Source: Amphiscolops sp. MND2022 (Eukaryota). Taken from it: a stretch of DNA of 64,000 nucleotides. Location: positions 37,386,001-37,450,000 of the forward strand of contig OZ076420.1 in assembly GCA_964187785.1 (NCBI GenBank), read 5' to 3'. The notes below the pieces were generated by a model. It worked only from the letters and a program-made list of their open reading frames with translations. It searched no databases and had not been told where the DNA came from. Shown piece after piece: positions 1 through 64,000 of this stretch. A program made the position numbers and the translations under genes. The first letter of the stretch is position 1; every line of letters starts with the position of its first letter.

Positions 1-479
1 GGTTGTTGATCAGAAACAGATTAATTCGTTTTTCCAACAAGGTTTGCAAGAATTCAAGTGATTAATGAGGTTTTTGTACCCATGTTAGGTTCTGAATTCT
101 CACAGCCCCGCATTCAAGGCATCTGTGTCTATGTGGGGTCTCAGTCGATTGATAAAACAATTTGAAGGCGTCCCTTGACATTTATCCTTTAAATTAATAT
201 TGCAGAAACAAAGTACGTAAAATGAGAACTTAAGTTTTCAGTAACTATTCAGTTTCGTGTGCTAAATCACCAAATATGGCAGCTAAGTACCTTGTTTTTG
301 TGTTTTTGTCAAGTGATGTACACGATCCGACGAGATGCTAAAATATGATTGGTCATCGAACGATGCTACCTGTAGTTGGAAAATGTGTGCACGAACACGA
401 CACGAATTACACATTACGTACATGTAATTAAGCACACGCATCGTGCAAATGCGGCTGGAAGCATTTCACGCAACTGTCT

Positions 480-640
480 ATTGACAGGAAATCCTAATTA
501 CAATATTTGAAAATTCTACTTTCGGCATTTTTAATTGTTAACAATTATTCATTCCACCCACAATTATGCAATAATTTTTTTCTTAACAATCAATAATTGA
601 CCTCAATATTATTGCAATTATTGTGTTTTACCCAGCCCTG
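480..640. mobile_element. Right end of a hAT-like MITE (partial)
   Basis: Ends in ...CAGCCCTG with AATTATTG/CAATAATT subterminal motifs like the element at 1185-2071. Partner end not found in the window. Confidence 0.35.
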
Positions 641-845
641 AGCACGGTCCTTTTTTACTTTTATTGCAGCACTAAATACATGTCTTTCAGCTATATCGAA
701 CCACTCAGAACACGAACGGTCCTTCAGATTGTTTGTGTCTGGTTATGATATCATTATTGATCTCATAAAAGTTTCGGAACATGGATCTTGATTCCTGTTT
801 CAGATGTTAAATTAGATTGGAGAAAGTTGCAATGCCGTAATACCA

Positions 846-964
846 ATGGTTGACGTGGCTCCTGTGCCATCTGGCTCTGTAGCACCTGAGTCTGTAGGCT
901 CGGTACTGGCTACTTTAGATACCACTGTTTCTGTTCTTCAGACGTCAACGAAAGCGACTACTAG
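846..964 (+). CDS. SLC9A8: NHE8 exon 1 (inferred; Ser/Thr-rich N-terminus MVDVAPVPSG...KATT)
   Basis: ATG 846 follows an in-frame TAG at 813. The phase-2 donor AG|GTTAGT at 965 joins the phase-2 acceptor at 18189 to give ...TTS-QEEEH, matching the length and composition of NHE8 N-termini. Confidence 0.7.
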
Positions 965-3900
965 GTTAGTGATTCCTGAAGCAATGATTGTGTGTTAGTC
1001 ATCTCGTTATTATGGAAGTAGTCAAAACTGCGATTGCTAATATATTTGGTCTCAGCTTTTAATCTTTTGATCTCATGTGAAACCTGTTATCTTTCGTTCG
1101 ACATCAGTTAAATCATTAGTTCCTCGAAAACATCGCTGTCGCAGTTTTCCTTGAACACATGCCGCATTACCAATCTGAACAGCCCAGGGTTGTTCAATCA
1201 ATAATTGAAAAAAACAATCATTGCTAACAATTTTATACTTGGCATGGCTTCCAACTTCTGCAATAGTTCAAAAGTGCTAATTTTAATTTCATTTTTATTA
1301 TTACGCCTACTGTACCAAATGAGTTGTTTTTATAAGGTATAGTAATTAAGCGTCTTTCTCTCTCTCTCAATTCCCTTCCCAGTTATTGATTGCTAATTTT
1401 CCAATTATTGCCAATTATTTAGATGATCAAAACGCAATACCGAAGTTTGTCTGAAAATTTTTTAAAAGGTGCAGGACGCGGACGGAAAAGGACAATTGCG
1501 CTGTCAATGTGGTAAAATATTGAAAAAACAGATATTGGTCGAAGAAACTTCAAGTATTGACCAAGAAAACAATGGCTCGAATGCTCGTATATTCAAAAGT
1601 AAGCATTTCGATACTGGGGTAGTGAAAATACTGTAGCGCCGCGAAAATGACTTGGCACCAAAAAATTGCCTCTGCGAGACTTGCCTCAGTAATTCTCAAG
1701 AAGAAAGCAAGGATCACCATTGCATCAGAGTACCATGATTTAGAGTTTTTGTTGCCAACATCTAACTTGCTGGGAACATTTTTCATCCAGCTGGTTTGGC
1801 ATAGTTCAATCTGCGACAGACTGACACTCGAACATCTTCAGCAGTAGCTTTTCCTCAAAGCCAATAATAAACTGTCTGTGGACAACCGAGACTGTGTCGT
1901 GAATGCTTTTGTTAAGTGATTTGTTGTTTGAAATGAATGGATTTTTCTTTGTTGTTTTTCTTTCAATTATTGCAATACTTGCAAATATTTATTGGTGGGA
2001 ACATTTAGCAATATTTATTGGCGATATTCAAGTCCTTGCTATTAATTGCAATTAAAAATTGCACATCCCTGGAACAGCGCTTGAGATACATTGCTTCAAG
2101 AAGCTACTTATGGCATGTCGTCATTCCATAAAAACTGGTTCAAAAAGTCACATAATGTCGAAATTACCCAAAGCCAAAGGTGTAACCCTTTTGGCTCGAA
2201 AACGTATTTAATAAACTGGAAACATCAGAAAACCAGAGCAGCTAACGTCTGGCGAAGTCACGTAAGAAAAACGCACCTATCTGAAAAAAAATTATCTTTT
2301 TTCTACAATTATTGAGAAAACTCATAAGTCCCTTAGGGCAAAAAAAAACGAAATAGGTCACCGTTCTCGGAAAATATTTGGGTTTTTTGTCTAGCCAACG
2401 CACATGCAAAGGAACCCACTCGCCACATAGAGAACCTCACGTTAACCTCCAGGCCAAGTAGTAAGAGAATTGAAATGATAGAAATGTTTACGGCAGAAAC
2501 TGATGGGGGAAAATAAAACAAGCCGGGAACAACCCAAGTCGGCGCCCGCTCAAGTATCTTAAAAAAAACAAGTTCCTTATATGCAAGAGACACTGTTGTA
2601 AACAATGTTATCTACTTCTCAGTGCCAAAAAATATTAGTAGTAATAGACGGGGGGGGGTTTATGCACGTTTATGGCTCTTTTGAAAATTTTCGAAGATTT
2701 TCAATGCACGTTTTGGGCTCCCAAACCGAAAATTTTCTAAGTCAGAAAGGTCAAAGATCATTTTGTTTGAACTGTCAAATTTTGTGTATTTTACCACTCG
2801 GCTGTCAAATTTCATTCACTGTTCAAAATTTTAGTTTGAATTTCTCTGTTGGAAACCGAAACTGAACAAAGTAAACTGAGCTGACATTTCTGTGTCACCC
2901 TCTGATTTCTTATCAAATGCATTCAACCTTATTCTACATGAAGCAAAAGTAACTGAGACAAAACATTATACAAAATATCATATTGCTTAATTGAACGAAG
3001 TTACAATGTATATCTAACTTCGCATAACCTTCGAAAATCAATGTTATGAACTTTTCTTTCCAATTCTGAAAAACTAGAAAATAAACGAAAAAGGCTTCTT
3101 TTGGCAATTAAACCATAGTCCCCATTCAAAGAAAAAACGAAAAAATGTTGCGACATAATTGCAACTACAGACTAAGACATCAATAGGCATAATTAGATTT
3201 GAGGCTTTTTCGCGATCTGAAGCTTTTCAATTAGTAGTTATTGTGGAATTCTTCACATCAATGTTTTTTTACCTATAAAAATTTTTTGCGTGTTGCTTTA
3301 AAAGCGTGTTTTCACGATACTTTGAAGGGGACTATGGCTGTGAAAGATTTTGATCTGAAATGTACTCGTGTTACCAATGTGGGAAGGTTTTGATTTCACA
3401 ACGAGCACTAACAAATCATATCAAAACCAAGCACTTCGATGGTTCTCGAAATGCCAAAGTTTTCCAATGTGGACACTGTTCTGTTGGTTTCACCCAGGTC
3501 AAAAATCTTTTGAGACATCTACGTTCGCAACATCATTTGAATGGCCACTACCGATGTTCTTCTTGTCCCACTTTCTTTGGCTGTTCAACATCTCTCAATG
3601 ATCACGAAAATGACCATGAAATGGCAATTTCATCTCGACCGCGTGTTGCTGAAGAGTCATCAGTGGTTGAATTTACTACAAGAGCATTGAATTCCCGCTT
3701 TCAAATTCATCGAGTTGAAACAGGAAATGCCTCTTTTATTGACCCCTTCAACTGTTTGATTTCTTTGAAAGACAATATTTTGCGTTTCGTGAATTCCTTG
3801 TTGAACTCAACTGCGAGTGTTAAAATAGGATTTTCAATCAGTGTTGGATTGGTCAAACCCATCGTTGAAGAATCAACCGAAGCTTACTTTAATTCTAACA

Positions 3901-6900
3901 TGGTGAGACTGGCTGTTGAAATGACCGAAGAAGAGTATATGGAGCATGTTGATCAGCTAATTAGCCAGTTGAATGTTTTCGCTACCGGTGGTTCGGGCTG
4001 GGTTGTAGAAAAATTGATGCGTTTCGAACTGAAAACAGCTAAATGTGCTTCTGCTGTTGGTGGCTCTTACATTGAGACTCCAGCTATTCTCCAGAAAGTG
4101 AGTCGAAGTCTTTTGAATATCATCAATAAGAGAGACAACCTGTGCTTCATTTACTGCGTTGCTGCAGCTCTCTTCTCTTTTGTTGGACGTCCATTCAGGC
4201 CGAAGACACATCTGAAAAATGTTCAAAAATTGAAGTTCAATGCAAGTGAAATGCCAATGCCACTCTCTGGTATCCGATCGTTCGAGTTGCGAAACAAATG
4301 TAAGATCTATGTGTATCAATTGGATGGTAACAAACTGGTCAACGTTTACAACAGCAAGAACAAAAAGTTCAAACGAAGGGTGGATCTTTTGCGTTTAATC
4401 GAAGGGAAGAAGAGACACTATTGTTTGATTAGAAACTTTTCAAACATCATCCACCATTTATCAAGATCACCAAAGAAGCAAGCAAAGGGACCAAAAAGCC
4501 GGTTTTGTCGAAATTGTTATCAACCTGTCTTGAAACAGAACATGGAAAAACATTTGAAATTTTGTGAAAGCAATGCCCCTTTGGAAATTCGAATGCCCGA
4601 CAAAGAACGCGTTATTGAATTCACTAACTGGCAGAAAACACAATTGAATCCCTTCATAGTTTACGCCGATTTGGAAGCCATAAATGTGCCTTCAATAGGC
4701 TCAATTGGTTGCAAGTTGAAAACCCGAGAAGTGGAGCGGCATTATCCAGCTAGCTACGGTGCCATTCTTGTGGATGCTAAAGGTTTGTAGAACTTTTGTC
4801 TCGAATAATGCCTTAGTCATTTTTTAATTTTTTTTTCAATTTTTATTTTCAGCGGGTGGTGTAATCAAGAAGTCTTTTTACAGAGGACCGAATTGCATCG
4901 AAAAATTGCTTTCAGTTTTACGAGATTGGTGCAAATGGAGTTATCGAGAAAAACAGAAATTCAAATTCCTAAAGATGTGTAAAACGCAGAGAAAAATACT
5001 TTTGTCGGCGCCATCAGCTGAGTGCTGCATTTGTCACAAAACTTCTGAAGTGTCAAATCGAGTAATTCATCATTGCCACGTAACAGGCACAATTTTTGGT
5101 GTTGCTCACTCCAGTTGTAACCTGCGGGCCCAAACCACAAAGTTTCTGCCAATTTTCTTCCACAATCTTTCTCGTTATGATTCGCACCATATCCTTAAAA
5201 ACTTAAGGTTGCTCGCGGGAGAAAAATTGTCAGCAATTGCAAGAACTGACGAAACATTCACATCATTCAGCATAGCGGTACCTGTGGGGAGCTACAAAGA
5301 TAAAAGAAACAAGTTTGTAACTTTACGACATTCATTGAGGTTCTTGGACAGTTTGCAATTCATGTCGCAAAGTCTCGATTCTTTAGCCAAGACTGTGCAA
5401 CTACAAGACTTTGTTCTACTCCGCCGACACTTTTCCCATGTGACAGATGATTTGTTCCAGAAACTTACAAAGAAGGGACATTTCCCGTATAGTTTTTTGG
5501 ATAGTTTACAGAAGTTTGATGTAGCCTTGCCACCGTTCGGCGATGCCTGGAGAAACTCCTTGACTGGATCCATTGACATTACTTCAGAAGATTACGATGA
5601 GGCGGTTAGCATTTACAACGCCTTCTCTTGCCAAAATTTGGGCGATTACCACGACATTTACTTGGGAACAGATGTATTCCTGCTGGCCGATATTTTTGAA
5701 AAATTCAGAAAAGTATGCATGAACGTCTACAAGCTTGATCCATCTCACTTTTACTCAGCGCCCAACTTGAGTTGGGATGCCATGCTTATATCAACAGAAG
5801 CTAAGTTGGGTTTACTCGATGACATTGACAAACTTCTATTTTTTGAAAGGAGCATTCGTGGTGGAGTTAATGGAGTTGGTGAAGTTAGACAATTCAGGGC
5901 GAACAATTCAATGTTGGGTGATTATGATCGAAACGAAGTTACTACCTTTGGTGGGTTTTTCGATGTTACTTCTTTGTACGCAGGTACAATGCAGAAACTG
6001 ATGCCAAGGTGCGATTACATCTGGAACTCTACAATCACTTTGCAAGAAATACTTGAAACACCTGAAGATTCAAGCGTGGGATTTTTTGTTGAAGTCGACT
6101 TAAAGTATCCTCAACACTTGCACGACATTCACAATGGATTGCCTCTAGCGCCAGAAAAACTCGAAATTCGTTCGTCTTGGTTCTCCGACTATGCGAAAAC
6201 TTTCAAAGTGCAACCCAACAAGTCCGCCAAATTGGTGGAAACATTGTTCGACAAGAAAAACTATGTTTGCCACTATGAAATTTTGAAATTTTATGTGAAG
6301 CATGGATTGATTGTTGAGAAGTTACATCGAGTTTGTCAGTTCCAGCAAAGTAGATGGTTGGGAGCGTATATAGAAAAAAATACAACAATGCGCAAACAAG
6401 CCGAAAACGACTTCGAGAAAGCTTTTTTCAAGTTGATGAGCAATGCTTGCTTTGGAAAGACGATGGAGAATCTGCGCAAACGCAGTAACATTCGGTTCCT
6501 CACGAATGTTGAGGAAGCAGAATCTTTTGTTAACAGTGCCGCTTTCAAGGCTTTTCACATTATAAGTGAAAACCTAGTTACAGTTTCCTTCAAGTCTACC
6601 ACTGTTCTTTGGGATAAACCAACTGCAGTTGGGGCCTCAATACTGGATCTCTCAAAGCTGTCTCTATACAAGTTCCATTACGAGGAGATGATTCCCCGCT
6701 ATTCCGCAGACAGACTGAAATTGGCCTACAAAGACACTGATTCACTTCTCTACTGCATTAAAACTGTAAACTTGTACGAGGACATGGCTAGTTTCAAACA
6801 TCTGTTGGACTTGTCCGACTACCCTCGAGAACATTTTCTCTACGATCCAACAAATAAGAAAGTACCATTGACCATGACAGATGAACTTCAAGGCAAAATC

Positions 6901-9900
6901 CTTAGAGAAGTAGTGTGCCTCCGGTCAAAATTGTACAGCATTGACTTTGTCGGGGGTAAAAAGCAGAGTGCTAAAGGTGTCGGCAAGGCAGTGAAGAAAA
7001 CTCTCAATCACAACATTTTCAAAGAGTGTCTTCTGAGCAAAAAATCAATCAGCAAAAAGATGACTCAGTTGAGGTCTGTCAACCATCAAATCATTGTTAA
7101 TTCAGTAGACAAAGTTGCCCTGACGTCCTTCGACGACAAACGTTACCTTTTGGACGATGGCATCCATTCCCTCGCCTATGGCCACTATGCTATTCCTGCA
7201 TCTACTGAAGGTAGTATTCATAATTTTTAACTAAAAAGAAAAGTGTTGAATTTTAACTTTTTTTTCTAATTTAGCCCGTTCAAATACTTCTGACGACAGC
7301 GGAGCTAATAGTGACAGTGAAAGCAGCGCTTCCACTTCTGAAGAATTTTATTCGGATTGTGACAATGGAGATTCATTCACGTCTTCATCCTCCACGTCCT
7401 CGTCCTCAGAAACAATGTCGCAAGATACTCCATTGAAACGAACCTGGTACTCGGATGTGGCCCAATTTTGTAAGTAATCTGTTCAGAAAAAAAATATATA
7501 TTTTGTTCTCATGGCTTGCTTGATTGTTTAAATTGAATTTTCGTAAATAGGCGCCCCTGATCCTGGTTTCAATCAAACTTTATCTGTCGGCAACGACGAG
7601 GATCAACTGTCTGACATTGTTGATTGGGACAATCTGTCAGTAGAATATGCCAGTGATGACAACGAATCCCGGTATAATTGTCCATTCAACGACTATGAAG
7701 CCGAACATTCAAGTGATGACAGTGTTGGCAACCACACGAGGAGAAAAGTTTCTCGCAAAACCACATTAAACCTAGTGAATTATTCTTCCTCTAACAGTGA
7801 AAATGACAGTTGTTGATAGTGGTGTTGGGAAATTCTTCGGAAACGTTTCAATTGGAAAATTTGTAATAATCGTAAATTTGTACATCGGAACATTATGTAT
7901 TTATAAAATTAATAAAATCAATCTCTGTAGCATGCATCAGGTTTTGCGAATTGCCGAACTTTTGCAAGGTTTTTCTACAATGTAAAATATCGAAGCAAGA
8001 CAGTTTAAGCCACGCCTACAGCTGCTAAAATTCTTTTGGGCTAGCCTAATCATTCCGCATCTTTTTTGAATAGTTTGGGTTAAAAGTCTATACATCGGAA
8101 TTGAAGTTTTTCATACAACAATATATCTAAAGTGGGTTTTGTATTGGCAATTCATAAAACGAACAATTTCAACTTCAGTAAAGTGCTTTAGTTTGGCATC
8201 AATGTTCGGTACCTTTGTTGGGTTCCTTGCAATGTAGTCAATCATGAAGAGACAGTAGAGACCGCACATGTTTGAACTCAAATTTTGTAGGCGTAAGTTT
8301 ATCGTCAAAAATCCAGTCTCTCTGTACAAAAGTCTCAGACGTTGAGCAAAAGTTTTGTAGTGCGACAAGGGCTGACCCAGACAATCCCAAATAAAAACTC
8401 GGATACTGCTTTGTTTAGTTACCACGGCACCCAGTAGCAGCCAATGTTTTCCCAATGCGCCCGCTGGGGATGTGTTGATAATTTGGAACCAAGCCAAACG
8501 AGGTCTTGGGTACAACATGTTTTTCTGTCTTCGCTTTTTGTTCCATGCTGGCTGCTTGGGAAAATTGTCGGCAGACCAAACACCAGCGAAACTGGTAATT
8601 AAACGTGGATTCTGTATAATAGCACTGTGCAACGTTCCACTATCCATCAAACGAGCTGTTTTTCTTGATATTGCGCGCAGAGTCAATGAAAACCTGACTA
8701 AATCGCTCCCCAATCAAAAAGAGTTCAATGGCATCATCAAGTGCTTTCTCAAAGTACAGCTTAAGAGTCAAACTGGATCCCGTTAGCTCGGGAAAAAGTG
8801 TAAAGGTTTTACTAGCTTCTTCAGTTGATGTCAAGTCGAACACAAGAAAGAAATGGTTGTCTGTGTAATCCTCCAGGCTGATACCGTTACTCTTTTGGGT
8901 GAATCCAAGGGCTGTGATGGTGTTGTAGTACAATCTCACATTGTTTGTAGTATCCAATGGTGTCCCTGCTAAAGGCACACCATTGCCCCTTTGGATTTCC
9001 ACTCTTTGCAAGTTGAACTTTTGGTATGAGAAAGGAGACTCGTTCAGTGGCGTACTACGGAACAGAGAGTTTTTAACCATGCACAAAGTTAGTCGTCGAA
9101 TCGGCTCGGTGCCAAAAACGTTTTCCTTGATGAAACAATTCTGTCCGGCTTGAATAATGAAACTTTTGTTCAAATTTTCAATATATGGATATATTGCATC
9201 GCTTTTCACCAATGCTCTCTCTATTGACAGTTTAACACTGTCTGTCACCACAACTTTCCTCACAAAAAGGGAAGCCTTCTCTACAATGGCCAAGAGTTTT
9301 CCTTCGTGTGCTTTTGCTTCGTCATCGGTGCCTTTGAGATGGATGATTGTGTTACTTGGCGAGCGATAGAGCCGAATATGTAGGGTGACATTGGGCAGTA
9401 AAAGTTTTTCGCAATCCAAAAAGTCAATGTGGAGAGCACCGCATAACTGCATTTTGCATTCTTTCAGTTGAGCAAAATCAGCTGCAAGCTTGTTGAACAT
9501 TTGATCCTTCTCATTGGACTTGGCTAAATAGTTGTAGCCTTGACATTTGGCCCACGAAGCTTTACTATCGGTGTCGGTGGTCAATTCAGTTTCCACAAAG
9601 GCTGAATGCAAGTAGCAATTGTTGCTGTGAGAAATCAATTTTCCATTTAGATACAATTCTGCATGGGAAAAGAGTGTGTGGAGGGTATTGTTGGAGAAAA
9701 CGGCTTCAAAGTCACCTGGTTTAGCCTTTGTCTTTCCGTCATCATGATAGATGGCAACCTCAACACTGAGAACAATGCGATTCAAGTCAATCAAATTTTT
9801 CGCTTCAGCGGCAACAAAAAAATCCAATTGAGGTCCACGGCATCCCACGTGCGGGAAAACTTCTTGGTCGTAGGACCCTTCGTAATTGATCATTACTTCA

Positions 9901-12900
9901 GGCTTTTCGAAATAGTCTAGAGCGCTGTGTGTCACTGGTTTTGCAATTTCCAAGGAATTGCCAACAAACATATTGTTAACTGATGCCATCCTCTGAACTT
10001 GACTCTACTGGGCAAATTGAATTTCAGACAAAATGTCGGACCGACTTCTCTTGGCGCGGGCTTTTGTTGAAATGTTTGAAAGATTACTCCGCTTTCTATT
10101 CCCCGATGATAATTTGACGTTTCGTGTAATTCCTTCGTTCGCTGCCGCCGACCGCCGCGGTCCGGGCTTCCGCCGCCGGGCCGCAGGGTAATTCCGCTCG
10201 GCAAATTTGTTTTCACCGTTTCGAGGGCGGTCCTTTTGACGACATTAGTCAACAGCTTACGGCTGGGCTTCTTCCTACCTGTCAAGATCTGTCCAATTTC
10301 AGGAACGGCGCTTTCTATCAAGTTTTTGCCGACTTGCTTTGCTACAGGTAAGATGTACTTTCTAACTAGTGGAATGGCCACACGACCCATTCGGACAGCA
10401 AAAGCTCCAATGCCACCCCCAGATCCCATCTGCCTGGCTGGACCGCTGAACGTTGAGTGAGTGTTTGCTTTAATTTGTGAATCGTAATGAGCATCCATTC
10501 TGGAGCTAATCGAAAAACAATTGTTCAAATGGAGCGACTGTACTTTTCACGATTTCCAGGATGAATGATGCCCAGTCAATGTCGTGGTGCTGGCCTGAAA
10601 GCCAGAGTCACATTGGTGCGACCGCAACTCAAAAAGGGCATTTTTTGACCCATTTCATTAGCAAGAAAAACATTGATTGACTGGAATTGGGGTTTTATGA
10701 CGCGTTTCCATTGCAGATTAGTAAAACTTTTATGATTCATCTCTCCCAACGTCTGTACCATTGTTACACTTTTTAGAGGAACTGATCGCAAAAGTGCCGT
10801 CTGCTTGTCGCCCAATGTTTGGTTTTGTACGAGGTCGCAGTACAAAAACATTGTATGGCTGCCCGCATTCAAGTCGACTGGCCATTTTCCTACATGTTTG
10901 ACAATTGTGTTTGATGGAGATTCTGCATCGATCTTTTCCTCTTCTTTAGGTCCCTCACTACAATCAATGATTACATTGGTGCCCAAAATGTTTTGCAAAT
11001 CATTGGACTCTGTGAAAACTTTCAGTCCATCTTTTTCAATGCTTCCACAAAATTTCACATGTATTTTACCCGAGACTTTGTCAATTTTCCATGTTAAAAG
11101 TGACGGAACAATGTCAGGCGATGATGCGTTCCGTTTCTCTCCAACTTTTTTCTTTCCGGTGGCAATTTTTGAGATTGCTTCTAAAATTGATTCTACTGAT
11201 GTATAACAACCCGGTTTTATGCGGTGCGTTACAGGAGCAGTGTATGAAGGAGGCAAAGCTTGGGTTCGGAATGGTGCAGGAGTCGTCATTGAAATTCCAC
11301 CGTGCAAAATGTGCTTGCGTGGTCGCTTGTCGATGGGTGGCTGGATGTGTCTTTTGGATACAGTAAATTCGCCCACAGTCACATTTTGAACGCTATTGGG
11401 CCAAGCAATCTCCACTAAAGCCACCTGCCATTCTCCCGAAAGATGGATTGGTGTTGGTAAAAGTGTCGTAAAACTGGACAACGTGTTCTCGGGGAAAGTA
11501 TCCATGGAAGCATTAGAAACGAGATTCATGGTGAATTCTTGTGAGTAACTTGAATGATCAAAAGTTCCTGAGGGTCCGTCCATTGTTGAAGACTGTCAAT
11601 GTGGAGCGAATCGCACGAGTTCAGGCTCGTAAAATTTACCTTGGATAATTTCGCCGTCACAATCTTTAACAACGTAAGTTGGAGGATTGGTAGTTGGTAT
11701 TGCTGTAATTGTGAACAGTTCTTCTGTGAATTGTATTTTGTAACCTCGATGAAAAGTGTCAATCTTTCGTCGAATGCGAACTTGTTGGCCGATTTTGAAC
11801 TTTGGCTTCTTTTGAGCGTTTGTGTGACAGAGAGAAACTAAATAGTTGACGTCTTTATTTGAAACTGAAGACGGCGCTAACTTCGTCATTCGATTCACCC
11901 GATTGTTAATGATTGCCACAAATTGGTGAAGTTTATCACAATATCTACTTTGGTCATGTTCGTGCATATATTTGAATATTAACGATTTTAGAGATCTAAT
12001 ATTTCTTTCGGCTAATGCAGACTTTGTCTCACTTTTGGTGGAATAAATCTGAATCCCCTTCTGACTGCAAAAAGTTGCAAAGTCGCCCGAAAACTCACGT
12101 CCCTTGTCAACCCAAATTTTTTCTGGGCTTTGCCTTTCACTGCAAATCTTTGGTTTAGGTGACTTCTCATTCTTGGCAATGATTGTTTTCAAAGCTTCTC
12201 TACATGACTGTGCTGTTTTCATCTTGATGGGTTCAACCCATAAATAACGACTCAGGACGTCTACAGCCACAAATAGATATCGGATGCCGGAATTACTGTT
12301 TGCCAGCTGTTGCATGTCAGCCAAGTCGACCGACCAAATTTCATTCAGCCTATAGCAAATAACTTTCAACCGTGGAAAACGTTTTCTAGTCAGTTTGAAT
12401 TTTGTGTAAGTTTCGCTCGAGTTCAAATAACGTTCTACATCTTTTGGACGTAACTTGGATTCTTTTATCAAGTTTAGTCTACCCCCGAAAGCAGACCCCT
12501 TTTTAGGGTTGGTGTAGTAATCGTGGATTTTTGTGAAGGCAGCTGCGTAGTCTCTGTCTACTTCGTCATTTAGCAATTTTCGGTGTTTTTTGCAATTGGA
12601 GCACAAGAAATTGTCGTGATAGTCTTTGCTGTCTGTTAGTCCACTGCATTTGAAGTGAACCCATCCGCAAACGTGACACCAAAGTGATGGAGTTTTCTTT
12701 GTCCCTTTACCCAGACCTGTTTTGCATGATCCACAGAACCACTTCTTATTTTTCATTCTCAAAAGTTCGTGAGCCACTGATTAGGTGCGATTTCGTTGTC
12801 GAGCTTCTGTCTTTTGTAGGGTGAAGCACCGGCAGCAAGTCTAATTTGATGTTGATTCTGACTGCTAGTGTGCCTTGCATAGGTGTTGGCCAGTAAAAAT

Positions 12901-15900
12901 TGCGGAAGTCTGAGAACTTCAACCAAAGTTAGAAACTTTTTCGGCAACTGTTTAGTATTCACCTGCAATGCAGACAAAAATTCAACTACACTGATTCCTG
13001 TGTCTTGTTGGTCCAATAATATAGTATGATTGGTGTCATCTATTTTGGTTCGCTCACAATCTTCAATCTTCTTCAAAATTTGTCGTGATCTCTCAACTTT
13101 TCCGCCTGTGACACCAGATTCTAGTAAATTAGACAAAACTTGATCGGAGGGTTTCTGACGTGATTCGTTCACTTTTTCACTGCTTTTAGTGAGCTCCGTT
13201 TCTGTAGGATACCTTGAATTTAGATTCATCTGCGCCACTAGAGCCTCTTCTGATAACTGTTTTACTGGCTCAGAAACGTTCATATTTTGTTCTTGATGCA
13301 CATGTTGTGGATCTTGGCCGACGTTTGAAAGTATTTGTTGCTTTTGCTTTTCGCGACCGTCTGGCTTCTTTGCTTGTTGTTTCAAAGATATATATTCCTC
13401 GTGAGTAATGAGGATGAGATTGCGTAGGCTACTGATCGCTGTCATGGCACTTTTTCAAATGACTCTGAACTGATGGAAGGACTACTTTCAGCAACCGCAA
13501 CCCTCTGTCAGAGCCTAAAACTTGACGCTTTCTCTTCAAAGAAACTCGTTTCTTTGTGCAAATTGTCTCAATGTTGCTTTTTTCTCGTGACAATAGAGAC
13601 ATTTTTTCTCGCACGTTCTTTTCCAGCGAGACTTTCCCCTTTACTACGTTGAAAATGCAATCACAAAGAAATTTAATTATTTCGTCGGGACAATGGAGAA
13701 TCAAAAACTTTCTCAGAGTAGGTGAAAATTTTTGGTACAAACTAAGAGTATAATAATTTTGTAAATTCATCATTAATTGAAATGAAAAGTTGATCTGTAG
13801 CACAATGAAAATGAGTTGGTTCGTCTCCTGAGCAATGAGAGGAATATCTCAAATTTCTACTACTTCGAACATCTAGGTCGATCATCAAATGACCAAACGG
13901 GTGTTGCGTAGCCCTTTTATATGCCTTCATCAAAGTTGATCGCTCGCCCAGTTGACGTCCCAAGATTCCAATTTGTTCCAAATCTCGAGGGCTGTTGAAC
14001 AGAATCATCTGAGTGACATTCAGATCAATCGTCTTTGCGTTTTTCGACTGCTGGTAAAGATTATGTCGCAGTACCATTAAATGTACATTTTTATGTCGAC
14101 CTGCAATAACTAGGTCTAGAAACTCTTTAGTTTGAGCCGCTTCATCATACAAGTCATCAATAACAACCAAAGTTCTCTGCTTCAGGGCCTCACTTCGCTC
14201 CAGAACGTTCCACTCCAAACCTTGAACTAGTTCAAGATCGACAGCTTTAGTTGAACACCCAGCTTTAAGTTTTTCATAAGAATCTTGCCCGTGTTTGTAA
14301 AAGTAGATAATTCTATCGAAAAACGGTCGGAAAATTTTCTCCTGATTCGTAATCATCCTTCCAATTAAGTTTGTCTTGCCACATCCAGCGGGGCCAATGA
14401 TTGAAATGAAGCAATGCGGATTGGTGCTAATTCTCTTGTTCATGATTTCGGGCCGGGTATAACGTGACCAACGCAAGCTGAAAGAATTGCCAACACACCT
14501 GAGGCAAATTTGCTCTCTGCTTCACAAAGGGACAGAAATACAATACAGAAAAATATTACAGCGAGAATAATAACATAATGGATGCAAACTAGGACCAACG
14601 ATCTCTCGATGCGCGATTCACAACAGTCAAAATTGTATGGAGGTCTTTCTTCGTCTTTGTTGTTGAAAATAATTCTTTCCAAATTTGGAACAGACAAATC
14701 AGCGCAGTCAAGTTGGTCTTCTTGACTCCCGGAAAGGTTCAACGTCAACTCGCTACAATATCCACTGCTCTGACAGGTGTCCGTGTTGCTCATAACCGTT
14801 AGTGTTTGGAAGTTATGTTGCGACCGAACTCAAGGTGGTTCGAGAATTGGAATGAATGTTTAGAATGGGAATGCATCAAAGTGCTCCGGATGGAAAATTT
14901 TAACAAACGTCCAATAAGCTATCCCGGAGACATGTCCTAGGAGCATGTTGTTGCGGAAGGACTGTGTTTTCGTTATGGTGTAAACATAGCCGGGTCCAAC
15001 GTTCTCAAAACTTCTCATATAACCATGTGCATCATGAAAAATTGCATGCAATCGCAATATTTTTGAAAAATTGAAATAGTTGTCTAGTTTACTGTCTCCT
15101 GGTCCTATTTTCCCGCCAGAATGGGCTAAAACATTGACCTTTCTCAAATCAACATTTTCATCCAGATAACGGCACACTGCTAGGAATGCGTTTTTAGTGG
15201 TAGTGTTTCTTGGAAACAAATAATTTACGGCGTTGAAGTTCTCACAAATTTCTCTCGCTGAAAACATTTTTGCTTCGTGAAAAGAATTGTATTGGATCCA
15301 ACTGTTTTCTAGAAAAGTTTTTACAAAAATGAAGTATCAATTATAGTGTCTTCATTGAAGAGAGAAAATAATTGAGTGTTTCTGTTTTGGTCGTCTGGTG
15401 TTTCATGTAATGGTTGATAGAGACACTCGTAGCATGTGCATTGAGCATTTGAAACACCCAAGTCAATGTCCAACGTTCGGCTGTGCTCCGTAACGAAAAA
15501 TCGTCCAACCCCTCGCTGCAAAAGATCGATGTAGGATATAATTGTGTCTTTGAAAGGTGCATCACTTTTCTCGAGCTCCAATAGTTTCTGGAAAACGTAA
15601 AGAGCCTTTTCACTGTCGGCACAGTTTCCAAATGAATTGTTTTTCTCAAGTTCCCATAAAGATACAAAGCTGCAACCCAAACTCACACTCGTTTTCGCCT
15701 TTATCAGCTTCTGCATTTTTTCTCCTCTGACTACCAGTGATTCATCGCAGTAGATTGACGTTTCTGCTTTTGAAAAATTCTCAGGGTATGAGACGGTTAA
15801 TAGTTTGACTTTGGCATTGTGTACATTCGACAGTGTTTGAGAAACTGACTGCTTTATCAACTTCTCGCCTCCAGCTGAATGGGGAAGGTAGAGCAGAATG

Positions 15901-18900
15901 TGATAGTGATTTGAAGGCATCCACTGGCAGAAGTCCTCGAGTTGACCATCGCTATTTTCTTGGATGTTGTGCTTCCTGTAAAGGAACTGACAGTCATTTG
16001 AGCTGGTTAGCTTCTCGAGCATTTCGGCAACGCTCGATGGCATGCCTTGGTTACTTTCTTTCTGAGCTCTAGAACCGCTTGCGACCTTTTCAGTTTTTTC
16101 ATCAGTGGAAAATAGAAGAAGCCAATAGTTAGATGGTATTTCACGAAACACAGTCGTCATTTGAATTAGCTGCTGATTTGTAATGAAGGAATTTTATATT
16201 TGACGTTTTGGCGAACAGTTATCTGACTAATTGCGTCAGTATCTCAATTGGAAGTTTCCTAGGCACGTAGATAGCAACTGTCCCTAAAAGGAGAAATTTC
16301 ATAGAAATGATAGTTGTAGCTTTTTCTATTATTAGGCATTGATTGATGTCCTATGGCGTTTGTCTTCAGCTGATGAGAAATTTTAGTGGATTAGTCTTAT
16401 AGGCTGTAGGATGTCATACAACTAAGCATTAAGTGTAAAATGAAAAAGCAAGATACTGCCGCTCGTGTGTTTCTAGTTTCTCAGAACATGGAAGACTTCA
16501 TTCTGCCTTTATCAAAGTCTCTTTTTACATTTACTTACACTCCGTCATTGTTCCGCCAACGAAAGGTTAGTTTTCTTCAAATTCTCCTGCAAGTTTATGC
16601 ATGTTTACAGCTCTTTAGCTGAAATTCTTCGAAGATTCTCTTGCACTTTTTGGGCTCCCGCGTCGAGATTATCAGAAAAGTCTATTTTGACGTATAGTAA
16701 ATGAAATTTGACAGCCGAGTGATAAAATATACAAAATTTCACAGTTCAAACAAAATGATCTTTGACCTTTCTGACTTAGAAAATTTTCGGTTTGGGAGCC
16801 CAAAACGTGCATTGAAAATCTTCGAAAATTTTCAAAAGAGCCATAAACGTGCATAAACCCCCCCCGTCTATTACTACTAATATTCGAAGGGATACGCGAA
16901 GACTCGAAAACCAAATTTTCACCAACTGGAAACAACAAAGAACCCATTTTTTGAAAATATATTTTTTTCGTGATCTTTTGTTAAGCAAACTCTCATAGTG
17001 CTGAAAAAGAAGTTTCAAGCTCGCCATAGGCTTTCTCCAGTCGAAAATAATTATGAAAGTGAAGAGGTACATTTGACCAAACAAGATTTTTTTTAAGGAA
17101 AGTCGCACGGTGCCGAAAAATACCATAGGTCATTTCCACAGTTACGAGCTCTACCAATCCTAACAGATGGATTGAGGAAAAGTTTTGAATAAAACAACTG
17201 TTTCTGTTCTGGAAAAGTTTCCAACTCTCATTTGCAACCGTGACAAACTTTAGTGCTCTGGAAGATCCTCAAGGGAAACACTGAACTCTCCCACCGAGAA
17301 AATTAGTTTTTCGAAGGAAAACACTTTTCACCAGCAAAAGAAACACCAGTCAACTCCTGCAACTGTTAATGAAACTGACATGATCCAATCGGTCACATCG
17401 GCAAAAGTTCGAAATGCTATTAACTGAATCGAAACAGTATAACTTTCAACCCCGGTGGTTTTCATCTCAAGTTGCTGAAACCCTCTGGGCCTTTGATCCT
17501 ACGCAGGGAGGAGTTTGTTGAACTATTCTTAGCGGCCAGGATATAAATTTAGGGGAAAGGCAAACTCATTTTACAGGCGAATGAAGGTAGAAAGATCATC
17601 TACAGGAGGCCTAAAGTTATCGGCATATTATTTTTTCTTAGCCTCATTGGAAAACTTTTTGAATCCATTCTAGTTGAGAGAATAAACTTTACCACAATCA
17701 AAATTAACTTGCTAAGTGCTAGAAAAGTTGCTAAGTGCTGGAAAAAAGTTTACGCAGATACTATAAGATATTCACAGACAAACGATGCGAGAAATTCAAG
17801 ATAAAAGGCAGTTCATATATGGATAGACTTAGTCAAAGCTTCTGAATAAATTTCCTAACATTCAATTTTCTCGAATCTGGCGACGACGGAACGTCAGCAG
17901 TGCTCGTCAGTGTTTTTGTGTATTTTGTATTGCGATTTTATTGCGAGAACCTTAGTTGCGTAGGTACGGGTGTTCATTACTAACGCGAAAATTCTGCGTT
18001 GTTTCCTAATACACACTCCCACTGAAGAAACTCGTGGTTTCAATATCAAAAACCACGACTTTCTTCAGTGGGACTTTTCAGTGAAAAATGGTCGAATTTG
18101 TCATTATTAAACGTTGAATTAAACGAATTCATTGCATGATTCATTGCGAAAAGTTTCTGGTCTATTCTGTAACCTTTCATTTGTTTCAGCCAAGAGGAGG
18201 AGCATCTGAATTCGCTTGTGATCTTTTTCGTGCTCACTATTCTACTGCTTTGCATTTTCCTTGTCCACTTTCTCATTCGGTTCAAGTTGAATGTATTGCC
18301 CGAATCAATTGCAGTCATCTTCCTTGGAGCTATAGTTGGACTTGTTCTCAAGATATTGAACAGAAATAACATACTCGACCTCCAGGTATCTTCGTTTCCA
18401 TACAATTTCAACCTGCTTGACTGTGTATTCTGTTTTACATTTCTTTAAGTTAGTTTGAAGTGTTCACTTACTGCAAATGCGACTTGAAATTATCAACAGT
18501 GATGATAATTTGTATAAATCGCCTGTCTTCATGACCCTATTACCACGTTTTAAAACATTTTCGCATCACTAGAAATCTTATGACAAGTTTTATATTGGGC
18601 TTATTTGAGTACCTGGAAACTAACTTTCTCGTGAATCGACGTCCTTTGCTTCTGAAATTATCTGGGAGACCAAAAGGGTTCAAAAACATGCGCTAATTGT
18701 TTACAAAAAGTATCTGGAATTGAAAACGTATACTGGAATTCACTCAAGCCTCAAGGGTGTTCATCCTGTTTTTTGATCACTTACTAGTTTAATTGTTTGC
18801 TTACAAGTGCAGGTATTAATTTTGTTTGAATTGTAATTCAGTCCGTTCCCTTCTCTTGTAACTGTAGTGTCGCTGTTTCAGGATGCAGAGACCTTTAACC

Positions 18901-21900
18901 CCACCGTGTTTTTCCTGCTCTTCTTGCCTCCTATCATCTTCGAGGCCGGCTACTCCCTGCATAAAGGAAACTTCTTCCAGAACATCGGCTCCATTCTCAC
19001 CCTTGCCATATTTGGCACTGCTATCTCGGCCATGGTCATCGGAGCAGGTGTGTACGTTCTGGGTATCGCTGGACTCGTGTATGAGCTGAGTATAGTGGAG
19101 AGCTTTGCTTTCGGCAGTCTCATTTCGGCCGTTGACCCCGTCGCCACTTTGGCCATCTTCCAGGTACCTGGTTTTGTTGACTGTATTATGGAAAATTGAT
19201 TGCACTCGAGTAAATCGGTCGGCGCTTGATCAATGTGCAACTTTGCTCTGTTTTCCTTTTGCATGTCTGAGACAGTTGCCATGCTGAAATTGACGTGATG
19301 GTTTTTTGACATACGATACAAATCTCGATGAATGTGGTTGGCAGCCTTAAAAACATGAATTTCAACTAGGGTTTCATTGAAACTAGTGAAATTTATTGTG
19401 ATTTTTCGTCCGTAAACGAAATCACACTACATTTTCACTAGTTTCAATGAAACCCTAGTTGAAATTCGTGCATGTTTTAGAAGTTGCCAACTACTTTCAA
19501 GATTTTCTAAAACTTCTTCCGATAGTATGTAGCATGGGGAAAGTTCCGGCAGTCATGAAGTTCAGTTAATGAACTCTTTCAGCGTTTTAGCGATACTGAA
19601 ATAAATGGTTTTACTGTTATCGAGAAAAGCAGCGGTGATCAAATTTAATAAGACCCCTGCTTGCTTATTTCCTAGTTAATCAATCAGATATTTCTTCCCC
19701 GTTATCTCACTGAAAAAAAAAGTGGAACCCGTTAGTTGAATGTGTTTACAGGCTTTGGACATCGACCCAGTTCTGTACATGTTGGTGTTTGGCGAAAGTG
19801 TGTTGAATGACGCAGTGGCAATTGTCATGACAACCACCATTCTGTTGATGAGTCACGCGGACTATGCAGCCATGTCAGGAGTCTCGCTGCTCTTCTTCGG
19901 CCTAAAACATTTCATGGTCATGTTTTTTGCGTCCTCCTTCCTCGGCGCAGTGTTTGGGGCTGTTTCAGCCCTTCTACTCAAACATTTCGACTTGAGGTAA
20001 GACTATGAGCTGTTCACTTTTGGTGTGGACTGTTCAAACCATAGGTCGAGGTGTTTTACGGGTGAATTATTGTAGATTCTTTGATTATTCGGAATCAAAC
20101 ATTTTCTTTTACTGGTCGTCCTCTTTTTCAAAAAGTGCAAGTATTACAGTGTCAAGTTTTATTTTCTCCAGCTGTCACTGTAATGACCTCTTTTTTGTTC
20201 AGTTTGTTCAGCTTCGTTAGTAGTTTTATACCCTTCTGGAGCGAGTGTAAAATGCATCTTAGCACACAGATTACAAGGCATGAAGGTAACAAAGGGTCTC
20301 TTAGATCTTTTGTTGTTCAGTTAAGCAAAAGTCTCCATTAGTCCGAAAGCATTTTCAAAAGTATTTTTTTGCGCTTTTGAGCCTCAAGCGGGGCGCCGAC
20401 TTGGACCGTATCAAGTTTATTTTATTCTCTGATGAAAACTTACTTTGTTTGTTTGTTTACAAAACTCATTTTTTAAAAGCTAAGATTGTTCGGACAGAAA
20501 CGTCAGAATCAGCGCAAAAATATCTGGTTGCTTTCAACCCAAAGTGGCAAGCAACTTCAAATATAATTTAGCATCTACTGCAGAAGGTTCAGAAACTAAA
20601 AAAACTATAAAATGCGTGTATTTAATGTTTCATTTCATTGCTAATAAAATTGTGATCTAATCTCAATCCTGATTTGTAACCCTGTTTTAGCGACACCCCA
20701 TCCCTGGAGTTCGGTTTCATCCTCATCTTCGCATATCTGCCCTATGGACTCGCAGAAGGAATGCACCTCTCAGGGATCATGGCTGCTCTTTTCTGTGGCA
20801 TCACCATGTCGCATTATACCCATGTCAATCTGTCTCCCATGACGCAAATTACTGTCCAACAAGCCTTTCGCACGATGGCTTTCATGGCTGAAAATTGTGT
20901 ATTCGCATATCTCGGTCTTGGTAAGCCTCAAATTTGTTACTTCGTTATCTTCAACTGGCTTACGTTTAAAAGTCACGTCATGTTTTCTGACGTTTTAGCG
21001 ATCTTCTCGTTCCACCACCGTGTGGAAGTGGCCCTTATAGTGTGGAGTCTACTGTTGATCTTGGTCAGCCGTGCAGTCAATATCTTCCCTCTTTCCTTTA
21101 TCCTTAACTTCTTCCGCGACCACAAGATCACACGCAAGATGCAGACTATCATGTGGTTCTCGGGACTACGTGGGGCCATCGCCTTCGCTTTGTCCCTCTT
21201 CCTCAACTTCGGAAACGACAAACACGAAGTGATCAAAACCACAACTCTCATCATCGTTCTTTTCTCAACCCTCATTCTAGGAGGTTGGTATCACTGTTAC
21301 TTGCCATCCTTCATTATGATTCCAAGTCCTCTTGGGTATTAGCTAGTGGATCCTTCCTATTAAATGCTCATTTTGTATGATCCCATCACGTTTTTTTGTT
21401 GAAAATGTATCAGTATCAGATGCAATGCTGAGAACCACATGTAATCAAGGTTCTTGTGGGTTTTTGCAAAACCTTGTGACTCTCATTGAGAAAACTATTG
21501 TTTTAATGCACAGATGAACTGATATTTTTGACAATAAAATAGCAGAAATCTGGTGTTTAATTTAAAAACAATTCAATCTTGAGATTAGCGATCAGTGGTT
21601 TTCAGAATACTATCGGCGTCTCTTGGTACTGTCAAATTCGGAAAAGTTTTTTAATTTTCGGACTGTCCGACGAAATGGACTGCAACTCAAGCGGTTAGCC
21701 GTTGTTTAGAAAAGCGGAATAAGCGAAAAGCGCACATCCAAAAGGCGAGCGTAACGATTAACGAATTTTCATTACCGAGTCAATACACTGGTTGAGATTT
21801 TTTGCTCTGTATGAACTGAAGATAAAACCTGCGTTTTGATTCATTATTACAATCCTTTGAACAGTTGCGCATGAGTCCCTTTATTTAATATGTCATCTTT

Positions 21901-22485
21901 GGTGTTACAGGCTGCACGATGCCCTTAATGAAACTAGTGGGAGACGTGAATGATGACACTCCCCGCACAAGAAGACGCAATGCCAAAAGGTCAGCGATCA
22001 GTGGACGTGTAGATCGTGGCAAAAAACGCAAAGATTTGAACTTGGTGAAGACCCACGACTGGAAAGCAATAGACTCAGAAGCATTTTCGGAAATGACCGA
22101 GTCAGAAGACGCCGCTAACCCCGGCGAAGTAGGCTTCATTTACATGAACAAGAAAAGTGGGCTGATTAAACTGGACGAGCTTTACTTGAAGCCGTTTTTC
22201 ACGAAGCGCTTCACGAGTGAAGAAATCAGAACGGGAAGAATCAAAATGAAGCAGTTGACAAATCAGTGGTATAGCAACATTCGGGGCCCGAACGACGAAG
22301 ACTCTAGTGCCGAAGATGACATCACTTTATTAGCCAATGATAGACGACAATCCGGGGATTCGCCGTCCAATAGCAACGGTCTCAACTTTTTATCTGTTCC
22401 TTCTAGTTCAGGCCGGGCAAATGCCAACCATGCTGTTAGTTCGAAAACAATTTCGGGGGCCCATGATGATCTTGGATCAATGTAG
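846..22485 (+). CDS. SLC9A8: Na+/H+ exchanger 8 (NHE8), 7 exons, 643 aa
   Basis: join(846-964,18190-18385,18882-19163,19752-19996,20691-20920,20999-21283,21911-22485) = 1932 nt, all GT-AG and phase-compatible. NHE8-type motifs [65 protein letters not shown]. Exon 1 is inferred. Confidence 0.9.
1185..2071. mobile_element. Non-autonomous hAT-type DNA transposon (887 bp)
   Basis: Imperfect 15-bp TIR CAGGGwTGTkCAAT; 8-bp TSD GAACAGCC/GAACAGCG (7/8). Confidence 0.75.
2637..2820 (+). repeat. Polinton left TIR
   Basis: Reverse complement of 16696-16878 with 4 substitutions and one G-run indel. Confidence 0.97.
3274..3280 (+). promoter_or_regulatory. Candidate TATA box for pPolB
   Basis: TATAAAA ~80 nt upstream of ATG 3360; position only. 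Confidence 0.4.
3360..7816 (+). CDS. polB: Protein-primed family B DNA polymerase (pPolB) polyprotein, spliced
   Basis: join(3360-4782,4853-7210,7275-7469,7551-7816) = 1413 aa; 1266 aa if intron 2 is retained (stop 7230). Three C2H2 fingers, GSGW, DNLCF/HYCLI, Exo I ADLEA, Exo II HNLSRYD, Exo III YLGTD, Pol motifs DVTSLY, KLMSNACFGK, YKDTDS, KLY/KGV. Intron 1 is well supported; the 3' exons are inferred. Confidence 0.92.
8111..8647 (-). CDS. Adenain-like cysteine (maturation) protease, 178 aa
   Basis: IINTSPAGALGKHW (His), WDCLG (Asp), LQNLSSNMCGLYC (Gln, Cys). ATG 8647 overlaps the MCP stop (ATGGATAG). Confidence 0.92.
   Translation of the reverse strand: MDSGTLHSAIIQNPRLITSFAGVWSADNFPKQPAWNKKRRQKNMLYPRPRLAWFQIINTSPAGALGKHWLLLGAVVTKQSSIRVFIWDCLGQPLSHYKTFAQRLRLLYRETGFLTINLRLQNLSSNMCGLYCLFMIDYIARNPTKVPNIDAKLKHFTEVEIVRFMNCQYKTHFRYIVV
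8640..9989 (-). CDS. Major capsid protein (double jelly-roll, hexon-like, Polinton PY), 449 aa
   Basis: Intact ORF of MCP size with Polinton PY-like segments (LDFFV..IDLNRIVL, NNTLHTLFS, FFLVFDLT). Typical position next to the protease. Confidence 0.85.
   Translation of the reverse strand: MASVNNMFVGNSLEIAKPVTHSALDYFEKPEVMINYEGSYDQEVFPHVGCRGPQLDFFVAAEAKNLIDLNRIVLSVEVAIYHDDGKTKAKPGDFEAVFSNNTLHTLFSHAELYLNGKLISHSNNCYLHSAFVETELTTDTDSKASWAKCQGYNYLAKSNEKDQMFNKLAADFAQLKECKMQLCGALHIDFLDCEKLLLPNVTLHIRLYRSPSNTIIHLKGTDDEAKAHEGKLLAIVEKASLFVRKVVVTDSVKLSIERALVKSDAIYPYIENLNKSFIIQAGQNCFIKENVFGTEPIRRLTLCMVKNSLFRSTPLNESPFSYQKFNLQRVEIQRGNGVPLAGTPLDTTNNVRLYYNTITALGFTQKSNGISLEDYTDNHFFLVFDLTSTEEASKTFTLFPELTGSSLTLKLYFEKALDDAIELFLIGERFSQVFIDSARNIKKNSSFDG
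10005..10498 (-). CDS. Core/membrane-active virion protein (PZ-like) with a frameshift near 10202-10208
   Basis: N-terminal FSGPARQMGSGGGIG plus an amphipathic helix. The -1 frame gives an Arg-rich C-terminus ending KRSRSDILSEIQFAQ* 15 nt before the MCP ATG (164 aa). The 0 frame runs on to 9932. Confidence 0.65.
10576..11583 (-). CDS. Minor capsid protein (penton-like, Polinton PX), 335 aa
   Basis: FTMNLVSNASMDTFPENTLSSFTTLLPTPIHLSGEWQVALVEIAWP N-terminal motif; MFLYCDLV; C-terminal TLAFR. Confidence 0.85.
   Translation of the reverse strand: MDGPSGTFDHSSYSQEFTMNLVSNASMDTFPENTLSSFTTLLPTPIHLSGEWQVALVEIAWPNSVQNVTVGEFTVSKRHIQPPIDKRPRKHILHGGISMTTPAPFRTQALPPSYTAPVTHRIKPGCYTSVESILEAISKIATGKKKVGEKRNASSPDIVPSLLTWKIDKVSGKIHVKFCGSIEKDGLKVFTESNDLQNILGTNVIIDCSEGPKEEEKIDAESPSNTIVKHVGKWPVDLNAGSHTMFLYCDLVQNQTLGDKQTALLRSVPLKSVTMVQTLGEMNHKSFTNLQWKRVIKPQFQSINVFLANEMGQKMPFLSCGRTNVTLAFRPAPRH
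11596..12756 (-). CDS. Retroviral-type (rve) integrase with N-terminal PHD-like finger, 386 aa
   Basis: DDE triad WSVDLAD / WVDKGREF / LAERNIR; SH3-like C-terminus; N-terminal C-x2-C..C-x2-C-GWVH-x2-C..C-x2-C. ATG 12756 lies 2 nt after the upstream stop. Confidence 0.93.
   Translation of the reverse strand: MKNKKWFCGSCKTGLGKGTKKTPSLWCHVCGWVHFKCSGLTDSKDYHDNFLCSNCKKHRKLLNDEVDRDYAAAFTKIHDYYTNPKKGSAFGGRLNLIKESKLRPKDVERYLNSSETYTKFKLTRKRFPRLKVICYRLNEIWSVDLADMQQLANSNSGIRYLFVAVDVLSRYLWVEPIKMKTAQSCREALKTIIAKNEKSPKPKICSERQSPEKIWVDKGREFSGDFATFCSQKGIQIYSTKSETKSALAERNIRSLKSLIFKYMHEHDQSRYCDKLHQFVAIINNRVNRMTKLAPSSVSNKDVNYLVSLCHTNAQKKPKFKIGQQVRIRRKIDTFHRGYKIQFTEELFTITAIPTTNPPTYVVKDCDGEIIQGKFYEPELVRFAPH
12759..13445 (-). 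CDS. Polinton conserved hypothetical protein (PW-like), 228 aa
   Basis: Intact ORF packed between neighbours; C-terminal P..LLAN and W..F pattern resembles PW-type proteins (recalled, not searched). Confidence 0.6.
   Translation of the reverse strand: MTAISSLRNLILITHEEYISLKQQAKKPDGREKQKQQILSNVGQDPQHVHQEQNMNVSEPVKQLSEEALVAQMNLNSRYPTETELTKSSEKVNESRQKPSDQVLSNLLESGVTGGKVERSRQILKKIEDCERTKIDDTNHTILLDQQDTGISVVEFLSALQVNTKQLPKKFLTLVEVLRLPQFLLANTYARHTSSQNQHQIRLAAGASPYKRQKLDNEIAPNQWLTNF
13429..13773 (-). CDS. Small basic Polinton hypothetical protein, 114 aa
   Basis: IIKFLCDCIFNVVKGKV...VSLKRKRQVL; overlaps the ATPase stop and the next ATG. Confidence 0.65.
   Translation of the reverse strand: MMNLQNYYTLSLYQKFSPTLRKFLILHCPDEIIKFLCDCIFNVVKGKVSLEKNVREKMSLLSREKSNIETICTKKRVSLKRKRQVLGSDRGLRLLKVVLPSVQSHLKKCHDSDQ
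13742..14443 (-). CDS. A32/FtsK-like DNA packaging ATPase, 233 aa
   Basis: Walker A GPAGCGKT, Walker B LVVIDD, GRHKN arginine-finger motif. ATG overlaps the upstream TGA (ATGA). Confidence 0.93.
   Translation of the reverse strand: MNKRISTNPHCFISIIGPAGCGKTNLIGRMITNQEKIFRPFFDRIIYFYKHGQDSYEKLKAGCSTKAVDLELVQGLEWNVLERSEALKQRTLVVIDDLYDEAAQTKEFLDLVIAGRHKNVHLMVLRHNLYQQSKNAKTIDLNVTQMILFNSPRDLEQIGILGRQLGERSTLMKAYKRATQHPFGHLMIDLDVRSSRNLRYSSHCSGDEPTHFHCATDQLFISINDEFTKLLYS
14440..14793 (-). CDS. Small membrane protein with two C-terminal hydrophobic helices, 117 aa
   Basis: RSLVLVCIHYVIILAVIFFCIVFLSL and GVLAILSACVGHVIPGP. Confidence 0.65.
   Translation of the reverse strand: MSNTDTCQSSGYCSELTLNLSGSQEDQLDCADLSVPNLERIIFNNKDEERPPYNFDCCESRIERSLVLVCIHYVIILAVIFFCIVFLSLCEAESKFASGVLAILSACVGHVIPGPKS
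14860..15267 (-). CDS. Phospholipase A2-like virion protein, 135 aa
   Basis: GGKIGPG (Ca-loop-like) followed by FHDAHGY (HD catalytic-like), with parvoviral-type PLA2 spacing. Confidence 0.6.
   Translation of the reverse strand: MFSAREICENFNAVNYLFPRNTTTKNAFLAVCRYLDENVDLRKVNVLAHSGGKIGPGDSKLDNYFNFSKILRLHAIFHDAHGYMRSFENVGPGYVYTITKTQSFRNNMLLGHVSGIAYWTFVKIFHPEHFDAFPF
15321..16160 (-). CDS. Hypothetical protein, 279 aa, with HUH-like motif
   Basis: Intact ORF with ATG and upstream TATAAAA; contains HYHILL. Confidence 0.7.
   Translation of the reverse strand: MTTVFREIPSNYWLLLFSTDEKTEKVASGSRAQKESNQGMPSSVAEMLEKLTSSNDCQFLYRKHNIQENSDGQLEDFCQWMPSNHYHILLYLPHSAGGEKLIKQSVSQTLSNVHNAKVKLLTVSYPENFSKAETSIYCDESLVVRGEKMQKLIKAKTSVSLGCSFVSLWELEKNNSFGNCADSEKALYVFQKLLELEKSDAPFKDTIISYIDLLQRGVGRFFVTEHSRTLDIDLGVSNAQCTCYECLYQPLHETPDDQNRNTQLFSLFNEDTIIDTSFL
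16192..16198 (-). promoter_or_regulatory. Candidate TATA box for the minus-strand gene block
   Basis: TATAAAA on the minus strand ~32 nt upstream of ATG 16160. Confidence 0.45.
16696..16878 (-). repeat. Polinton right TIR
   Basis: Reverse complement of 2637-2820. Confidence 0.97.
17150..17780 (+). mobile_element. Degenerate non-LTR retrotransposon (LINE) RT fragment
   Basis: Decayed reading FLSLIGKLFESILVERI resembles RT subdomain 2; many stops and frameshifts. Confidence 0.45.
18190..18385 (+). CDS. SLC9A8: NHE8 exon 2 (first TM helices)
   Basis: tttcag acceptor; QEEEHLNSLVIFFVLTILLLCIFLVHFLIRFKLNVLPESIAV; donor CAG|GTATCT. Confidence 0.9.
18882..19163 (+). CDS. SLC9A8: NHE8 exon 3
   Basis: [34 protein letters not shown]...[12 protein letters not shown]; GT-AG bounded. 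Confidence 0.95.
19334..19494. repeat. Foldback/MITE-like inverted repeat in NHE8 intron 3
   Basis: Perfect 35-bp arms at 19357-19391 and 19433-19467, with imperfect outer extension. Confidence 0.8.
19752..19996 (+). CDS. SLC9A8: NHE8 exon 4
   Basis: [25 protein letters not shown]; donor AG|GTAAGA. Confidence 0.95.
20691..20920 (+). CDS. SLC9A8: NHE8 exon 5
   Basis: DTPSLEFGFILIFAYLPYGLAEGMHLSGIM...CVFAYLGL; donor G|GTAAGC. Confidence 0.93.
20999..21283 (+). CDS. SLC9A8: NHE8 exon 6
   Basis: IFSFHHRVE...RAVNIFPLSF...[15 protein letters not shown]...STLILG. Confidence 0.93.
21911..22485 (+). CDS. SLC9A8: NHE8 exon 7 (cytoplasmic tail, stop)
   Basis: ttacag acceptor, phase 1: GCTMPLMKLV...LDELYLKPFFTKRFT...GSM*. 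Confidence 0.9.
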
Positions 22486-24621
22486 ATTTTACTCTACCGC
22501 TACTGCAGTTCAAATCAGTTTCAAATGGTTGCCGATGCGTTTATGACGTATGATTGAAAGACGAAAAGTGACATCATTGTATACGATTTGTCATTGGTCC
22601 AGAGCAATACGACCTCGTCCAATTTCATTGGTTATGAGGGATCAGCCAATCACGGGGTTTTCGACGTGTAGATTCATCCTATAGACTGCCAGAGTGAATT
22701 GTAGCTATTCCCTAACCTATTCCATTCACTATCGTGTAGTTGCCAAGCATCTAATACTTGACTTCTCTCAAGTCATCATATCTTTGAAAAGTATTTTGAA
22801 AATGTTTTTGCTTCACATGCCGTTTTTGTGGTAAAAAAAAGTACATTCGAGTGCTTGCAATTTTCAGAAGTTATTGCCTCGTATCGAACGTAATTGGAAT
22901 TAGAGTTCAAATTCTTTCAGGATCTATGAAAAGACTTCTCTCGTTAGGTTTGTATTGTAATTGTGTATCCTGTCTTGACCATTGAATTCATTTCACAAGA
23001 AGGCATTTAGTTTTAGCCTACCCTATTGAACTCAATGTCTCAAATGGTTTCCCTCGATCATACACAAACTTGAGAATTCTATGCGATGTTATTCCAAAGC
23101 TTTTATTTTCTCATGGTAGTCATCGAAAAACGTGTTCATCAAACCTTACGCACTTATCCAAGTTTAAAGGGCCCGTGCGTACTGAAACCATATGGCACTG
23201 AAGCTATCATGGAGCAATGTGTTTGAGGCCATACTGCAGGGTCCAAAGTCAGCAATTTATTCTGAAAAGGTGTTAATAACTCAATTACGCTGGAAGCTGC
23301 AGAGTCTCCTTGCAGTGTCAATAATGGCCCATCTGAGTAATTCAAGTTGAAAATACTCTTAATTCGATGTTATTTTTTCTGCCTAATTTTTTTTTCACTC
23401 TAAGCGCACGTCTTAGTGTTTTTGGTTTGTAGCATCGAAATATTATTGTTTTCATGTAGCCGTATCATAGACGGGTGCTCAAAGAGTTGTCTATCATAAA
23501 TTGGACATTAATAATATTATTCTATCAGCTGTAAAACTAAATTCTACAGGTAACTCAGTGCAATTTTTGGAGTATAATACTGGTGATTTTATTGAACTGT
23601 ATCATGAAAGTTTTCTTGTCTGTGAAAGTCTCGCGAAACATGGTTTCACATTGTTCGCATTTTTTTTCGTTTTCTATGCTATTATTCTTGTAACTGAAAA
23701 ACAAGCTCTATTAATTCTTTGCTCCGCCTTCGCTTTTCCACGTTTTCCATTCACATTCCGAATTCCAAACTTTTCAGTTTTTTTTGCAAACGCTATCAAA
23801 ATTTAGATATCTTGAAACCAAGCTCATCAGATTAAGTTTGGTTTTCTGACGATCTTGGTTTGATTGAAGTGATTCAATTTTAGGATCATCTGAGTTGATC
23901 TTTATCGAGTTCTTTATCGAATTTTCCTGGTTGTTTTTCAAGTTATAACATTGAAAAAATATATATCAAGACTTGAAGCTTTCACCCACTTCATTGCCCT
24001 GTTTTTGATTGTTTTAATTTATGAATTTTGCCCAAATATGATTCAAACTTCCGCCAAAGCAATTATTCCTTTGTGTATGTATATTATAATCAGACATTTA
24101 GGTGCTAATTTAATATTGTCACAATTTTATAGTGTTCAATTTTACATCATGAAGCGATGCCCTTTGAGATCTCTTGTGATCTCCAACTTTCCTCAGTCTA
24201 ATTCAGCGTAAAGAAACAAATGTTTTTAAATAGGACTCTTTATATGCAAAAAAATTTGCAAACGTTTTATTGGTACATTCAGACAAATTTAGAAACATTT
24301 GAACGAATTGTCATAATTTTTGACACATTAATGATTCAATCATGCTTTAAAAAATTGTTCGTTTTTAATTTCTATGGATATGGATTGTGCTCGAAGATAC
24401 TGAACAACAGATGATCAGTTTTCGTGCATGCGTCGTCTGTCCCACATCTATCGTATCTCGTAAAAATCTAATTTAGTATAATTTTTGTATATCATGTACA
24501 AATCATGCTCAAATGCTGCACTTCATGGTCATTGAATTGATTCAGTGATTGCTTCATGATGTGAAATCGCAATATGGTTCTGTTGATGGATATTTGAACT
24601 TTTCCTGTTTAGTTGTGACTG

Positions 24622-25045
24622 TTATGGGGGTCTTTTCTGTTTTCCCCCACCATCTAAATTTTTTCGAAAAATTTGTTAAAATATTGAAATGAAAAGACTC
24701 AAAACTAAACTAGAAACTTGTAATTTTATATTAACTCTCAGGACGACAGTTTAGATCTCAGATACAAACTTTGTTCACGCAGTTTACCTCACGAAGTCAC
24801 GAATTCTTGTTGAAAACTCACCAGCGTCCTGTTTTGAGTCACAAAAAACAGTTACTTTTCATCATAAATACAGTCAAAATGTGTGAAAAATATTTTGTTC
24901 AAACGAAAAACGATTCCAATAGAAGTTAATTACATGTTATGGAAAGAAATTTCACTTCGAATTCAACTAGTTTGAGTTTTTTTTTGTAAATTTCGCTCAA
25001 AAAATTTTGATGGTGGGTGGGAAAACAGAAAAGAGCCTGTTATGG
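24622..25045. mobile_element. MITE-like element with ~35-bp imperfect inverted ends
   Basis: TCTTTTCTGTTTTCCC(A)CCACCATC at ~24631 and its reverse complement at ~25008-25033. Confidence 0.5.
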
Positions 25046-25349
25046 AATTTTCAGGATTTCTAAATGAATAAAACTGTACTTATTCAGTTGGTGTACATGT
25101 TGTTGACCCTTGGTTGGTTGGTTATATATCGCAAGTAGTTTGCTAAGTATTGGTAGCTTTACTTGATGTGTTCCTGGATGTAAATTGTTGAAATTATTAG
25201 CAGACATGATAAGTTATGTCCAAGGAGACTGTAAATTTTTGACCGGAAGGATAAAGACAACGAATATTTTAGCTCAATTTCACTAATGAATTTTTTTCAT
25301 ACCCACTTTTTTCTGAGTTGTGAAGAATCGAGTGATCTTTATTGTTATA

Positions 25350-25521
25350 CAGTGGATCCGGCGGATATAAGAAACTCGCTTATATGAAATACCCGCTTAT
25401 AGTCAATGAGTATCTTGGCCGCGACTGGTTCATTCCTTTTAAAACCCGCATATAAGACAGTTCGATTATAAGAAACATCAATAGTCGTTCCCCTGACGGT
25501 GATTATATCCGGGATCCGCTG
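25350..25521. mobile_element. pogo/Tigger-type MITE (172 bp)
   Basis: TA TSD on both sides; TIR CAGyGGATCC..CGGATATAA. Confidence 0.75.
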
Positions 25522-26929
25522 TAATTGTATATACACCCATGGTTGTTTTCGTACCGGAAAAGTTGGAAGTACAAAATACGTTTGTAGGTTTTAGTCTTCT
25601 AGTATATTGGCTGGTATTCGAAATACGGCTTATCTTCGCGAATGCTTTTGATCGAAAAAGTACCATTGTTTGACTCTAACTAGTAGGTTGGTAAATACTC
25701 CAAAGTTGTAATTATAACTTTGTAAATTTTGGAATGTTACTCTTGAAATTTTCGCAAAAGTTCTATTTGATACGCCTTTGAGGTGTTATTTCATCTTTTC
25801 TAGAATAACTAGTGTTAAGACGTATCGATTTCTGACGTCACATCTAGAAATCAAAGTTGCATTTATCTGCAGATTTTATCGATTGACCATGTAATTATAT
25901 TTACTATGATTTTGGGAACGCTTGCTTATTAGCAAAGTTCAAAAGTGGATCTACTTAATGCTGCAGTATTTAGAGCTGTTTCAAGCATTTTGCAGGCCTT
26001 CATATCCATGCTGCTTAATCATGTTTCAATATGAAACTCCAGAAGAGTGTTACCAATAGGTTTTCAGTTTAAACTTTCCATATATGTTGTGCTTGTTTCG
26101 TACAATGACTGGTTGGTTCTTCTTTGAGCCAGAAATGAGCGTCTAGACGTGTCCACATTTTGCACCACATGCCGGTTCCTAAAACTTGATCTCAATAATA
26201 TCTTCAAAAAGTGCCGACTGGTGTGCTTCTTTTCAGCGTCTTTCCAAAACTGAAACTGGTTGATTTCAAGTGAGTTCAACTGAATTTGCATTGATGGCAC
26301 TTTGAAAGACATTGCCATGTGTTTTTCTTGAAAATCAATTGTATCGAAAAGATTGAACAATGCTAACTTCGTTTTATTCTTGGACAAAATTCATGAAAGG
26401 GAAAATCTTCATGTTTAGGAGTTATGTCGTTCGAAATCATGCTCAATGACAAGTATTTCATCTTAATGTAGATTTTTCAACCTTTTCAATTTTTTGAAAC
26501 TAACTTTTTAAATAGTTAGCTACGTTGAAGGACAAAAGGAATGTTCAAACTTGCAATTTTCCAAGAAATGAATAATTCTTGAAAGCTCCATCTGAATTTT
26601 TCCAATGGACCGATTATTTGGATCCGTTTTGAAAAAATTTCTGCGCGAGCTTGAATATTTTTACATGGCAGTCTGTTTTTTAGTCGGCACATTCTTGAAA
26701 TTGAAACGCGAACTGTAATAGTGGCTTTTCGTCGATTTTTATTTTTTAGTCTTCGCTTCATGAAGTGAAAAGCGACTATTAATTATAGTGACTTTTTTTT
26801 CAATCCACACGAACTGACCAAAATAGTTCTTGAAAGTTCTTTAAAATTTTATGGTCCGAAATTGAATAATTTGGCCTAGCGAACCGATCCAAAAAGGTTT
26901 TCCTCTTTTTCAGCGTAACATAGAATACT

Positions 26930-27329
26930 GGAAGAGACTAAAGGGTCCCCCCTTTCCAGTTTTTTTCGGCATTGTGAGACTTTTTTTTCGAAAACTTTTC
27001 CCAATTTTTTTTATTCCCCCATCATTTTTTTGATGTTTTGCGACAGAATGGATGTTGAAAAATCTCAAAGGGTCCCCCTTTCAGTTTTTTTTCGTCATTG
27101 TGAGACTTTTTTCGGAAAAAAATTCACCAAAGGGCCCCTTCATTTTTTTGATGTTTTGCAACAATGGGTGTAAAAAATGCGAAAGAGTCTCCACTTTTAG
27201 CACGCCAATTCGGTCCAACTTTTTGGGTTTTCCAGGTACTGCAGAAGAGAATACTTTGACACTTTGAAGTCCTTTTGCTATTTTTGAGACTTAGCTATGG
27301 CGCCGACTTGGTCCGGTCCCGGCTTGTTT
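26930..27329 (+). repeat. Abundant interspersed repeat family copy
   Basis: Shares the AAGGG(T)CCCC / GTGAGACTTTTT subrepeats and the conserved 3' end GTACTG.AGAAGAGAATACTTTGACA...GGCGCCGACTTGG.CCG.TCC.GGCTTGTTT with 60690-61036. Partial copies at 2515-2560 (-) and 20379-20420. Confidence 0.8.
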
Positions 27330-27952
27330 CAAGTTCGAATCAATTTCCAAATGCTATTGAAGGTACTTACACTGGTGATGAAAGTACAGTTATGGGAAGG
27401 AACTTGGGGATATTTTAATTAAGATTCGGGCTGCAAATTGAAAGATGAGAGGCCCGGATGCACTGCGATATATTAGGATATTCTGTCATTATGCCATTGA
27501 AAAGAAATTTAGACATCTTCCAACCTAAGTTGTTTGACAAAGAAGCATCTGATTATTTTTTAACATCAAAAGCTTCTACAGTTCTGGAGAATAGTTCATG
27601 CAAATTTGCTTTCAGAGATCCAAAATGACAATTCGGAAATGAGTTTCACTTGCCATCGTCCTGACAAGACAAAACATAGTTCGGATAAGATGTCAGTTCG
27701 GATTTAGCGCATCCTATATAATATATGCGTTATATTAGAGAACGGCATCTCTATAATTAAATTTGGACAGATTCGAAAGTTGAAAAGTGGCTCATTTTTA
27801 TAAAAGATCCCCGTTTTTTATAAACTTGGTATATTTCATAAATGACTTCAATTATTGCACATGACGAAGTCAATGTGCATTGCAGTCCAGCTAAGTAAGT
27901 TTTTTTCCACTATAGTCAACTTCATAATGAGCGCCTTTTAGAAAAAAGCCAA

Positions 27953-28024
27953 AACCCCAGAGAGATTCGAACCTGCAGCCTCCCGATTGCACGGCATAAA
28001 TGTTGACCACTGAGCCATAGGGAC
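27953..28024 (-). pseudogene. tRNA-like sequence (pseudo-tRNA or SINE head)
   Basis: A box TGGCTCAGTGG and B box GGTTCGAATC; stems imperfect. Confidence 0.5.
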
Positions 28025-28381
28025 GTTATTGAACAAAGTTGAATTGTTGAATATATACGCATGCGATTAAAATAATATATATACGCATATTAAAATAATC
28101 GATGTCTTCGTCATGTGCTGCGAAGCACCGCTTCGCCTTTGTGTTCAGATATCTTTTACCGTTACATCAAAAAAATTTTAGTTCGATTTTAGTTTCGTAA
28201 TTATAATTGCATTAATACAAACAGCCTCGGATAACGTAGATTTCAGTGCTTTTTCGAGCATTAGGCCAACCGGTATTGACATATTGAAGGCAGGATTCTT
28301 TTCCCTGCAACTCATCCGTGACTTCTTCGAAAGTTGAGATTCGCTTACGCACTAAAAGGCCAAATTTTGACTATTGATTGT

Positions 28382-29241
28382 CAGGGTTGGCCAAAATAAA
28401 ACATGGGTGTTTTAAAACACTGTTTTATTTTGAATAAAATACAATCCCATCCAGGGCTGTTCACAATTAAAATGCAATCATTTTTTGAGTCTACAATTTT
28501 AATTACATTTTTTAACATTGTCAACAATTATAATTGCATTTATTGTTACATTTTTTCTTATATAAAAAATATATGTAAAACATTTGAAATTGAAAGGAAA
28601 ACAGAAAGTCCCGGTTGACTGCTAAGAAAAATGGACTTTTAAGGTGGTGTGGTAGCATGGATTTTCTGTAGAATGTCCTTTTCCAGACTTGAAATTTCCT
28701 CTCCGTTCTGATACTTTCTCAGCGCTGTTTCAAAAACCGGTGAATGAATTACACAGTGACGCAGAAACAAAATGTTACATTTATTTACATGTTACAATTT
28801 TTATTGCATTTTTTCCAATGATCACATTTTCTAGTACCAGTGGAAAAAATGACAATTATTGTTATGACAATTCATTTTTGAACAGCCCTGATCCCGTCAA
28901 ATGTTTTTTGTTTCATTTAGATGTGATCGTTGTAGACAGACAAGTAGGCGTCTAAAATGAGCAAATTAAAGAAATGTCAAGTGAAAATGAAAATCTATCT
29001 CGAAGGATTGCTGAAATTGGCACTCGAAATGGCATGTCTAGTCCATCCACTCTGATCTTCGCAACAGGCTTGGAGTTCAGAAAGCTGAAAAACTTACTTT
29101 TGTGATGCGATATTTGAATGATATTGAATAAGATTATTCTTTCAAGCTCATTTTTCTGTCTTTGTCCGAGGGAATTTTAAACATGTTTTAAAACGTTTGT
29201 TTTGTTTAAAATTAATTTAAAACATAGAATGGCCAACCCTG
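28382..29241. mobile_element. hAT-type MITE (860 bp) containing a nested MITE
   Basis: 12-bp TIR CAGGGTTGGCCA; TSD TTGATTGT/TTGATTGC. Confidence 0.8.
28452..28890. mobile_element. Nested hAT-type MITE (439 bp)
   Basis: 12-bp TIR CAGGGCTGTTCA; TSD ATCCCATC/ATCCCGTC. Confidence 0.8.
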
Positions 29242-31426
29242 TTGATTGCCCTACATATGACAAAGGATCGAATTTGAGATCAAACGAATCAAATTCACTA
29301 CGCAGGAAGCGCCTCGTGTTTCAAGCTGTTTTTCCTCTCTGTTGGAGCACTGAACAATAGACTAGATATTTTCATTTTACATTCTTTCATGAATGTCACC
29401 GTAACACCCATGTTTTGCTTTTTTGTCTCGGCCCGTTCAAAGATCGAGACAAATGTGTTGTACTTGATAATCTTGTCGTTTATTAAAATCACAAGTGCTG
29501 ATTGCTTTTTTGCTATTTCTTGAGACGATTTTAATCGAAATTGTGACGAATGTCGTTGAATTTTGGCTTTGTCTCCTAGGAAATTGCGAAAATGTCCATT
29601 TTCCACTTTTGTAATGGGCATATTGCATTTCGCGATGAGATTTGAACAATAGAATCAGCTGGTCTTCTCCGTGGAAGAGGCGTTTCACATCCAATTTGTC
29701 ATTTTTGGTTGTTTGTTAATTTGTTGCTCCAACTTTTCCGTATGTGATAATGTTTTTTTGCTGTTCCCTTTGCTGGCTTATATATGGTTGATTTACGTCT
29801 GCGTAATATTTCTCGTAATTTATAACCTGGTGCAGAATTTGAAAAATTAGCGATTTTGTTTCAATCTGGATTTAAATACGAAATTGAGGAATGGTCTTCC
29901 GAAGTGGTCAAATTATTATGATTTGAATTACACACTATTTGTGAATTGTTTCTGTGATCACAATTGAATTTATGGTAAGTAAGCATCACTTGGTTCTATT
30001 TTTCCAAACAGAAAGCGTTGCACGTCAAAAGTTCGGATATATCGTGCTGGGACAAATGAGAGCGCATTTTTTGAATCTCTACCTCCTCTTTAGTAAAAGG
30101 CAGATAGTTCTGATATAACGTCAAAAGTTCGGAAATAGCCCAATTTTTTCGAATTTCCGTTCCCCCCTTAGAAAAACTCAATTTACTTCGTATGTAACGT
30201 TAAACGTTCGGATAAAGCGTACTGGGACAAATAGCAGCTCTTTCCTGAGCACCAGGATAACAAATAAAAAGCCGAGATTTGGCAAAATTTGTAAAAAAAA
30301 AAACGCAACACAGATTATGATTTTCCTCCCCCAAATAAATTTGTGGGGAGGAAAATAATAATGAATCAAGCACAATGAAAAAAGCAAAACATAATTAACA
30401 CAAAATGGAATAGTACCAATTTAAAGATACCACGGTACAAAATGGAATATCGCAAATCAAATTTAGTTAAAGTTTCTGCAAATTTCGGCCATGCTCAACC
30501 AGTACTGACGAACACTAAGGTTTCCACTCAAGTAGGAATTTTTGATACAGATAATTCGTTCATTGTATTCGCGGTACAGCCTTTTTTGAGGACTCTTTTA
30601 ATTTTCAGAGTCAAAGTATAATTTTTTGCACGAGTATCTAGCTATCGCTCCGAATTGTTTTGAACTTTCTGTGCAACACCTGTTTGGGAGCATGTTTTTA
30701 TTCCCCAAACAGCCGCAGGGGAAAATAAGAAACAAGGTTTGAATACCATGTCCACATCGTTTGCGATGAAAGTTCAACAAAAAAAACAAATGATGTTGAC
30801 AATATTCCTACTTTTATATTGATTTACTGTTAAAAGCTGCTGATTTTAGTTATTAGTGGAGAAAACTTACGTTAAAATAGAGGCCTTTCCAGGCAACTTT
30901 GGCCTGTTACAGGCATGCAATTTTGTCTTTTTGGACAAAAAATCATGGTAATTTTATGCAACTTTTTTAGCCGACTTCTGTTCGAGTACCTACTGAGAAA
31001 TTCAGGAATTTCATCTGATATGTTTTCATCGAAGCCCTCGATTTTCACTAGAAACAAAACGTTTTGCGAGCATAGAGGACTCCCTGGGGTTTTTGGCAGT
31101 ATGCGACTTATCAGAGACGATTTTCGGGAAAAAATTCGATAGATTTTTTATCCTCCATTTTTATTTTGTTATTTCTGCAATAGCATGAATATTCTAGAAA
31201 TCTGAACTAGTCAACTTTTGTTAGCGATTCGAGTACCTACTAAAAATTCAGATATTTTGTTCGGCAGTGAGTATAAGGTGAGATTTATATTTCTCAAGCT
31301 GTTCCTCGTGCGATTCGTACGCCGAATTCATTGAAATGAAGCCAACGGGTGTTAATTATTTGTTCGCGGGGAGTTTCGCCTTCATTCAAATGCGAATGCG
31401 AAACTTCGTCTCCGCTCAGTAGTTAT

Positions 31427-33263
31427 TAGAGACAGGAATTTTATGTGAACAAATATTTCTTGTGAAAACATATTGAGGCGTGAATTGTGTAACACATATG
31501 TGGTCACATATTCCAATTGGTTAGCACATTTAGCCACATATTGTGGCATTGTCGTAAGTAAGCAAACAATCCAGCAAGGGGATTGAAAACGGGCAGGTAC
31601 CGACAAGCATTAATTGTTGACGGCCCCTGGTTGGCACGTGATTGGTTATTCTACTGCAACCGATTACAAGTATTAATTTTCTATTAGTGCAAGAAATGCC
31701 TCGTTCTGCGTTGAGCTCCGCGGAGCGAGCAACAATGTTTGCCAGGGAGAACAAGAATATCTTAAAAGCAGATGGTCAGCTTCTGGTTTGCGTAGTTTGT
31801 TCTACAAAAGTCTCTTACAATCTCAGGAGCCAAGTGACTCAACATTTGGACAGTGAAAAACATAAGAAGAATTACTTGTTATCAACTCGACAAGCTTTAA
31901 ATACCACCGAAACTCAGGGCGGGAATTTGTTTTATAAAGAAATAGCCCATGCTATGATTTCCGCAAATATTCCTCTACAGAAACTTGATAATCCCGCTTT
32001 CAAGGCCTTTCTTGAAAAATGGGCGAAAATATCTGTTCCCTCGGCGTCTGTTGTTAGGAAAACTTACGGTAAAATTATATATGAAGAATGCTTGCAAAAA
32101 GTTCGACAACAAGTTGGTGACCACCAAATTTGGATTGGAGTTGATGAGACAACTGACATGTGCAAGCGGTATGTGGGAGTTACAGTTGGTGGTGATTTGG
32201 TTACCGGAAAAACTTTTCTTTTAAACTGCGCAATTTTACAAGAAACAAATCATTCGACTGTTTCAAAATTGATTATGGACAGTTTGTACCTGCTGTACCC
32301 ACAGGGTATAAAATATGACAACATTCTCTTATTGGTTACGGACGGTGCCGCTTATATGAAAAAATGTTACAAGGACGTTATTAAAGCACTTTTTTTCAAA
32401 AACGCTTCACATTACCTGCATTGCCCATATGTTGCATAACGTGGCAGAAACAGCGCGAGCGTCGTTTCCGGAGGTCGACAAACTTGTTTCCTCTGAAAAA
32501 AGTTTTCAAAAAATCTCCAAAGAGAATTCAAGCCTTCAAAAACACATTTCCATTGTTTTCCTTACCACCCGAACCTGTTGTGACTCGTTGGGGAACATGG
32601 TTGAAAGCAGTGGATTACATATCACAAAATCAAGAAAAAATTTTGTCCGTTATTGAAACATTTAACGAAGAGGAAAATGCCGCCATTCTACAGGGTAAAA
32701 ACATGTTATCCAATGCATCGATAATTCGCCAACTTCATCAAGTAAACAAAAATTTTGCTGTTATTTCGAATGCTTTGAATGAAATTGAAAACACTCTATC
32801 CGTTCCTGACATCATCTCCATGCTGAATCGAATTCGCGACAATATTGGAGACCCCGCACCTATGCAAAAATTCCAGCAGGGTCTAGACAAAAACGAAGGC
32901 TGTACCGTTCTGAAAACATTTGTTGAGGGCTGTGAAAAATCTGGACCCCTCGAAAATTGGACTACTGCAGATTTAGCATTAGCAGAAAGGTTGCCTCTAC
33001 AAAACTGTAACGCAGAGCGTGCATTCAGCCGTTTTAACGATGTCCTGACTGACCGGAGAACGAACTTGACCGAAGAAAATCTATCAAAGTTTCTTTTTGC
33101 CATGTGTAACTTTAATTTCTAGGATTTATTATTGATGTTCAGTAATAAAAATTCTTCTTTTGGGCTGTTTTTACCGCATATTTAAGCACATATTCGAATA
33201 CAGGTTAGCAAATTTTATATTACATAAAACGAGGTTTTAAAACACATAAAATTCTTGTCTCTA
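31427..33263 (+). mobile_element. hAT-superfamily DNA transposon (1837 bp)
   Basis: ~21-bp TIR TAGAGACArGAATTTTATGTG; perfect 8-bp TSD GTAGTTAT; transposase inside. Confidence 0.92.
31696..33122 (+). pseudogene. hAT transposase (CGGBP1-like Zn finger, DUF659-type core) with two frameshifts
   Basis: CVVC..QH...KH finger; VDETTD, TDGAAYM, CIAH, TRWGTW, AERAFS; frameshifts near 32395 and 32495. Confidence 0.85.
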
Positions 33264-34539
33264 GTAGTTATATTTCCTTTAGTCCGAGAATTGAAGGTGT
33301 AAACTGGTAGTGATTGATCGTGCGCTATATAATGATTAAACAGGAGTGTTTAGTTATCCGAGATGTGCTTTTATATTATTGAACATGAAAGCCTAAAGGC
33401 AGAAATAGTACCGCCATGCAGGAACCTTTTTTGCGAATTAAATTTTAATATAACGATGGTCCATTAAACATTTGATGTTTTGAAAGTTAACACACAATTA
33501 ATCACAACTTTTCTGAATTTCAGTTATTTTTTATCTCAACCAAACTGAGAAGTTCTGATTAGTGCACACTATTTGATTTCTGCATGCAACGCTATCTGTT
33601 TAGTGTACTGACACCGGATCACTTGTAAAGTTATAGAGTCAAATAATCACGTACCCATCGAACGTGTTGTTTCATTCGACTTGCTTACTTGCAATGCTCA
33701 TACTTATTTGACTATAATTTTATTTTTCTGTAATTTTCTCACTACTAGCTCGCAACTCAGCAATTTTGTCGCTGGGAGCGACTCGTTCTTTTTAATTCTC
33801 GCTACCGCTTTCCATGCTCTGATTAGAATATGTGCGCATTTCCCGAAATATTGATCCAAAGAAATGAACCGTTTCTGCACGGGGCTGTTCGAAACTCTTA
33901 TTCGGTTGCAAAAAAACGTTGTCATTCTACATGTTTCGTCTTTTAAAATGTTACTTGACTGTGATGCATAGAAATATCAAAAGTCCCTGTATAAATATTG
34001 AAACGGTTTAGTATCTAAAAAGGACAGAGAACGAGCTTATACAGCTCGTCGAGTCTCTGCTCTGACTTTGTTTACATGTTCCATGGTATTTCATCATGTT
34101 ATGTTCTGATGGTGTTAAAGATTTTATATTCTGATAATTAGCTATATAATGCTCGCGTCAATTCAATACATCTGAGAAATCTTTTACACTTTGGTCATTC
34201 GAGTACAAATGTGAGAATATTGACCATTGGACTTTTTTGTCGAATGCATATACGACCAAACCAATGTTATAGCAGCCTATCACATGTACAATGTATCTAT
34301 TTGATGGAACAATGCTGCAGTTTTCACACATTGATTACCCAAAGTATTCTTCCCTTCCATTGCTCGAAGCAAAAGGCCCTTTCACAATGTGCTTGCAAAG
34401 TTACATGCCGTTGCTCCACACCATGTTTCTATAAATTCACAAGAAACACCTTTTTCACCGTTTGAAATAGCGGTGTATAAATTTCGCTTCCCGTGTGTCA
34501 CTAGTTTTGTTGATGATTTCTTGTCCTTTCAGTTTCTCA

Positions 34540-34733
34540 ATGGCGCCCATGAACTCGGCTCTGCTGAGGTCAAGTTTGCTGACCTCCCGTGCCCTGTTGA
34601 CCGGCGGCAACAGACATGCTTCGTCAGCAGAATCCCCGACCGTCAAGATGCTCATCGATGGCAAGATGGTCGAGTCTGAAACAGACAAGTTCATAGATGT
34701 GCACAACCCCGCCACACAAGATGTTGTGTCCAG
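34540..34733 (+). CDS. ALDH6A1: ALDH6A1 exon 1 (mitochondrial presequence plus N-terminus)
   Basis: [14 protein letters not shown]...[32 protein letters not shown]; the 3' boundary is non-canonical. Confidence 0.85.
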
Positions 34734-37700
34734 GACAGTGTTTTGCTCCCCTCTCTTTTTTACATTGATTTTTTCTGTAATTTGTTCTATGCTCGTTTTT
34801 TTTCATTTTCACCATCTTCCTTTTGAGGGATCGGAAAAAAGTTTTTGCAATCGTACCTTTTTTTATCCCGACCTTTCAATGAAAATTTCAAGTTTCTCAA
34901 AAACTGTTCATACGATTTTTATAAAATTTTGCACCGTTATTCTACACCCAGAGGTGTGAATAAAAGTCGTATGAATTGAATCTGAGAAACATAGCCAGAA
35001 GTAGTCCAAAATGACCAAAAAACGGCCATTTTTGGATATTTGATTTTCTCAAACTCTTTACGATTCGAAAGAACAATTTGAAAGAGATTGAGTCTTTCTA
35101 CCCAATATAGGGACTTAACATATGCAATTTCATCAAAATCGAATGACTGGGATTCGAGCGAGTCATAAGGAAAAAGTCCTAATCGACTCTTTTACCTCAC
35201 ATGCGGCTCTGGCTGTTTATCTCTTCGGTGTGAAAAATTAAGGAAGTTGTTGAGTTTTCAAATTGTGCTAGAAGCTATTCATCTCGTTTGCTAACGCTTT
35301 CGCTCTTGAGAGCTAACTCTTCTATATGAAGTGTCTTGCTTTTACTTTCCTGGGAGCGTTGCTATTGAATGTTGACAATGACGCTTAACTCTTAAGAACA
35401 AGTCGAACAATTCTTTATTGTTCATTATAAACGTCTCAGCCTGCGTTTCCAATATGTCTCTTTATTTGATCGCCCATCAGTCTGATTTTAAAACTTTTTG
35501 AACTTAAGGCTAACATGTCGTGTTTTGGATATACCGAATTTGATCTGAACTTTGATGAAAACCTTATGAAACCTTACGTTTCTGCATCACGCTATTATCG
35601 GCTTTTTACTGTTTAAAGCCTAAATTATTGATGACCAAATTTCTTTTCGATCATTTTTTTTCAATTTATGATGTAATCCATTCGCGTATGAGCGACCGGA
35701 AGTCGTTGAATTTTCAAGTGTAGTCATGTACATACAGTCAACAGTTTTTTGGTATTTATCCGAAAGTAGGGTTTGAGAATAATCTGTTTTCCGAAAGCAT
35801 AACACTGAGTTATCATGCAGGACTCCAGTGTGCACTGCGAAAGAAATGAAGCGAGCTGTGGATTCAGCCCAGAGTGCCTTCAACTCGTGGAAAGACCAAA
35901 CCATTCTGACCCGACAGCAGATCATGTTCAACTACCAAAACCTCATCAAGAGCAACTTGAAGGAAATCGCCAAGATTTTAACCAAGGAACAAGGCAAGTT
36001 TTAAAATGTTGCTTGTCGAATGCCAGCTGTTATTGTTTCAGCATTCACTAATAATATTTTTGAAAATGCTTCAAGACAATCCGTTCAAAAAAGAGAACTG
36101 TTCATTCGTATCGATAAAAGTTAACTATGGCTTCACAAAAATGGATAACTGTTGAAACTAAGAAACTCTATAACAAAATGACATTGAATACCAGATAAAA
36201 GATTTTAACAATCTTGAAAGCGATAAAGACAAGCGGAATTTTATAAATGAAGCCCGTAATTGTAAGAAGCCAAAAGACGAAATAAACAGTTTACGGAACT
36301 CATTCGGTGACATTATAACTGACCAAACAAATATAGCTAATTTACTCGAATACAGGTTTTCAAAACTAGGCGACTATTTCGGAAAACAAAAACACTACAC
36401 TGAAAGCTCACGCGAATCAAAAACGAGCTCACCTTTCATGTTTCATCCTAATAAATAGTCTATATGAATGCAAGAGACATCTAAAAACTTTGAATGAAAA
36501 CAACCCCATAGGGCCATTCAACATACCAGCATGGGTGTTGAAAGACTGCTTAAACATCGTTGCAGAACCATTGTTTTTAAATTAAAACATTCATTGAAGA
36601 GTCGAAATTCCCGAATCACCTGAAATTAGCATTTGTATTCCCTATTTATAAAAAAGGTGACTGCGAAAATCCCATTAACTACAGGCCTATCTCTATCACA
36701 ACCGCATCAGCGAAATGGTTCAAAAAAGTTCTAAATGAACAAATATCCGAATATCTCGGGCAGCATCAAATGTTGAGCAATACACAGCGCAGTCTATCTT
36801 TCATTATATAGCAGCACACTACGTGCCAAAACTAAGATTTGATAAACACAAACTTAAATGGGACATATGCAGTCTATGTTCCATCAAACAATAGCATACT
36901 TCGTTCCAAAACCGTCTAAGTTTTGATATCCACATGCATACATAGGAATTATCCAATCTAATTTTCATTACAGTGTTATCAAATATGCCAAAACTGTAAG
37001 ATTTGATCTGCACAAGCTTATATAGGACATATGCAATCTGTCTTCCATCAAATATTAGCATACTACGTGCCAAAGATTTGATATACTCAAGCATATTTGG
37101 GATATATGCAGTCTAGCTTACGTTATAGAGCAGCATACTACATGCGAAAGTTCTCTAAGATTGAATATACACCAGCATATAAAGGGTATATGCTGTCTAT
37201 ATTTCGTCATACAGTCTCTCACTTCATGGTGGAACAAAAGAAGACTTTCACCAACGGATTTTCTGGTTATAGAAGGAGATTCGAGAACGATAAAGGATCG
37301 AATTGTGTAAGGGGGAAGTTTGACTAGTAATGAATGTTTTGACATTGACGCAGTGGGTCCACCCGGTGCTAAGAAGTACGTCGTAAGCGAGAATCTTCGC
37401 CGGATATCGACAACATTCAACACTGGGAGTCAAACACACAATGAAAGTGACTTGATAGCTGAAATGAAAAAGGATCGAAAACAAACAACTAACCTTTTGA
37501 AAAAATCAAATTTTGAAAACTTTTGCGGTATAATTTTTCTGTGGTTTGAAAGGAAAGCTATGATATTTGAAAACAACTTGAAGCTTTTTGAGTCTTTCTA
37601 AATAACAGTCCCTTATAACAGACAATTCCAACATCTTGCGCGCCATTGCAGACGTTGAAATTACTCCCACGCCTTCAGGAGCCTGTGATAACACCAAACG

Positions 37701-40700
37701 AGAGCCACCGAACAAACCCGAAAGTTTTACTTTGAGGGTCCTTCCCCCGAACAATTTAAGGCTTTCAATGTTATTGGAAGCTTTCTTCGCGGCCTTCCCA
37801 ATGCCTCTGTTTTGGCCACGTGTTCCCCGATCCCAATTTGACCTTGCCGGTCTCCTACTACCGTGGCTACCCAAAACCGCGAGCCCTCGTATGTTCTGGT
37901 TTTGTTACGACAGGATCTATTTTGAGAACCAGAATGTCAAAGTTTTCCTTGTTTATCCTGGCCGTTTTCTGAGGTTTGCCCAGAGTTACAGCTCCAAGTT
38001 CTGAGGTGAAGCCCTCAGAACTTTCGGGGATGAGAGAATTGACAATTCAGACAACGAACTAGACGATGAAGGTGATGAGGGGGAACTAGATGAGCTGGAC
38101 GATGACCCAGAACTGCTGGGTGACCAAAAAGTAATCTATGAAACCAGCGACATTTATTTGCTTTTCAAACAACAGATCTGAAAAAATATTAGGAGCCTTT
38201 TCGCTTACTGTTCTGTTCCGAAGAACACCGGGCAGTTAATACAACTAGGTAAACAATAACTATTCAGTATAATTATGAAGTCAGAAAAAATGAGCATGGA
38301 AACAGAATTATATACGTCAACTTAAATGACAATATACAAGACATTTGAAAATTTCACATGGTGTGACTCGAACCCACGTGGACCATACCGTTGGTTTTTG
38401 CAAACATCAGCGTTAACCACCCAGTCATATGGCTGACTCACACCGTGTTCTGGTTGCATCTCAATAATGAATAATTACATGAGACACTAGCCGGCCTCAA
38501 TTTCATTCATTGCACTGAATGAAATTCGATGTGAACGTTCAATGCACAAGGGTAAATGCATCATTCCAAAGATCTGATCGAAATAGATTTGAAAAATTTC
38601 TACCAAAGCCAGAAACCACGTGGCGGAGTGGTAAGCCACCCGACTGCTGTCGCGAAAGTCGTGGGTTTGAGCCCCACCATCGTCTAAATGTTCATTATTA
38701 TTTATGACCCGCTAAAAGTAAAAATCAAGCAGTACTTACCTCGGGTCACGTGTTTTAAGACCCACCAAAATTGTTAAGCATATCTTGCTCCACTAGTCAC
38801 ACACATATACTACATCCCGAGACCCCCAAAACTTCTGAGAACACCTGTAATTGTTCGGTAAAACGCGATCTTGAGATTGACGTTGAATACACAAAAAAAA
38901 AACAGAATATAAACAACAAATGCGAGTAGTTAAATAGTTACAGGAACATAACTGGGCTACTGCTTTGTGGAAAGTCAACAAGACAAAGAACACAAAACAT
39001 AAATTGTACACAAAGCGAATGGATATAATTGTAATATCAAATATCATCGTCCATTTCATGCTACGCTTGAAAACGTTTTTATTTTTTTTTGCATTGCTCA
39101 TCAACGTGATGTTAAGATTAACGTTAGTTACATAACAGTGATAAACATCAAATGCAAGTAGTTGAATGATAACAGAAACATAACTGGGTGACTGTATTGT
39201 AGAAAGTCAACAAGACAAAAAACAAATAAATAGTACATAAAGCATTTGAATTGCATTGTGAAACATCAGTAAGACGAAGATCATTTCTACATAAAATAAT
39301 CACCAAATGCATGTCATGATATCACCCGATTTCTGAGTTCGTAACATCTCGTATTTTCTCTAGGAAAAAGCTATGTGCATTTTTGAGACTTAAGATTTCT
39401 TTTCGGCATTCTTTCAAGCTGTAATAGACTGGAAAATGAATAAGAAAGTGAACTAAAAGTAAGGTATCTCAAACACAAAGTTTATGTATGATCATGTACA
39501 TTGATCGCTAGACTATATCGTGAGTAGCATCAACAAAGAATGTTCGTACAATGAGGTTTATGTTAACAGGTACTATGAACTTAATTGTCACAGTGGCATC
39601 ATCTCTCATTCCCCCCTCTGTAGTTCAGGGAAACCATTGCTGATTCTCGGTTGGTGTCCACTTGATCGGGGCTTTAGCTTGCGCGTTGTCTTTCTTTATC
39701 TTCGGGAAAGGAGTCCGCAGAAATTATTGATAGTTGCTGCAAACTTGTAAGTGATGATTTCTTCTGGTGTAATGCTGTTGAACTCGCATTTTCTCTCAAT
39801 ATCCACAAGTCTTTTCCAATATTCATCCAACGTTTCACTGTCTCGTTTAATTTTGAAGAATTGTGGTCGACTGTGGAATACATTTCTTGCAGGAATAAAT
39901 GTCGTATTGAATAATTTCAGCAGCTCTGGGAGATCAATGTCTTTTAGTTCTTTGCCCCACTGGCCTCTCATTATTTCGTGTTTGGCCTTGGGACCTAATG
40001 CCCAAATGACGTCTCCCTTGATGTGGTACACCGTATGCGGGTCCATTTGATCGATGCCTTGGTCCATCAGTTCATCCAAATTTCGGTTATACGTAAGGTG
40101 TATATACTCAGAAATTTGCTCCCACCACATTCGTGGGTTCATTTTGGTCAGGTCCGTCTCCCTGTCCGATAAAATCGAAATTTTATATTTGTTCTTCTCC
40201 AGTCGGTCTGCTGTTGTCTGATTCATTATCGTCTGATTCGCGGCCGGTTGGCCCGATTGTTCCGACGTACTCGGGTCTAAATTGTTGTCCATTAGCTTGC
40301 TGGCTGCGCCATGTAATAGACTGGAGAAATGAGTAAGAAAGTGAATTAAAAGTAAGGTATCTCAAACACAAAGTTTATGTATGATCATGTACACTGATCG
40401 CTAGACTATATCGTGAGTAGCATCAACAAAGAATGTTCGTACAATGAGGTTTATGTTAGCAGGTACTATGAACTTAATTGTCACAGTGGCATCATCTCTC
40501 ATTCCCCCCTCTGTAGTTCAGGGAAACCATTGCTGATTCTCGGTGGGTTCCCACTTGATCGGGGCTTTAGCTTGCGCGTTGTCTTTCTTTATCTTCGGGA
40601 AAGGAGTCCGCAGAAATCATTGATAGTTGCTGCAAACTTGTAAGTGATAATTTCTTCTGGTGTAATGCTCGAATAAATATTCCACAATCAGCTACATGGC

Positions 40701-43700
40701 TGACATGTTGTTTGTCCTCCTCTGAAAAAAAGCCATCTTTCAAGTAGTTGAATACTTACAGGAAGATAACTGGGCTACTGCATTGTAAAATGTCAACAAG
40801 ACAAAGAACAAAAAACATAAGTATTACACAGAGCAAATGAATATAATTGTAATTGAAATTATCGTTGTCCATTTTGTGTTACGCTTGAAAACGTTCTACT
40901 TTTGCGTTGCTCATAAACGTGATGTTAAGATTAACGTTGGTTACATAACAGAGATAAACATCATGTGCAAGTAGTTAAATGATAACAGAAACATAACTGG
41001 GTAACTGTATTGTGAATAGTCAACGAGACAGAACAAATCATAAATTGTACATAAAGCAATTGCAATTGCATTGTGAATAATCAGTAAGACAAAGAGAATT
41101 TCCACATAAAATTATTACCAATTGCATGTCATGATATCACCCGAATCCTGATTTCGTAACCTCTCGTATTTCGTCTCGGAAAAAGCTCTGTGCATTTTTG
41201 AGACTATAGTTTTCTTTGCGGCATTCTTTCCAGAACGACGTGCTTTTGGTAGAAATTTTTTTTGTTTAGCAATTGACCCAGATCTGTCATAATTTGAAGA
41301 CATTGCACTCCGGAGTTTTTTGGGGCGTTCAAATGTGGCTGAAAATGAAACCATCATTTTCACACTTTCCGCAATTCGTTTTTTGTTTTAAAACTAGGAG
41401 CTCGTTTTTTGAAAGCAGACATCAAGAATTTCCGGTCCTTCTTGTGTTTTTTGCTTTTCGCGCTTCCTCTCCAATTCTTTCGATTCCCTCAGATTTGGCT
41501 TCGCCTCCGAACAAAAAGGAAGTGACAAAATTACAAAGTTGACAACATGTTCACTCTAGGTTATGTTTTTCTATGCTACTTCGAGGAAAAACTAACTGTT
41601 TTACATGTTAGCTTATCGTTGGTGGAGACAGGGGCATACTGTAGTCTTCCTCTACGTTGTTTCTAATCAGTCGCTTGTAATGCTGGTGCTGAATGTTTTT
41701 TGTTGAGCTCACGCGGCACGCGTTCTGAAGACGATGAGGCTATGGGAACCTTCATGAGTTGGTAATGTTGGACTGAAATGATTGTGTCTCTCTTTTCTGA
41801 CTTCTTGAAGTTTTTCTACGGAATCAAATGTTTTTTCTTTGGCCTCTTTGAACTGCTCGACTGATGGCATATTGCAAAAGTCGATCCACGATTGTGTCTT
41901 TTGTTTCTCTTTTCCGTTTCGGCCAAATGTGCTTAGGTATGATAGGAGACCTGTTTTTGTGCTCTCTGGCTTTACCAACCTGTTTCGCGAGGGGCAGTCG
42001 TTGCCGTATTTTTTGACAATGAAACTTACAAAATCGATAACACCGTCAGTTGTATTCCGCATGGTCTTCGTTGCAAACTTTTTTCGAGCGGTTGTAAGAA
42101 CGCAGGGTATACGGACATATACCAGAGCCATTTTGACATTATTATCGGGCTCTCAGTTTTTATATTGCCGGATCCAGTTGCCTGTCCTCGTATTTTGGGG
42201 CCCTCCTTTGACGTAGCCTCCTGTTGTCCCGGTACGCCTGTCCTCGTATTTTAGGGCCCTCAGTTGACATAGCCTCCTGTTGTCCCGGTACTCTCGAATA
42301 AATATTCCACAATCAGCTACATGGCTGACATGTTGTTTGTCCTCCTCTGAAAAAAGCCATCTTTCAAGTAGTTGAATACTTACAGGAAAATTACTGGGCT
42401 ACTGCATTGTAAAATGTCAACAAGACAAAGAACAAAAAACACAAGTATTACACAGAGCAAATGAATATGATTGTAATTGAAAATATCGTTGTCCATTTTG
42501 TCTTACGCTTGAAAACGTTCTACTTTTGCGTTGCTCATAAACGTGATGTTAAGATTAACGTTAGTTACATAACAGAGATAAACATCATGTGCAAGTAGTT
42601 GAATGATAACAGAAACATAACTGGGTGACTGTATTGTGAATAGTCAACGAGACAGAACGAATCATAAACTGTACATAAAGCAATTGCAATTGCATTGTGA
42701 ATAATCAGTAAGACAAAGAGAATTTCCACATAAAATTATTACCAATTGCATGTCATGATATCACCCGAATCCTGATTTCGTAACCTCTCGTATTTCGTCT
42801 CGGAAAAAGCTCTGTGCATTTTTGAGACTATAGTTTTCTTTGCGGCATTCTTTCCAGAACGACGTGCTTTTGGTAGAAATTTTTTTTGTTTGGCAATCGA
42901 CCCTGATCTGTCGTCATTTTCAAGGCATTGCACTCCGGGTTTTTTTCGCTCGTTCTAAAATGGCTGAAAATGAAACCACCATCTTCACACTTTTCTCCCT
43001 TCGTTTTTTCTACTAAAACTAGGAGGTCGTTTTTGGAAAGAGCGGACAACTTCAAGAATTTATGGTCCTTCTTGTGGTGTTTTTTGCTTTTCGCGCTTCC
43101 TCTCGAATTCTTTCGATGACCTGAGGTTTGGTTTCCCCTCCGAGCAAAAAGGAAGTGACAAAATTACAAAGTTGATAACATGTTCACTCTGGGTTTTGCT
43201 ATGTTTTTTGCTACTTCGAGGAAAAACTAACCGTTCTACATGTTAGTTTAACGTTGGTGGAGACAGGGGCATACTGTAGACTTCGTCTACGTTGTTTCTA
43301 ATCAGTCGCTTGTAATGCTGGTGCTGAATGTATATTGCTGAGCTCACGCGGCACGCGTTCTGAAGACGATGAGGGCTATGGGAGCCTTCATGAGTTGGTA
43401 ATGTTGGACTGAAATGATTGCGTCTCTCTTTTCTGACTTCTTGAAGTTTTTCTACGGAATCAAATGTTTTTTCTTTGGCCTCTTTGAACTGTTCGACTGA
43501 TGGCATATTGCGAAAGTCGATCCACGATTGTGTCTTTTGTTTCTCTTTTTCGCTTCGGCCAAATGTGCTTCGGTATGATAGGAGACCACCTGCTTTTGTG
43601 CTCTCTGGCTTTACCAACCTGTTTCGCGAGGGGCAGTCGTTGCCGTATTTTTTGACAATGAAACTTACAAAATCGATAACAGCGTCAGTAGTATTTCGCA

Positions 43701-46700
43701 TGGTCTTCGTTCCAAATTTTTTGAGCGGTTGTAAGAACGCAGGGTATACAGACATATACCAGAGCCATTTTGACATTATTATCAGGCTCTGAATTTTTTA
43801 TATTGCGGGCTCCAGTTGCCTGTCCTTGTATTTCGGGGCTCATTTGACATTGCCTCCTGTTGTCCCGATACTCTCGAATAATATTTCCACAATCAGCTAC
43901 ATGACTGACTTACTTTTTGTCCTCCTCTGAAAAAGAGCAATCATTCAAGTAGTTGAATACTTACAGTAAGATAACTGGGCCACTGCATTGTAAAATGTCA
44001 AGACAAAGAACAAAAAACATGATAATTACACAGAGCAAATGAATATGATTGTAATTGAAAATATCGTTGTCCATTAGTGTTACGCTTGAAAACGTTCTAC
44101 TTTTGCGTTGCTCATAAACGTGATGTTAAGATTAACGTTAGTTACATAACAGTGATAAACATCATATGCAAGTAGTTGAATGATAACAGAAACATAACTG
44201 GGTAACTGTATTGTAAAAAGTCAACAAGACAAGAAACAAATCATAAATTGTACATAAAGCAATTGCAATTGCATTGTGACTAATCAGTAAGACAAAGAGA
44301 ATTTCTACATAAAATTATTACTAATTGCATGTCATGATATCACCCGAATCCTGATTTCGTAACATTTTGAGACTATAGTTTTCCTCGCGGTATTCGTTCA
44401 AGTACGACGGCTTTTGGTAGAAGTTTTATGGTTCAGCAATCGACCCTGATGTGTCGTCATTTTCAAGGCATTGCATGTTAAATGTTGCTCTGTTTCAGAT
44501 GTACATGTGTTGATGTGTGGGGTTTTATTCTTAATTCAAATATTCTTTCCTTGTCAATTTACATGGTAGCAGGAGGTAGTTCGACAAAAGTTATTTGAAA
44601 CTAAACATGGCTACGTACAAAACCCCACCTGTTTGGGCAGCTGATGTTCCTTTTGAAATCTGGAAGAATAAAATTGAGGTTTGGAAATGTGTTACTGACC
44701 TGAAACCAGAACAACAAGGTCCTGCTGTTATTTTGACGTTGACTGGAAAACGTGAAGAAATAGCGTATGAGTTGACCGCCACAGAATTGAACGCCGCTGA
44801 TGGCTTGAAGAAACTCTTGGAAATCCTGGAAAAATCCTTTGGGAGAGACCAAAGTGACTATTTGTTTGAGAGTTACGACGAGTTCGAAAGTCTCTCAAGA
44901 AAATTAGATCAGACAGTTGCTGATTATATTAACGAATTTGACAAGTGCTACATGAAGGTGAAGAAGTTCAAAATTGTACTTCCAGACACCGTTCTTGCTA
45001 TAAAGCTCTTACGCAGTGCTGGGCTCACTACGGCAGAGAGAAAGTTAGTTCTGGCAGCTTGTCCCAGTCTGGAATATGAAAAAGTTCAAAAATCAATGAA
45101 ACACATATTTTCTGCAAAAACAACGGAGACGTCCTCTTCTTCGCAGGTGCAATTAAAAGAAGAACCCACGCTTGTTGCGAACACAGACGAAGAAAGTTCG
45201 GAAGGTTCCGCACTGTGGGTCGGGCGAAAATTTCAAGGACGTGAAAAGGCCTAACATAGGCAAAATCCAATCAAAAAATGGCCTTTACAAACAAAAAGAC
45301 CACATGGGAAAAACCCCATTGACTCCCGCGGAAGAGTCACTTTGTGCGCGATATGCGGTTCCAGAAATCATTGGGCCAAAGACTGTCCCGATGCCAATAC
45401 AGAGAAGACAGAAGATAAACCGCAGAATATATACTGCACATTTGTAACTGCGTGTGAGATATTGAGAAAAGAAGCTGGTCAAATGGCTATACTGGATAGT
45501 GCTTGCTCGAAAACAGTGGCGGGAATAAGTTGGGTTGAAGACTATATTGCTTGTCTGCCAAAAGTTGAAAAATTGGCGGTAGAGCAACTTGAATCGAATT
45601 GTCAAATAGTTTTCGGTGACGGAAAAAGAGAAAAATCCATGTTTCGTACATTGTTACCAGCTATTTTAGGAAACATGGGATGCAAAATTGAATGTGAAGT
45701 TGTTTCATCGCCTATTCCGTTGCTACTGAGTATGCGGGTTATGGAACATGCAAAATTTACTGTAGATTTTGCTAATCTAAAATGTACTGTAGGAGACTCA
45801 TTAACACCGGTTCCACTGAAAAAGTCAACTTCTGGACACTATATGATCAACATTATGCCGCCTGAGTCAATGCAAGAAACTGTTATGTTGACTCTTGACA
45901 AACCCGCTTTGGAAAAACTACACAAGCAATTTGGGCATTGTTCTGGTGATCGACTTATGAATCTCATCAAAAGTTGCAATACCGACTGTAAAATCCAAAC
46001 GGATTTGGTGAAAAGCATATGCGAAGAATGCCAAGTGTGTAAGAAGTTTGGAAGACCTCGAAATAGACCAATAGTGTCAATGCCACTAGCCTCTGCATTC
46101 AATGACATCGTTGCCATGGATCTTCATGAACTGACGGAGCTAGGGAGATCTGTGTATTATTTGCATTTGATCGATGTTTTCACTCGTTTCTCTGCGGCGA
46201 CAATAATCATGGAGAAAAAGACTGATGTGGTGATAGATGCGATCAATAATGTTTGGGGAGTACAGTTTGGATATCCTCACAAGTTTATGTCTGATAATGG
46301 CGGTGAATTTAGTAGTGCGAAAATGAGAAGCTTTGGAGAATGCTACGACGTCGAAATTATGACGACTCCGGCTTATAGTCCTTGGGCTAATGGCATTGTC
46401 GAGCGTCATAATGCTATTCTATCTGAGACGTTCTTAAAGCTGAGATTAGACAAAATGTTCAGAGACGACGAAACGTGCTTGAAATATTCTGTATTTGCCA
46501 AAAATTGCCTTCTGTCTGCAAATGGATTTAGCCCGTATCAACTGGTTTATGGCCGAAATCCTAATTTGCCCTCATGTGTCACGAACCGTCCTCCAGCACT
46601 AGAGAACATAACAACGTCGGAACATGTTCAACGCCATATTTCGCTTCTCCAGAAATCGCGAGAAGCTTACATTGCTGCTGAATCGTCTGAAAGAGTGAAG

Positions 46701-49700
46701 CGAGCTCTAAGGGCTAACATACGCTCCGATCAAGGTCCCTTTCATCATAACGAAGCGGTGTATTATAAGCGCAATGAAAATCAGTGGAGGGGCCCAGGGA
46801 GAGTCATTGGTCAAACGGGTCGTGAGGTTATGATAAAACACGGAGGACAAGTCATAAGTGTGCATACGACACGGTTAAAACGTGTTAACAACTCGTGCAT
46901 ACCGGAAGATAATGACCAGGAAAATGGAGCCGAAAAAGATCCTCATTATGGGGAAGAAAATGAACCAATCCCTTCAAAAAGCGAAGATGGAGAGGAATAT
47001 GACGATACCCAAGTAGCTATTGAAGAGGAATATGACGATACCCAAGTAGCTATTGAAGATGATGGGAACAATGATACTGATCAGCAATCTGACTTAGAGA
47101 AACATGGCAATTTGAACAAAACAAATTCATTTATGAACAATCATCAATTAAAAAGTGAGTCAATTGGCTCCAAATTGGTAGAAAAGATACCCCTTTCCGA
47201 GTCAAAGCCAACGGCGCACCCATCGATAAAAGACAGAATAAAAATAACCCTTCGACGTGCTCCAAACGAAGAACGAGAAGCAATTGTATTGAGTAGAGGT
47301 GGAAAAGTTGGAAAAAGCGGAAACGGAAAGCATAAAAATTGGTTCAATGTAGAGTATGTGTCTCCGGAATGTCACACTGGAATGAGAGAATGCTTAGAGT
47401 TTGGAAAAGATACGGTCGATTGGTCAAAGATCGAGGAACCTGTGTTGTTGAATAACGTGGAGCCAGATCCTGTTGAAATTGCTAAAGAGAAAGAGCTTCT
47501 CAGCTGGGGAGAATGTGGAGTATACGAAGAGGTATACTCTGAAACAGACGATTACATTGATTTGAAGTGGGTAATCACAACGAAAAGTACAGGAATTGTT
47601 AAAGCGAGGCTCGTAGCGAAAGGATTCCAAGATCCTGACAATGCAATTTTAGTTAAAGATGCCCCCACGTGCGCAAAAGAAAATTTTAGGGTCATTCTAA
47701 CACTAATTTCCAGTAGAAAACACTGGAAAGTCGGCATTATAGATGTCAAAACTGCTTTTCTGCAGGGGAATCGTCTGAAACGAGAAGTATTCGTGAGACC
47801 CCCTGAAGAATTCAGACAGGAACACATCCTTTGGAAACTCCTGAAACCAGTTTATGGACTGTCAGATGCCCCTAGATTATGGTATGAAAGAGTCAAAGAG
47901 GTGCTTACATCTTTGAAGTGCCTTATGTCCACCTACGATGCCTGTGTTTTCATTTTCTGGAACGAGGGAACAATCAGTGGAATCGTTACCATTCATGTAG
48001 ACGATTTTTTTTATGCGGGTGACAATACGTTTTATGATACAGTGATCTCCGGTATACGAGATGCGTTTACAGTGGGAAAGGAACAGAGTTTACCAACCAA
48101 ATATCTTGGACTCGACGTGGGTAAAGTGGACGATGTGATCTCGATTTCCCTTGAGCATTACTCTGATGAATTGTCAGAGATCCAATCAGTGATGCATATC
48201 AGGAAAACAGACCCAGTAAGCGATGAGGAGAGGAAAATTATGCGTTCGAAACTTGGTAAGCTGCTGTGGGTTTCTACTCAAGTTCGCGTGGATCTCGCAT
48301 TCATAACCAGCAAGCTGTCGTCGTCATTGTCAAATCCTGTTTACGAAGATCTTGCACAAATGAACAAAGTTATCAGGGATATCAAAGCTGGATTTGGGTT
48401 AAATCTTAAGTTTAATGACCTTGGGGAGCCTTGCAACTGGAACTTATTTGCGTTTTCTGACGCCTCCTTGAATAACATTGAAGGGGGATATACTCAAGCG
48501 GGATACTTGATTTTTTTGGTTAACAAAACGGATGGAAGATGCACTTTATTACAATGGCGCTCATACAGATTGCGACGTGTCGCAAGAAGCACATTAGCAG
48601 CGGAGTTGTTGGCTGCATCCGAATGTGCTGATGTCAGTTTGATGCTAAGGTCGTTGCTTCGGGAGATTACCAAAGAGGGAATAAAAACATTCATTTTTAC
48701 AGACAACAATTCATTGGTGGATGCAGTTTATTCAACGAAGCTAGTCAGTGACAAGAGACTCCGCGTGGATGTCGCGTATCTGCGAGAGATCGTTTCCACG
48801 AGGGATCTCGTATTTATTTGGATTAATACAAGTCGTCAACTTGCAGATGGATTGACAAAACAGACGAAAAATGGAGAATTAAAGGATGTGATGGCAAAAA
48901 TGTCGCTGAAAAAATATCTTTCTGATGTCGAAAATGTTGTGAAATTCAAAGATTCAAACCTTTGAAGTTTTAACTGAATTGTTGATGTGCCGTATATTTT
49001 AAGTATTTGATTAAAATGATCTTGCGCCACGCTTTCTACATTAGAATTCATTCATTGGAAGGGCGCCTTCATGCTCAATTTATTGAAAACTCGCGCAGTA
49101 TCTCATTGAATAACTTTGCTGTGAATCCATTTCAATTTTATTATGCACATTTTATCTGCACATTTTATTCGCATCAATAAATTGTGTTTAAATTGAAGCA
49201 GAGCAACAAAAGGAAAGGAGGGGAATGTTAAATGTTGCTCTGTTTCAGATGTACATGTGTTGATGTGTGGGGTTTTATTCTTAATTCAAATATTCTTTCC
49301 TTGTCAATTTACATTGCACTCTGGGTTTTTTTCGCTCGTTCTAAAATGGCTGAAAATGAAACCACCATCTTCTCACTTTTCTCCCTTCGTTTTTTCTTTT
49401 AAAACTAGGAGGTCGTTTTTCGAAAGCGGACAACATCAAGAATTTCCGGTCCTTCTTGTGTTTTTTGCTTTTCGCGCTTCCTCTCCAATTCTTTCGATGA
49501 CCTCAGATTTGGTTTCGCCTCCGAACAAAAAGGAAGTGACAAAATTACAAAGTTGATAACATGTTCACTCTAGGTTGTTTTTTGCTACTTCGAGGAAAAA
49601 CTAACTTCTACATGTTAGTTTAACGTTGGTGGAGACAGGGGCATATTGTAGTCTTCCTTTACGTTGTTTCTAATCAGTCGCTTGTAATGCTGGTGCTGAA

Positions 49701-52700
49701 TGTATATTGCTGAGCTCACGCGGCACGCGTTCTGAAGACGATGAGGTCTATGGGAGCCTTCATCAGTTGGTAATGTTGGACTGAAATGATTGCGTCTCTC
49801 TTTTCTGACTTCTTGAGAAGTTTTTGTACGAAATCAAATGCTTTTTCTTTGGCCTCTTTGAACTGTTCGACTGATGGCATTTTGCAAAAGTCGATCCACG
49901 ATTGTGTTTTTTGTTTCTCTTTTCCGCTTCGGCCAAATGTGTCTCTGTATGATAGGAGACCACCAGCTTTTGTGCTCTCTGGTTTTTCCAACCTGTTTCG
50001 CGAGGGGCAGTCGTTGCCGTATTTTCTGACTATGAAACTTACAAAATCGATAACAGCGTCAGTTGTATTTCGCATGGTCTTCGTTCCAAAATTTTTTCGT
50101 GCGGTTGTAAGAACGCAGGGTATACGGTCATTTTTAAGAAACTAGTATACCGTCTCAGACCTAAATTCATTGAAGAAAGTGCAATGATATAAAAAAACGA
50201 AATTCAAAGAATTATGAAAAACTGGAATACATATCGTGGAAAACCAACAACAACAACAACAGAACCACTAATAAGGGCTCAAATTCAATGAAAACGGTTA
50301 ATAACAAAAAAAGGTTTCAGCAATTGATAACAAACGGACAGTATTAAAAAAGTGTATCAGCAATTGAATTCAAAACAATTTCAAATACTTCTGAACTTGC
50401 TTCTCGGTCATACTCGTTTTCTTTGACTTAAGAATTCTACCATGACTTATGCGAACTAAATTTCTAGTTCCTTTATCATCCGGATGGACGCCATCTTTGT
50501 CAAGAATAAAACTGGTGTTGCCGCTGAAAAATTTTCCAATTCCCACAAACTCGAATAAAGACCTCTTGCTAGCCACTTCCTCCAACTGCTGGTTCAGTAC
50601 TGACAACTAATGATTGAATTGACAACCAATCTTCACTATTGAAATCTTTGTAAAACTGTTGCGGAACAGCGATAACATATATAACGACAGCGAAATTAGA
50701 AGAAAGATACTCTGTTAGTCTCTCCATACGTTCTACTGCCTAATCGAAAACAGGACATAAACAAACGTTTTTTTTAAAAAAAAAAATGTGCATATTATCC
50801 TTTGAACTTTCTAATTTTAAAATCAAACAAACCTTCAGAGTTAAATCAGCTTCCCGACTACTCCAAGATTTCAATTTGTTTCCGCCAGCCAATATTCCCA
50901 TTTTGACATACTTCTCAACGGCAAATCATTTCAAATACTCGTGCACTGTTTCAACGCGGGCACCAGAAATGGAAATTATCAAATTTGTCGTTCTTTATGT
51001 ATAATCAATAAGCTACTTCCGATAACTAAAGTATTGTTGTTACTCAATCGCCTCGTGTGTTTTCTGATTTTATAACTTCTCACTCTAATCTTCGCGTTGA
51101 CAATCTCCTCATTCATTTCAAATTCCATGACTATCTTAAACAGTAATATCCATTGAAACAACTAAGAAAAAAACCAACGCTATGTCAACGAAATTAAACC
51201 AAACGGTACGAACGAAAAACCAAATAGTACAGTACATGCACTGCGCCACTATTGAGTTAGGTCATTTGGGAAATAATTAATACCAAAGTAGACGCTTAGA
51301 GCCACTATCGAGTAAACAGAGTATGGCTCATTAATATGGGTGGTATTGAAAATTCAGAGCTTTTCTGTAGCGCCACTTTCCACTCGATTGCTATTGTATT
51401 GGAACAGTCAAGCTAATACATTAGCAAAGAGAGTACGCATAAAGAGAACCATTCGCAAATAAACGATTAGTGAAGCAAGAACTGACACAAGCAAAACAGC
51501 TCAGTTTAAAGAAGCAATAAACAATCGGGCCTTTATTAGTTTTATTTTACCTCACCGCCCCTTAAGGCGGATCTACACCTTTTGCCTCGGGTTGTCATTC
51601 GCAACCGTCAGCGAGGTCCATTGGACCCCCTCTGAAAAGAACAGGGCAAAGAAAAAAACTTACCTTCTGAAACTATTTTGGTATCCGATACCATTCGCTG
51701 CTTACCAAATTACCACAAATTTACCAGACGTAACCTGTTACCAAATATTACCTGTATGCAGGAAAAGTCAACTCCGTCACCTGGAAAAGAAAAAATTAGT
51801 TGGAATTACCGTGAATTTAAAACCTACCTACACTCAAAATGTCATAAGTCAACGTCAGGTTAAGCTAGAGAGACGTTCTATAGCTCATTTTTCTCGTCTA
51901 TCCCAGTACTTCCCACAAGCATTCACTTGCAATCCTAGTTGTGTGGAAGTTTCTTGACTTTGGGAGACCTGAAGTTGAGAAAAAATCGAAACTTTTCTAA
52001 GTCATTTATCTTTTACCCGGAAATGCTGAAACTGCGGCAAAAGGACCAAATGGTTTTGCTGGGAAGTAAACCGGCCAGGGGAGGCCTTTAGTAGGGGACC
52101 TGGAAAAAATCTGGGCGAACAACGGCAGAGATAGACTGGGATCTGAAGAAAAAATCTGAAAAAATGGTGAGAAAATCAGTTATTACTCAATCAATTTCAA
52201 TCCGATTTGGACCAAAATTTGTCCACGTACTCCTCTAACACCGCTGAACAATATTGACGTCAACGTGCGACCCGCTCCGGGCACCTGGGAGCGAGATATA
52301 GGCTCACAAAGTTGAAAAAGTGGTTTTTGGGCTACCGGACGGGTCGTTTTTGGCCAAAAGTCAATTTTCCTTCGACAGATTTTTATAAAACTTGGCACAG
52401 AACGTTTTTCCATACTTTAGGGCCACATGCCAAATTTCAGCCGAATCGTACAGGTGGGATTGGAGATCGTGAGTTTTCAGGCGGGGGTACGTAAGATGTT
52501 GAACCCTGCTCCGCGCTACCCAAAACTCGGCACGGGTCCCTCCCCGGCCTCGCCCTAATTTTCATGTCCTAAACGGGACAGACCACCCAGTGTCATTTGC
52601 CTCTAGGCCTGTTCCGGTTTTTTGATCTAAATGCTTGCTGATCTAGAGGGAGACTTTGGACACAAAAAAGGTTTTCTAGTCGGAAAACTTCCAAAAAAAC

Positions 52701-55700
52701 AAAAGGAGACCTTTCGGTGATATTTAAAAAATCAAAGAAACCCACTTAGTGCCGAAAAATTCAAAGGAATACCATTTTGGTCATGTATAGCTTTTAGGTA
52801 CTGTAAAAATGTAAAATAAAGAACAACCTTTTGGGTACCTTTTATACCTTAGGCGAGAAGTCAGTAAAAAGCAGACCATTCAGATAAGTTCTTTAATCTG
52901 CCGATAAACTAGTCTATCTAATAATCCGGCTCATTTCCTCACAAAATGAGCAGACTAAAAAAGTGCATCTCCTAATTGCTTTTTCGAAGAAAAAGTTTTT
53001 GAAAACTATGAGAAAAAAAGTTGTCGACAAATAATGTGTGTTCGGAGAACGTGAGTGGTTTTTGCACAGAAAATATGGTTTTGTTGTTACATACTTACAG
53101 TTTGTTGTTACAGTCTGAAGAAAGGTATTAGAAGCCAAAATTTGGGCGAATATACAGTTGGAAGATGACTTGTTCGTGTCAAGAACCGATGTGTTTCAGG
53201 AAAGACTCTTGCTGACGCTGAGGGTGACATCATCCGAGGTCTTCAGGTCGTGGAGCATACTTGTGGCATCACCAACTTGCAGCTGGGAGAGTCTCTCAAC
53301 ACCATCACCAAAGATATGGACATCAACAGCTACAGGTACCACTAGTTAATAAACTATCTGCATCAGTGCTGACCAATTGAACATAAAGATTGACCTTTAA
53401 CGGGTAATTTAATAGACCGATCCGTTAAATGGACTTTTTGCTCCAACTTTCCAAAAACCGAAGTACGGTTGAATTCGCTTAATTAAAACGTGAACGGTTT
53501 CTGGGAACATGAAGAAAATGGCACCAGTACGCGAAATTGTAACTAAGCAACTTGTTATTAACTGTGAACCACTGCCTTCATTCTAATCACATTTTCGGCA
53601 TTTTCTATTCTTAATTTTAGGCACTTTCTTTTTTCTTTTTAGAAAAGTAGCAAGAGAGTTGCTGTTGGAAAATCTCCGAAAGTTTTGTATAAGAAACTGC
53701 AATGCAATTCAGTACATCATATTCTTTTAAGAGTAAATAAGAAGGATTAATGTAATGGGTTTGAATAATTTAATGGATTGGAAATTTGAACGGATCCATT
53801 TTTTGGTTATCATTGACTGGCAGAGCTGGTTTTTGAAATAGCTGAACTTCATCGATTATTGTAATTTGGGTACATCATGCAGTCTCTCCATGAGTCTTGG
53901 CAGAGACTTATAAATAGGACTTTTAAAGGTGAATCAAGCAGTTATAGCAGCGGAGAAAAGCCCTTCGGTGCATGCAGGACCAGCATACCCCTGGAAACTG
54001 GATTTTTCTTATTATTTTGCTTTGCTGTCCAACATTTCTGTTATGGAAAAAGTGGGAGAAATCTTCTTTCAGAAGGTTAAACATGACATTTGGCCCATGC
54101 ACAATTTTTCTGGTCTTTTGCGCTACGTGTTCGTTTTTTTTAAAAGTTGAAATCTGATCGTTTTAGTGTAAGTACATAGTCTACTGCATACGTAAGAATT
54201 CAGTCGGCATGATGATGAAAAGGATTTGCAAACTTGACCTATCTTGATTCCAAAACCCACGCTATCAAATTTCAAGTACAGGAATACTATTGAAAATACA
54301 GTTGAATCTGCCTGGTTCGTATCGCTAAGGACCGAATAAAACAGTACGAATAATGAGAAATACGGATTAACCGGATGTTATTACTTTGGTCGTCGCTAAA
54401 TGGGGTCTCAGATCCATACTTATTAAACGAAAATCCGAATTATCCGGATACGAATTAACTGGAGTTGACGGTATTTGTCAATACTTCCTGTAAATTCAAA
54501 AGGGCACAGACTGGTATCAAACTCGATTGGTTCTTATTTTAGGGTGCCTTTGGGAGTGTGTGCAGGAATATGCCCGTTCAACTTCCCGGCCATGATTCCC
54601 CTGTGGATGTACCCCCTGGCATTGGTGTGTGGAAATACCTTCGTGCTCAAGCCCTCCGAGAGAGTGCCCAACACTGCCATGTTTCTTGCCCAGCTCGCTG
54701 TCGATTCCGGTGTGCCTGCAGGTACGATATGCACCTTACCATTTTAGTCGGCGCTTTTTGTTACAAAAAGTGCCCGACTATTACATTGCAGTGACAAGTT
54801 TTTTGTCAGACCACAGTCCTCGCACTGAATTGTTCACTGTTTGAACAGTTTGTTCACGCCACTTGGCCTAGTGGTTAGGATGCTTGTTTCCCAAACAGGC
54901 GGTCGTCGGTTCCGAAGATTAACTTTTTATGATTCAAATTTTGGCGTGATCAAAAGGTAATTTTTTGGGTCCGTGAAATTCTTTTCATCAAATGCATCCC
55001 CTCTATGGATGTTTTTCCTATTTTCACTCGGCGTGACACGTTTTACGAGGCTAAAGGATCCCCTTTGGATCTTTCGGCACTGCATTTTTTTAGAGCAAAT
55101 ATTTTTCTACCATTTTAAATTTTTTCTTCAGTTGGAGGAAAATGTTTTTCGAGCGCAAAAGGCACCTTTTGTGACACTGTGAAATCCATGAGAATATCCT
55201 AACAACTACTCTGAGCATATTCTTGAGTTTGCGCTTTTTCAGCCGGATGCCGACTTGAAATTCGCTTCATTTCAGCTGAACGAAGCGAATCTTGGCTTAT
55301 TTTGACATACAACATGTGAGAGCTTTTGTTAGCGCTATGTTGTTAGCGATCTTCACAAGCTGTGATATTTACCACCTGAACCTTTTTAACTCTGAACCTT
55401 ATATTTGAGCTCGTATCCTTAGCTTCAGAACTGTGGCTTGATGCGCTGTAATTTTCTGTTTTTTTGCAGAGTCATAAGATTTTTTTCCAGAATTGCAGAA
55501 CGTTCTGTGCAGAATATCTACCCATTTTTTAGACATTTCGTGTTTTTGCATCTACAGGGTCTTAGGGCTTGTTCTCGAATACATGCTGGTGTTTTTTTAG
55601 TATATTACCAACATCAATTTTGAGGTCTATCGGTTAAACTTAGAATTGTCAACTTGAAAATTACGACCTATTTTAATTTCAAATTCTGACCATTTGTAGT

Positions 55701-58529
55701 TTCTATATCGAGTTTGGTGAATTCAAGCCATGATCCCCTTTCTATTTTTGGTCACTTTTTGGATATTTTAGTGATGCTTTATTTCTTTAGATATTGATGT
55801 TTATAAACGGAGGTTTATAAACGATGTTTATATAAATTCTAATTGCTGTACCAACTAAAAAATTGCATCAGTGAATTCAACAGTCTAGAAAAATATCTCG
55901 GTATCAAAATCTTCATTGTTTGTTGTGCTTTTCAAAGTTTCATGTTTTTTCATCCTCCATCAGGGAAATCTACCACTTGAGTAGTTGTTTGATTGGAAAC
56001 TGTGTGAAAAACTATTTTGTCCATATGGCAGGGGCATGATTTTGAGATGAACAAGCTTCCAAAACACAAAGCCTATCATGGAAATGATCGAATTTGAGAA
56101 TTTTCGGGCTGTATTGTAACTTGTAGGATTCCTTCTTGATAATGTAACTTCTTGCAGGATGTCTGAACGTGATCCACGGTGGTCGTGAGGCAGTAGACTT
56201 CATATGCACTAACCCCAACATCAAGGCTATCTCCTTCGTCGGATCCGATCAGGCCGGTGAGCACATCTACAAATTGGGGTCCGAGCATGGCAAGAGGGTC
56301 CAATGTAACATGGGCGCCAAAAACCACGGAGTAATCCTCCCGGATGCCAACAAGGAGACAACGCTCAACCAACTGGTTGGCGCCGCGTTTGGAGCTGCAG
56401 GTATGTGCAGTGAAAAACTGTGACCATTTGTTATGAAAAAATACTATTTGAAAGAGTGCGTATTTTGTGCGACTTAGTTCGAATTACATCGTCTCTGTTA
56501 TAAATCCAATTTGGCCTTGTCTTTTCCTTCCTGGCAGACAATCAAATTGATCATTGAATTGTTCCAAAAATTGTATGAACAGAAGTTATAATTCAAAATT
56601 CGATTTGCTATTCATGTATTTCTGTTGAGAAACTTACTTTTGTATCGTTTTGCATCGCTTGTTTCATTGATACGGCAAGCATTCGAGAAGAAAAGACTTC
56701 TCAATCCTAAATTGCTTCTTTGTTCCGCCGGATGCAAAAAATGCTTTCGAGTAAACTTCGACATGAGTGCTGAAATTTTTAAATTAGATTGTTCAAAATA
56801 AGCACTCAGTGACAGCTGCCAATATGTAGTTCTGGTTCGACTTTTTTGCCAATCATGTTTTTTTTGATACTTTGATTGCAGCTGTCAGAAAATGTACCAG
56901 GGGTAGCAATCTCTGGCGTAGTTAGCTATATCCATGTTTATATTTGAAAATCTGATTGGTTTTTAATATTGCTTCACTTTCTCTTCTGTTTTCGATTTTT
57001 CTTGATCACAAAAATTCTCATTTGAGCTTTCCAGTTTGCACTTGATTTGCTCAGTCGTGTCACAATTTTGGATAGAAAAATATTTTACTTGAAGGTAAAG
57101 TGAATGTAAAAGCGGGATAAAATTTACCGAATGACCTGCTGGTTTTGTTCTCAGGTCAGCGATGCATGGCGCTTTCCACAGCGGTGATGGTGGGTCAGTC
57201 CAAAGAGTGGATTCCCGAGCTGGTTGAGAAGGCCAAGAAGCTGAAGGTGAACGCTGGAACAGAAAGCAGTGCCGATCTGGGACCTGTTATCTCCCCTGAG
57301 GCAAAAGCTAAAATTGAGAGACTCATTGCCAGTGGAGAGAAGGAGGGTGCCAAAATTGTTTTGGACGGCAGAAATTGCACAGTCGAAGGCAAGGGGCTTG
57401 CAAATTTTATCGTTCCCAAACTTTCCATTTTATTTCTCTAACTTTCAAATTTGATATTTGAGATGTCGATAGATTGTCGTCGCGTTATTGGAAACAGTTT
57501 TTGATTAGTGTCAAATCATAGCTTGAAAGCTGTTCATGTGGTTTTTTGAACTTTGAAGCGAACCGCGACCCATACTACGAGATTTTCCTGACGACAGAGG
57601 ATTGTCCTGGTGGGCAAATGTTTTCTGAAATATTATTTTTCAGTGCTTATTCGATTAAGTACTTGTTCGTCAATCATTTTCCATTTTCTGTTAATGTAAA
57701 TTTTCATTTTGCGAGCTTCTTTTCAATTGAAGGTTACGAAAACGGAAACTTCGTGGCACCCACGATCATGAGCAATGTGAAACCTTCGATGGAATGTTAC
57801 AAAGAGGAAATATTCGGTCCTGTTTTGATCATCCTCGAGGCCGATTCTTTGGACGAAGCCATCACGCTAATCAACAACAACCCTTACGGCAATGGCACAG
57901 CCATCTTCACAAACAACGGGGCGGCAGCTCGCAAGTTCACGATGGAAATAGACGTGGGTCAGGTCGGTGTCAACGTACCCATTCCGGTGCCTCTTCCCAT
58001 GTTTTCATTCACAGGTAGGTCATGTCTTGTCAGCTATGATTATTCACAAAAGGTAAACTGTTTGTTTCTTGGTCACACTGCCATCATGTATGATGATCAC
58101 TGATCACTTTTGAGATACAGATGTTCCTTACCGCAAAAAGTTGATTCCAGATCTTCATCGCTGTGATCAAATTTGATTCAATTTCGAGTTTGCAGATGAC
58201 GGATGAAAAGTTCAGAAATATTTTATTAACAATAACTTGAGAAGATCATTGCAATAATTTTTTGTAGTTCAAAAAAGTATCGGTAATCCATTGTGACATC
58301 ACATTATTGTCTATATCTTTTATTGATCAGTCATATGTGAATGTGTGATGTTGAAATAGTTGTTTGAAACATTGTTTTCACAGGGTCAAGAGGTTCTTTC
58401 CGAGGAGACATGAACTTTTACGGCAAAAACGGAGTCAACTTCTACACACACCTTAAGACAGTAACTTCGCAGTGGAAGATGGACGAGTCTGTTCACGCAC
58501 CAGCCGTCACCATGCCCGTCAACAAATAA
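34540..58529 (+). CDS. ALDH6A1: Methylmalonate-semialdehyde dehydrogenase (mitochondrial), 8 exons, 528 aa
   Basis: join(34540-34733,35821-35993,53200-53335,54543-54721,56158-56400,57155-57388,57733-58014,58384-58529) = 1587 nt. Motifs [31 protein letters not shown], catalytic [29 protein letters not shown]. Confidence 0.95.
35821..35993 (+). CDS. ALDH6A1: ALDH6A1 exon 2
   Basis: [13 protein letters not shown]...[27 protein letters not shown]; donor AG|GCAAGT. Confidence 0.9.
36080..36790 (+). mobile_element. Truncated LINE (CR1/L2-like) RT fragment
   Basis: [33 protein letters not shown], with frameshifts and stops. Confidence 0.75.
36790..37215 (+). repeat. Degenerate ~78-bp minisatellite (about 5 units)
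   Basis: Recurring ATATGCAGTCT...AGCATACTACGTGCCAAA...AAGATTTGAT. Confidence 0.65.
37580..38153 (-). pseudogene. Decayed ribosomal protein uS5 (RPS2/RpsE)-like sequence
   Basis: Across frameshifts: [10 protein letters not shown] / [18 protein letters not shown] / [12 protein letters not shown]...[19 protein letters not shown]...[13 protein letters not shown]. Ser-rich N-terminus with stops. Confidence 0.7.
38355..38437 (-). pseudogene. tRNA-like sequence (long variable arm)
   Basis: A box TGACTGGGTGG, B box GGTTCGAGTC. Confidence 0.45.
38614..38684 (+). pseudogene. tRNA-like sequence or SINE head
   Basis: A box TGGCGGAGTGG, B-box variant GGTTTGAGCC. Confidence 0.45.
39420..40667 (-). mobile_element. 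Internally deleted Ty3/gypsy-like LTR element (gag only) plus partial tandem copy
   Basis: LTRs 39420-39592 and 40312-40485 (TG..CA, ~97% identical); PBS TGGCGCAGCC (40311 downward); PPT AGAGGGGGAATGAGAGA before each LTR; period 893 bp. Confidence 0.8.
39696..40292 (-). CDS. Retrotransposon Gag (capsid-like), 198 aa, C-terminally truncated
   Basis: ATG directly after the PBS; [26 protein letters not shown] resembles the gag MHR. Confidence 0.7.
   Translation of the reverse strand: MDNNLDPSTSEQSGQPAANQTIMNQTTADRLEKNKYKISILSDRETDLTKMNPRMWWEQISEYIHLTYNRNLDELMDQGIDQMDPHTVYHIKGDVIWALGPKAKHEIMRGQWGKELKDIDLPELLKLFNTTFIPARNVFHSRPQFFKIKRDSETLDEYWKRLVDIERKCEFNSITPEEIITYKFAATINNFCGLLSRR
44607..45254 (+). 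CDS. Copia Gag N-terminal part (ends at TAA before the zinc knuckle)
   Basis: MATYKTPP...[23 protein letters not shown]; same frame as pol. Confidence 0.85.
   Translation: MATYKTPPVWAADVPFEIWKNKIEVWKCVTDLKPEQQGPAVILTLTGKREEIAYELTATELNAADGLKKLLEILEKSFGRDQSDYLFESYDEFESLSRKLDQTVADYINEFDKCYMKVKKFKIVLPDTVLAIKLLRSAGLTTAERKLVLAACPSLEYEKVQKSMKHIFSAKTTETSSSSQVQLKEEPTLVANTDEESSEGSALWVGRKFQGREKA
45255..48965 (+). CDS. Copia zinc knuckle-protease-integrase-RT-RNase H
   Basis: [14 protein letters not shown]; [10 protein letters not shown]; HKQFGH..C..C; VAMDL/SDNGGEF/NGIVER; [14 protein letters not shown]; FSDAS, TDN. Contains a 33-nt tandem duplication at 46992-47057. Confidence 0.93.
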   Translation, partial: HRQNPIKKWPLQTKRPHGKNPIDSRGRVTLCAICGSRNHWAKDCPDANTEKTEDKPQNIYCTFVTACEILRKEAGQMAILDSACSKTVAGISWVEDYIACLPKVEKLAVEQLESNCQIVFGDGKREKSMFRTLLPAILGNMGCKIECEVVSSPIPLLLSMRVMEHAKFTVDFANLKCTVGDSLTPVPLKKSTSGHYMINIMPPESMQETVMLTLDKPALEKLHKQFGHCSGDRLMNLIKSCNTDCKIQTDLVKSICEECQVCKKFGRPRNRPIVSMPLASAFNDIVAMDLHELTELGRSVYYLHLIDVFTRFSAATIIMEKKTDVVIDAINNVWGVQFGYPHKFMSDNGGEFSSAKMRSFGECYDVEIMTTPAYSPWANGIVERHNAILSETFLKLRLDKMFRDDETCLKYSVFAKNCLLSANGFSPYQLVYGRNPNLPSCVTNRPPALENITTSEHVQRHISLLQKSREAYIAAESSERVKRALRANIRSDQGPFHHNEAVYYKRNENQWRGPGRVIGQTGREVMIKHGGQVISVHTTRLKRVNNSCIPEDNDQENGAEKDPHYGEENEPIPSKSEDGEEYDDTQVAIEEEYDDTQVAIEDDGNNDTDQQSDLEKHGNLNKTNSFMNNHQLKSESIGSKLVEKIPLSESKPTAHPSIKDRIKITLRRAPNEEREAIVLSRGGKVGKSGNGKHKNWFNVEYVSPECHTGMRECLEFGKDTVDWSKIEEPVLLNNVEPDPVEIAKEKELLSWGECGVYEEVYSETDDYIDLKWVITTKSTGIVKARLVAKGFQDPDNAILVKDAPTCAKENFRVILTLISSRKHWKVGIIDVKTAFLQGNRLKREVFVRPPEEFRQEHILWKLLKPVYGLSDAPRLWYERVKEVLTSLKCLMSTYDACVFIFWNEGTISGIVTIHVDDFFYAGDNTFYDTVISGIRDAFTVGKEQSLPTKYLGLDVGKVDDVISISLEHYSDELSEIQSVMHIRKTDPVSDEERKIMRSKLGKLLWVSTQVRVDLAFITSKLSSSLSNPVYEDLAQMNKVIRDIKAGFGLNLKFNDLGEPCNWNLFAFSDASLNNIEGGYTQAGYLIFLVNKTDGRCTLLQWRSYRLRRVARSTLAAELLAASECADVSLMLRSLLREITKEGIKTFIFTDNNSLVDAVYSTKLVSDKRLRVDVAYLREIVSTRDLVFIWINTSRQLADGLTKQTKNGELKDVMAKMSLKKYLSDVENVVKFKDSNL
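50380..51170 (-). mobile_element. Degenerate LINE ORF1 with SGNH-esterase-like motifs (CR1/L2-type)
   Basis: LVIGSS (block I-like) and [16 protein letters not shown] (block V-like) in broken frames. Confidence 0.5.
53200..53335 (+). CDS. ALDH6A1: ALDH6A1 exon 3
   Basis: [20 protein letters not shown]...DMDINSY. Confidence 0.93.
54299..54471. mobile_element. pogo/Tigger-type MITE (173 bp)
   Basis: TA on both sides; imperfect TIR ending TTCGTATC. Confidence 0.55.
54543..54721 (+). CDS. ALDH6A1: ALDH6A1 exon 4
   Basis: [21 protein letters not shown]...KPSERVP. Confidence 0.95.
54855..54915 (+). pseudogene. Degenerate tRNA-like sequence
   Basis: A box TGGCCTAGTGG; degenerate B box GGTTCCG. 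Confidence 0.35.
56158..56400 (+). CDS. ALDH6A1: ALDH6A1 exon 5
   Basis: CLNVIHG...[10 protein letters not shown]...NMGAKNHG...GAAFGAA. Confidence 0.95.
57155..57388 (+). CDS. ALDH6A1: ALDH6A1 exon 6 (catalytic Cys)
   Basis: [11 protein letters not shown]...LDGRNCTVE; donor AG|GCAAGG. Confidence 0.92.
57733..58014 (+). CDS. ALDH6A1: ALDH6A1 exon 7
   Basis: [11 protein letters not shown]...YKEEIFGPV...[15 protein letters not shown]. Confidence 0.95.
58384..58529 (+). CDS. ALDH6A1: ALDH6A1 exon 8 (stop)
   Basis: [22 protein letters not shown]...PAVTMPVNK*. Confidence 0.93.
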
Positions 58530-60604
58530 TCGATGACGTCATTGTGACATAATGAACTTGTCATACTGGTTGAATGATTAAACTGGAATGAGTAAATCAA
58601 CCGCATTGAGCCAATCAACATTCCATAAGCTAGTAGGGGTAGAGAATGGTTTTATGAGTTCTTGGGATCAATGTGTAGTATTGCAGTCAGGAATGTTGAA
58701 ATTATATGTGGTTAATTGTCAATTTTAAAAAATCACGTCTCCCTTAGAAAAGCGTGGGAATACTTTGACGAAAAAGTTGTCCATTTTGCATTTTTGGGTT
58801 AAAAGCTCTGTCTCCTACAATTTCTCATTTTTCAATACTGAAATTTGATAGTGAATTGATCGATCGTGGACACATGGTTCCCTGGCTTTCATTGCTTTCA
58901 CTTTACATCTCAAAAATTTAGTGCAAAATTTGAGCTTTTGACATTTTGAATTTACTGATAATTTAATAGGTGTCAATGTTGATGGACTCGATGAAGGATA
59001 AAACTGAAATCAAATCTTCATATTTTGCCTCACTTTGTATTTTGGGCTGTAATCATGATTTGAATGTGGTCACTTGATGTGAATGAATTGACAGATGTGA
59101 TTCTGAATATCTTGATACCCTGGTTAACATTTTATCCAAAATATTCTTAAATTTATTGTTTTGACGACCCACGTTTTGCGATGCCTGTCAATATTGGAAG
59201 ATAAAAAAATGCTTTCAGTATGCTTTCAATTCAAACAATCTAATACATAGCCCTGTGATGAATCATGATGTTTGAATTGCTTTTTCATTCGGCGCTTTCT
59301 AGTTAAAAAGTGCAAGTCTTTGTCAGTGGCAAGTTTTTTGCGTCCACCTCGTCCACTTTAATAAAATTTCATATTTTAACTTGAGACTGACACGGCCACT
59401 TCGCGTAGTGGATGAGTACGTGGCTGTAAAGCAAGTGGTAGTTTTTAAACCGAGACCCTTCAATTTTTAGCAACAACAGTGCTTTACGAGCATAGATAGC
59501 TCCTTTCAGTTTTCGGCATCATGCGTATTATCCAGAACATTTTTCCCCGAAAATTCGAAAACGTCACTTCATTTTTGGTTTTTTGGGGGAGGTTTTCTGT
59601 TACGGAAAACCGTTTTGGAAGACGGGGGTGATATTCGATTATTTTTTAGCCCGGTGTAGCTGATGAGTTTTCTCAATCAATGTGGAAATCGCCTAGTTTT
59701 TCGGTGCTGCGCTTTTTGGAAAAATTAGGTCAAAGGGTACCTCCTCCACTTATAAATATTTTTGGCCTTTTCCGGCGCGCACTATGGGACTGTTTGGAAG
59801 AAATATATATTTTTTTGCTAAAGTTTTCCCAACAAATAGGCTTTTTTGTATTTCCAGTTAGGAAAAAAAGTGGTTTCGAGCTGGTATTTTTTGGGGGTGG
59901 GTCTAATAAGCAGACCAGTCAAATAGCATAAAAGTAATATTCGTGCTGATGAGCAGACTCGATTCCTATTGGTTGAAATTTCAGATTACGACTCAATAAG
60001 TGCGTCGGATTAGCAGTCAATAGAGTTATTATCATAACGTAGTCAGCTATGTTCACATACCCCTAATGCCCTAAATGCAGAAGCGAAGCGGATCGACGTG
60101 CCATATGGCCATGCCTCAATGTTGCGACTTGGCGAAGGGAGCCCAGCGACCAAGCCATACAAAAAATATGCTAACATCTTCAAATAAATCAAGTTCCATA
60201 CATATTGGCTGTATCAGCACTCACTACATTGATTTGTGATTCTTTCTTGATTGGTCAAACAATTACCGCTTGATTAAATTTTCTGCTTTTTGAGTAGTCT
60301 GCGTATTAGATGGTCTGCTTGTTAGTCTACTTCCATTTTTCGGCACGGTGAGTTTGATGAAAATTTCCAAAAATTGTTCTCTGCGTATTTGAAAAAGCTT
60401 TGTTTTTTGAACCTTGTGCGGGACGCCCACTTCAGCTGTTCGTTCTTGCCTTGTTAGTACTTCTTGGGCTTTTTTAGTCGGCGCTTTTCGTAGAAAAACG
60501 CAGACTATAGTAGTGACTTTTTTTAAACCAACGAACTGACAGATTTTATAAGCCCAATAAGCTGACTTGCACTAACACTAAGCTGTGCCACACTACTTCT
60601 ACTG

Positions 60605-60680
60605 GCACTTAGCATAGAGTTTACGGCTTTTTTGAGGTCTGCCAAGCAGAAGGACGTGGGTTCGAGTCCCGTCACCGACC
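60605..60680 (+). pseudogene. tRNA-like sequence or SINE head
   Basis: B box GGTTCGAGTCC; degenerate A box TAGCATAGAG. Confidence 0.35.
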
Positions 60681-60689
60681 AAAATTTTT

Positions 60690-61036
60690 TTTGTGCAGGT
60701 TTTCGGCTTTGTGAGACTTTTTCGCAATTTTTTTAATGTCTCCAAAGAGTCCACCCTTCATTTTTTTCCTATTTTGCTCAATGGATGTTCAAAAACTCCC
60801 AAAGGGCCCCCTTTTACATTTTTCGGCACTGTGCGACTTACCGGAGACCAAAAAAAATCGAAGAAAATTTTTAAAAAATTTTCCATTTTTTTTCAATTTT
60901 CAAAATTTTCAATTTCAATTTTTTTCAATTTTCCTCACGCAGGTACTGTAGAAGAGAATACTTTGACATTTTGAAGTCCTTTTGCTATTTTTGAGCCTTA
61001 GATATGGCGCCGACTTGGGCCGTTCCTGGCTTGTTT
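60690..61036 (+). repeat. Abundant interspersed repeat family copy (same family as 26930-27329)
   Basis: Shared subrepeats and a near-identical ~100-bp 3' terminus ending GGCTTGTTT. Confidence 0.8.
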
Positions 61037-61299
61037 ATTTTTGCTATAGCGTCCTGGTAAAGTAAAATTGTTCAAAAAATCTTGGGAACAACTCTTCTTG
61101 AAAAACGTGAGCCCACTGGACTCACTGGGCCGGTCCCAGCGTGATAGGAATAAAAACACTGCTCGTTTTTTGCTCGTTTTTTGCTCGTTTTTTGATAAAG
61201 CAAATGAAAATTAAGTTCATTGTTTCAGTAGCGTTCAGCTCAAAAATCCATGCGTCTCCTGAACTACTAACAATGGTATCGGCAGCTACGTTCCGCCAC

Positions 61300-61540
61300 T
61301 TTGCTTTGTTTCGCCCGCTCAAGTTTCTTAAGTTTGCAAAAGACACTCTTGCAAAGGAAACCGCTTATTCCTCAACTGGAAACAAAAAATCCATTGTTCA
61401 ACTTTTTTTACCTCATAGTGCCGAAAAAGGATTCAGCTCGCATATACTTTTTCTTTTGCCGAAATCAGTTATGAAAGGGAGGGTACCATTTGATCAAATG
61501 AAAGTTTCGAAAAAAACGTACAGAGCCGAAAAAAGGCAGA
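61300..61540 (+). repeat. Repeat homologous to the Polinton pre-insertion locus
   Basis: Collinear similarity to 2570-2602 and to 16923-17120. Confidence 0.6.
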
Positions 61541-62166
61541 AAAAATTTTCCACAATCATTCGAAAAACTCGCCATTTCCACAGGATCAAAAAGTAACAGA
61601 GGTCACCCTCGAAACTCAAGAAGCATAAAGAATAATCAACGAAGTCACTTTTTGCACTGCGAAAAATTGTTTTTCGCTCAGAAACCCCCGAAACTTCTTG
61701 GAATTTTGAATATATTTTTCCTTTTATTTTATATTCTTATTTTCCTTTGATTTTATATTCGTTTTATTATATATTCCTTCATTTTATATTCGAATATTCT
61801 TCGATAAGTCTCATAAAGCGGAAAAACTAAAAGTGGCCGCAAAACGCCGTTGATTCTGCTAAAAATCGAGGGAAGCAGTTTAGGTTTAGAAAAAAAAACT
61901 GAAGTAGCATAGTCTTGGGAAAATTCTAAGAAGGGACCCTTCGGTCTCTCCATACTTCTGCAAACATATCAACTTTTTGTTCCAATGCGAGACTCAAACC
62001 CATAAACCCGTGCTTCTTAGACGGCAAGAAAGTTGCGTTAACTGGTAGGTTAAGTGACTGACTGAATTTTGTAACACTGAAAAAATCTCCAAGAAACGTC
62101 ATATTCGGTATTCGTTATATCCTTATATGCGATTTGCCTTAAATCAGCTACGGGTTGCGTCATTGT

Positions 62167-63207
62167 TAGTGTTGGGAAATGCCGCTCCTTTTTGCGATCG
62201 CGGGATTCGGGATTTTTGCCGCCCTGATTTCGGGATATTCCGGGATTTTATGAAGATCGGTTTTTGAGTCAAACTGTGAATTTTTTTACATGTTGGGAGA
62301 ACACAGTGTCACTGATATGATAGTCACTTGGCTTTAGCGTTGAAATATACCCTCAGCTCCTGCAATGCAGAGACCAGCTCGTCTCCCATGCGCGATCTCA
62401 GCTTTGTGGCGAAGGTCGCATACAACCAAATGAATGCCATGTGCCACGCAAAACTGCGTCCAACCCTCCTTCTGCAATTGACGAGCAAGCGCCCGATTAA
62501 CGCTAGCGCCGTCACAAATCAAGGGAACAACATCCTTCGCCATATCGACACCATAGTCATTGAGTCGCTCTACACGTTTTTCTGCAATGACACTCGCTGG
62601 CACAGAATGCTATGAAAAGATAGATTGTACTGTCGCACAATATGTTCAGTTGGAATCTTCTTAAAACCACGTGCGACCGAGCTTGGCGAATGTCGTGGGA
62701 TGTAGCAACCGTATGGGGCCATTTTTAGCAGCTATGCAAGAGAGGACCTGGAAACACAATGTCATCTGTTTTTAATGAAGTAGAAATCTTACAACTTGCG
62801 CGTGTCATTATCCCTGAGCTAATGGGTGATGGAAGTTATGTTGTACAGTGTACTTACAAGAGGAATTGTATCTCGCTCAAACAACTCAGAAATTTAAATT
62901 TGGAGTTTCTTTTTCTTCTGGGCGCTGGATGACGGTGACCCTGACGGACCGCTCTCCCTCGATGCTGTCATTGCCTCAAATGCTGCACCGTGCTTTGCCT
63001 GGAGATGCGACTTTAATCTTTTTGTGCTATCTCTGAGCGTTTTCACCTGCTTCACACAGTTTGAACACGTTGCGGTCTCCCTGTCCAGTCGCTCGTAATG
63101 CGCCCGTTATACAGATACAGTCATATCTGTCATACAGTCATACCCTCGTTGTAACAATTTTTACAAGTCAGCAATTTACACCGCGGGATCCCCGGATCCT
63201 AACACTA
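62167..63207 (-). mobile_element. Internally deleted hAT transposon with BED-finger transposase remnant (1041 bp)
   Basis: TIR TAGTGTTrGGA; TSD GTCATTGT/TTCATTGT; CSNC..STKRLKSHLQAKH (BED); ICDGASVN and FCVAHGIHL. Confidence 0.85.
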
Positions 63208-64000
63208 TTCATTGTCGAATTGGTCTCCTTAGCACTTTTCACAGCTCAAATGTAGTATGTAGTTTGCCAAAAAAGGACATTGTAATAATTGAACTTTTGG
63301 GAAAACTATTTTAAACAGATCAGGTGTATCGACAGAAAAAACTGACAAAAAGTCATAACTATAGTCGCTCTTTTCTAATCAAAAAAAGGAAATGTGAATA
63401 TTAAGACTGAAGGAAACGAGCCTTGTGAAGTGTGTAAGACAGAAAAAAAGACAAGCAATGAGTGATAAGTTGCCAAGGTGTAACTACAGCTAAAAACACG
63501 TTTGGATCCACTTCGCGGACATCTCGCAAGTAAACAGGGTGTCGGTCGAAAACTTTTAAACTCCTTCAGCACTCGTTGACTGCCTCAGCAGTTCCAAAGA
63601 AATGTATTTACTGAGAAGACTAGCTAAGTTTTCAATTTCATAGCTGACCTTGCAAAATATAGCAAGATTGTCACTTATGATGCCACAGAGTTCAAAAGAC
63701 ACGGAATCACTCGCTGCAGAGTTTGACTGTATATTATACAAATGGATATCGAAAGAAAGTTGCTTGGAAGAAATACTCCATGTACAAGCAGCGTTCGTCA
63801 AACAATTTACGTTCGCAAAAAAACGCTATCGTAATATAGTAATTATGAAGATCAAGAGTTCCAGAAAAGTGTGACCCTGAAACGAAAGCGGCTATGTGGA
63901 AACTCGTTAGAATGCCGACAGGAAAACTTCGGAACAGGTAAAAGGATCTTTCACTTCGCTTGGAGCAGTAAAGGAATACAATTTGATCACAGCTAGGTAA

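Follow-up and report, generated by a model that had tools for sequence, protein, structure and literature searches.

The family B, protein-primed DNA polymerase gene (pPolB) of a Polinton in the genome of Amphiscolops sp. MND2022 is best explained as being split by three conserved GT-AG phase-1 introns, likely removed by the host major spliceosome, a reading to which we assign a probability of roughly 0.78. A sequence-only reading of the window (the whole 64,000-nt stretch of DNA analyzed) had placed spliceosomal introns at positions 4783-4852, 7211-7274, and 7470-7550. Their coordinates, lengths, and phases proved exact on the DNA, and the comparison across copies and families supports the view that all three segments are real spliceosomal introns.

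The Host Element

The gene lies in a complete Polinton of an animal genome, ~14 kb long (window positions 2637-16878). The terminal inverted repeats occupy 2637-2829 (forward orientation, ~190 bp, starting with AGTAGT) and 16684-16878 (reverse orientation), with 187 of 192 aligned bases identical, and AATATT flanks the element on both sides (2631-2636 and 16879-16884). Such 6-bp target-site duplications were read in the window and in 11 others among 21 elements. Besides pPolB with its Exo I-III and Pol A-C motifs (PF03175), the typical Polinton genes found on the reverse strand encode a retroviral-like (rve) integrase (11596-12780; PF00665, E-value 1.3e-10), an A32-like packaging ATPase (13742-14521; PF04665, E-value 1.4e-6), and an Ulp1/adenovirus-like cysteine protease (8111-8713; Pfam C48 and C5, PF02902/PF00770). 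A capsid-protein candidate is encoded at 8640-10004 (reverse strand). For its low-confidence model (pLDDT 48), all listed PDB fold matches were capsid or capsid-scaffold proteins (PBCV-1, mavirus, Sputnik, PRD1) and the BFVD fold matches were mostly capsid proteins; a PDB sequence search and PHROGs yielded no identification. Going by the modelled fold, this product would supply the capsid protein expected of Polintons. A 339-aa ORF (10576-11595, reverse strand) had no Pfam or PHROG match and, judging solely from where it lies and how long it is, may be a minor capsid protein.

The element departs from the reported, non-classifying trait of intronless core ORFs in that its pPolB is split. No frame-breaking gap of intron size was detected in the 11 opposite-strand ORFs when the 21 elements were compared. 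A frame change in the ORF at 9932-10546 was considered as a possible intron and rejected as a small indel in a GC-rich stretch.

Structure of the pPolB Gene

Exon 1 (3360-4782, forward strand, as for all parts of the gene) encodes three C2H2 zinc fingers (Pfam zf-C2H2 match), a predicted terminal-protein and vOTU region, and the Exo I motif (4662-4676), with a Cys motif at 4137-4157 and a His motif at 4416-4430. We infer the terminal-protein and vOTU labels from the architecture given in PMC11161782. The ATG at 3360 is aligned in seven of nine families; E2 has it as well, the ATG of family C sits 3 nt upstream of the aligned start, and both D1 copies lack one there. An upstream mini-exon leader was considered and set aside as unnecessary, given an ATG at the aligned start in most families.

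Intron 1 (4783-4852, 70 nt, phase 1, GTTTGT...TTTCAG) separates Exo I from Exo II. Its donor, GTTTGT, is a weak one, and retention of the intron leads to a TAG at 4788-4790. Exon 2 (4853-7210) carries an endonuclease VII-like insert, Exo II and III, and polymerase motifs A-C (Pfam matches PF03175, E-value 4.9e-21, and PF02945). It shows no conserved Met close to its start, and the first 110 residues of the family B and C representatives lack Met altogether. Removal of intron 1 alone makes the catalytic core whole, exons 3 and 4 adding only a tail.

Intron 2 (7211-7274, 64 nt, phase 1, GTAGTA...ATTTAG) directly follows the polymerase core, and its retention leads to a TAA at 7228-7230, downstream of all catalytic motifs. 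A second frame-keeping donor lies 3 nt downstream in the window copy (7214); we prefer the donor at 7211 because families B and C use that position. Exon 3 (7275-7469) is a Ser/Asp-rich, low-complexity linker of symmetric phase 1-1, followed by intron 3 (7470-7550, 81 nt, phase 1, GTAAGT...AAATAG) and exon 4 (7551-7816). The latter encodes an acidic tail in which the alignment gives the order PDPG-F, D-W/F-D, CPFI-x-x-EA, and a basic patch, up to the TGA at 7814-7816. As the sequence-only reading had held, removal of introns 2 and 3 keeps exons 3 and 4 open in the needed frames to this stop. The introns had also been described as short and T-rich relative to the coding DNA, in agreement with a T content of 56%, 47%, and 42% and a GC content of 23%, 17%, and 25% (introns 1-3) vs. 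a GC content of 46% in exon 3 and 42% in exon 4. Splicing would likely yield a single polymerase of ~1,413 residues whose C-terminal tail is acidic. A possible poly(A) signal (AATAAA, 7911-7916, forward strand) lies 95 nt past the last stop; such signals are inconsistent, occurring <200 nt from the stop in only four of ten family representatives, and lend weak support.

Splice-Site Signature and Intron Interiors

The ends of intron 1 were set by protein alignment alone. Among six family representatives, GT was found at the donor in 6/6 and AG at the acceptor in 6/6; other offsets scored 0-1 of six, except +4, which reflects the GT at +5/+6 of the donor consensus. Among 23 introns taken from family representatives, A at +4, G at +5, and T at +6 were each seen in 17 and all 23 ended in YAG behind a T-rich tract, counts that are partly circular for introns 2 and 3, whose donors and acceptors were chosen with a simple score of our own favouring consensus-like sites. 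The introns have the features of the U2 type: GT...AG termini, a GTRAGT-like donor, and a pyrimidine-rich YAG acceptor. As candidate branch points, words resembling CTAAC or CTGAC were seen by eye in intron 1 of families E and F.

Divergence concentrated in the introns had been put forward as a check on their nature, and it was observed: the splice ends are kept, while the interiors cannot be aligned between families (z > 3 in 0/10, 0/36, and 1/36 pairs for introns 1-3, respectively). Nor was any internal motif detected that is conserved from one family to another. The three introns are also unlike one another (z of 0.4, 0.5, and -0.8), and the sequence of intron 3 was found in nine family A copies only. 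This is not the pattern of introners, which comprise many similar introns at unrelated sites; an ancient introner origin is conceivable.

It is possible, though rather unlikely, that the introns, genuine as they are, serve as a regulated switch on the replication of this animal polintovirus lineage. Retention of intron 1 would then give an N-terminal terminal-protein/vOTU product, retention of intron 2 a tail-less polymerase, and complete splicing the full tailed polymerase, with the splicing state of the host timing replication. Germline-restricted splicing is known from the P-element transposase. The restriction of the introns to pPolB, the in-frame stop within a few codons past each donor in the window copy, and the persistence of introns whose interiors have diverged beyond alignment would suit such a gate. 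However, any AT-rich intron would be expected to hold early stops, a shared internal motif was not detected, and four successful families do without intron 1. If the gate were real, intron-bearing Polintons would represent a widespread class overlooked by ORF-based surveys.

Distribution and History of Intron 1

The intron 1 site was compared at 76 loci from ten families. Exact GT-AG phase-1 inserts of 60-88 nt at the same codon were present in 50 copies (six families), and 20 copies had no insert (four families, D and G among them); two had an insert with one end off, two were deleted, and two were unmeasurable. The metagenome contig L126 has intron 1 at the same site (111 nt). The sequence-only reading had conceded that continuous relatives could expose 4783-4852 as a copy-specific insertion. 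Continuous copies do exist, yet the insert is common to six diverged families and a metagenome contig, and the objection does not apply. Sequence matches to the region with intron 1 occurred only in pPolB copies. Two loci with long open frames (L057 and L059) were considered intronless and then rejected as such, both having an insert of a length that is a multiple of 3.

The claim that removal of intron 1 joins two pPolB ORFs was borne out by P0001, a natural continuous relative. In the alignment, exon-1 residue 474 falls on P0001 residue 472 and exon-2 residue 1 on P0001 residue 474, which leaves exactly one codon between the exons. Exact removal of the intron thus restores the length of the continuous homologues, as in the 20 insert-free copies and P0001.

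The families bearing intron 1 group into a single clade (SH-aLRT 99 and 98) that leaves out D, G, and P0001/P0002; the trees are quick searches with SH-aLRT support only, and the position of G in them is weakly supported. This distribution fits a single gain. We regard it as improbable that the introns are older than the clade and that intron 1 was lost from D, G, and the database relatives. The counts of changes on the tree leave the direction unfixed, and one tree does not settle where G belongs, but at least two to three losses would be needed in place of one gain, given the outgroups used, and the other pPolB proteins in the protein search were all continuous ORFs, the search listing such forms only.

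Introns 2 and 3 and the C-Terminal Tail

Introns 2 and 3 are present also in families without intron 1, and the metagenome contig L127 has both at the same sites. The tail motif was found at 72 of the 76 loci and a phase 1-1 solution at 64 of these 72; eight copies had none, and for intron 2 no clean phase 1-1 solution emerged in family E2 (two copies). As the linker varies, frame and motif order were the only measures of exact removal. The intron 3 acceptor AG occupies the same place in 68 of the 72 copies with the tail motif; it occurs in 10/10 representatives, compared to none at offsets -9 to +8 and two at +9. A search with P0001 yielded no viral contig; the protein may derive from DNA or represent a transcript, and the polarity for introns 2 and 3 is weakened accordingly.

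No convincing Pfam match was obtained for the conserved tail module. The predicted fold of P0070, a natural tail-bearing protein, is of low confidence (pLDDT 49) with a mostly unstructured tail, and was rejected as a guide to binding. P0215 was rejected as a spliced exon 3-4 product: the residues before its motif match read-through of a family B intron end, which points to a deletion copy.

A genuine intron 1 combined with a pPolB that stops at TAA 7228-7230, exons 3 and 4 forming a separate small transcript, appears very improbable. The catalytic core is indeed complete upstream of intron 2, and only one of the 60 pPolBs from the protein search has PDPG-F, most being without the tail motif. 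Against this, the tail continues the reading frame of the polymerase end in P0001 and in 14 of 58 profile hits (BLASTP count and alignment, used here in place of the 6 of 58 counted by a strict regex), nine families have a phase-1 donor 43-55 nt past residue 770, and exons 3 and 4 have no conserved start codon.

Selection on the Exons

Substitution patterns indicate that exons 2 and 4 are under purifying selection. For exon 2, pN was 0.15 vs. a pS of 0.82-0.87 among families A, B, and C. For exon 4, pN was 0.04-0.41 vs. a pS of 0.23-0.98 in 11 pairs, with 170, 121, and 293 differences at codon positions 1, 2, and 3, respectively. Exon 3 is open in nine families (57-69 codons in representatives) and has pN below pS but weak constraint (pN 0.41-0.58 between families). 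The notion that the segments are never spliced and are disabling insertions, with families D and G mobilizing their carriers in trans, can draw on the coexistence of insert-free families in the genome and on the many decayed copies, but is scarcely credible: exon 2 is still strongly constrained after the insert, exons 1 and 2 are stop-free with most catalytic motifs matching their patterns in the representatives of A, B, C, E, and F, the ends have held to the splice consensus whereas the interiors have become random, and insert lengths in all classes modulo 3 (10, 16, and 24 copies) exclude a single frameshift mechanism.

Discussion

Under the preferred reading of three conserved spliceosomal introns, pPolB would be transcribed in the nucleus by host Pol II, and the U2 spliceosome would remove the introns. 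Introns 2 and 3 probably came first, arising in the variable linker that joins the polymerase to its tail, before the split of the ten families; intron 1 probably followed in a single later gain within the exonuclease domain, in an ancestor common to six families. The introns are most likely constitutively spliced and nearly neutral, and they likely persist because DNA-to-DNA copying leaves no reverse-transcribed mRNA to remove them. The suggestion that replication depends on the spliceosome would hold for intron 1, through which polymerase production would depend on splicing, but not for introns 2 and 3, which affect the C-terminal tail only.

Enzymes of replication or transposition whose genes rely on the host spliceosome are known from nuclear DNA viruses and DNA transposons, which are different element classes: the chlorovirus DNA polymerase gene has a spliceosomal intron, adenovirus E2B mRNAs are spliced, and DNA transposases with introns exist. 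The principle of a spliced replication gene is therefore established; new are its occurrence and traceable history in Polintons. Vertebrate and nematode Polintons/Mavericks (polintoviruses, adintoviruses) share with the present element the terminal inverted repeats, 6-bp target-site duplication, pPolB, rve integrase, A32-like ATPase, protease, double jelly-roll capsid, and ~14 kb length, but here three conserved introns interrupt the core pPolB, which also carries an acidic tail module. Nematode Mavericks contain introns in wasp and krma, which are captured host-type cargo, whereas the split gene here is one that the element itself uses for replication. In dinoflagellates, according to PMC12166617, eupolintoviral introner elements likewise place spliceosomal-type introns inside Polinton-like elements, with ~25% of introners in coding regions; those are repeated, transposon-derived, and mostly inserted after integration, while the present introns are mutually dissimilar, the sequence of the third was found in family A copies only, and their sites are inherited across element families under selection. 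The group I introns of cryptophyte Polinton-like viruses, as described in PMC12220804, are self-splicing, 309-376 bp long, and located in a small ORF, and are neither spliceosomal nor in pPolB.

Genes of Mavericks and endogenous viruses are described as intron-free in published work, consistent with the earlier remark that Polinton genes are usually regarded as intronless; our literature search, in which coverage of key papers was incomplete, found no report of conserved pPolB introns. Genes have been called with prokaryotic ORF finders (PMC10120064) and intact elements defined by intronless ORFs (PMC8097293); intron-split elements would count as broken or be missed by such surveys. The present families, with and without the same intron in one genome and placed on a resolved tree, offer a rare traceable intron gain, and the comparison brings to light a conserved C-terminal pPolB module. 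The finding also argues for long-standing host-nucleus transcription of the lineage, tied to hosts with compatible splicing.

The element and its split polymerase gene

A complete Polinton occupies positions 2637–16878 of the window, with TIRs of ~190 bp (187 of 192 bases matching) with AGTAGT termini and a target duplication of AATATT. The gene for the protein-primed family B polymerase (pPolB) lies on the plus strand of the element; the protease, the rve integrase, the A32-like ATPase, small ORFs and a predicted double jelly-roll capsid protein lie on the minus strand. The element is a Polinton on every classifying feature tested, with the minor capsid protein a candidate only. The host genome measures 1.07 Gb, and three sister copies of the element showed 98.9–99.3% identity across ~10 kb.

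The coordinates that the sequence-only reading had proposed for three pPolB introns proved correct: 4783–4852 (intron 1), 7211–7274 (intron 2) and 7470–7550 (intron 3), all GT–AG, all in phase 1 and with a GC content of 17–25%. Intron 1 separates Exo I (4662) from Exo II (5155), and intron 2 follows the final polymerase motif. When the introns are retained, the frame stops at 4788–4790 (intron 1), at 7228–7230 (intron 2) and two codons into intron 3. A short ORF (3337–3396) opens at an ATG that lies out of frame 23 nt upstream of the start of pPolB, and comparable upstream ATGs are visible in pPolB families B, C, and D.

Several features of the surroundings were recorded. A small basic ORF (9932–10546, minus strand) lies upstream of the capsid gene and is kept in all families shown; relative to the sister copies, the window copy shifts frame in the GC-rich middle and is thus broken there. 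A host NHE8-like Na+/H+ exchanger gene lies at 18190–22485 (plus strand), its named relatives being animal proteins with ~60–69% identity; judged by eye, its intron ends resemble those of the Polinton introns. Repeats of ~1.6 kb form an array with strong strand skews at 38850–50200. Elsewhere in the host genome (G000 C12, ~58.07–58.09 Mb, loci L085 and L113), pPolB, protease and capsid genes occur as tandem partial copies spaced ~5.8 kb apart.

Intron 1 across pPolB copies

A protein search of the genome for pPolB yielded at least 151 matches, from the 150 candidates scored out of 2,074. The 76 loci that we examined, a selected sample and not a census, were the window, 15 loci from a DNA search and 60 from the protein search, the last picked for long open frames and coverage of identity groups. 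We grouped these loci into ten families. Intact copies shared ~58–75% exon-2 identity with the window.

An exact GT–AG insert of 60–88 nt was present at the intron-1 codon in 50 of the 76 loci (families A, B, C, E, E2, and F), and exactly one codon occupied the site in 20 (D1, D2, D3, and G). The rest comprised two inserts with one end off, two deletions and two unmeasurable loci. Insert lengths represented every class modulo 3. Intron interiors did not align between families; GT at +1/+2, GT at +5/+6 and the terminal AG were kept in all six representatives of the intron-1 families. Given intron composition, GT and AG would fall at these fixed positions by chance with a probability of 0.0006–0.003 per family. 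In both copies of family D1 (L076 and L074), the aligned pPolB start lacked an ATG, and a 5′ exon is possible there.

Introns 2 and 3 and the C-terminal tail

The last-exon motif was found in 72 of the 76 loci, and in 68 of these 72 the acceptor AG stands at one shared position. A two-intron solution in phase 1-1 was obtained for 64 of the 72, including the four families without intron 1; neither of the two family E2 copies gave one. Exon 4 (7551–7816) showed pN < pS in 11 of 11 pairs and exon 3 (7275–7469) in six of six, with a weaker effect in exon 3.

In P0001, a natural continuous relative with 58% exon-2 identity, exon 1 is joined by one residue to exon 2 in a single ORF that continues through an acidic linker to the same tail motifs, although the tail match taken alone is weak (E 0.007). 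Searching with a tail profile built from ten natural exon-4 peptides gave 58 proteins, 14 of which also match the exon-2 end within one chain. Because P0001 and the 14 profile matches join tail and polymerase in one chain, the acidic tail belongs naturally to this clade of pPolBs. The tail motif was absent from 59 of 60 long pPolBs in a separate protein search, and the tail module (7551–7816; database proteins P0235–P0263) had no convincing Pfam match.

In the wider clade, the conserved acidic tail sits on pPolB C-termini after a variable linker and is followed by a basic patch, which may be a nuclear localisation signal. ORF callers list the last exon as a tiny protein of its own: 24 short database ORFs (P0208–P0265) start shortly before the tail motif, and 19 of them have S or L at the position expected from a read-through YAG acceptor.

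Origin and history of the introns

We considered an assembly artefact as the source of the introns and ruled it out because metagenome loci share the intron sites. Of the three compared, L126 groups with family F and has an intron of 111 nt at the intron-1 codon, L127 possesses introns 2 and 3, and L128, a distant relative, is unbroken at the intron-1 site. By sequence comparison, the introns do not form a current introner family.

Two quick trees, built from 36 and 19 rows of natural exon-2 frames, placed the families with intron 1 on one branch (support 99 and 98); D, G, and the database relatives P0001/P0002 fell outside it. A single gain of intron 1 is the simplest reading. Across 21 elements (one partial, and some ORFs partly covered), no frame-breaking gap of intron size was detected in the 11 other ORFs at tblastn resolution.

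Family D3 (L081/L121) is a mosaic element. Its pPolB exon 2 shares 80–82% identity with D1/D2 and 66% with B, whereas in the integrase, the ATPase and the homologue of the 339-aa ORF identity is 81–88% to B and 44–59% to D1/D2. This suggests that modules were exchanged between a family without intron 1 and a family with it.

Proposed expression of pPolB

Nuclear Pol II would transcribe pPolB, and the host U2 spliceosome would remove the introns. Translation would then give a polyprotein of ~1,413 residues, presumably ordered as zinc fingers, terminal protein, vOTU, exonuclease, polymerase and tail; for the domains in the middle, the labels rest on motif positions, not on a fold, and on the architecture in the available text of PMC11161782.

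An exon 2 product (4853–7210) on its own is not plausible, because it lacks Exo I as well as a conserved start. Together with purifying selection on exon 2 that persisted after the gain, this implies that intron 1 is spliced. Polintons replicate DNA-to-DNA, with no routine path to intron loss. A regulatory role of the pPolB introns is possible but speculative.

Published record and significance

Spliced genes are known in principle from nuclear DNA viruses and DNA transposons. Maverick or endogenous-virus genes are stated to lack introns in PMC8097293, PMC10120064 and a third paper; the split polymerase gene sets the window element apart from published Polintons. Available text of PMC12166617 describes introners in dinoflagellate eupolintoviral elements, and that of PMC12220804 group I introns in PLVs. 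We found no report of conserved spliceosomal introns in pPolB in the available Polinton/Maverick literature, and an earlier mention is possible. This literature comprised parts of PMC12166617, PMC10748475, PMC8502044, PMC12220804, PMC12721341, PMC11161782, PMC8097293, PMC10120064, PMC11244446, PMC6431247, 10.64898/2026.07.28.741278, 10.1101/2022.07.12.499685, 10.64898/2026.10.13.758929 and 10.1101/2025.02.07.637071 (the last with no relevant text found).

That the split pPolB gene is real is well supported by comparison among copies and relatives. What it adds is an apparently single, traceable gain of intron 1 and a conserved tail.

Follow-up and report, generated by a model that had tools for sequence, protein, structure and literature searches.

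A predicted spliced C-terminal tail on the protein-primed DNA polymerase of an animal Polinton

Our analysis indicates that two tail introns, as predicted from the DNA, join a Ser/Asp/Glu-rich tail of 153 amino acids to the end of the protein-primed DNA polymerase (pPolB) of a Polinton/Maverick in an animal genome of 1.07 Gb. The element is 14.2 kb long and spans 2637-16878 of the window, by which we mean the whole 64,000-nucleotide stretch of contig OZ076420.1 from Amphiscolops sp. MND2022 that was analysed. We lean towards the view that one branch of animal Polintons has long had the tail as a constitutive C-terminal part of its polymerase, that the two introns of the tail are ordinary spliceosomal introns which would have entered later, in one sub-lineage, and that the tail could serve the enzyme as an arm for docking to its host. 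As far as its sequence can be compared with published descriptions, a spliced and conserved C-terminal arm on this known kind of enzyme is apparently undescribed.

The element and its polymerase gene

The element carries the hallmarks of a Polinton/Maverick, namely terminal inverted repeats, a 6-bp target-site duplication, a protein-primed PolB, an rve integrase, a packaging ATPase and an adenain-like protease (Table 1). For the double jelly-roll major capsid protein of Polintons the probable candidate is the 454-aa ORF, a label given by size and position only, as it has no match in Pfam, PHROGs or PDB sequences. By eye, and with no Pfam match, the N-terminal Cys/His pattern of the integrase resembles what we take to be a PHD finger, and could be another possible chromatin reader of the Polinton. 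A 158-aa ORF on the minus strand (14860-15336), with no Pfam or PHROG match, has GPG and HD words that we presume to resemble those of parvovirus-type phospholipase A2. PLA2X genes are mentioned for adintoviruses in the part of the source seen (PMC8502044).

Elsewhere in the window, two ORFs, labelled by eye as Gag-like and as copia-type pol (1236 aa), stand in one frame at 44580-48965 (+), with a single stop between them that would mean read-through or decay; degenerate tandem repeats of about 1.6 kb lie at 38850-44500 and 49200-50200. Also by eye, there are exons resembling a Na+/H+ exchanger at 20680-22485, a two-frame transposase-like ORF pair at 31642-33122 and an aldehyde-dehydrogenase-like exon at 57522-58103.

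Table 1. Features of the Polinton and its polymerase gene, in window positions
Feature	Position	Strand	Basis
Left 6-bp target-site duplication	2631-2636		Identical hexamer at 16879-16884
Left terminal inverted repeat	2637-2820		Inverted pairs I1 and I6, 97-98% complementary; end set by duplication
pPolB exon 1, N-terminal C2H2 fingers plus more of the N-terminal region	3360-4782	+	ORF 3354-4790, zf-C2H2 matches
pPolB internal intron, phase 1, 70 nt	4783-4852	+	Flanks joined by one codon in families C, F, I, J; intron in B, D, E, G, H
pPolB exon 2, endonuclease VII-like insert and polymerase core	4853-7210	+	PF03175 E=5e-21, PF02945 E=2e-5
Predicted tail intron 1, phase 1, 64 nt, GT-AG	7211-7274	+	Contains in-frame TAA 7228-7230
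Tail exon T1, Ser/Asp/Glu-rich linker with short hydrophobic-rich end	7275-7469	+	195 nt, single open frame
Predicted tail intron 2, phase 1, 81 nt, GT-AG	7470-7550	+	Acceptor 5 nt upstream of PDPG codons
Tail exon T2, conserved motifs and stop	7551-7816	+	T2 profile: 58 proteins at E<=0.001
PDPGF motif	7556-7570	+	D, P, G invariant in 12/12 aligned T2 sequences
Hydrophobic-D-W/F-D motif, acidic context	7616-7630	+	T2 alignment
C/N-P-F-x3-E-A motif, candidate histone or chaperone-type docking	7679-7711	+	In 34/35 tails
Basic run, candidate nuclear localisation signal (label inferred)	7739-7759	+	Basic cluster after F-x3-E-A motif in 27/35 tails
Terminal hydrophobic-x-Y-Ser/acidic patch	7772-7801	+	Compared C-termini
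AATAAA, first polyadenylation-like signal past tail stop	7911-7916	+	No AATAAA/ATTAAA in 7211-7550
Adenain-like cysteine protease	8111-8713	-	PF02902 above cut-off; PF00770 weak, below cut-off
454-aa ORF, probable major capsid protein	8640-10004	-	Size and position only
Retrovirus-like integrase	11596-12780	-	PF00665 E=1e-10
A32-like packaging ATPase	13742-14521	-	PF04665 E=1e-6, above cut-off
Right terminal inverted repeat	16696-16878		Inverted pairing and duplication
Right 6-bp target-site duplication	16879-16884		Repeats hexamer of 2631-2636

The polymerase frame (4828-7230) runs into its TAA 13 codons past the GHY motif. Tail intron 1 begins with the donor GT at 7211 and ends with the acceptor AG at 7273-7274; it has a T-tract, and its CTAAT at 7266-7270 resembles a branch site. 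Tail intron 2 runs from a phase-1 donor GT at 7470 to an acceptor AG at 7549-7550. T1 and T2 each have one open frame of three, and in both it is the frame that the junctions require. The tail thus adds (1+195+263)/3 = 153 aa, and arithmetic gives a protein of 1413 aa when spliced against 1266 aa with the intron at 7211-7274 retained. The sequence-only reading of this DNA had placed the unspliced stop at 7230 and had splicing through two in-phase junctions add about 153 residues, and its coordinates proved exact. It had also held two open, in-phase exons to be unlikely by chance, and here too we agree: after shuffling (20,000 shuffles each) T1 is open in 2.9% and T2 in 0.41% of cases, so that the product for both is 1.2e-4, or 4e-5 with a one-in-three phase term. 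Since these probabilities ignore the freedom in splice-site choice, comparison between families, in all ten of which both tail junctions are kept, is the stronger test. Moreover, the internal intron at 4783-4852 is shown by four intronless families, so the pPolB gene needs splicing anyway.

The tail had been described as low-complexity, which suits T1, a Ser/acidic linker (21 Ser of 64) without any invariant column, but not T2, with its conserved motifs. There are 30 D/E against 9 K/R in 151 aa of tail, as compared with 46 K/R in the last 300 aa of the polymerase. Position +7 of the F-x3-E-A motif, which the search pattern leaves unfixed, is occupied by E in 31 of 34 tails; the window's family has His there. 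The terminal patch is lacking in families D, G and J. We take the basic run to be a candidate NLS and the terminal patch to be a candidate CK2 site. We gave no weight to a DSGxxS word in the window's T1, which we assume to be degron-like, since it is missing from other families. Neither T1 nor T2 has a Pfam match; the T2 profile found nothing among PDB sequences, wider or motif-centred tail profiles gave chance matches only (RecA and V-ATPase E, for example), and the ESM Atlas held no usable match for T2, a homolog's tail scoring only 0.83-0.85.

Copies, families and relatives of the tail

Polintons are abundant in the host genome, with at least 150 scored polymerase-end matches among 2341 first-look candidates and at least 10 families; many copies of family B have identical scores and are therefore young. 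Four tandem copies of polymerase end plus tail (L022, L024, L025 and L026; G000:C12, 9.82 Mb) stand about 1747 bases apart. From 110 loci we removed duplicates, 8 were unparsable, and 59 were scored with splice sites picked blind to frame. Of these 59, 46 had an in-frame path, and in 6 of 10 families most copies did. Blind picking did not succeed in families G, I and J, and in H it chose wrong sites. For 13 representative loci from the 10 families the second acceptor was set 5 nt before PDPG and the second donor was picked blind, with a by-eye splice site needed in 4 of the 13. In all 13, T1 has a length that is a multiple of 3, at nine different lengths (168-210 nt), and the tail introns, of 60-88 nt, come in any length phase. 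Every one of the ten families has a phase-1 first donor 5-9 codons past the GH[YH] motif; among the loci it keeps this phase in 12 of 13 (the remaining one has an upstream deletion), T2 is open in 12 of 13, and the acceptor of tail intron 2 is AG in 12 of 13, being altered in L107.

Between families T2 gives pN<pS in 12/12 pairs, a comparison biased low by protein-guided alignment and by synonymous sites near saturation. The closer pairs show few changes, with pN/pS of 0.86 for B1/B2 and 1.27 for I1/I2 (6 changes), values that give no sign of constraint on T2 as protein. Multiples of 3 among family B copies (19/22) were not counted as selection, because trinucleotide slippage explains them. 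Six families (A, B, D, E, G and H) carry the internal pPolB intron, and four (C, F, I and J) are without it at the same codon. This intron is thus patchy where both tail introns occur in all ten families, a pattern of gain or loss within one Polinton radiation.

Nine further places in the genome match the tail region of the window's own family (A), counting L008/L012 as one place and L010/L011 as one. The tail region is intact in L002-L004; there are frameshifts in T1 or T2 in L005, L006, L009 and L010, altered splice sites in L006, L008 and L009, and L007 and L008 have a damaged polymerase frame as well. Frameshifts in other copies had been named beforehand as grounds for rejecting a coding tail, and they do occur, but the lesions, of frame and of splice site alike, are all private to single copies. 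The indels common to L007 and L009 are one of 3 nt in T2, the only shared exon indel, and others of 1, 2 and 4 nt in introns. From the changes that these two copies share, pN/pS is 0.08 for the polymerase, 0.30 for T1 (7N/7S, p=0.02) and 0.96 for T2 (7N/2S, not significant). By this measure T1 is constrained as protein within family A, and the same depth gives no protein-level constraint on T2.

In other assemblies the T2 profile found 16 longer proteins and 58 representatives (E<=0.001). Under a strict pattern, polymerase end and tail lie in one uninterrupted ORF in 18 of 71 T2-profile matches, 7 of the 18 being one near-identical family, and inspection by eye adds about seven fused forms. 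Fused forms on short contigs could be transcripts; some, however, are on contigs of 107-643 kb, and several lie on contigs of more than 100 kb and so are genomic. The closest named relatives of the window's polymerase are from the acoel Convolutriloba macropyga, where the RefSeq protein XP_075240282.1 has polymerase and tail fused and a 99% identical ORF call lies on a 645-kb contig. In that species the models XP_075240282.1 and XP_075260000.1 (both 'uncharacterized protein') resemble the window in carrying these tail motifs after the end of pPolB, whereas the matching ORF call (P0146) is without the tail introns. The tail is therefore already in the databases through these models, yet it is undescribed there.

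Among the best 120 polymerase relatives, 109 include the end motif; 98 of the 109 end no more than 25 aa beyond GH, so that pPolBs as a group can do without the tail. Another 8 of the 109 run on for at least 60 aa past the end motif, and five of these match the tail clearly. A tree was built from 66 polymerase ends over 142 columns, with 24 distant short forms included and with root and order unproven. In it, tail-bearing forms and near relatives fall on one side of a branch with support 93/86 (not starred); the ten intron-bearing families group with five of the fused forms at 100/100, and a further 18 fused forms are placed outside that clade. Because tail and polymerase form one uninterrupted ORF in other assemblies and in the acoel RefSeq protein, the tail is probably old and its introns probably later gains, as far as sequences can date them. 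A search for long proteins with the tail of P0120 found none among 148 candidates (a weak search), and of 12 pattern matches to the tail in IMG/VR none was confirmed.

Two relatives may bear on the order of the introns. In P0138 the frame runs through hydrophobic residues immediately ahead of PDPG that resemble intron 2 in translation; P0143 carries polymerase and T1-like sequence and ends before T2. Neither has a break at intron 1. By eye, then, tail intron 2 may be older than intron 1.

One product, and what the tail may do

We expect that the normal mRNA is fully spliced and yields one protein of 1413 aa, and on the gene structure we regard this as very probable. The sequence-only reading had suggested two polymerase isoforms. 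In such a scheme, keeping the intron at 7211-7274 would give a short, conventional pPolB and splicing it the tailed form, with a division of labour such as replication versus integration. Intron 1 does sit at the exact boundary of core and tail in 10/10 families, in 9/10 a retained intron 1 brings a stop no more than 21 codons from GHY, the short product would equal most pPolB relatives in length, and family B has an ATTAAA 18 nt into tail intron 1. However, the retained read past GHY amounts to 8-21 unrelated residues in nine families, and neither stop position nor peptide is conserved. In family G, intron 1 is stop-free (72 nt) and the frame continues into T1, and the window's TAA is lost in place in L007, L009 and L010, a sister sub-lineage in which a 1-nt insertion shifts it away and the donor is retained. 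In five families the stop is a TAG within a GTTAG donor read in phase 1, and a stop in an AT-rich intron of 60-80 nt is to be expected by chance. Intronless relatives can encode only the long form, and the window has no AATAAA or ATTAAA ahead of the tail stop. A stop upstream of a spliced intron makes a message a substrate for nonsense-mediated decay, and one with intron 1 retained and intron 2 spliced would be such a message. The suggestion of two isoforms is accordingly unsupported, and on the sequence we consider regulated isoforms improbable.

Still less credible, and to our minds nearly negligible, is the idea that the tail exons form a small gene of their own, or a non-coding sequence that merely looks spliceable. 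It could appeal to an internal ATG in the window's T1 and to T2 alone being called as a short ORF in many assemblies; but we rejected that ATG as a start codon, families B, E, F, I and J have no ATG in T1, the same sequence is fused to pPolB without introns elsewhere, and family G reads from the polymerase into T1 without a stop.

How could a constitutive tail, the reading that we prefer, serve the polymerase? The Ser/acidic linker T1 would hold out the short motifs of T2, and the basic run with its adjacent Ser/acidic patch would bring the polymerase to the nucleus in a manner tuned by phosphorylation. Judging from these motifs, the tail is likely to be a disordered docking arm for nuclear import and phosphorylation. 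The acidic blocks and the F-x3-E-A-x-E motif may in turn bind histones or a chaperone such as FACT, and this would let a processivity-type, protein-primed polymerase copy chromatin-covered templates. Among possible partners we name histones or FACT-like chaperones first, though only tentatively. That the tail is a built-in histone-chaperone arm, mimicking the acidic N-terminal motif of Spt6/Spt5, by which the enzyme would itself strip or recycle nucleosomes, seems to us rather unlikely. The earlier proposal of a phosphorylatable, localisation or chaperone-like tail thus fits the motifs, from which its role is read.

As the main rival reading, a constitutive tail could also work within the element: its motifs might fold back in cis onto the polymerase thumb or the DNA groove, imitating DNA, or they might bind the element's own integrase, protease or capsid. 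A strongly acidic tail does adjoin a basic polymerase end, and PDPG and D-W/F-D are without a recognised host counterpart. But the spacing from GH to PDPG varies between 42 and 105 aa, the basic run and the terminal patch look host-facing, and the same motif types occur in the N-terminus of host Spt6, so that we find such a role unlikely.

A docking arm would bear on the question of how single-subunit Polinton polymerases copy chromatin-covered DNA in animal nuclei; in the portions of the texts consulted for the tail, these polymerases are without a known host partner. A short, conserved and isolatable tail with host-like motifs would allow a cheap and direct test. As a corollary, annotation from ORFs cuts these polymerases short at an end that looks convincing but is false, and a chaperone arm, if it is one, would have stayed hidden where later-gained introns separated the tail from the polymerase ORF. 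More generally, it appears that Polinton genes can acquire ordinary spliceosomal introns, and retain them, in one lineage after another (at three positions here), which would point to a long stay in the host nucleus.

Comparison with known systems

The start of host Spt6 (PF14632) has the same aromatic-x3-E-A-x-E-S spacing as the tail, a pattern that occurs once in 93,996 control positions, and it is the best host segment under the tail profile, albeit at E=0.12 only. The acidic N-terminal domain of Spt6 is, like the tail, an acidic disordered region with basic blocks, and in host Spt6 a basic run is likewise followed by a hydrophobic/DSD patch. That domain, however, is N-terminal, whereas the Polinton tail is C-terminal on a DNA polymerase and gives no significant profile match: Pfam scans of the tails returned SPT6_acidic in 0/12 and 0/25 proteins, and SPT6_acidic at rank 4 (score 0.83) for a homolog's tail in the ESM Atlas is a lead only. 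In the passages seen of one study, the Spt6 domain binds H2A-H2B and H3-H4 via its acidic blocks, and is a proposed DNA mimic; histone binding is there tied to these blocks and not to the F-x3-E-A-x-E motif (10.1101/2024.11.25.625227). The host's own core histone genes (L131, G000:C67) form a 3633-bp tandem unit, H2B-H3-H2A-H4 on one strand, with at least 150 matches.

For yeast Spt5N, the text available to us gives F180, E184 and V187 as required for H3-H4 binding (PMC8886531). Like the tail, Spt5N has F and E four apart in an acidic tail on a polymerase-associated machine, which makes two of the three essential residues. An aromatic and a Glu so spaced are found in 34/35 tails, partly by construction of the pattern. 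The V at +7, on the other hand, is found in 0/34 tails, which mostly have E there; Spt5_N was returned in 0/12 and 0/25 proteins by the Pfam scans, and the host Spt5 N-terminal motif is absent from the 11 kb searched. The histone-binding motif of the MCM2/POLA1 type, as excerpted from PMC11383432, pairs two conserved aromatic residues at a distance of 8-10 aa within an acidic region; T2 does not show this pattern, its conserved aromatic columns standing 19-20 apart. The portions seen of PMC13289920 and PMC12851032 have nothing on the tail motif. We assign the tail to none of the Spt6, Spt5N and MCM2/POLA1 families and yet judge, from its motifs, that it would work like them.

Among viral enzymes, papillomavirus E1's N-terminal regulatory region is, in the passages seen, disordered and variable, with conserved islands of short motifs, an NLS and phosphosites (PMC13520174). 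As a motif-bearing disordered arm on a viral replication enzyme it resembles the tail, though by analogy only, since it stands at the other end of its protein and has no sequence match to the Polinton tail.

Among pPolBs themselves, a word search of the available portions of PMC11161782, PMC10748475 and PMC8502044 found neither 'acidic' nor a C-terminal extension. We did not find the tail in print; supplements, the PolB compilations (PMC8502044, PMC11161782), Repbase and subscription journals could mention it. The passages seen do note inserted endonuclease-type domains in Polinton pPolB (PMC11161782), place the described extras, a terminal protein and a vOTU, at the N-terminus (PMC11161782, PMC8502044) and report introner sequences in dinoflagellate polintoviruses (PMC12166617), so that introns in such elements are not unheard of. 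In element anatomy and polymerase core (PF03175) the window agrees with Polinton/Maverick (eupolintovirus, adintovirus) pPolB as known; it differs from it in three predicted spliceosomal introns and in the 153-aa C-terminal arm.
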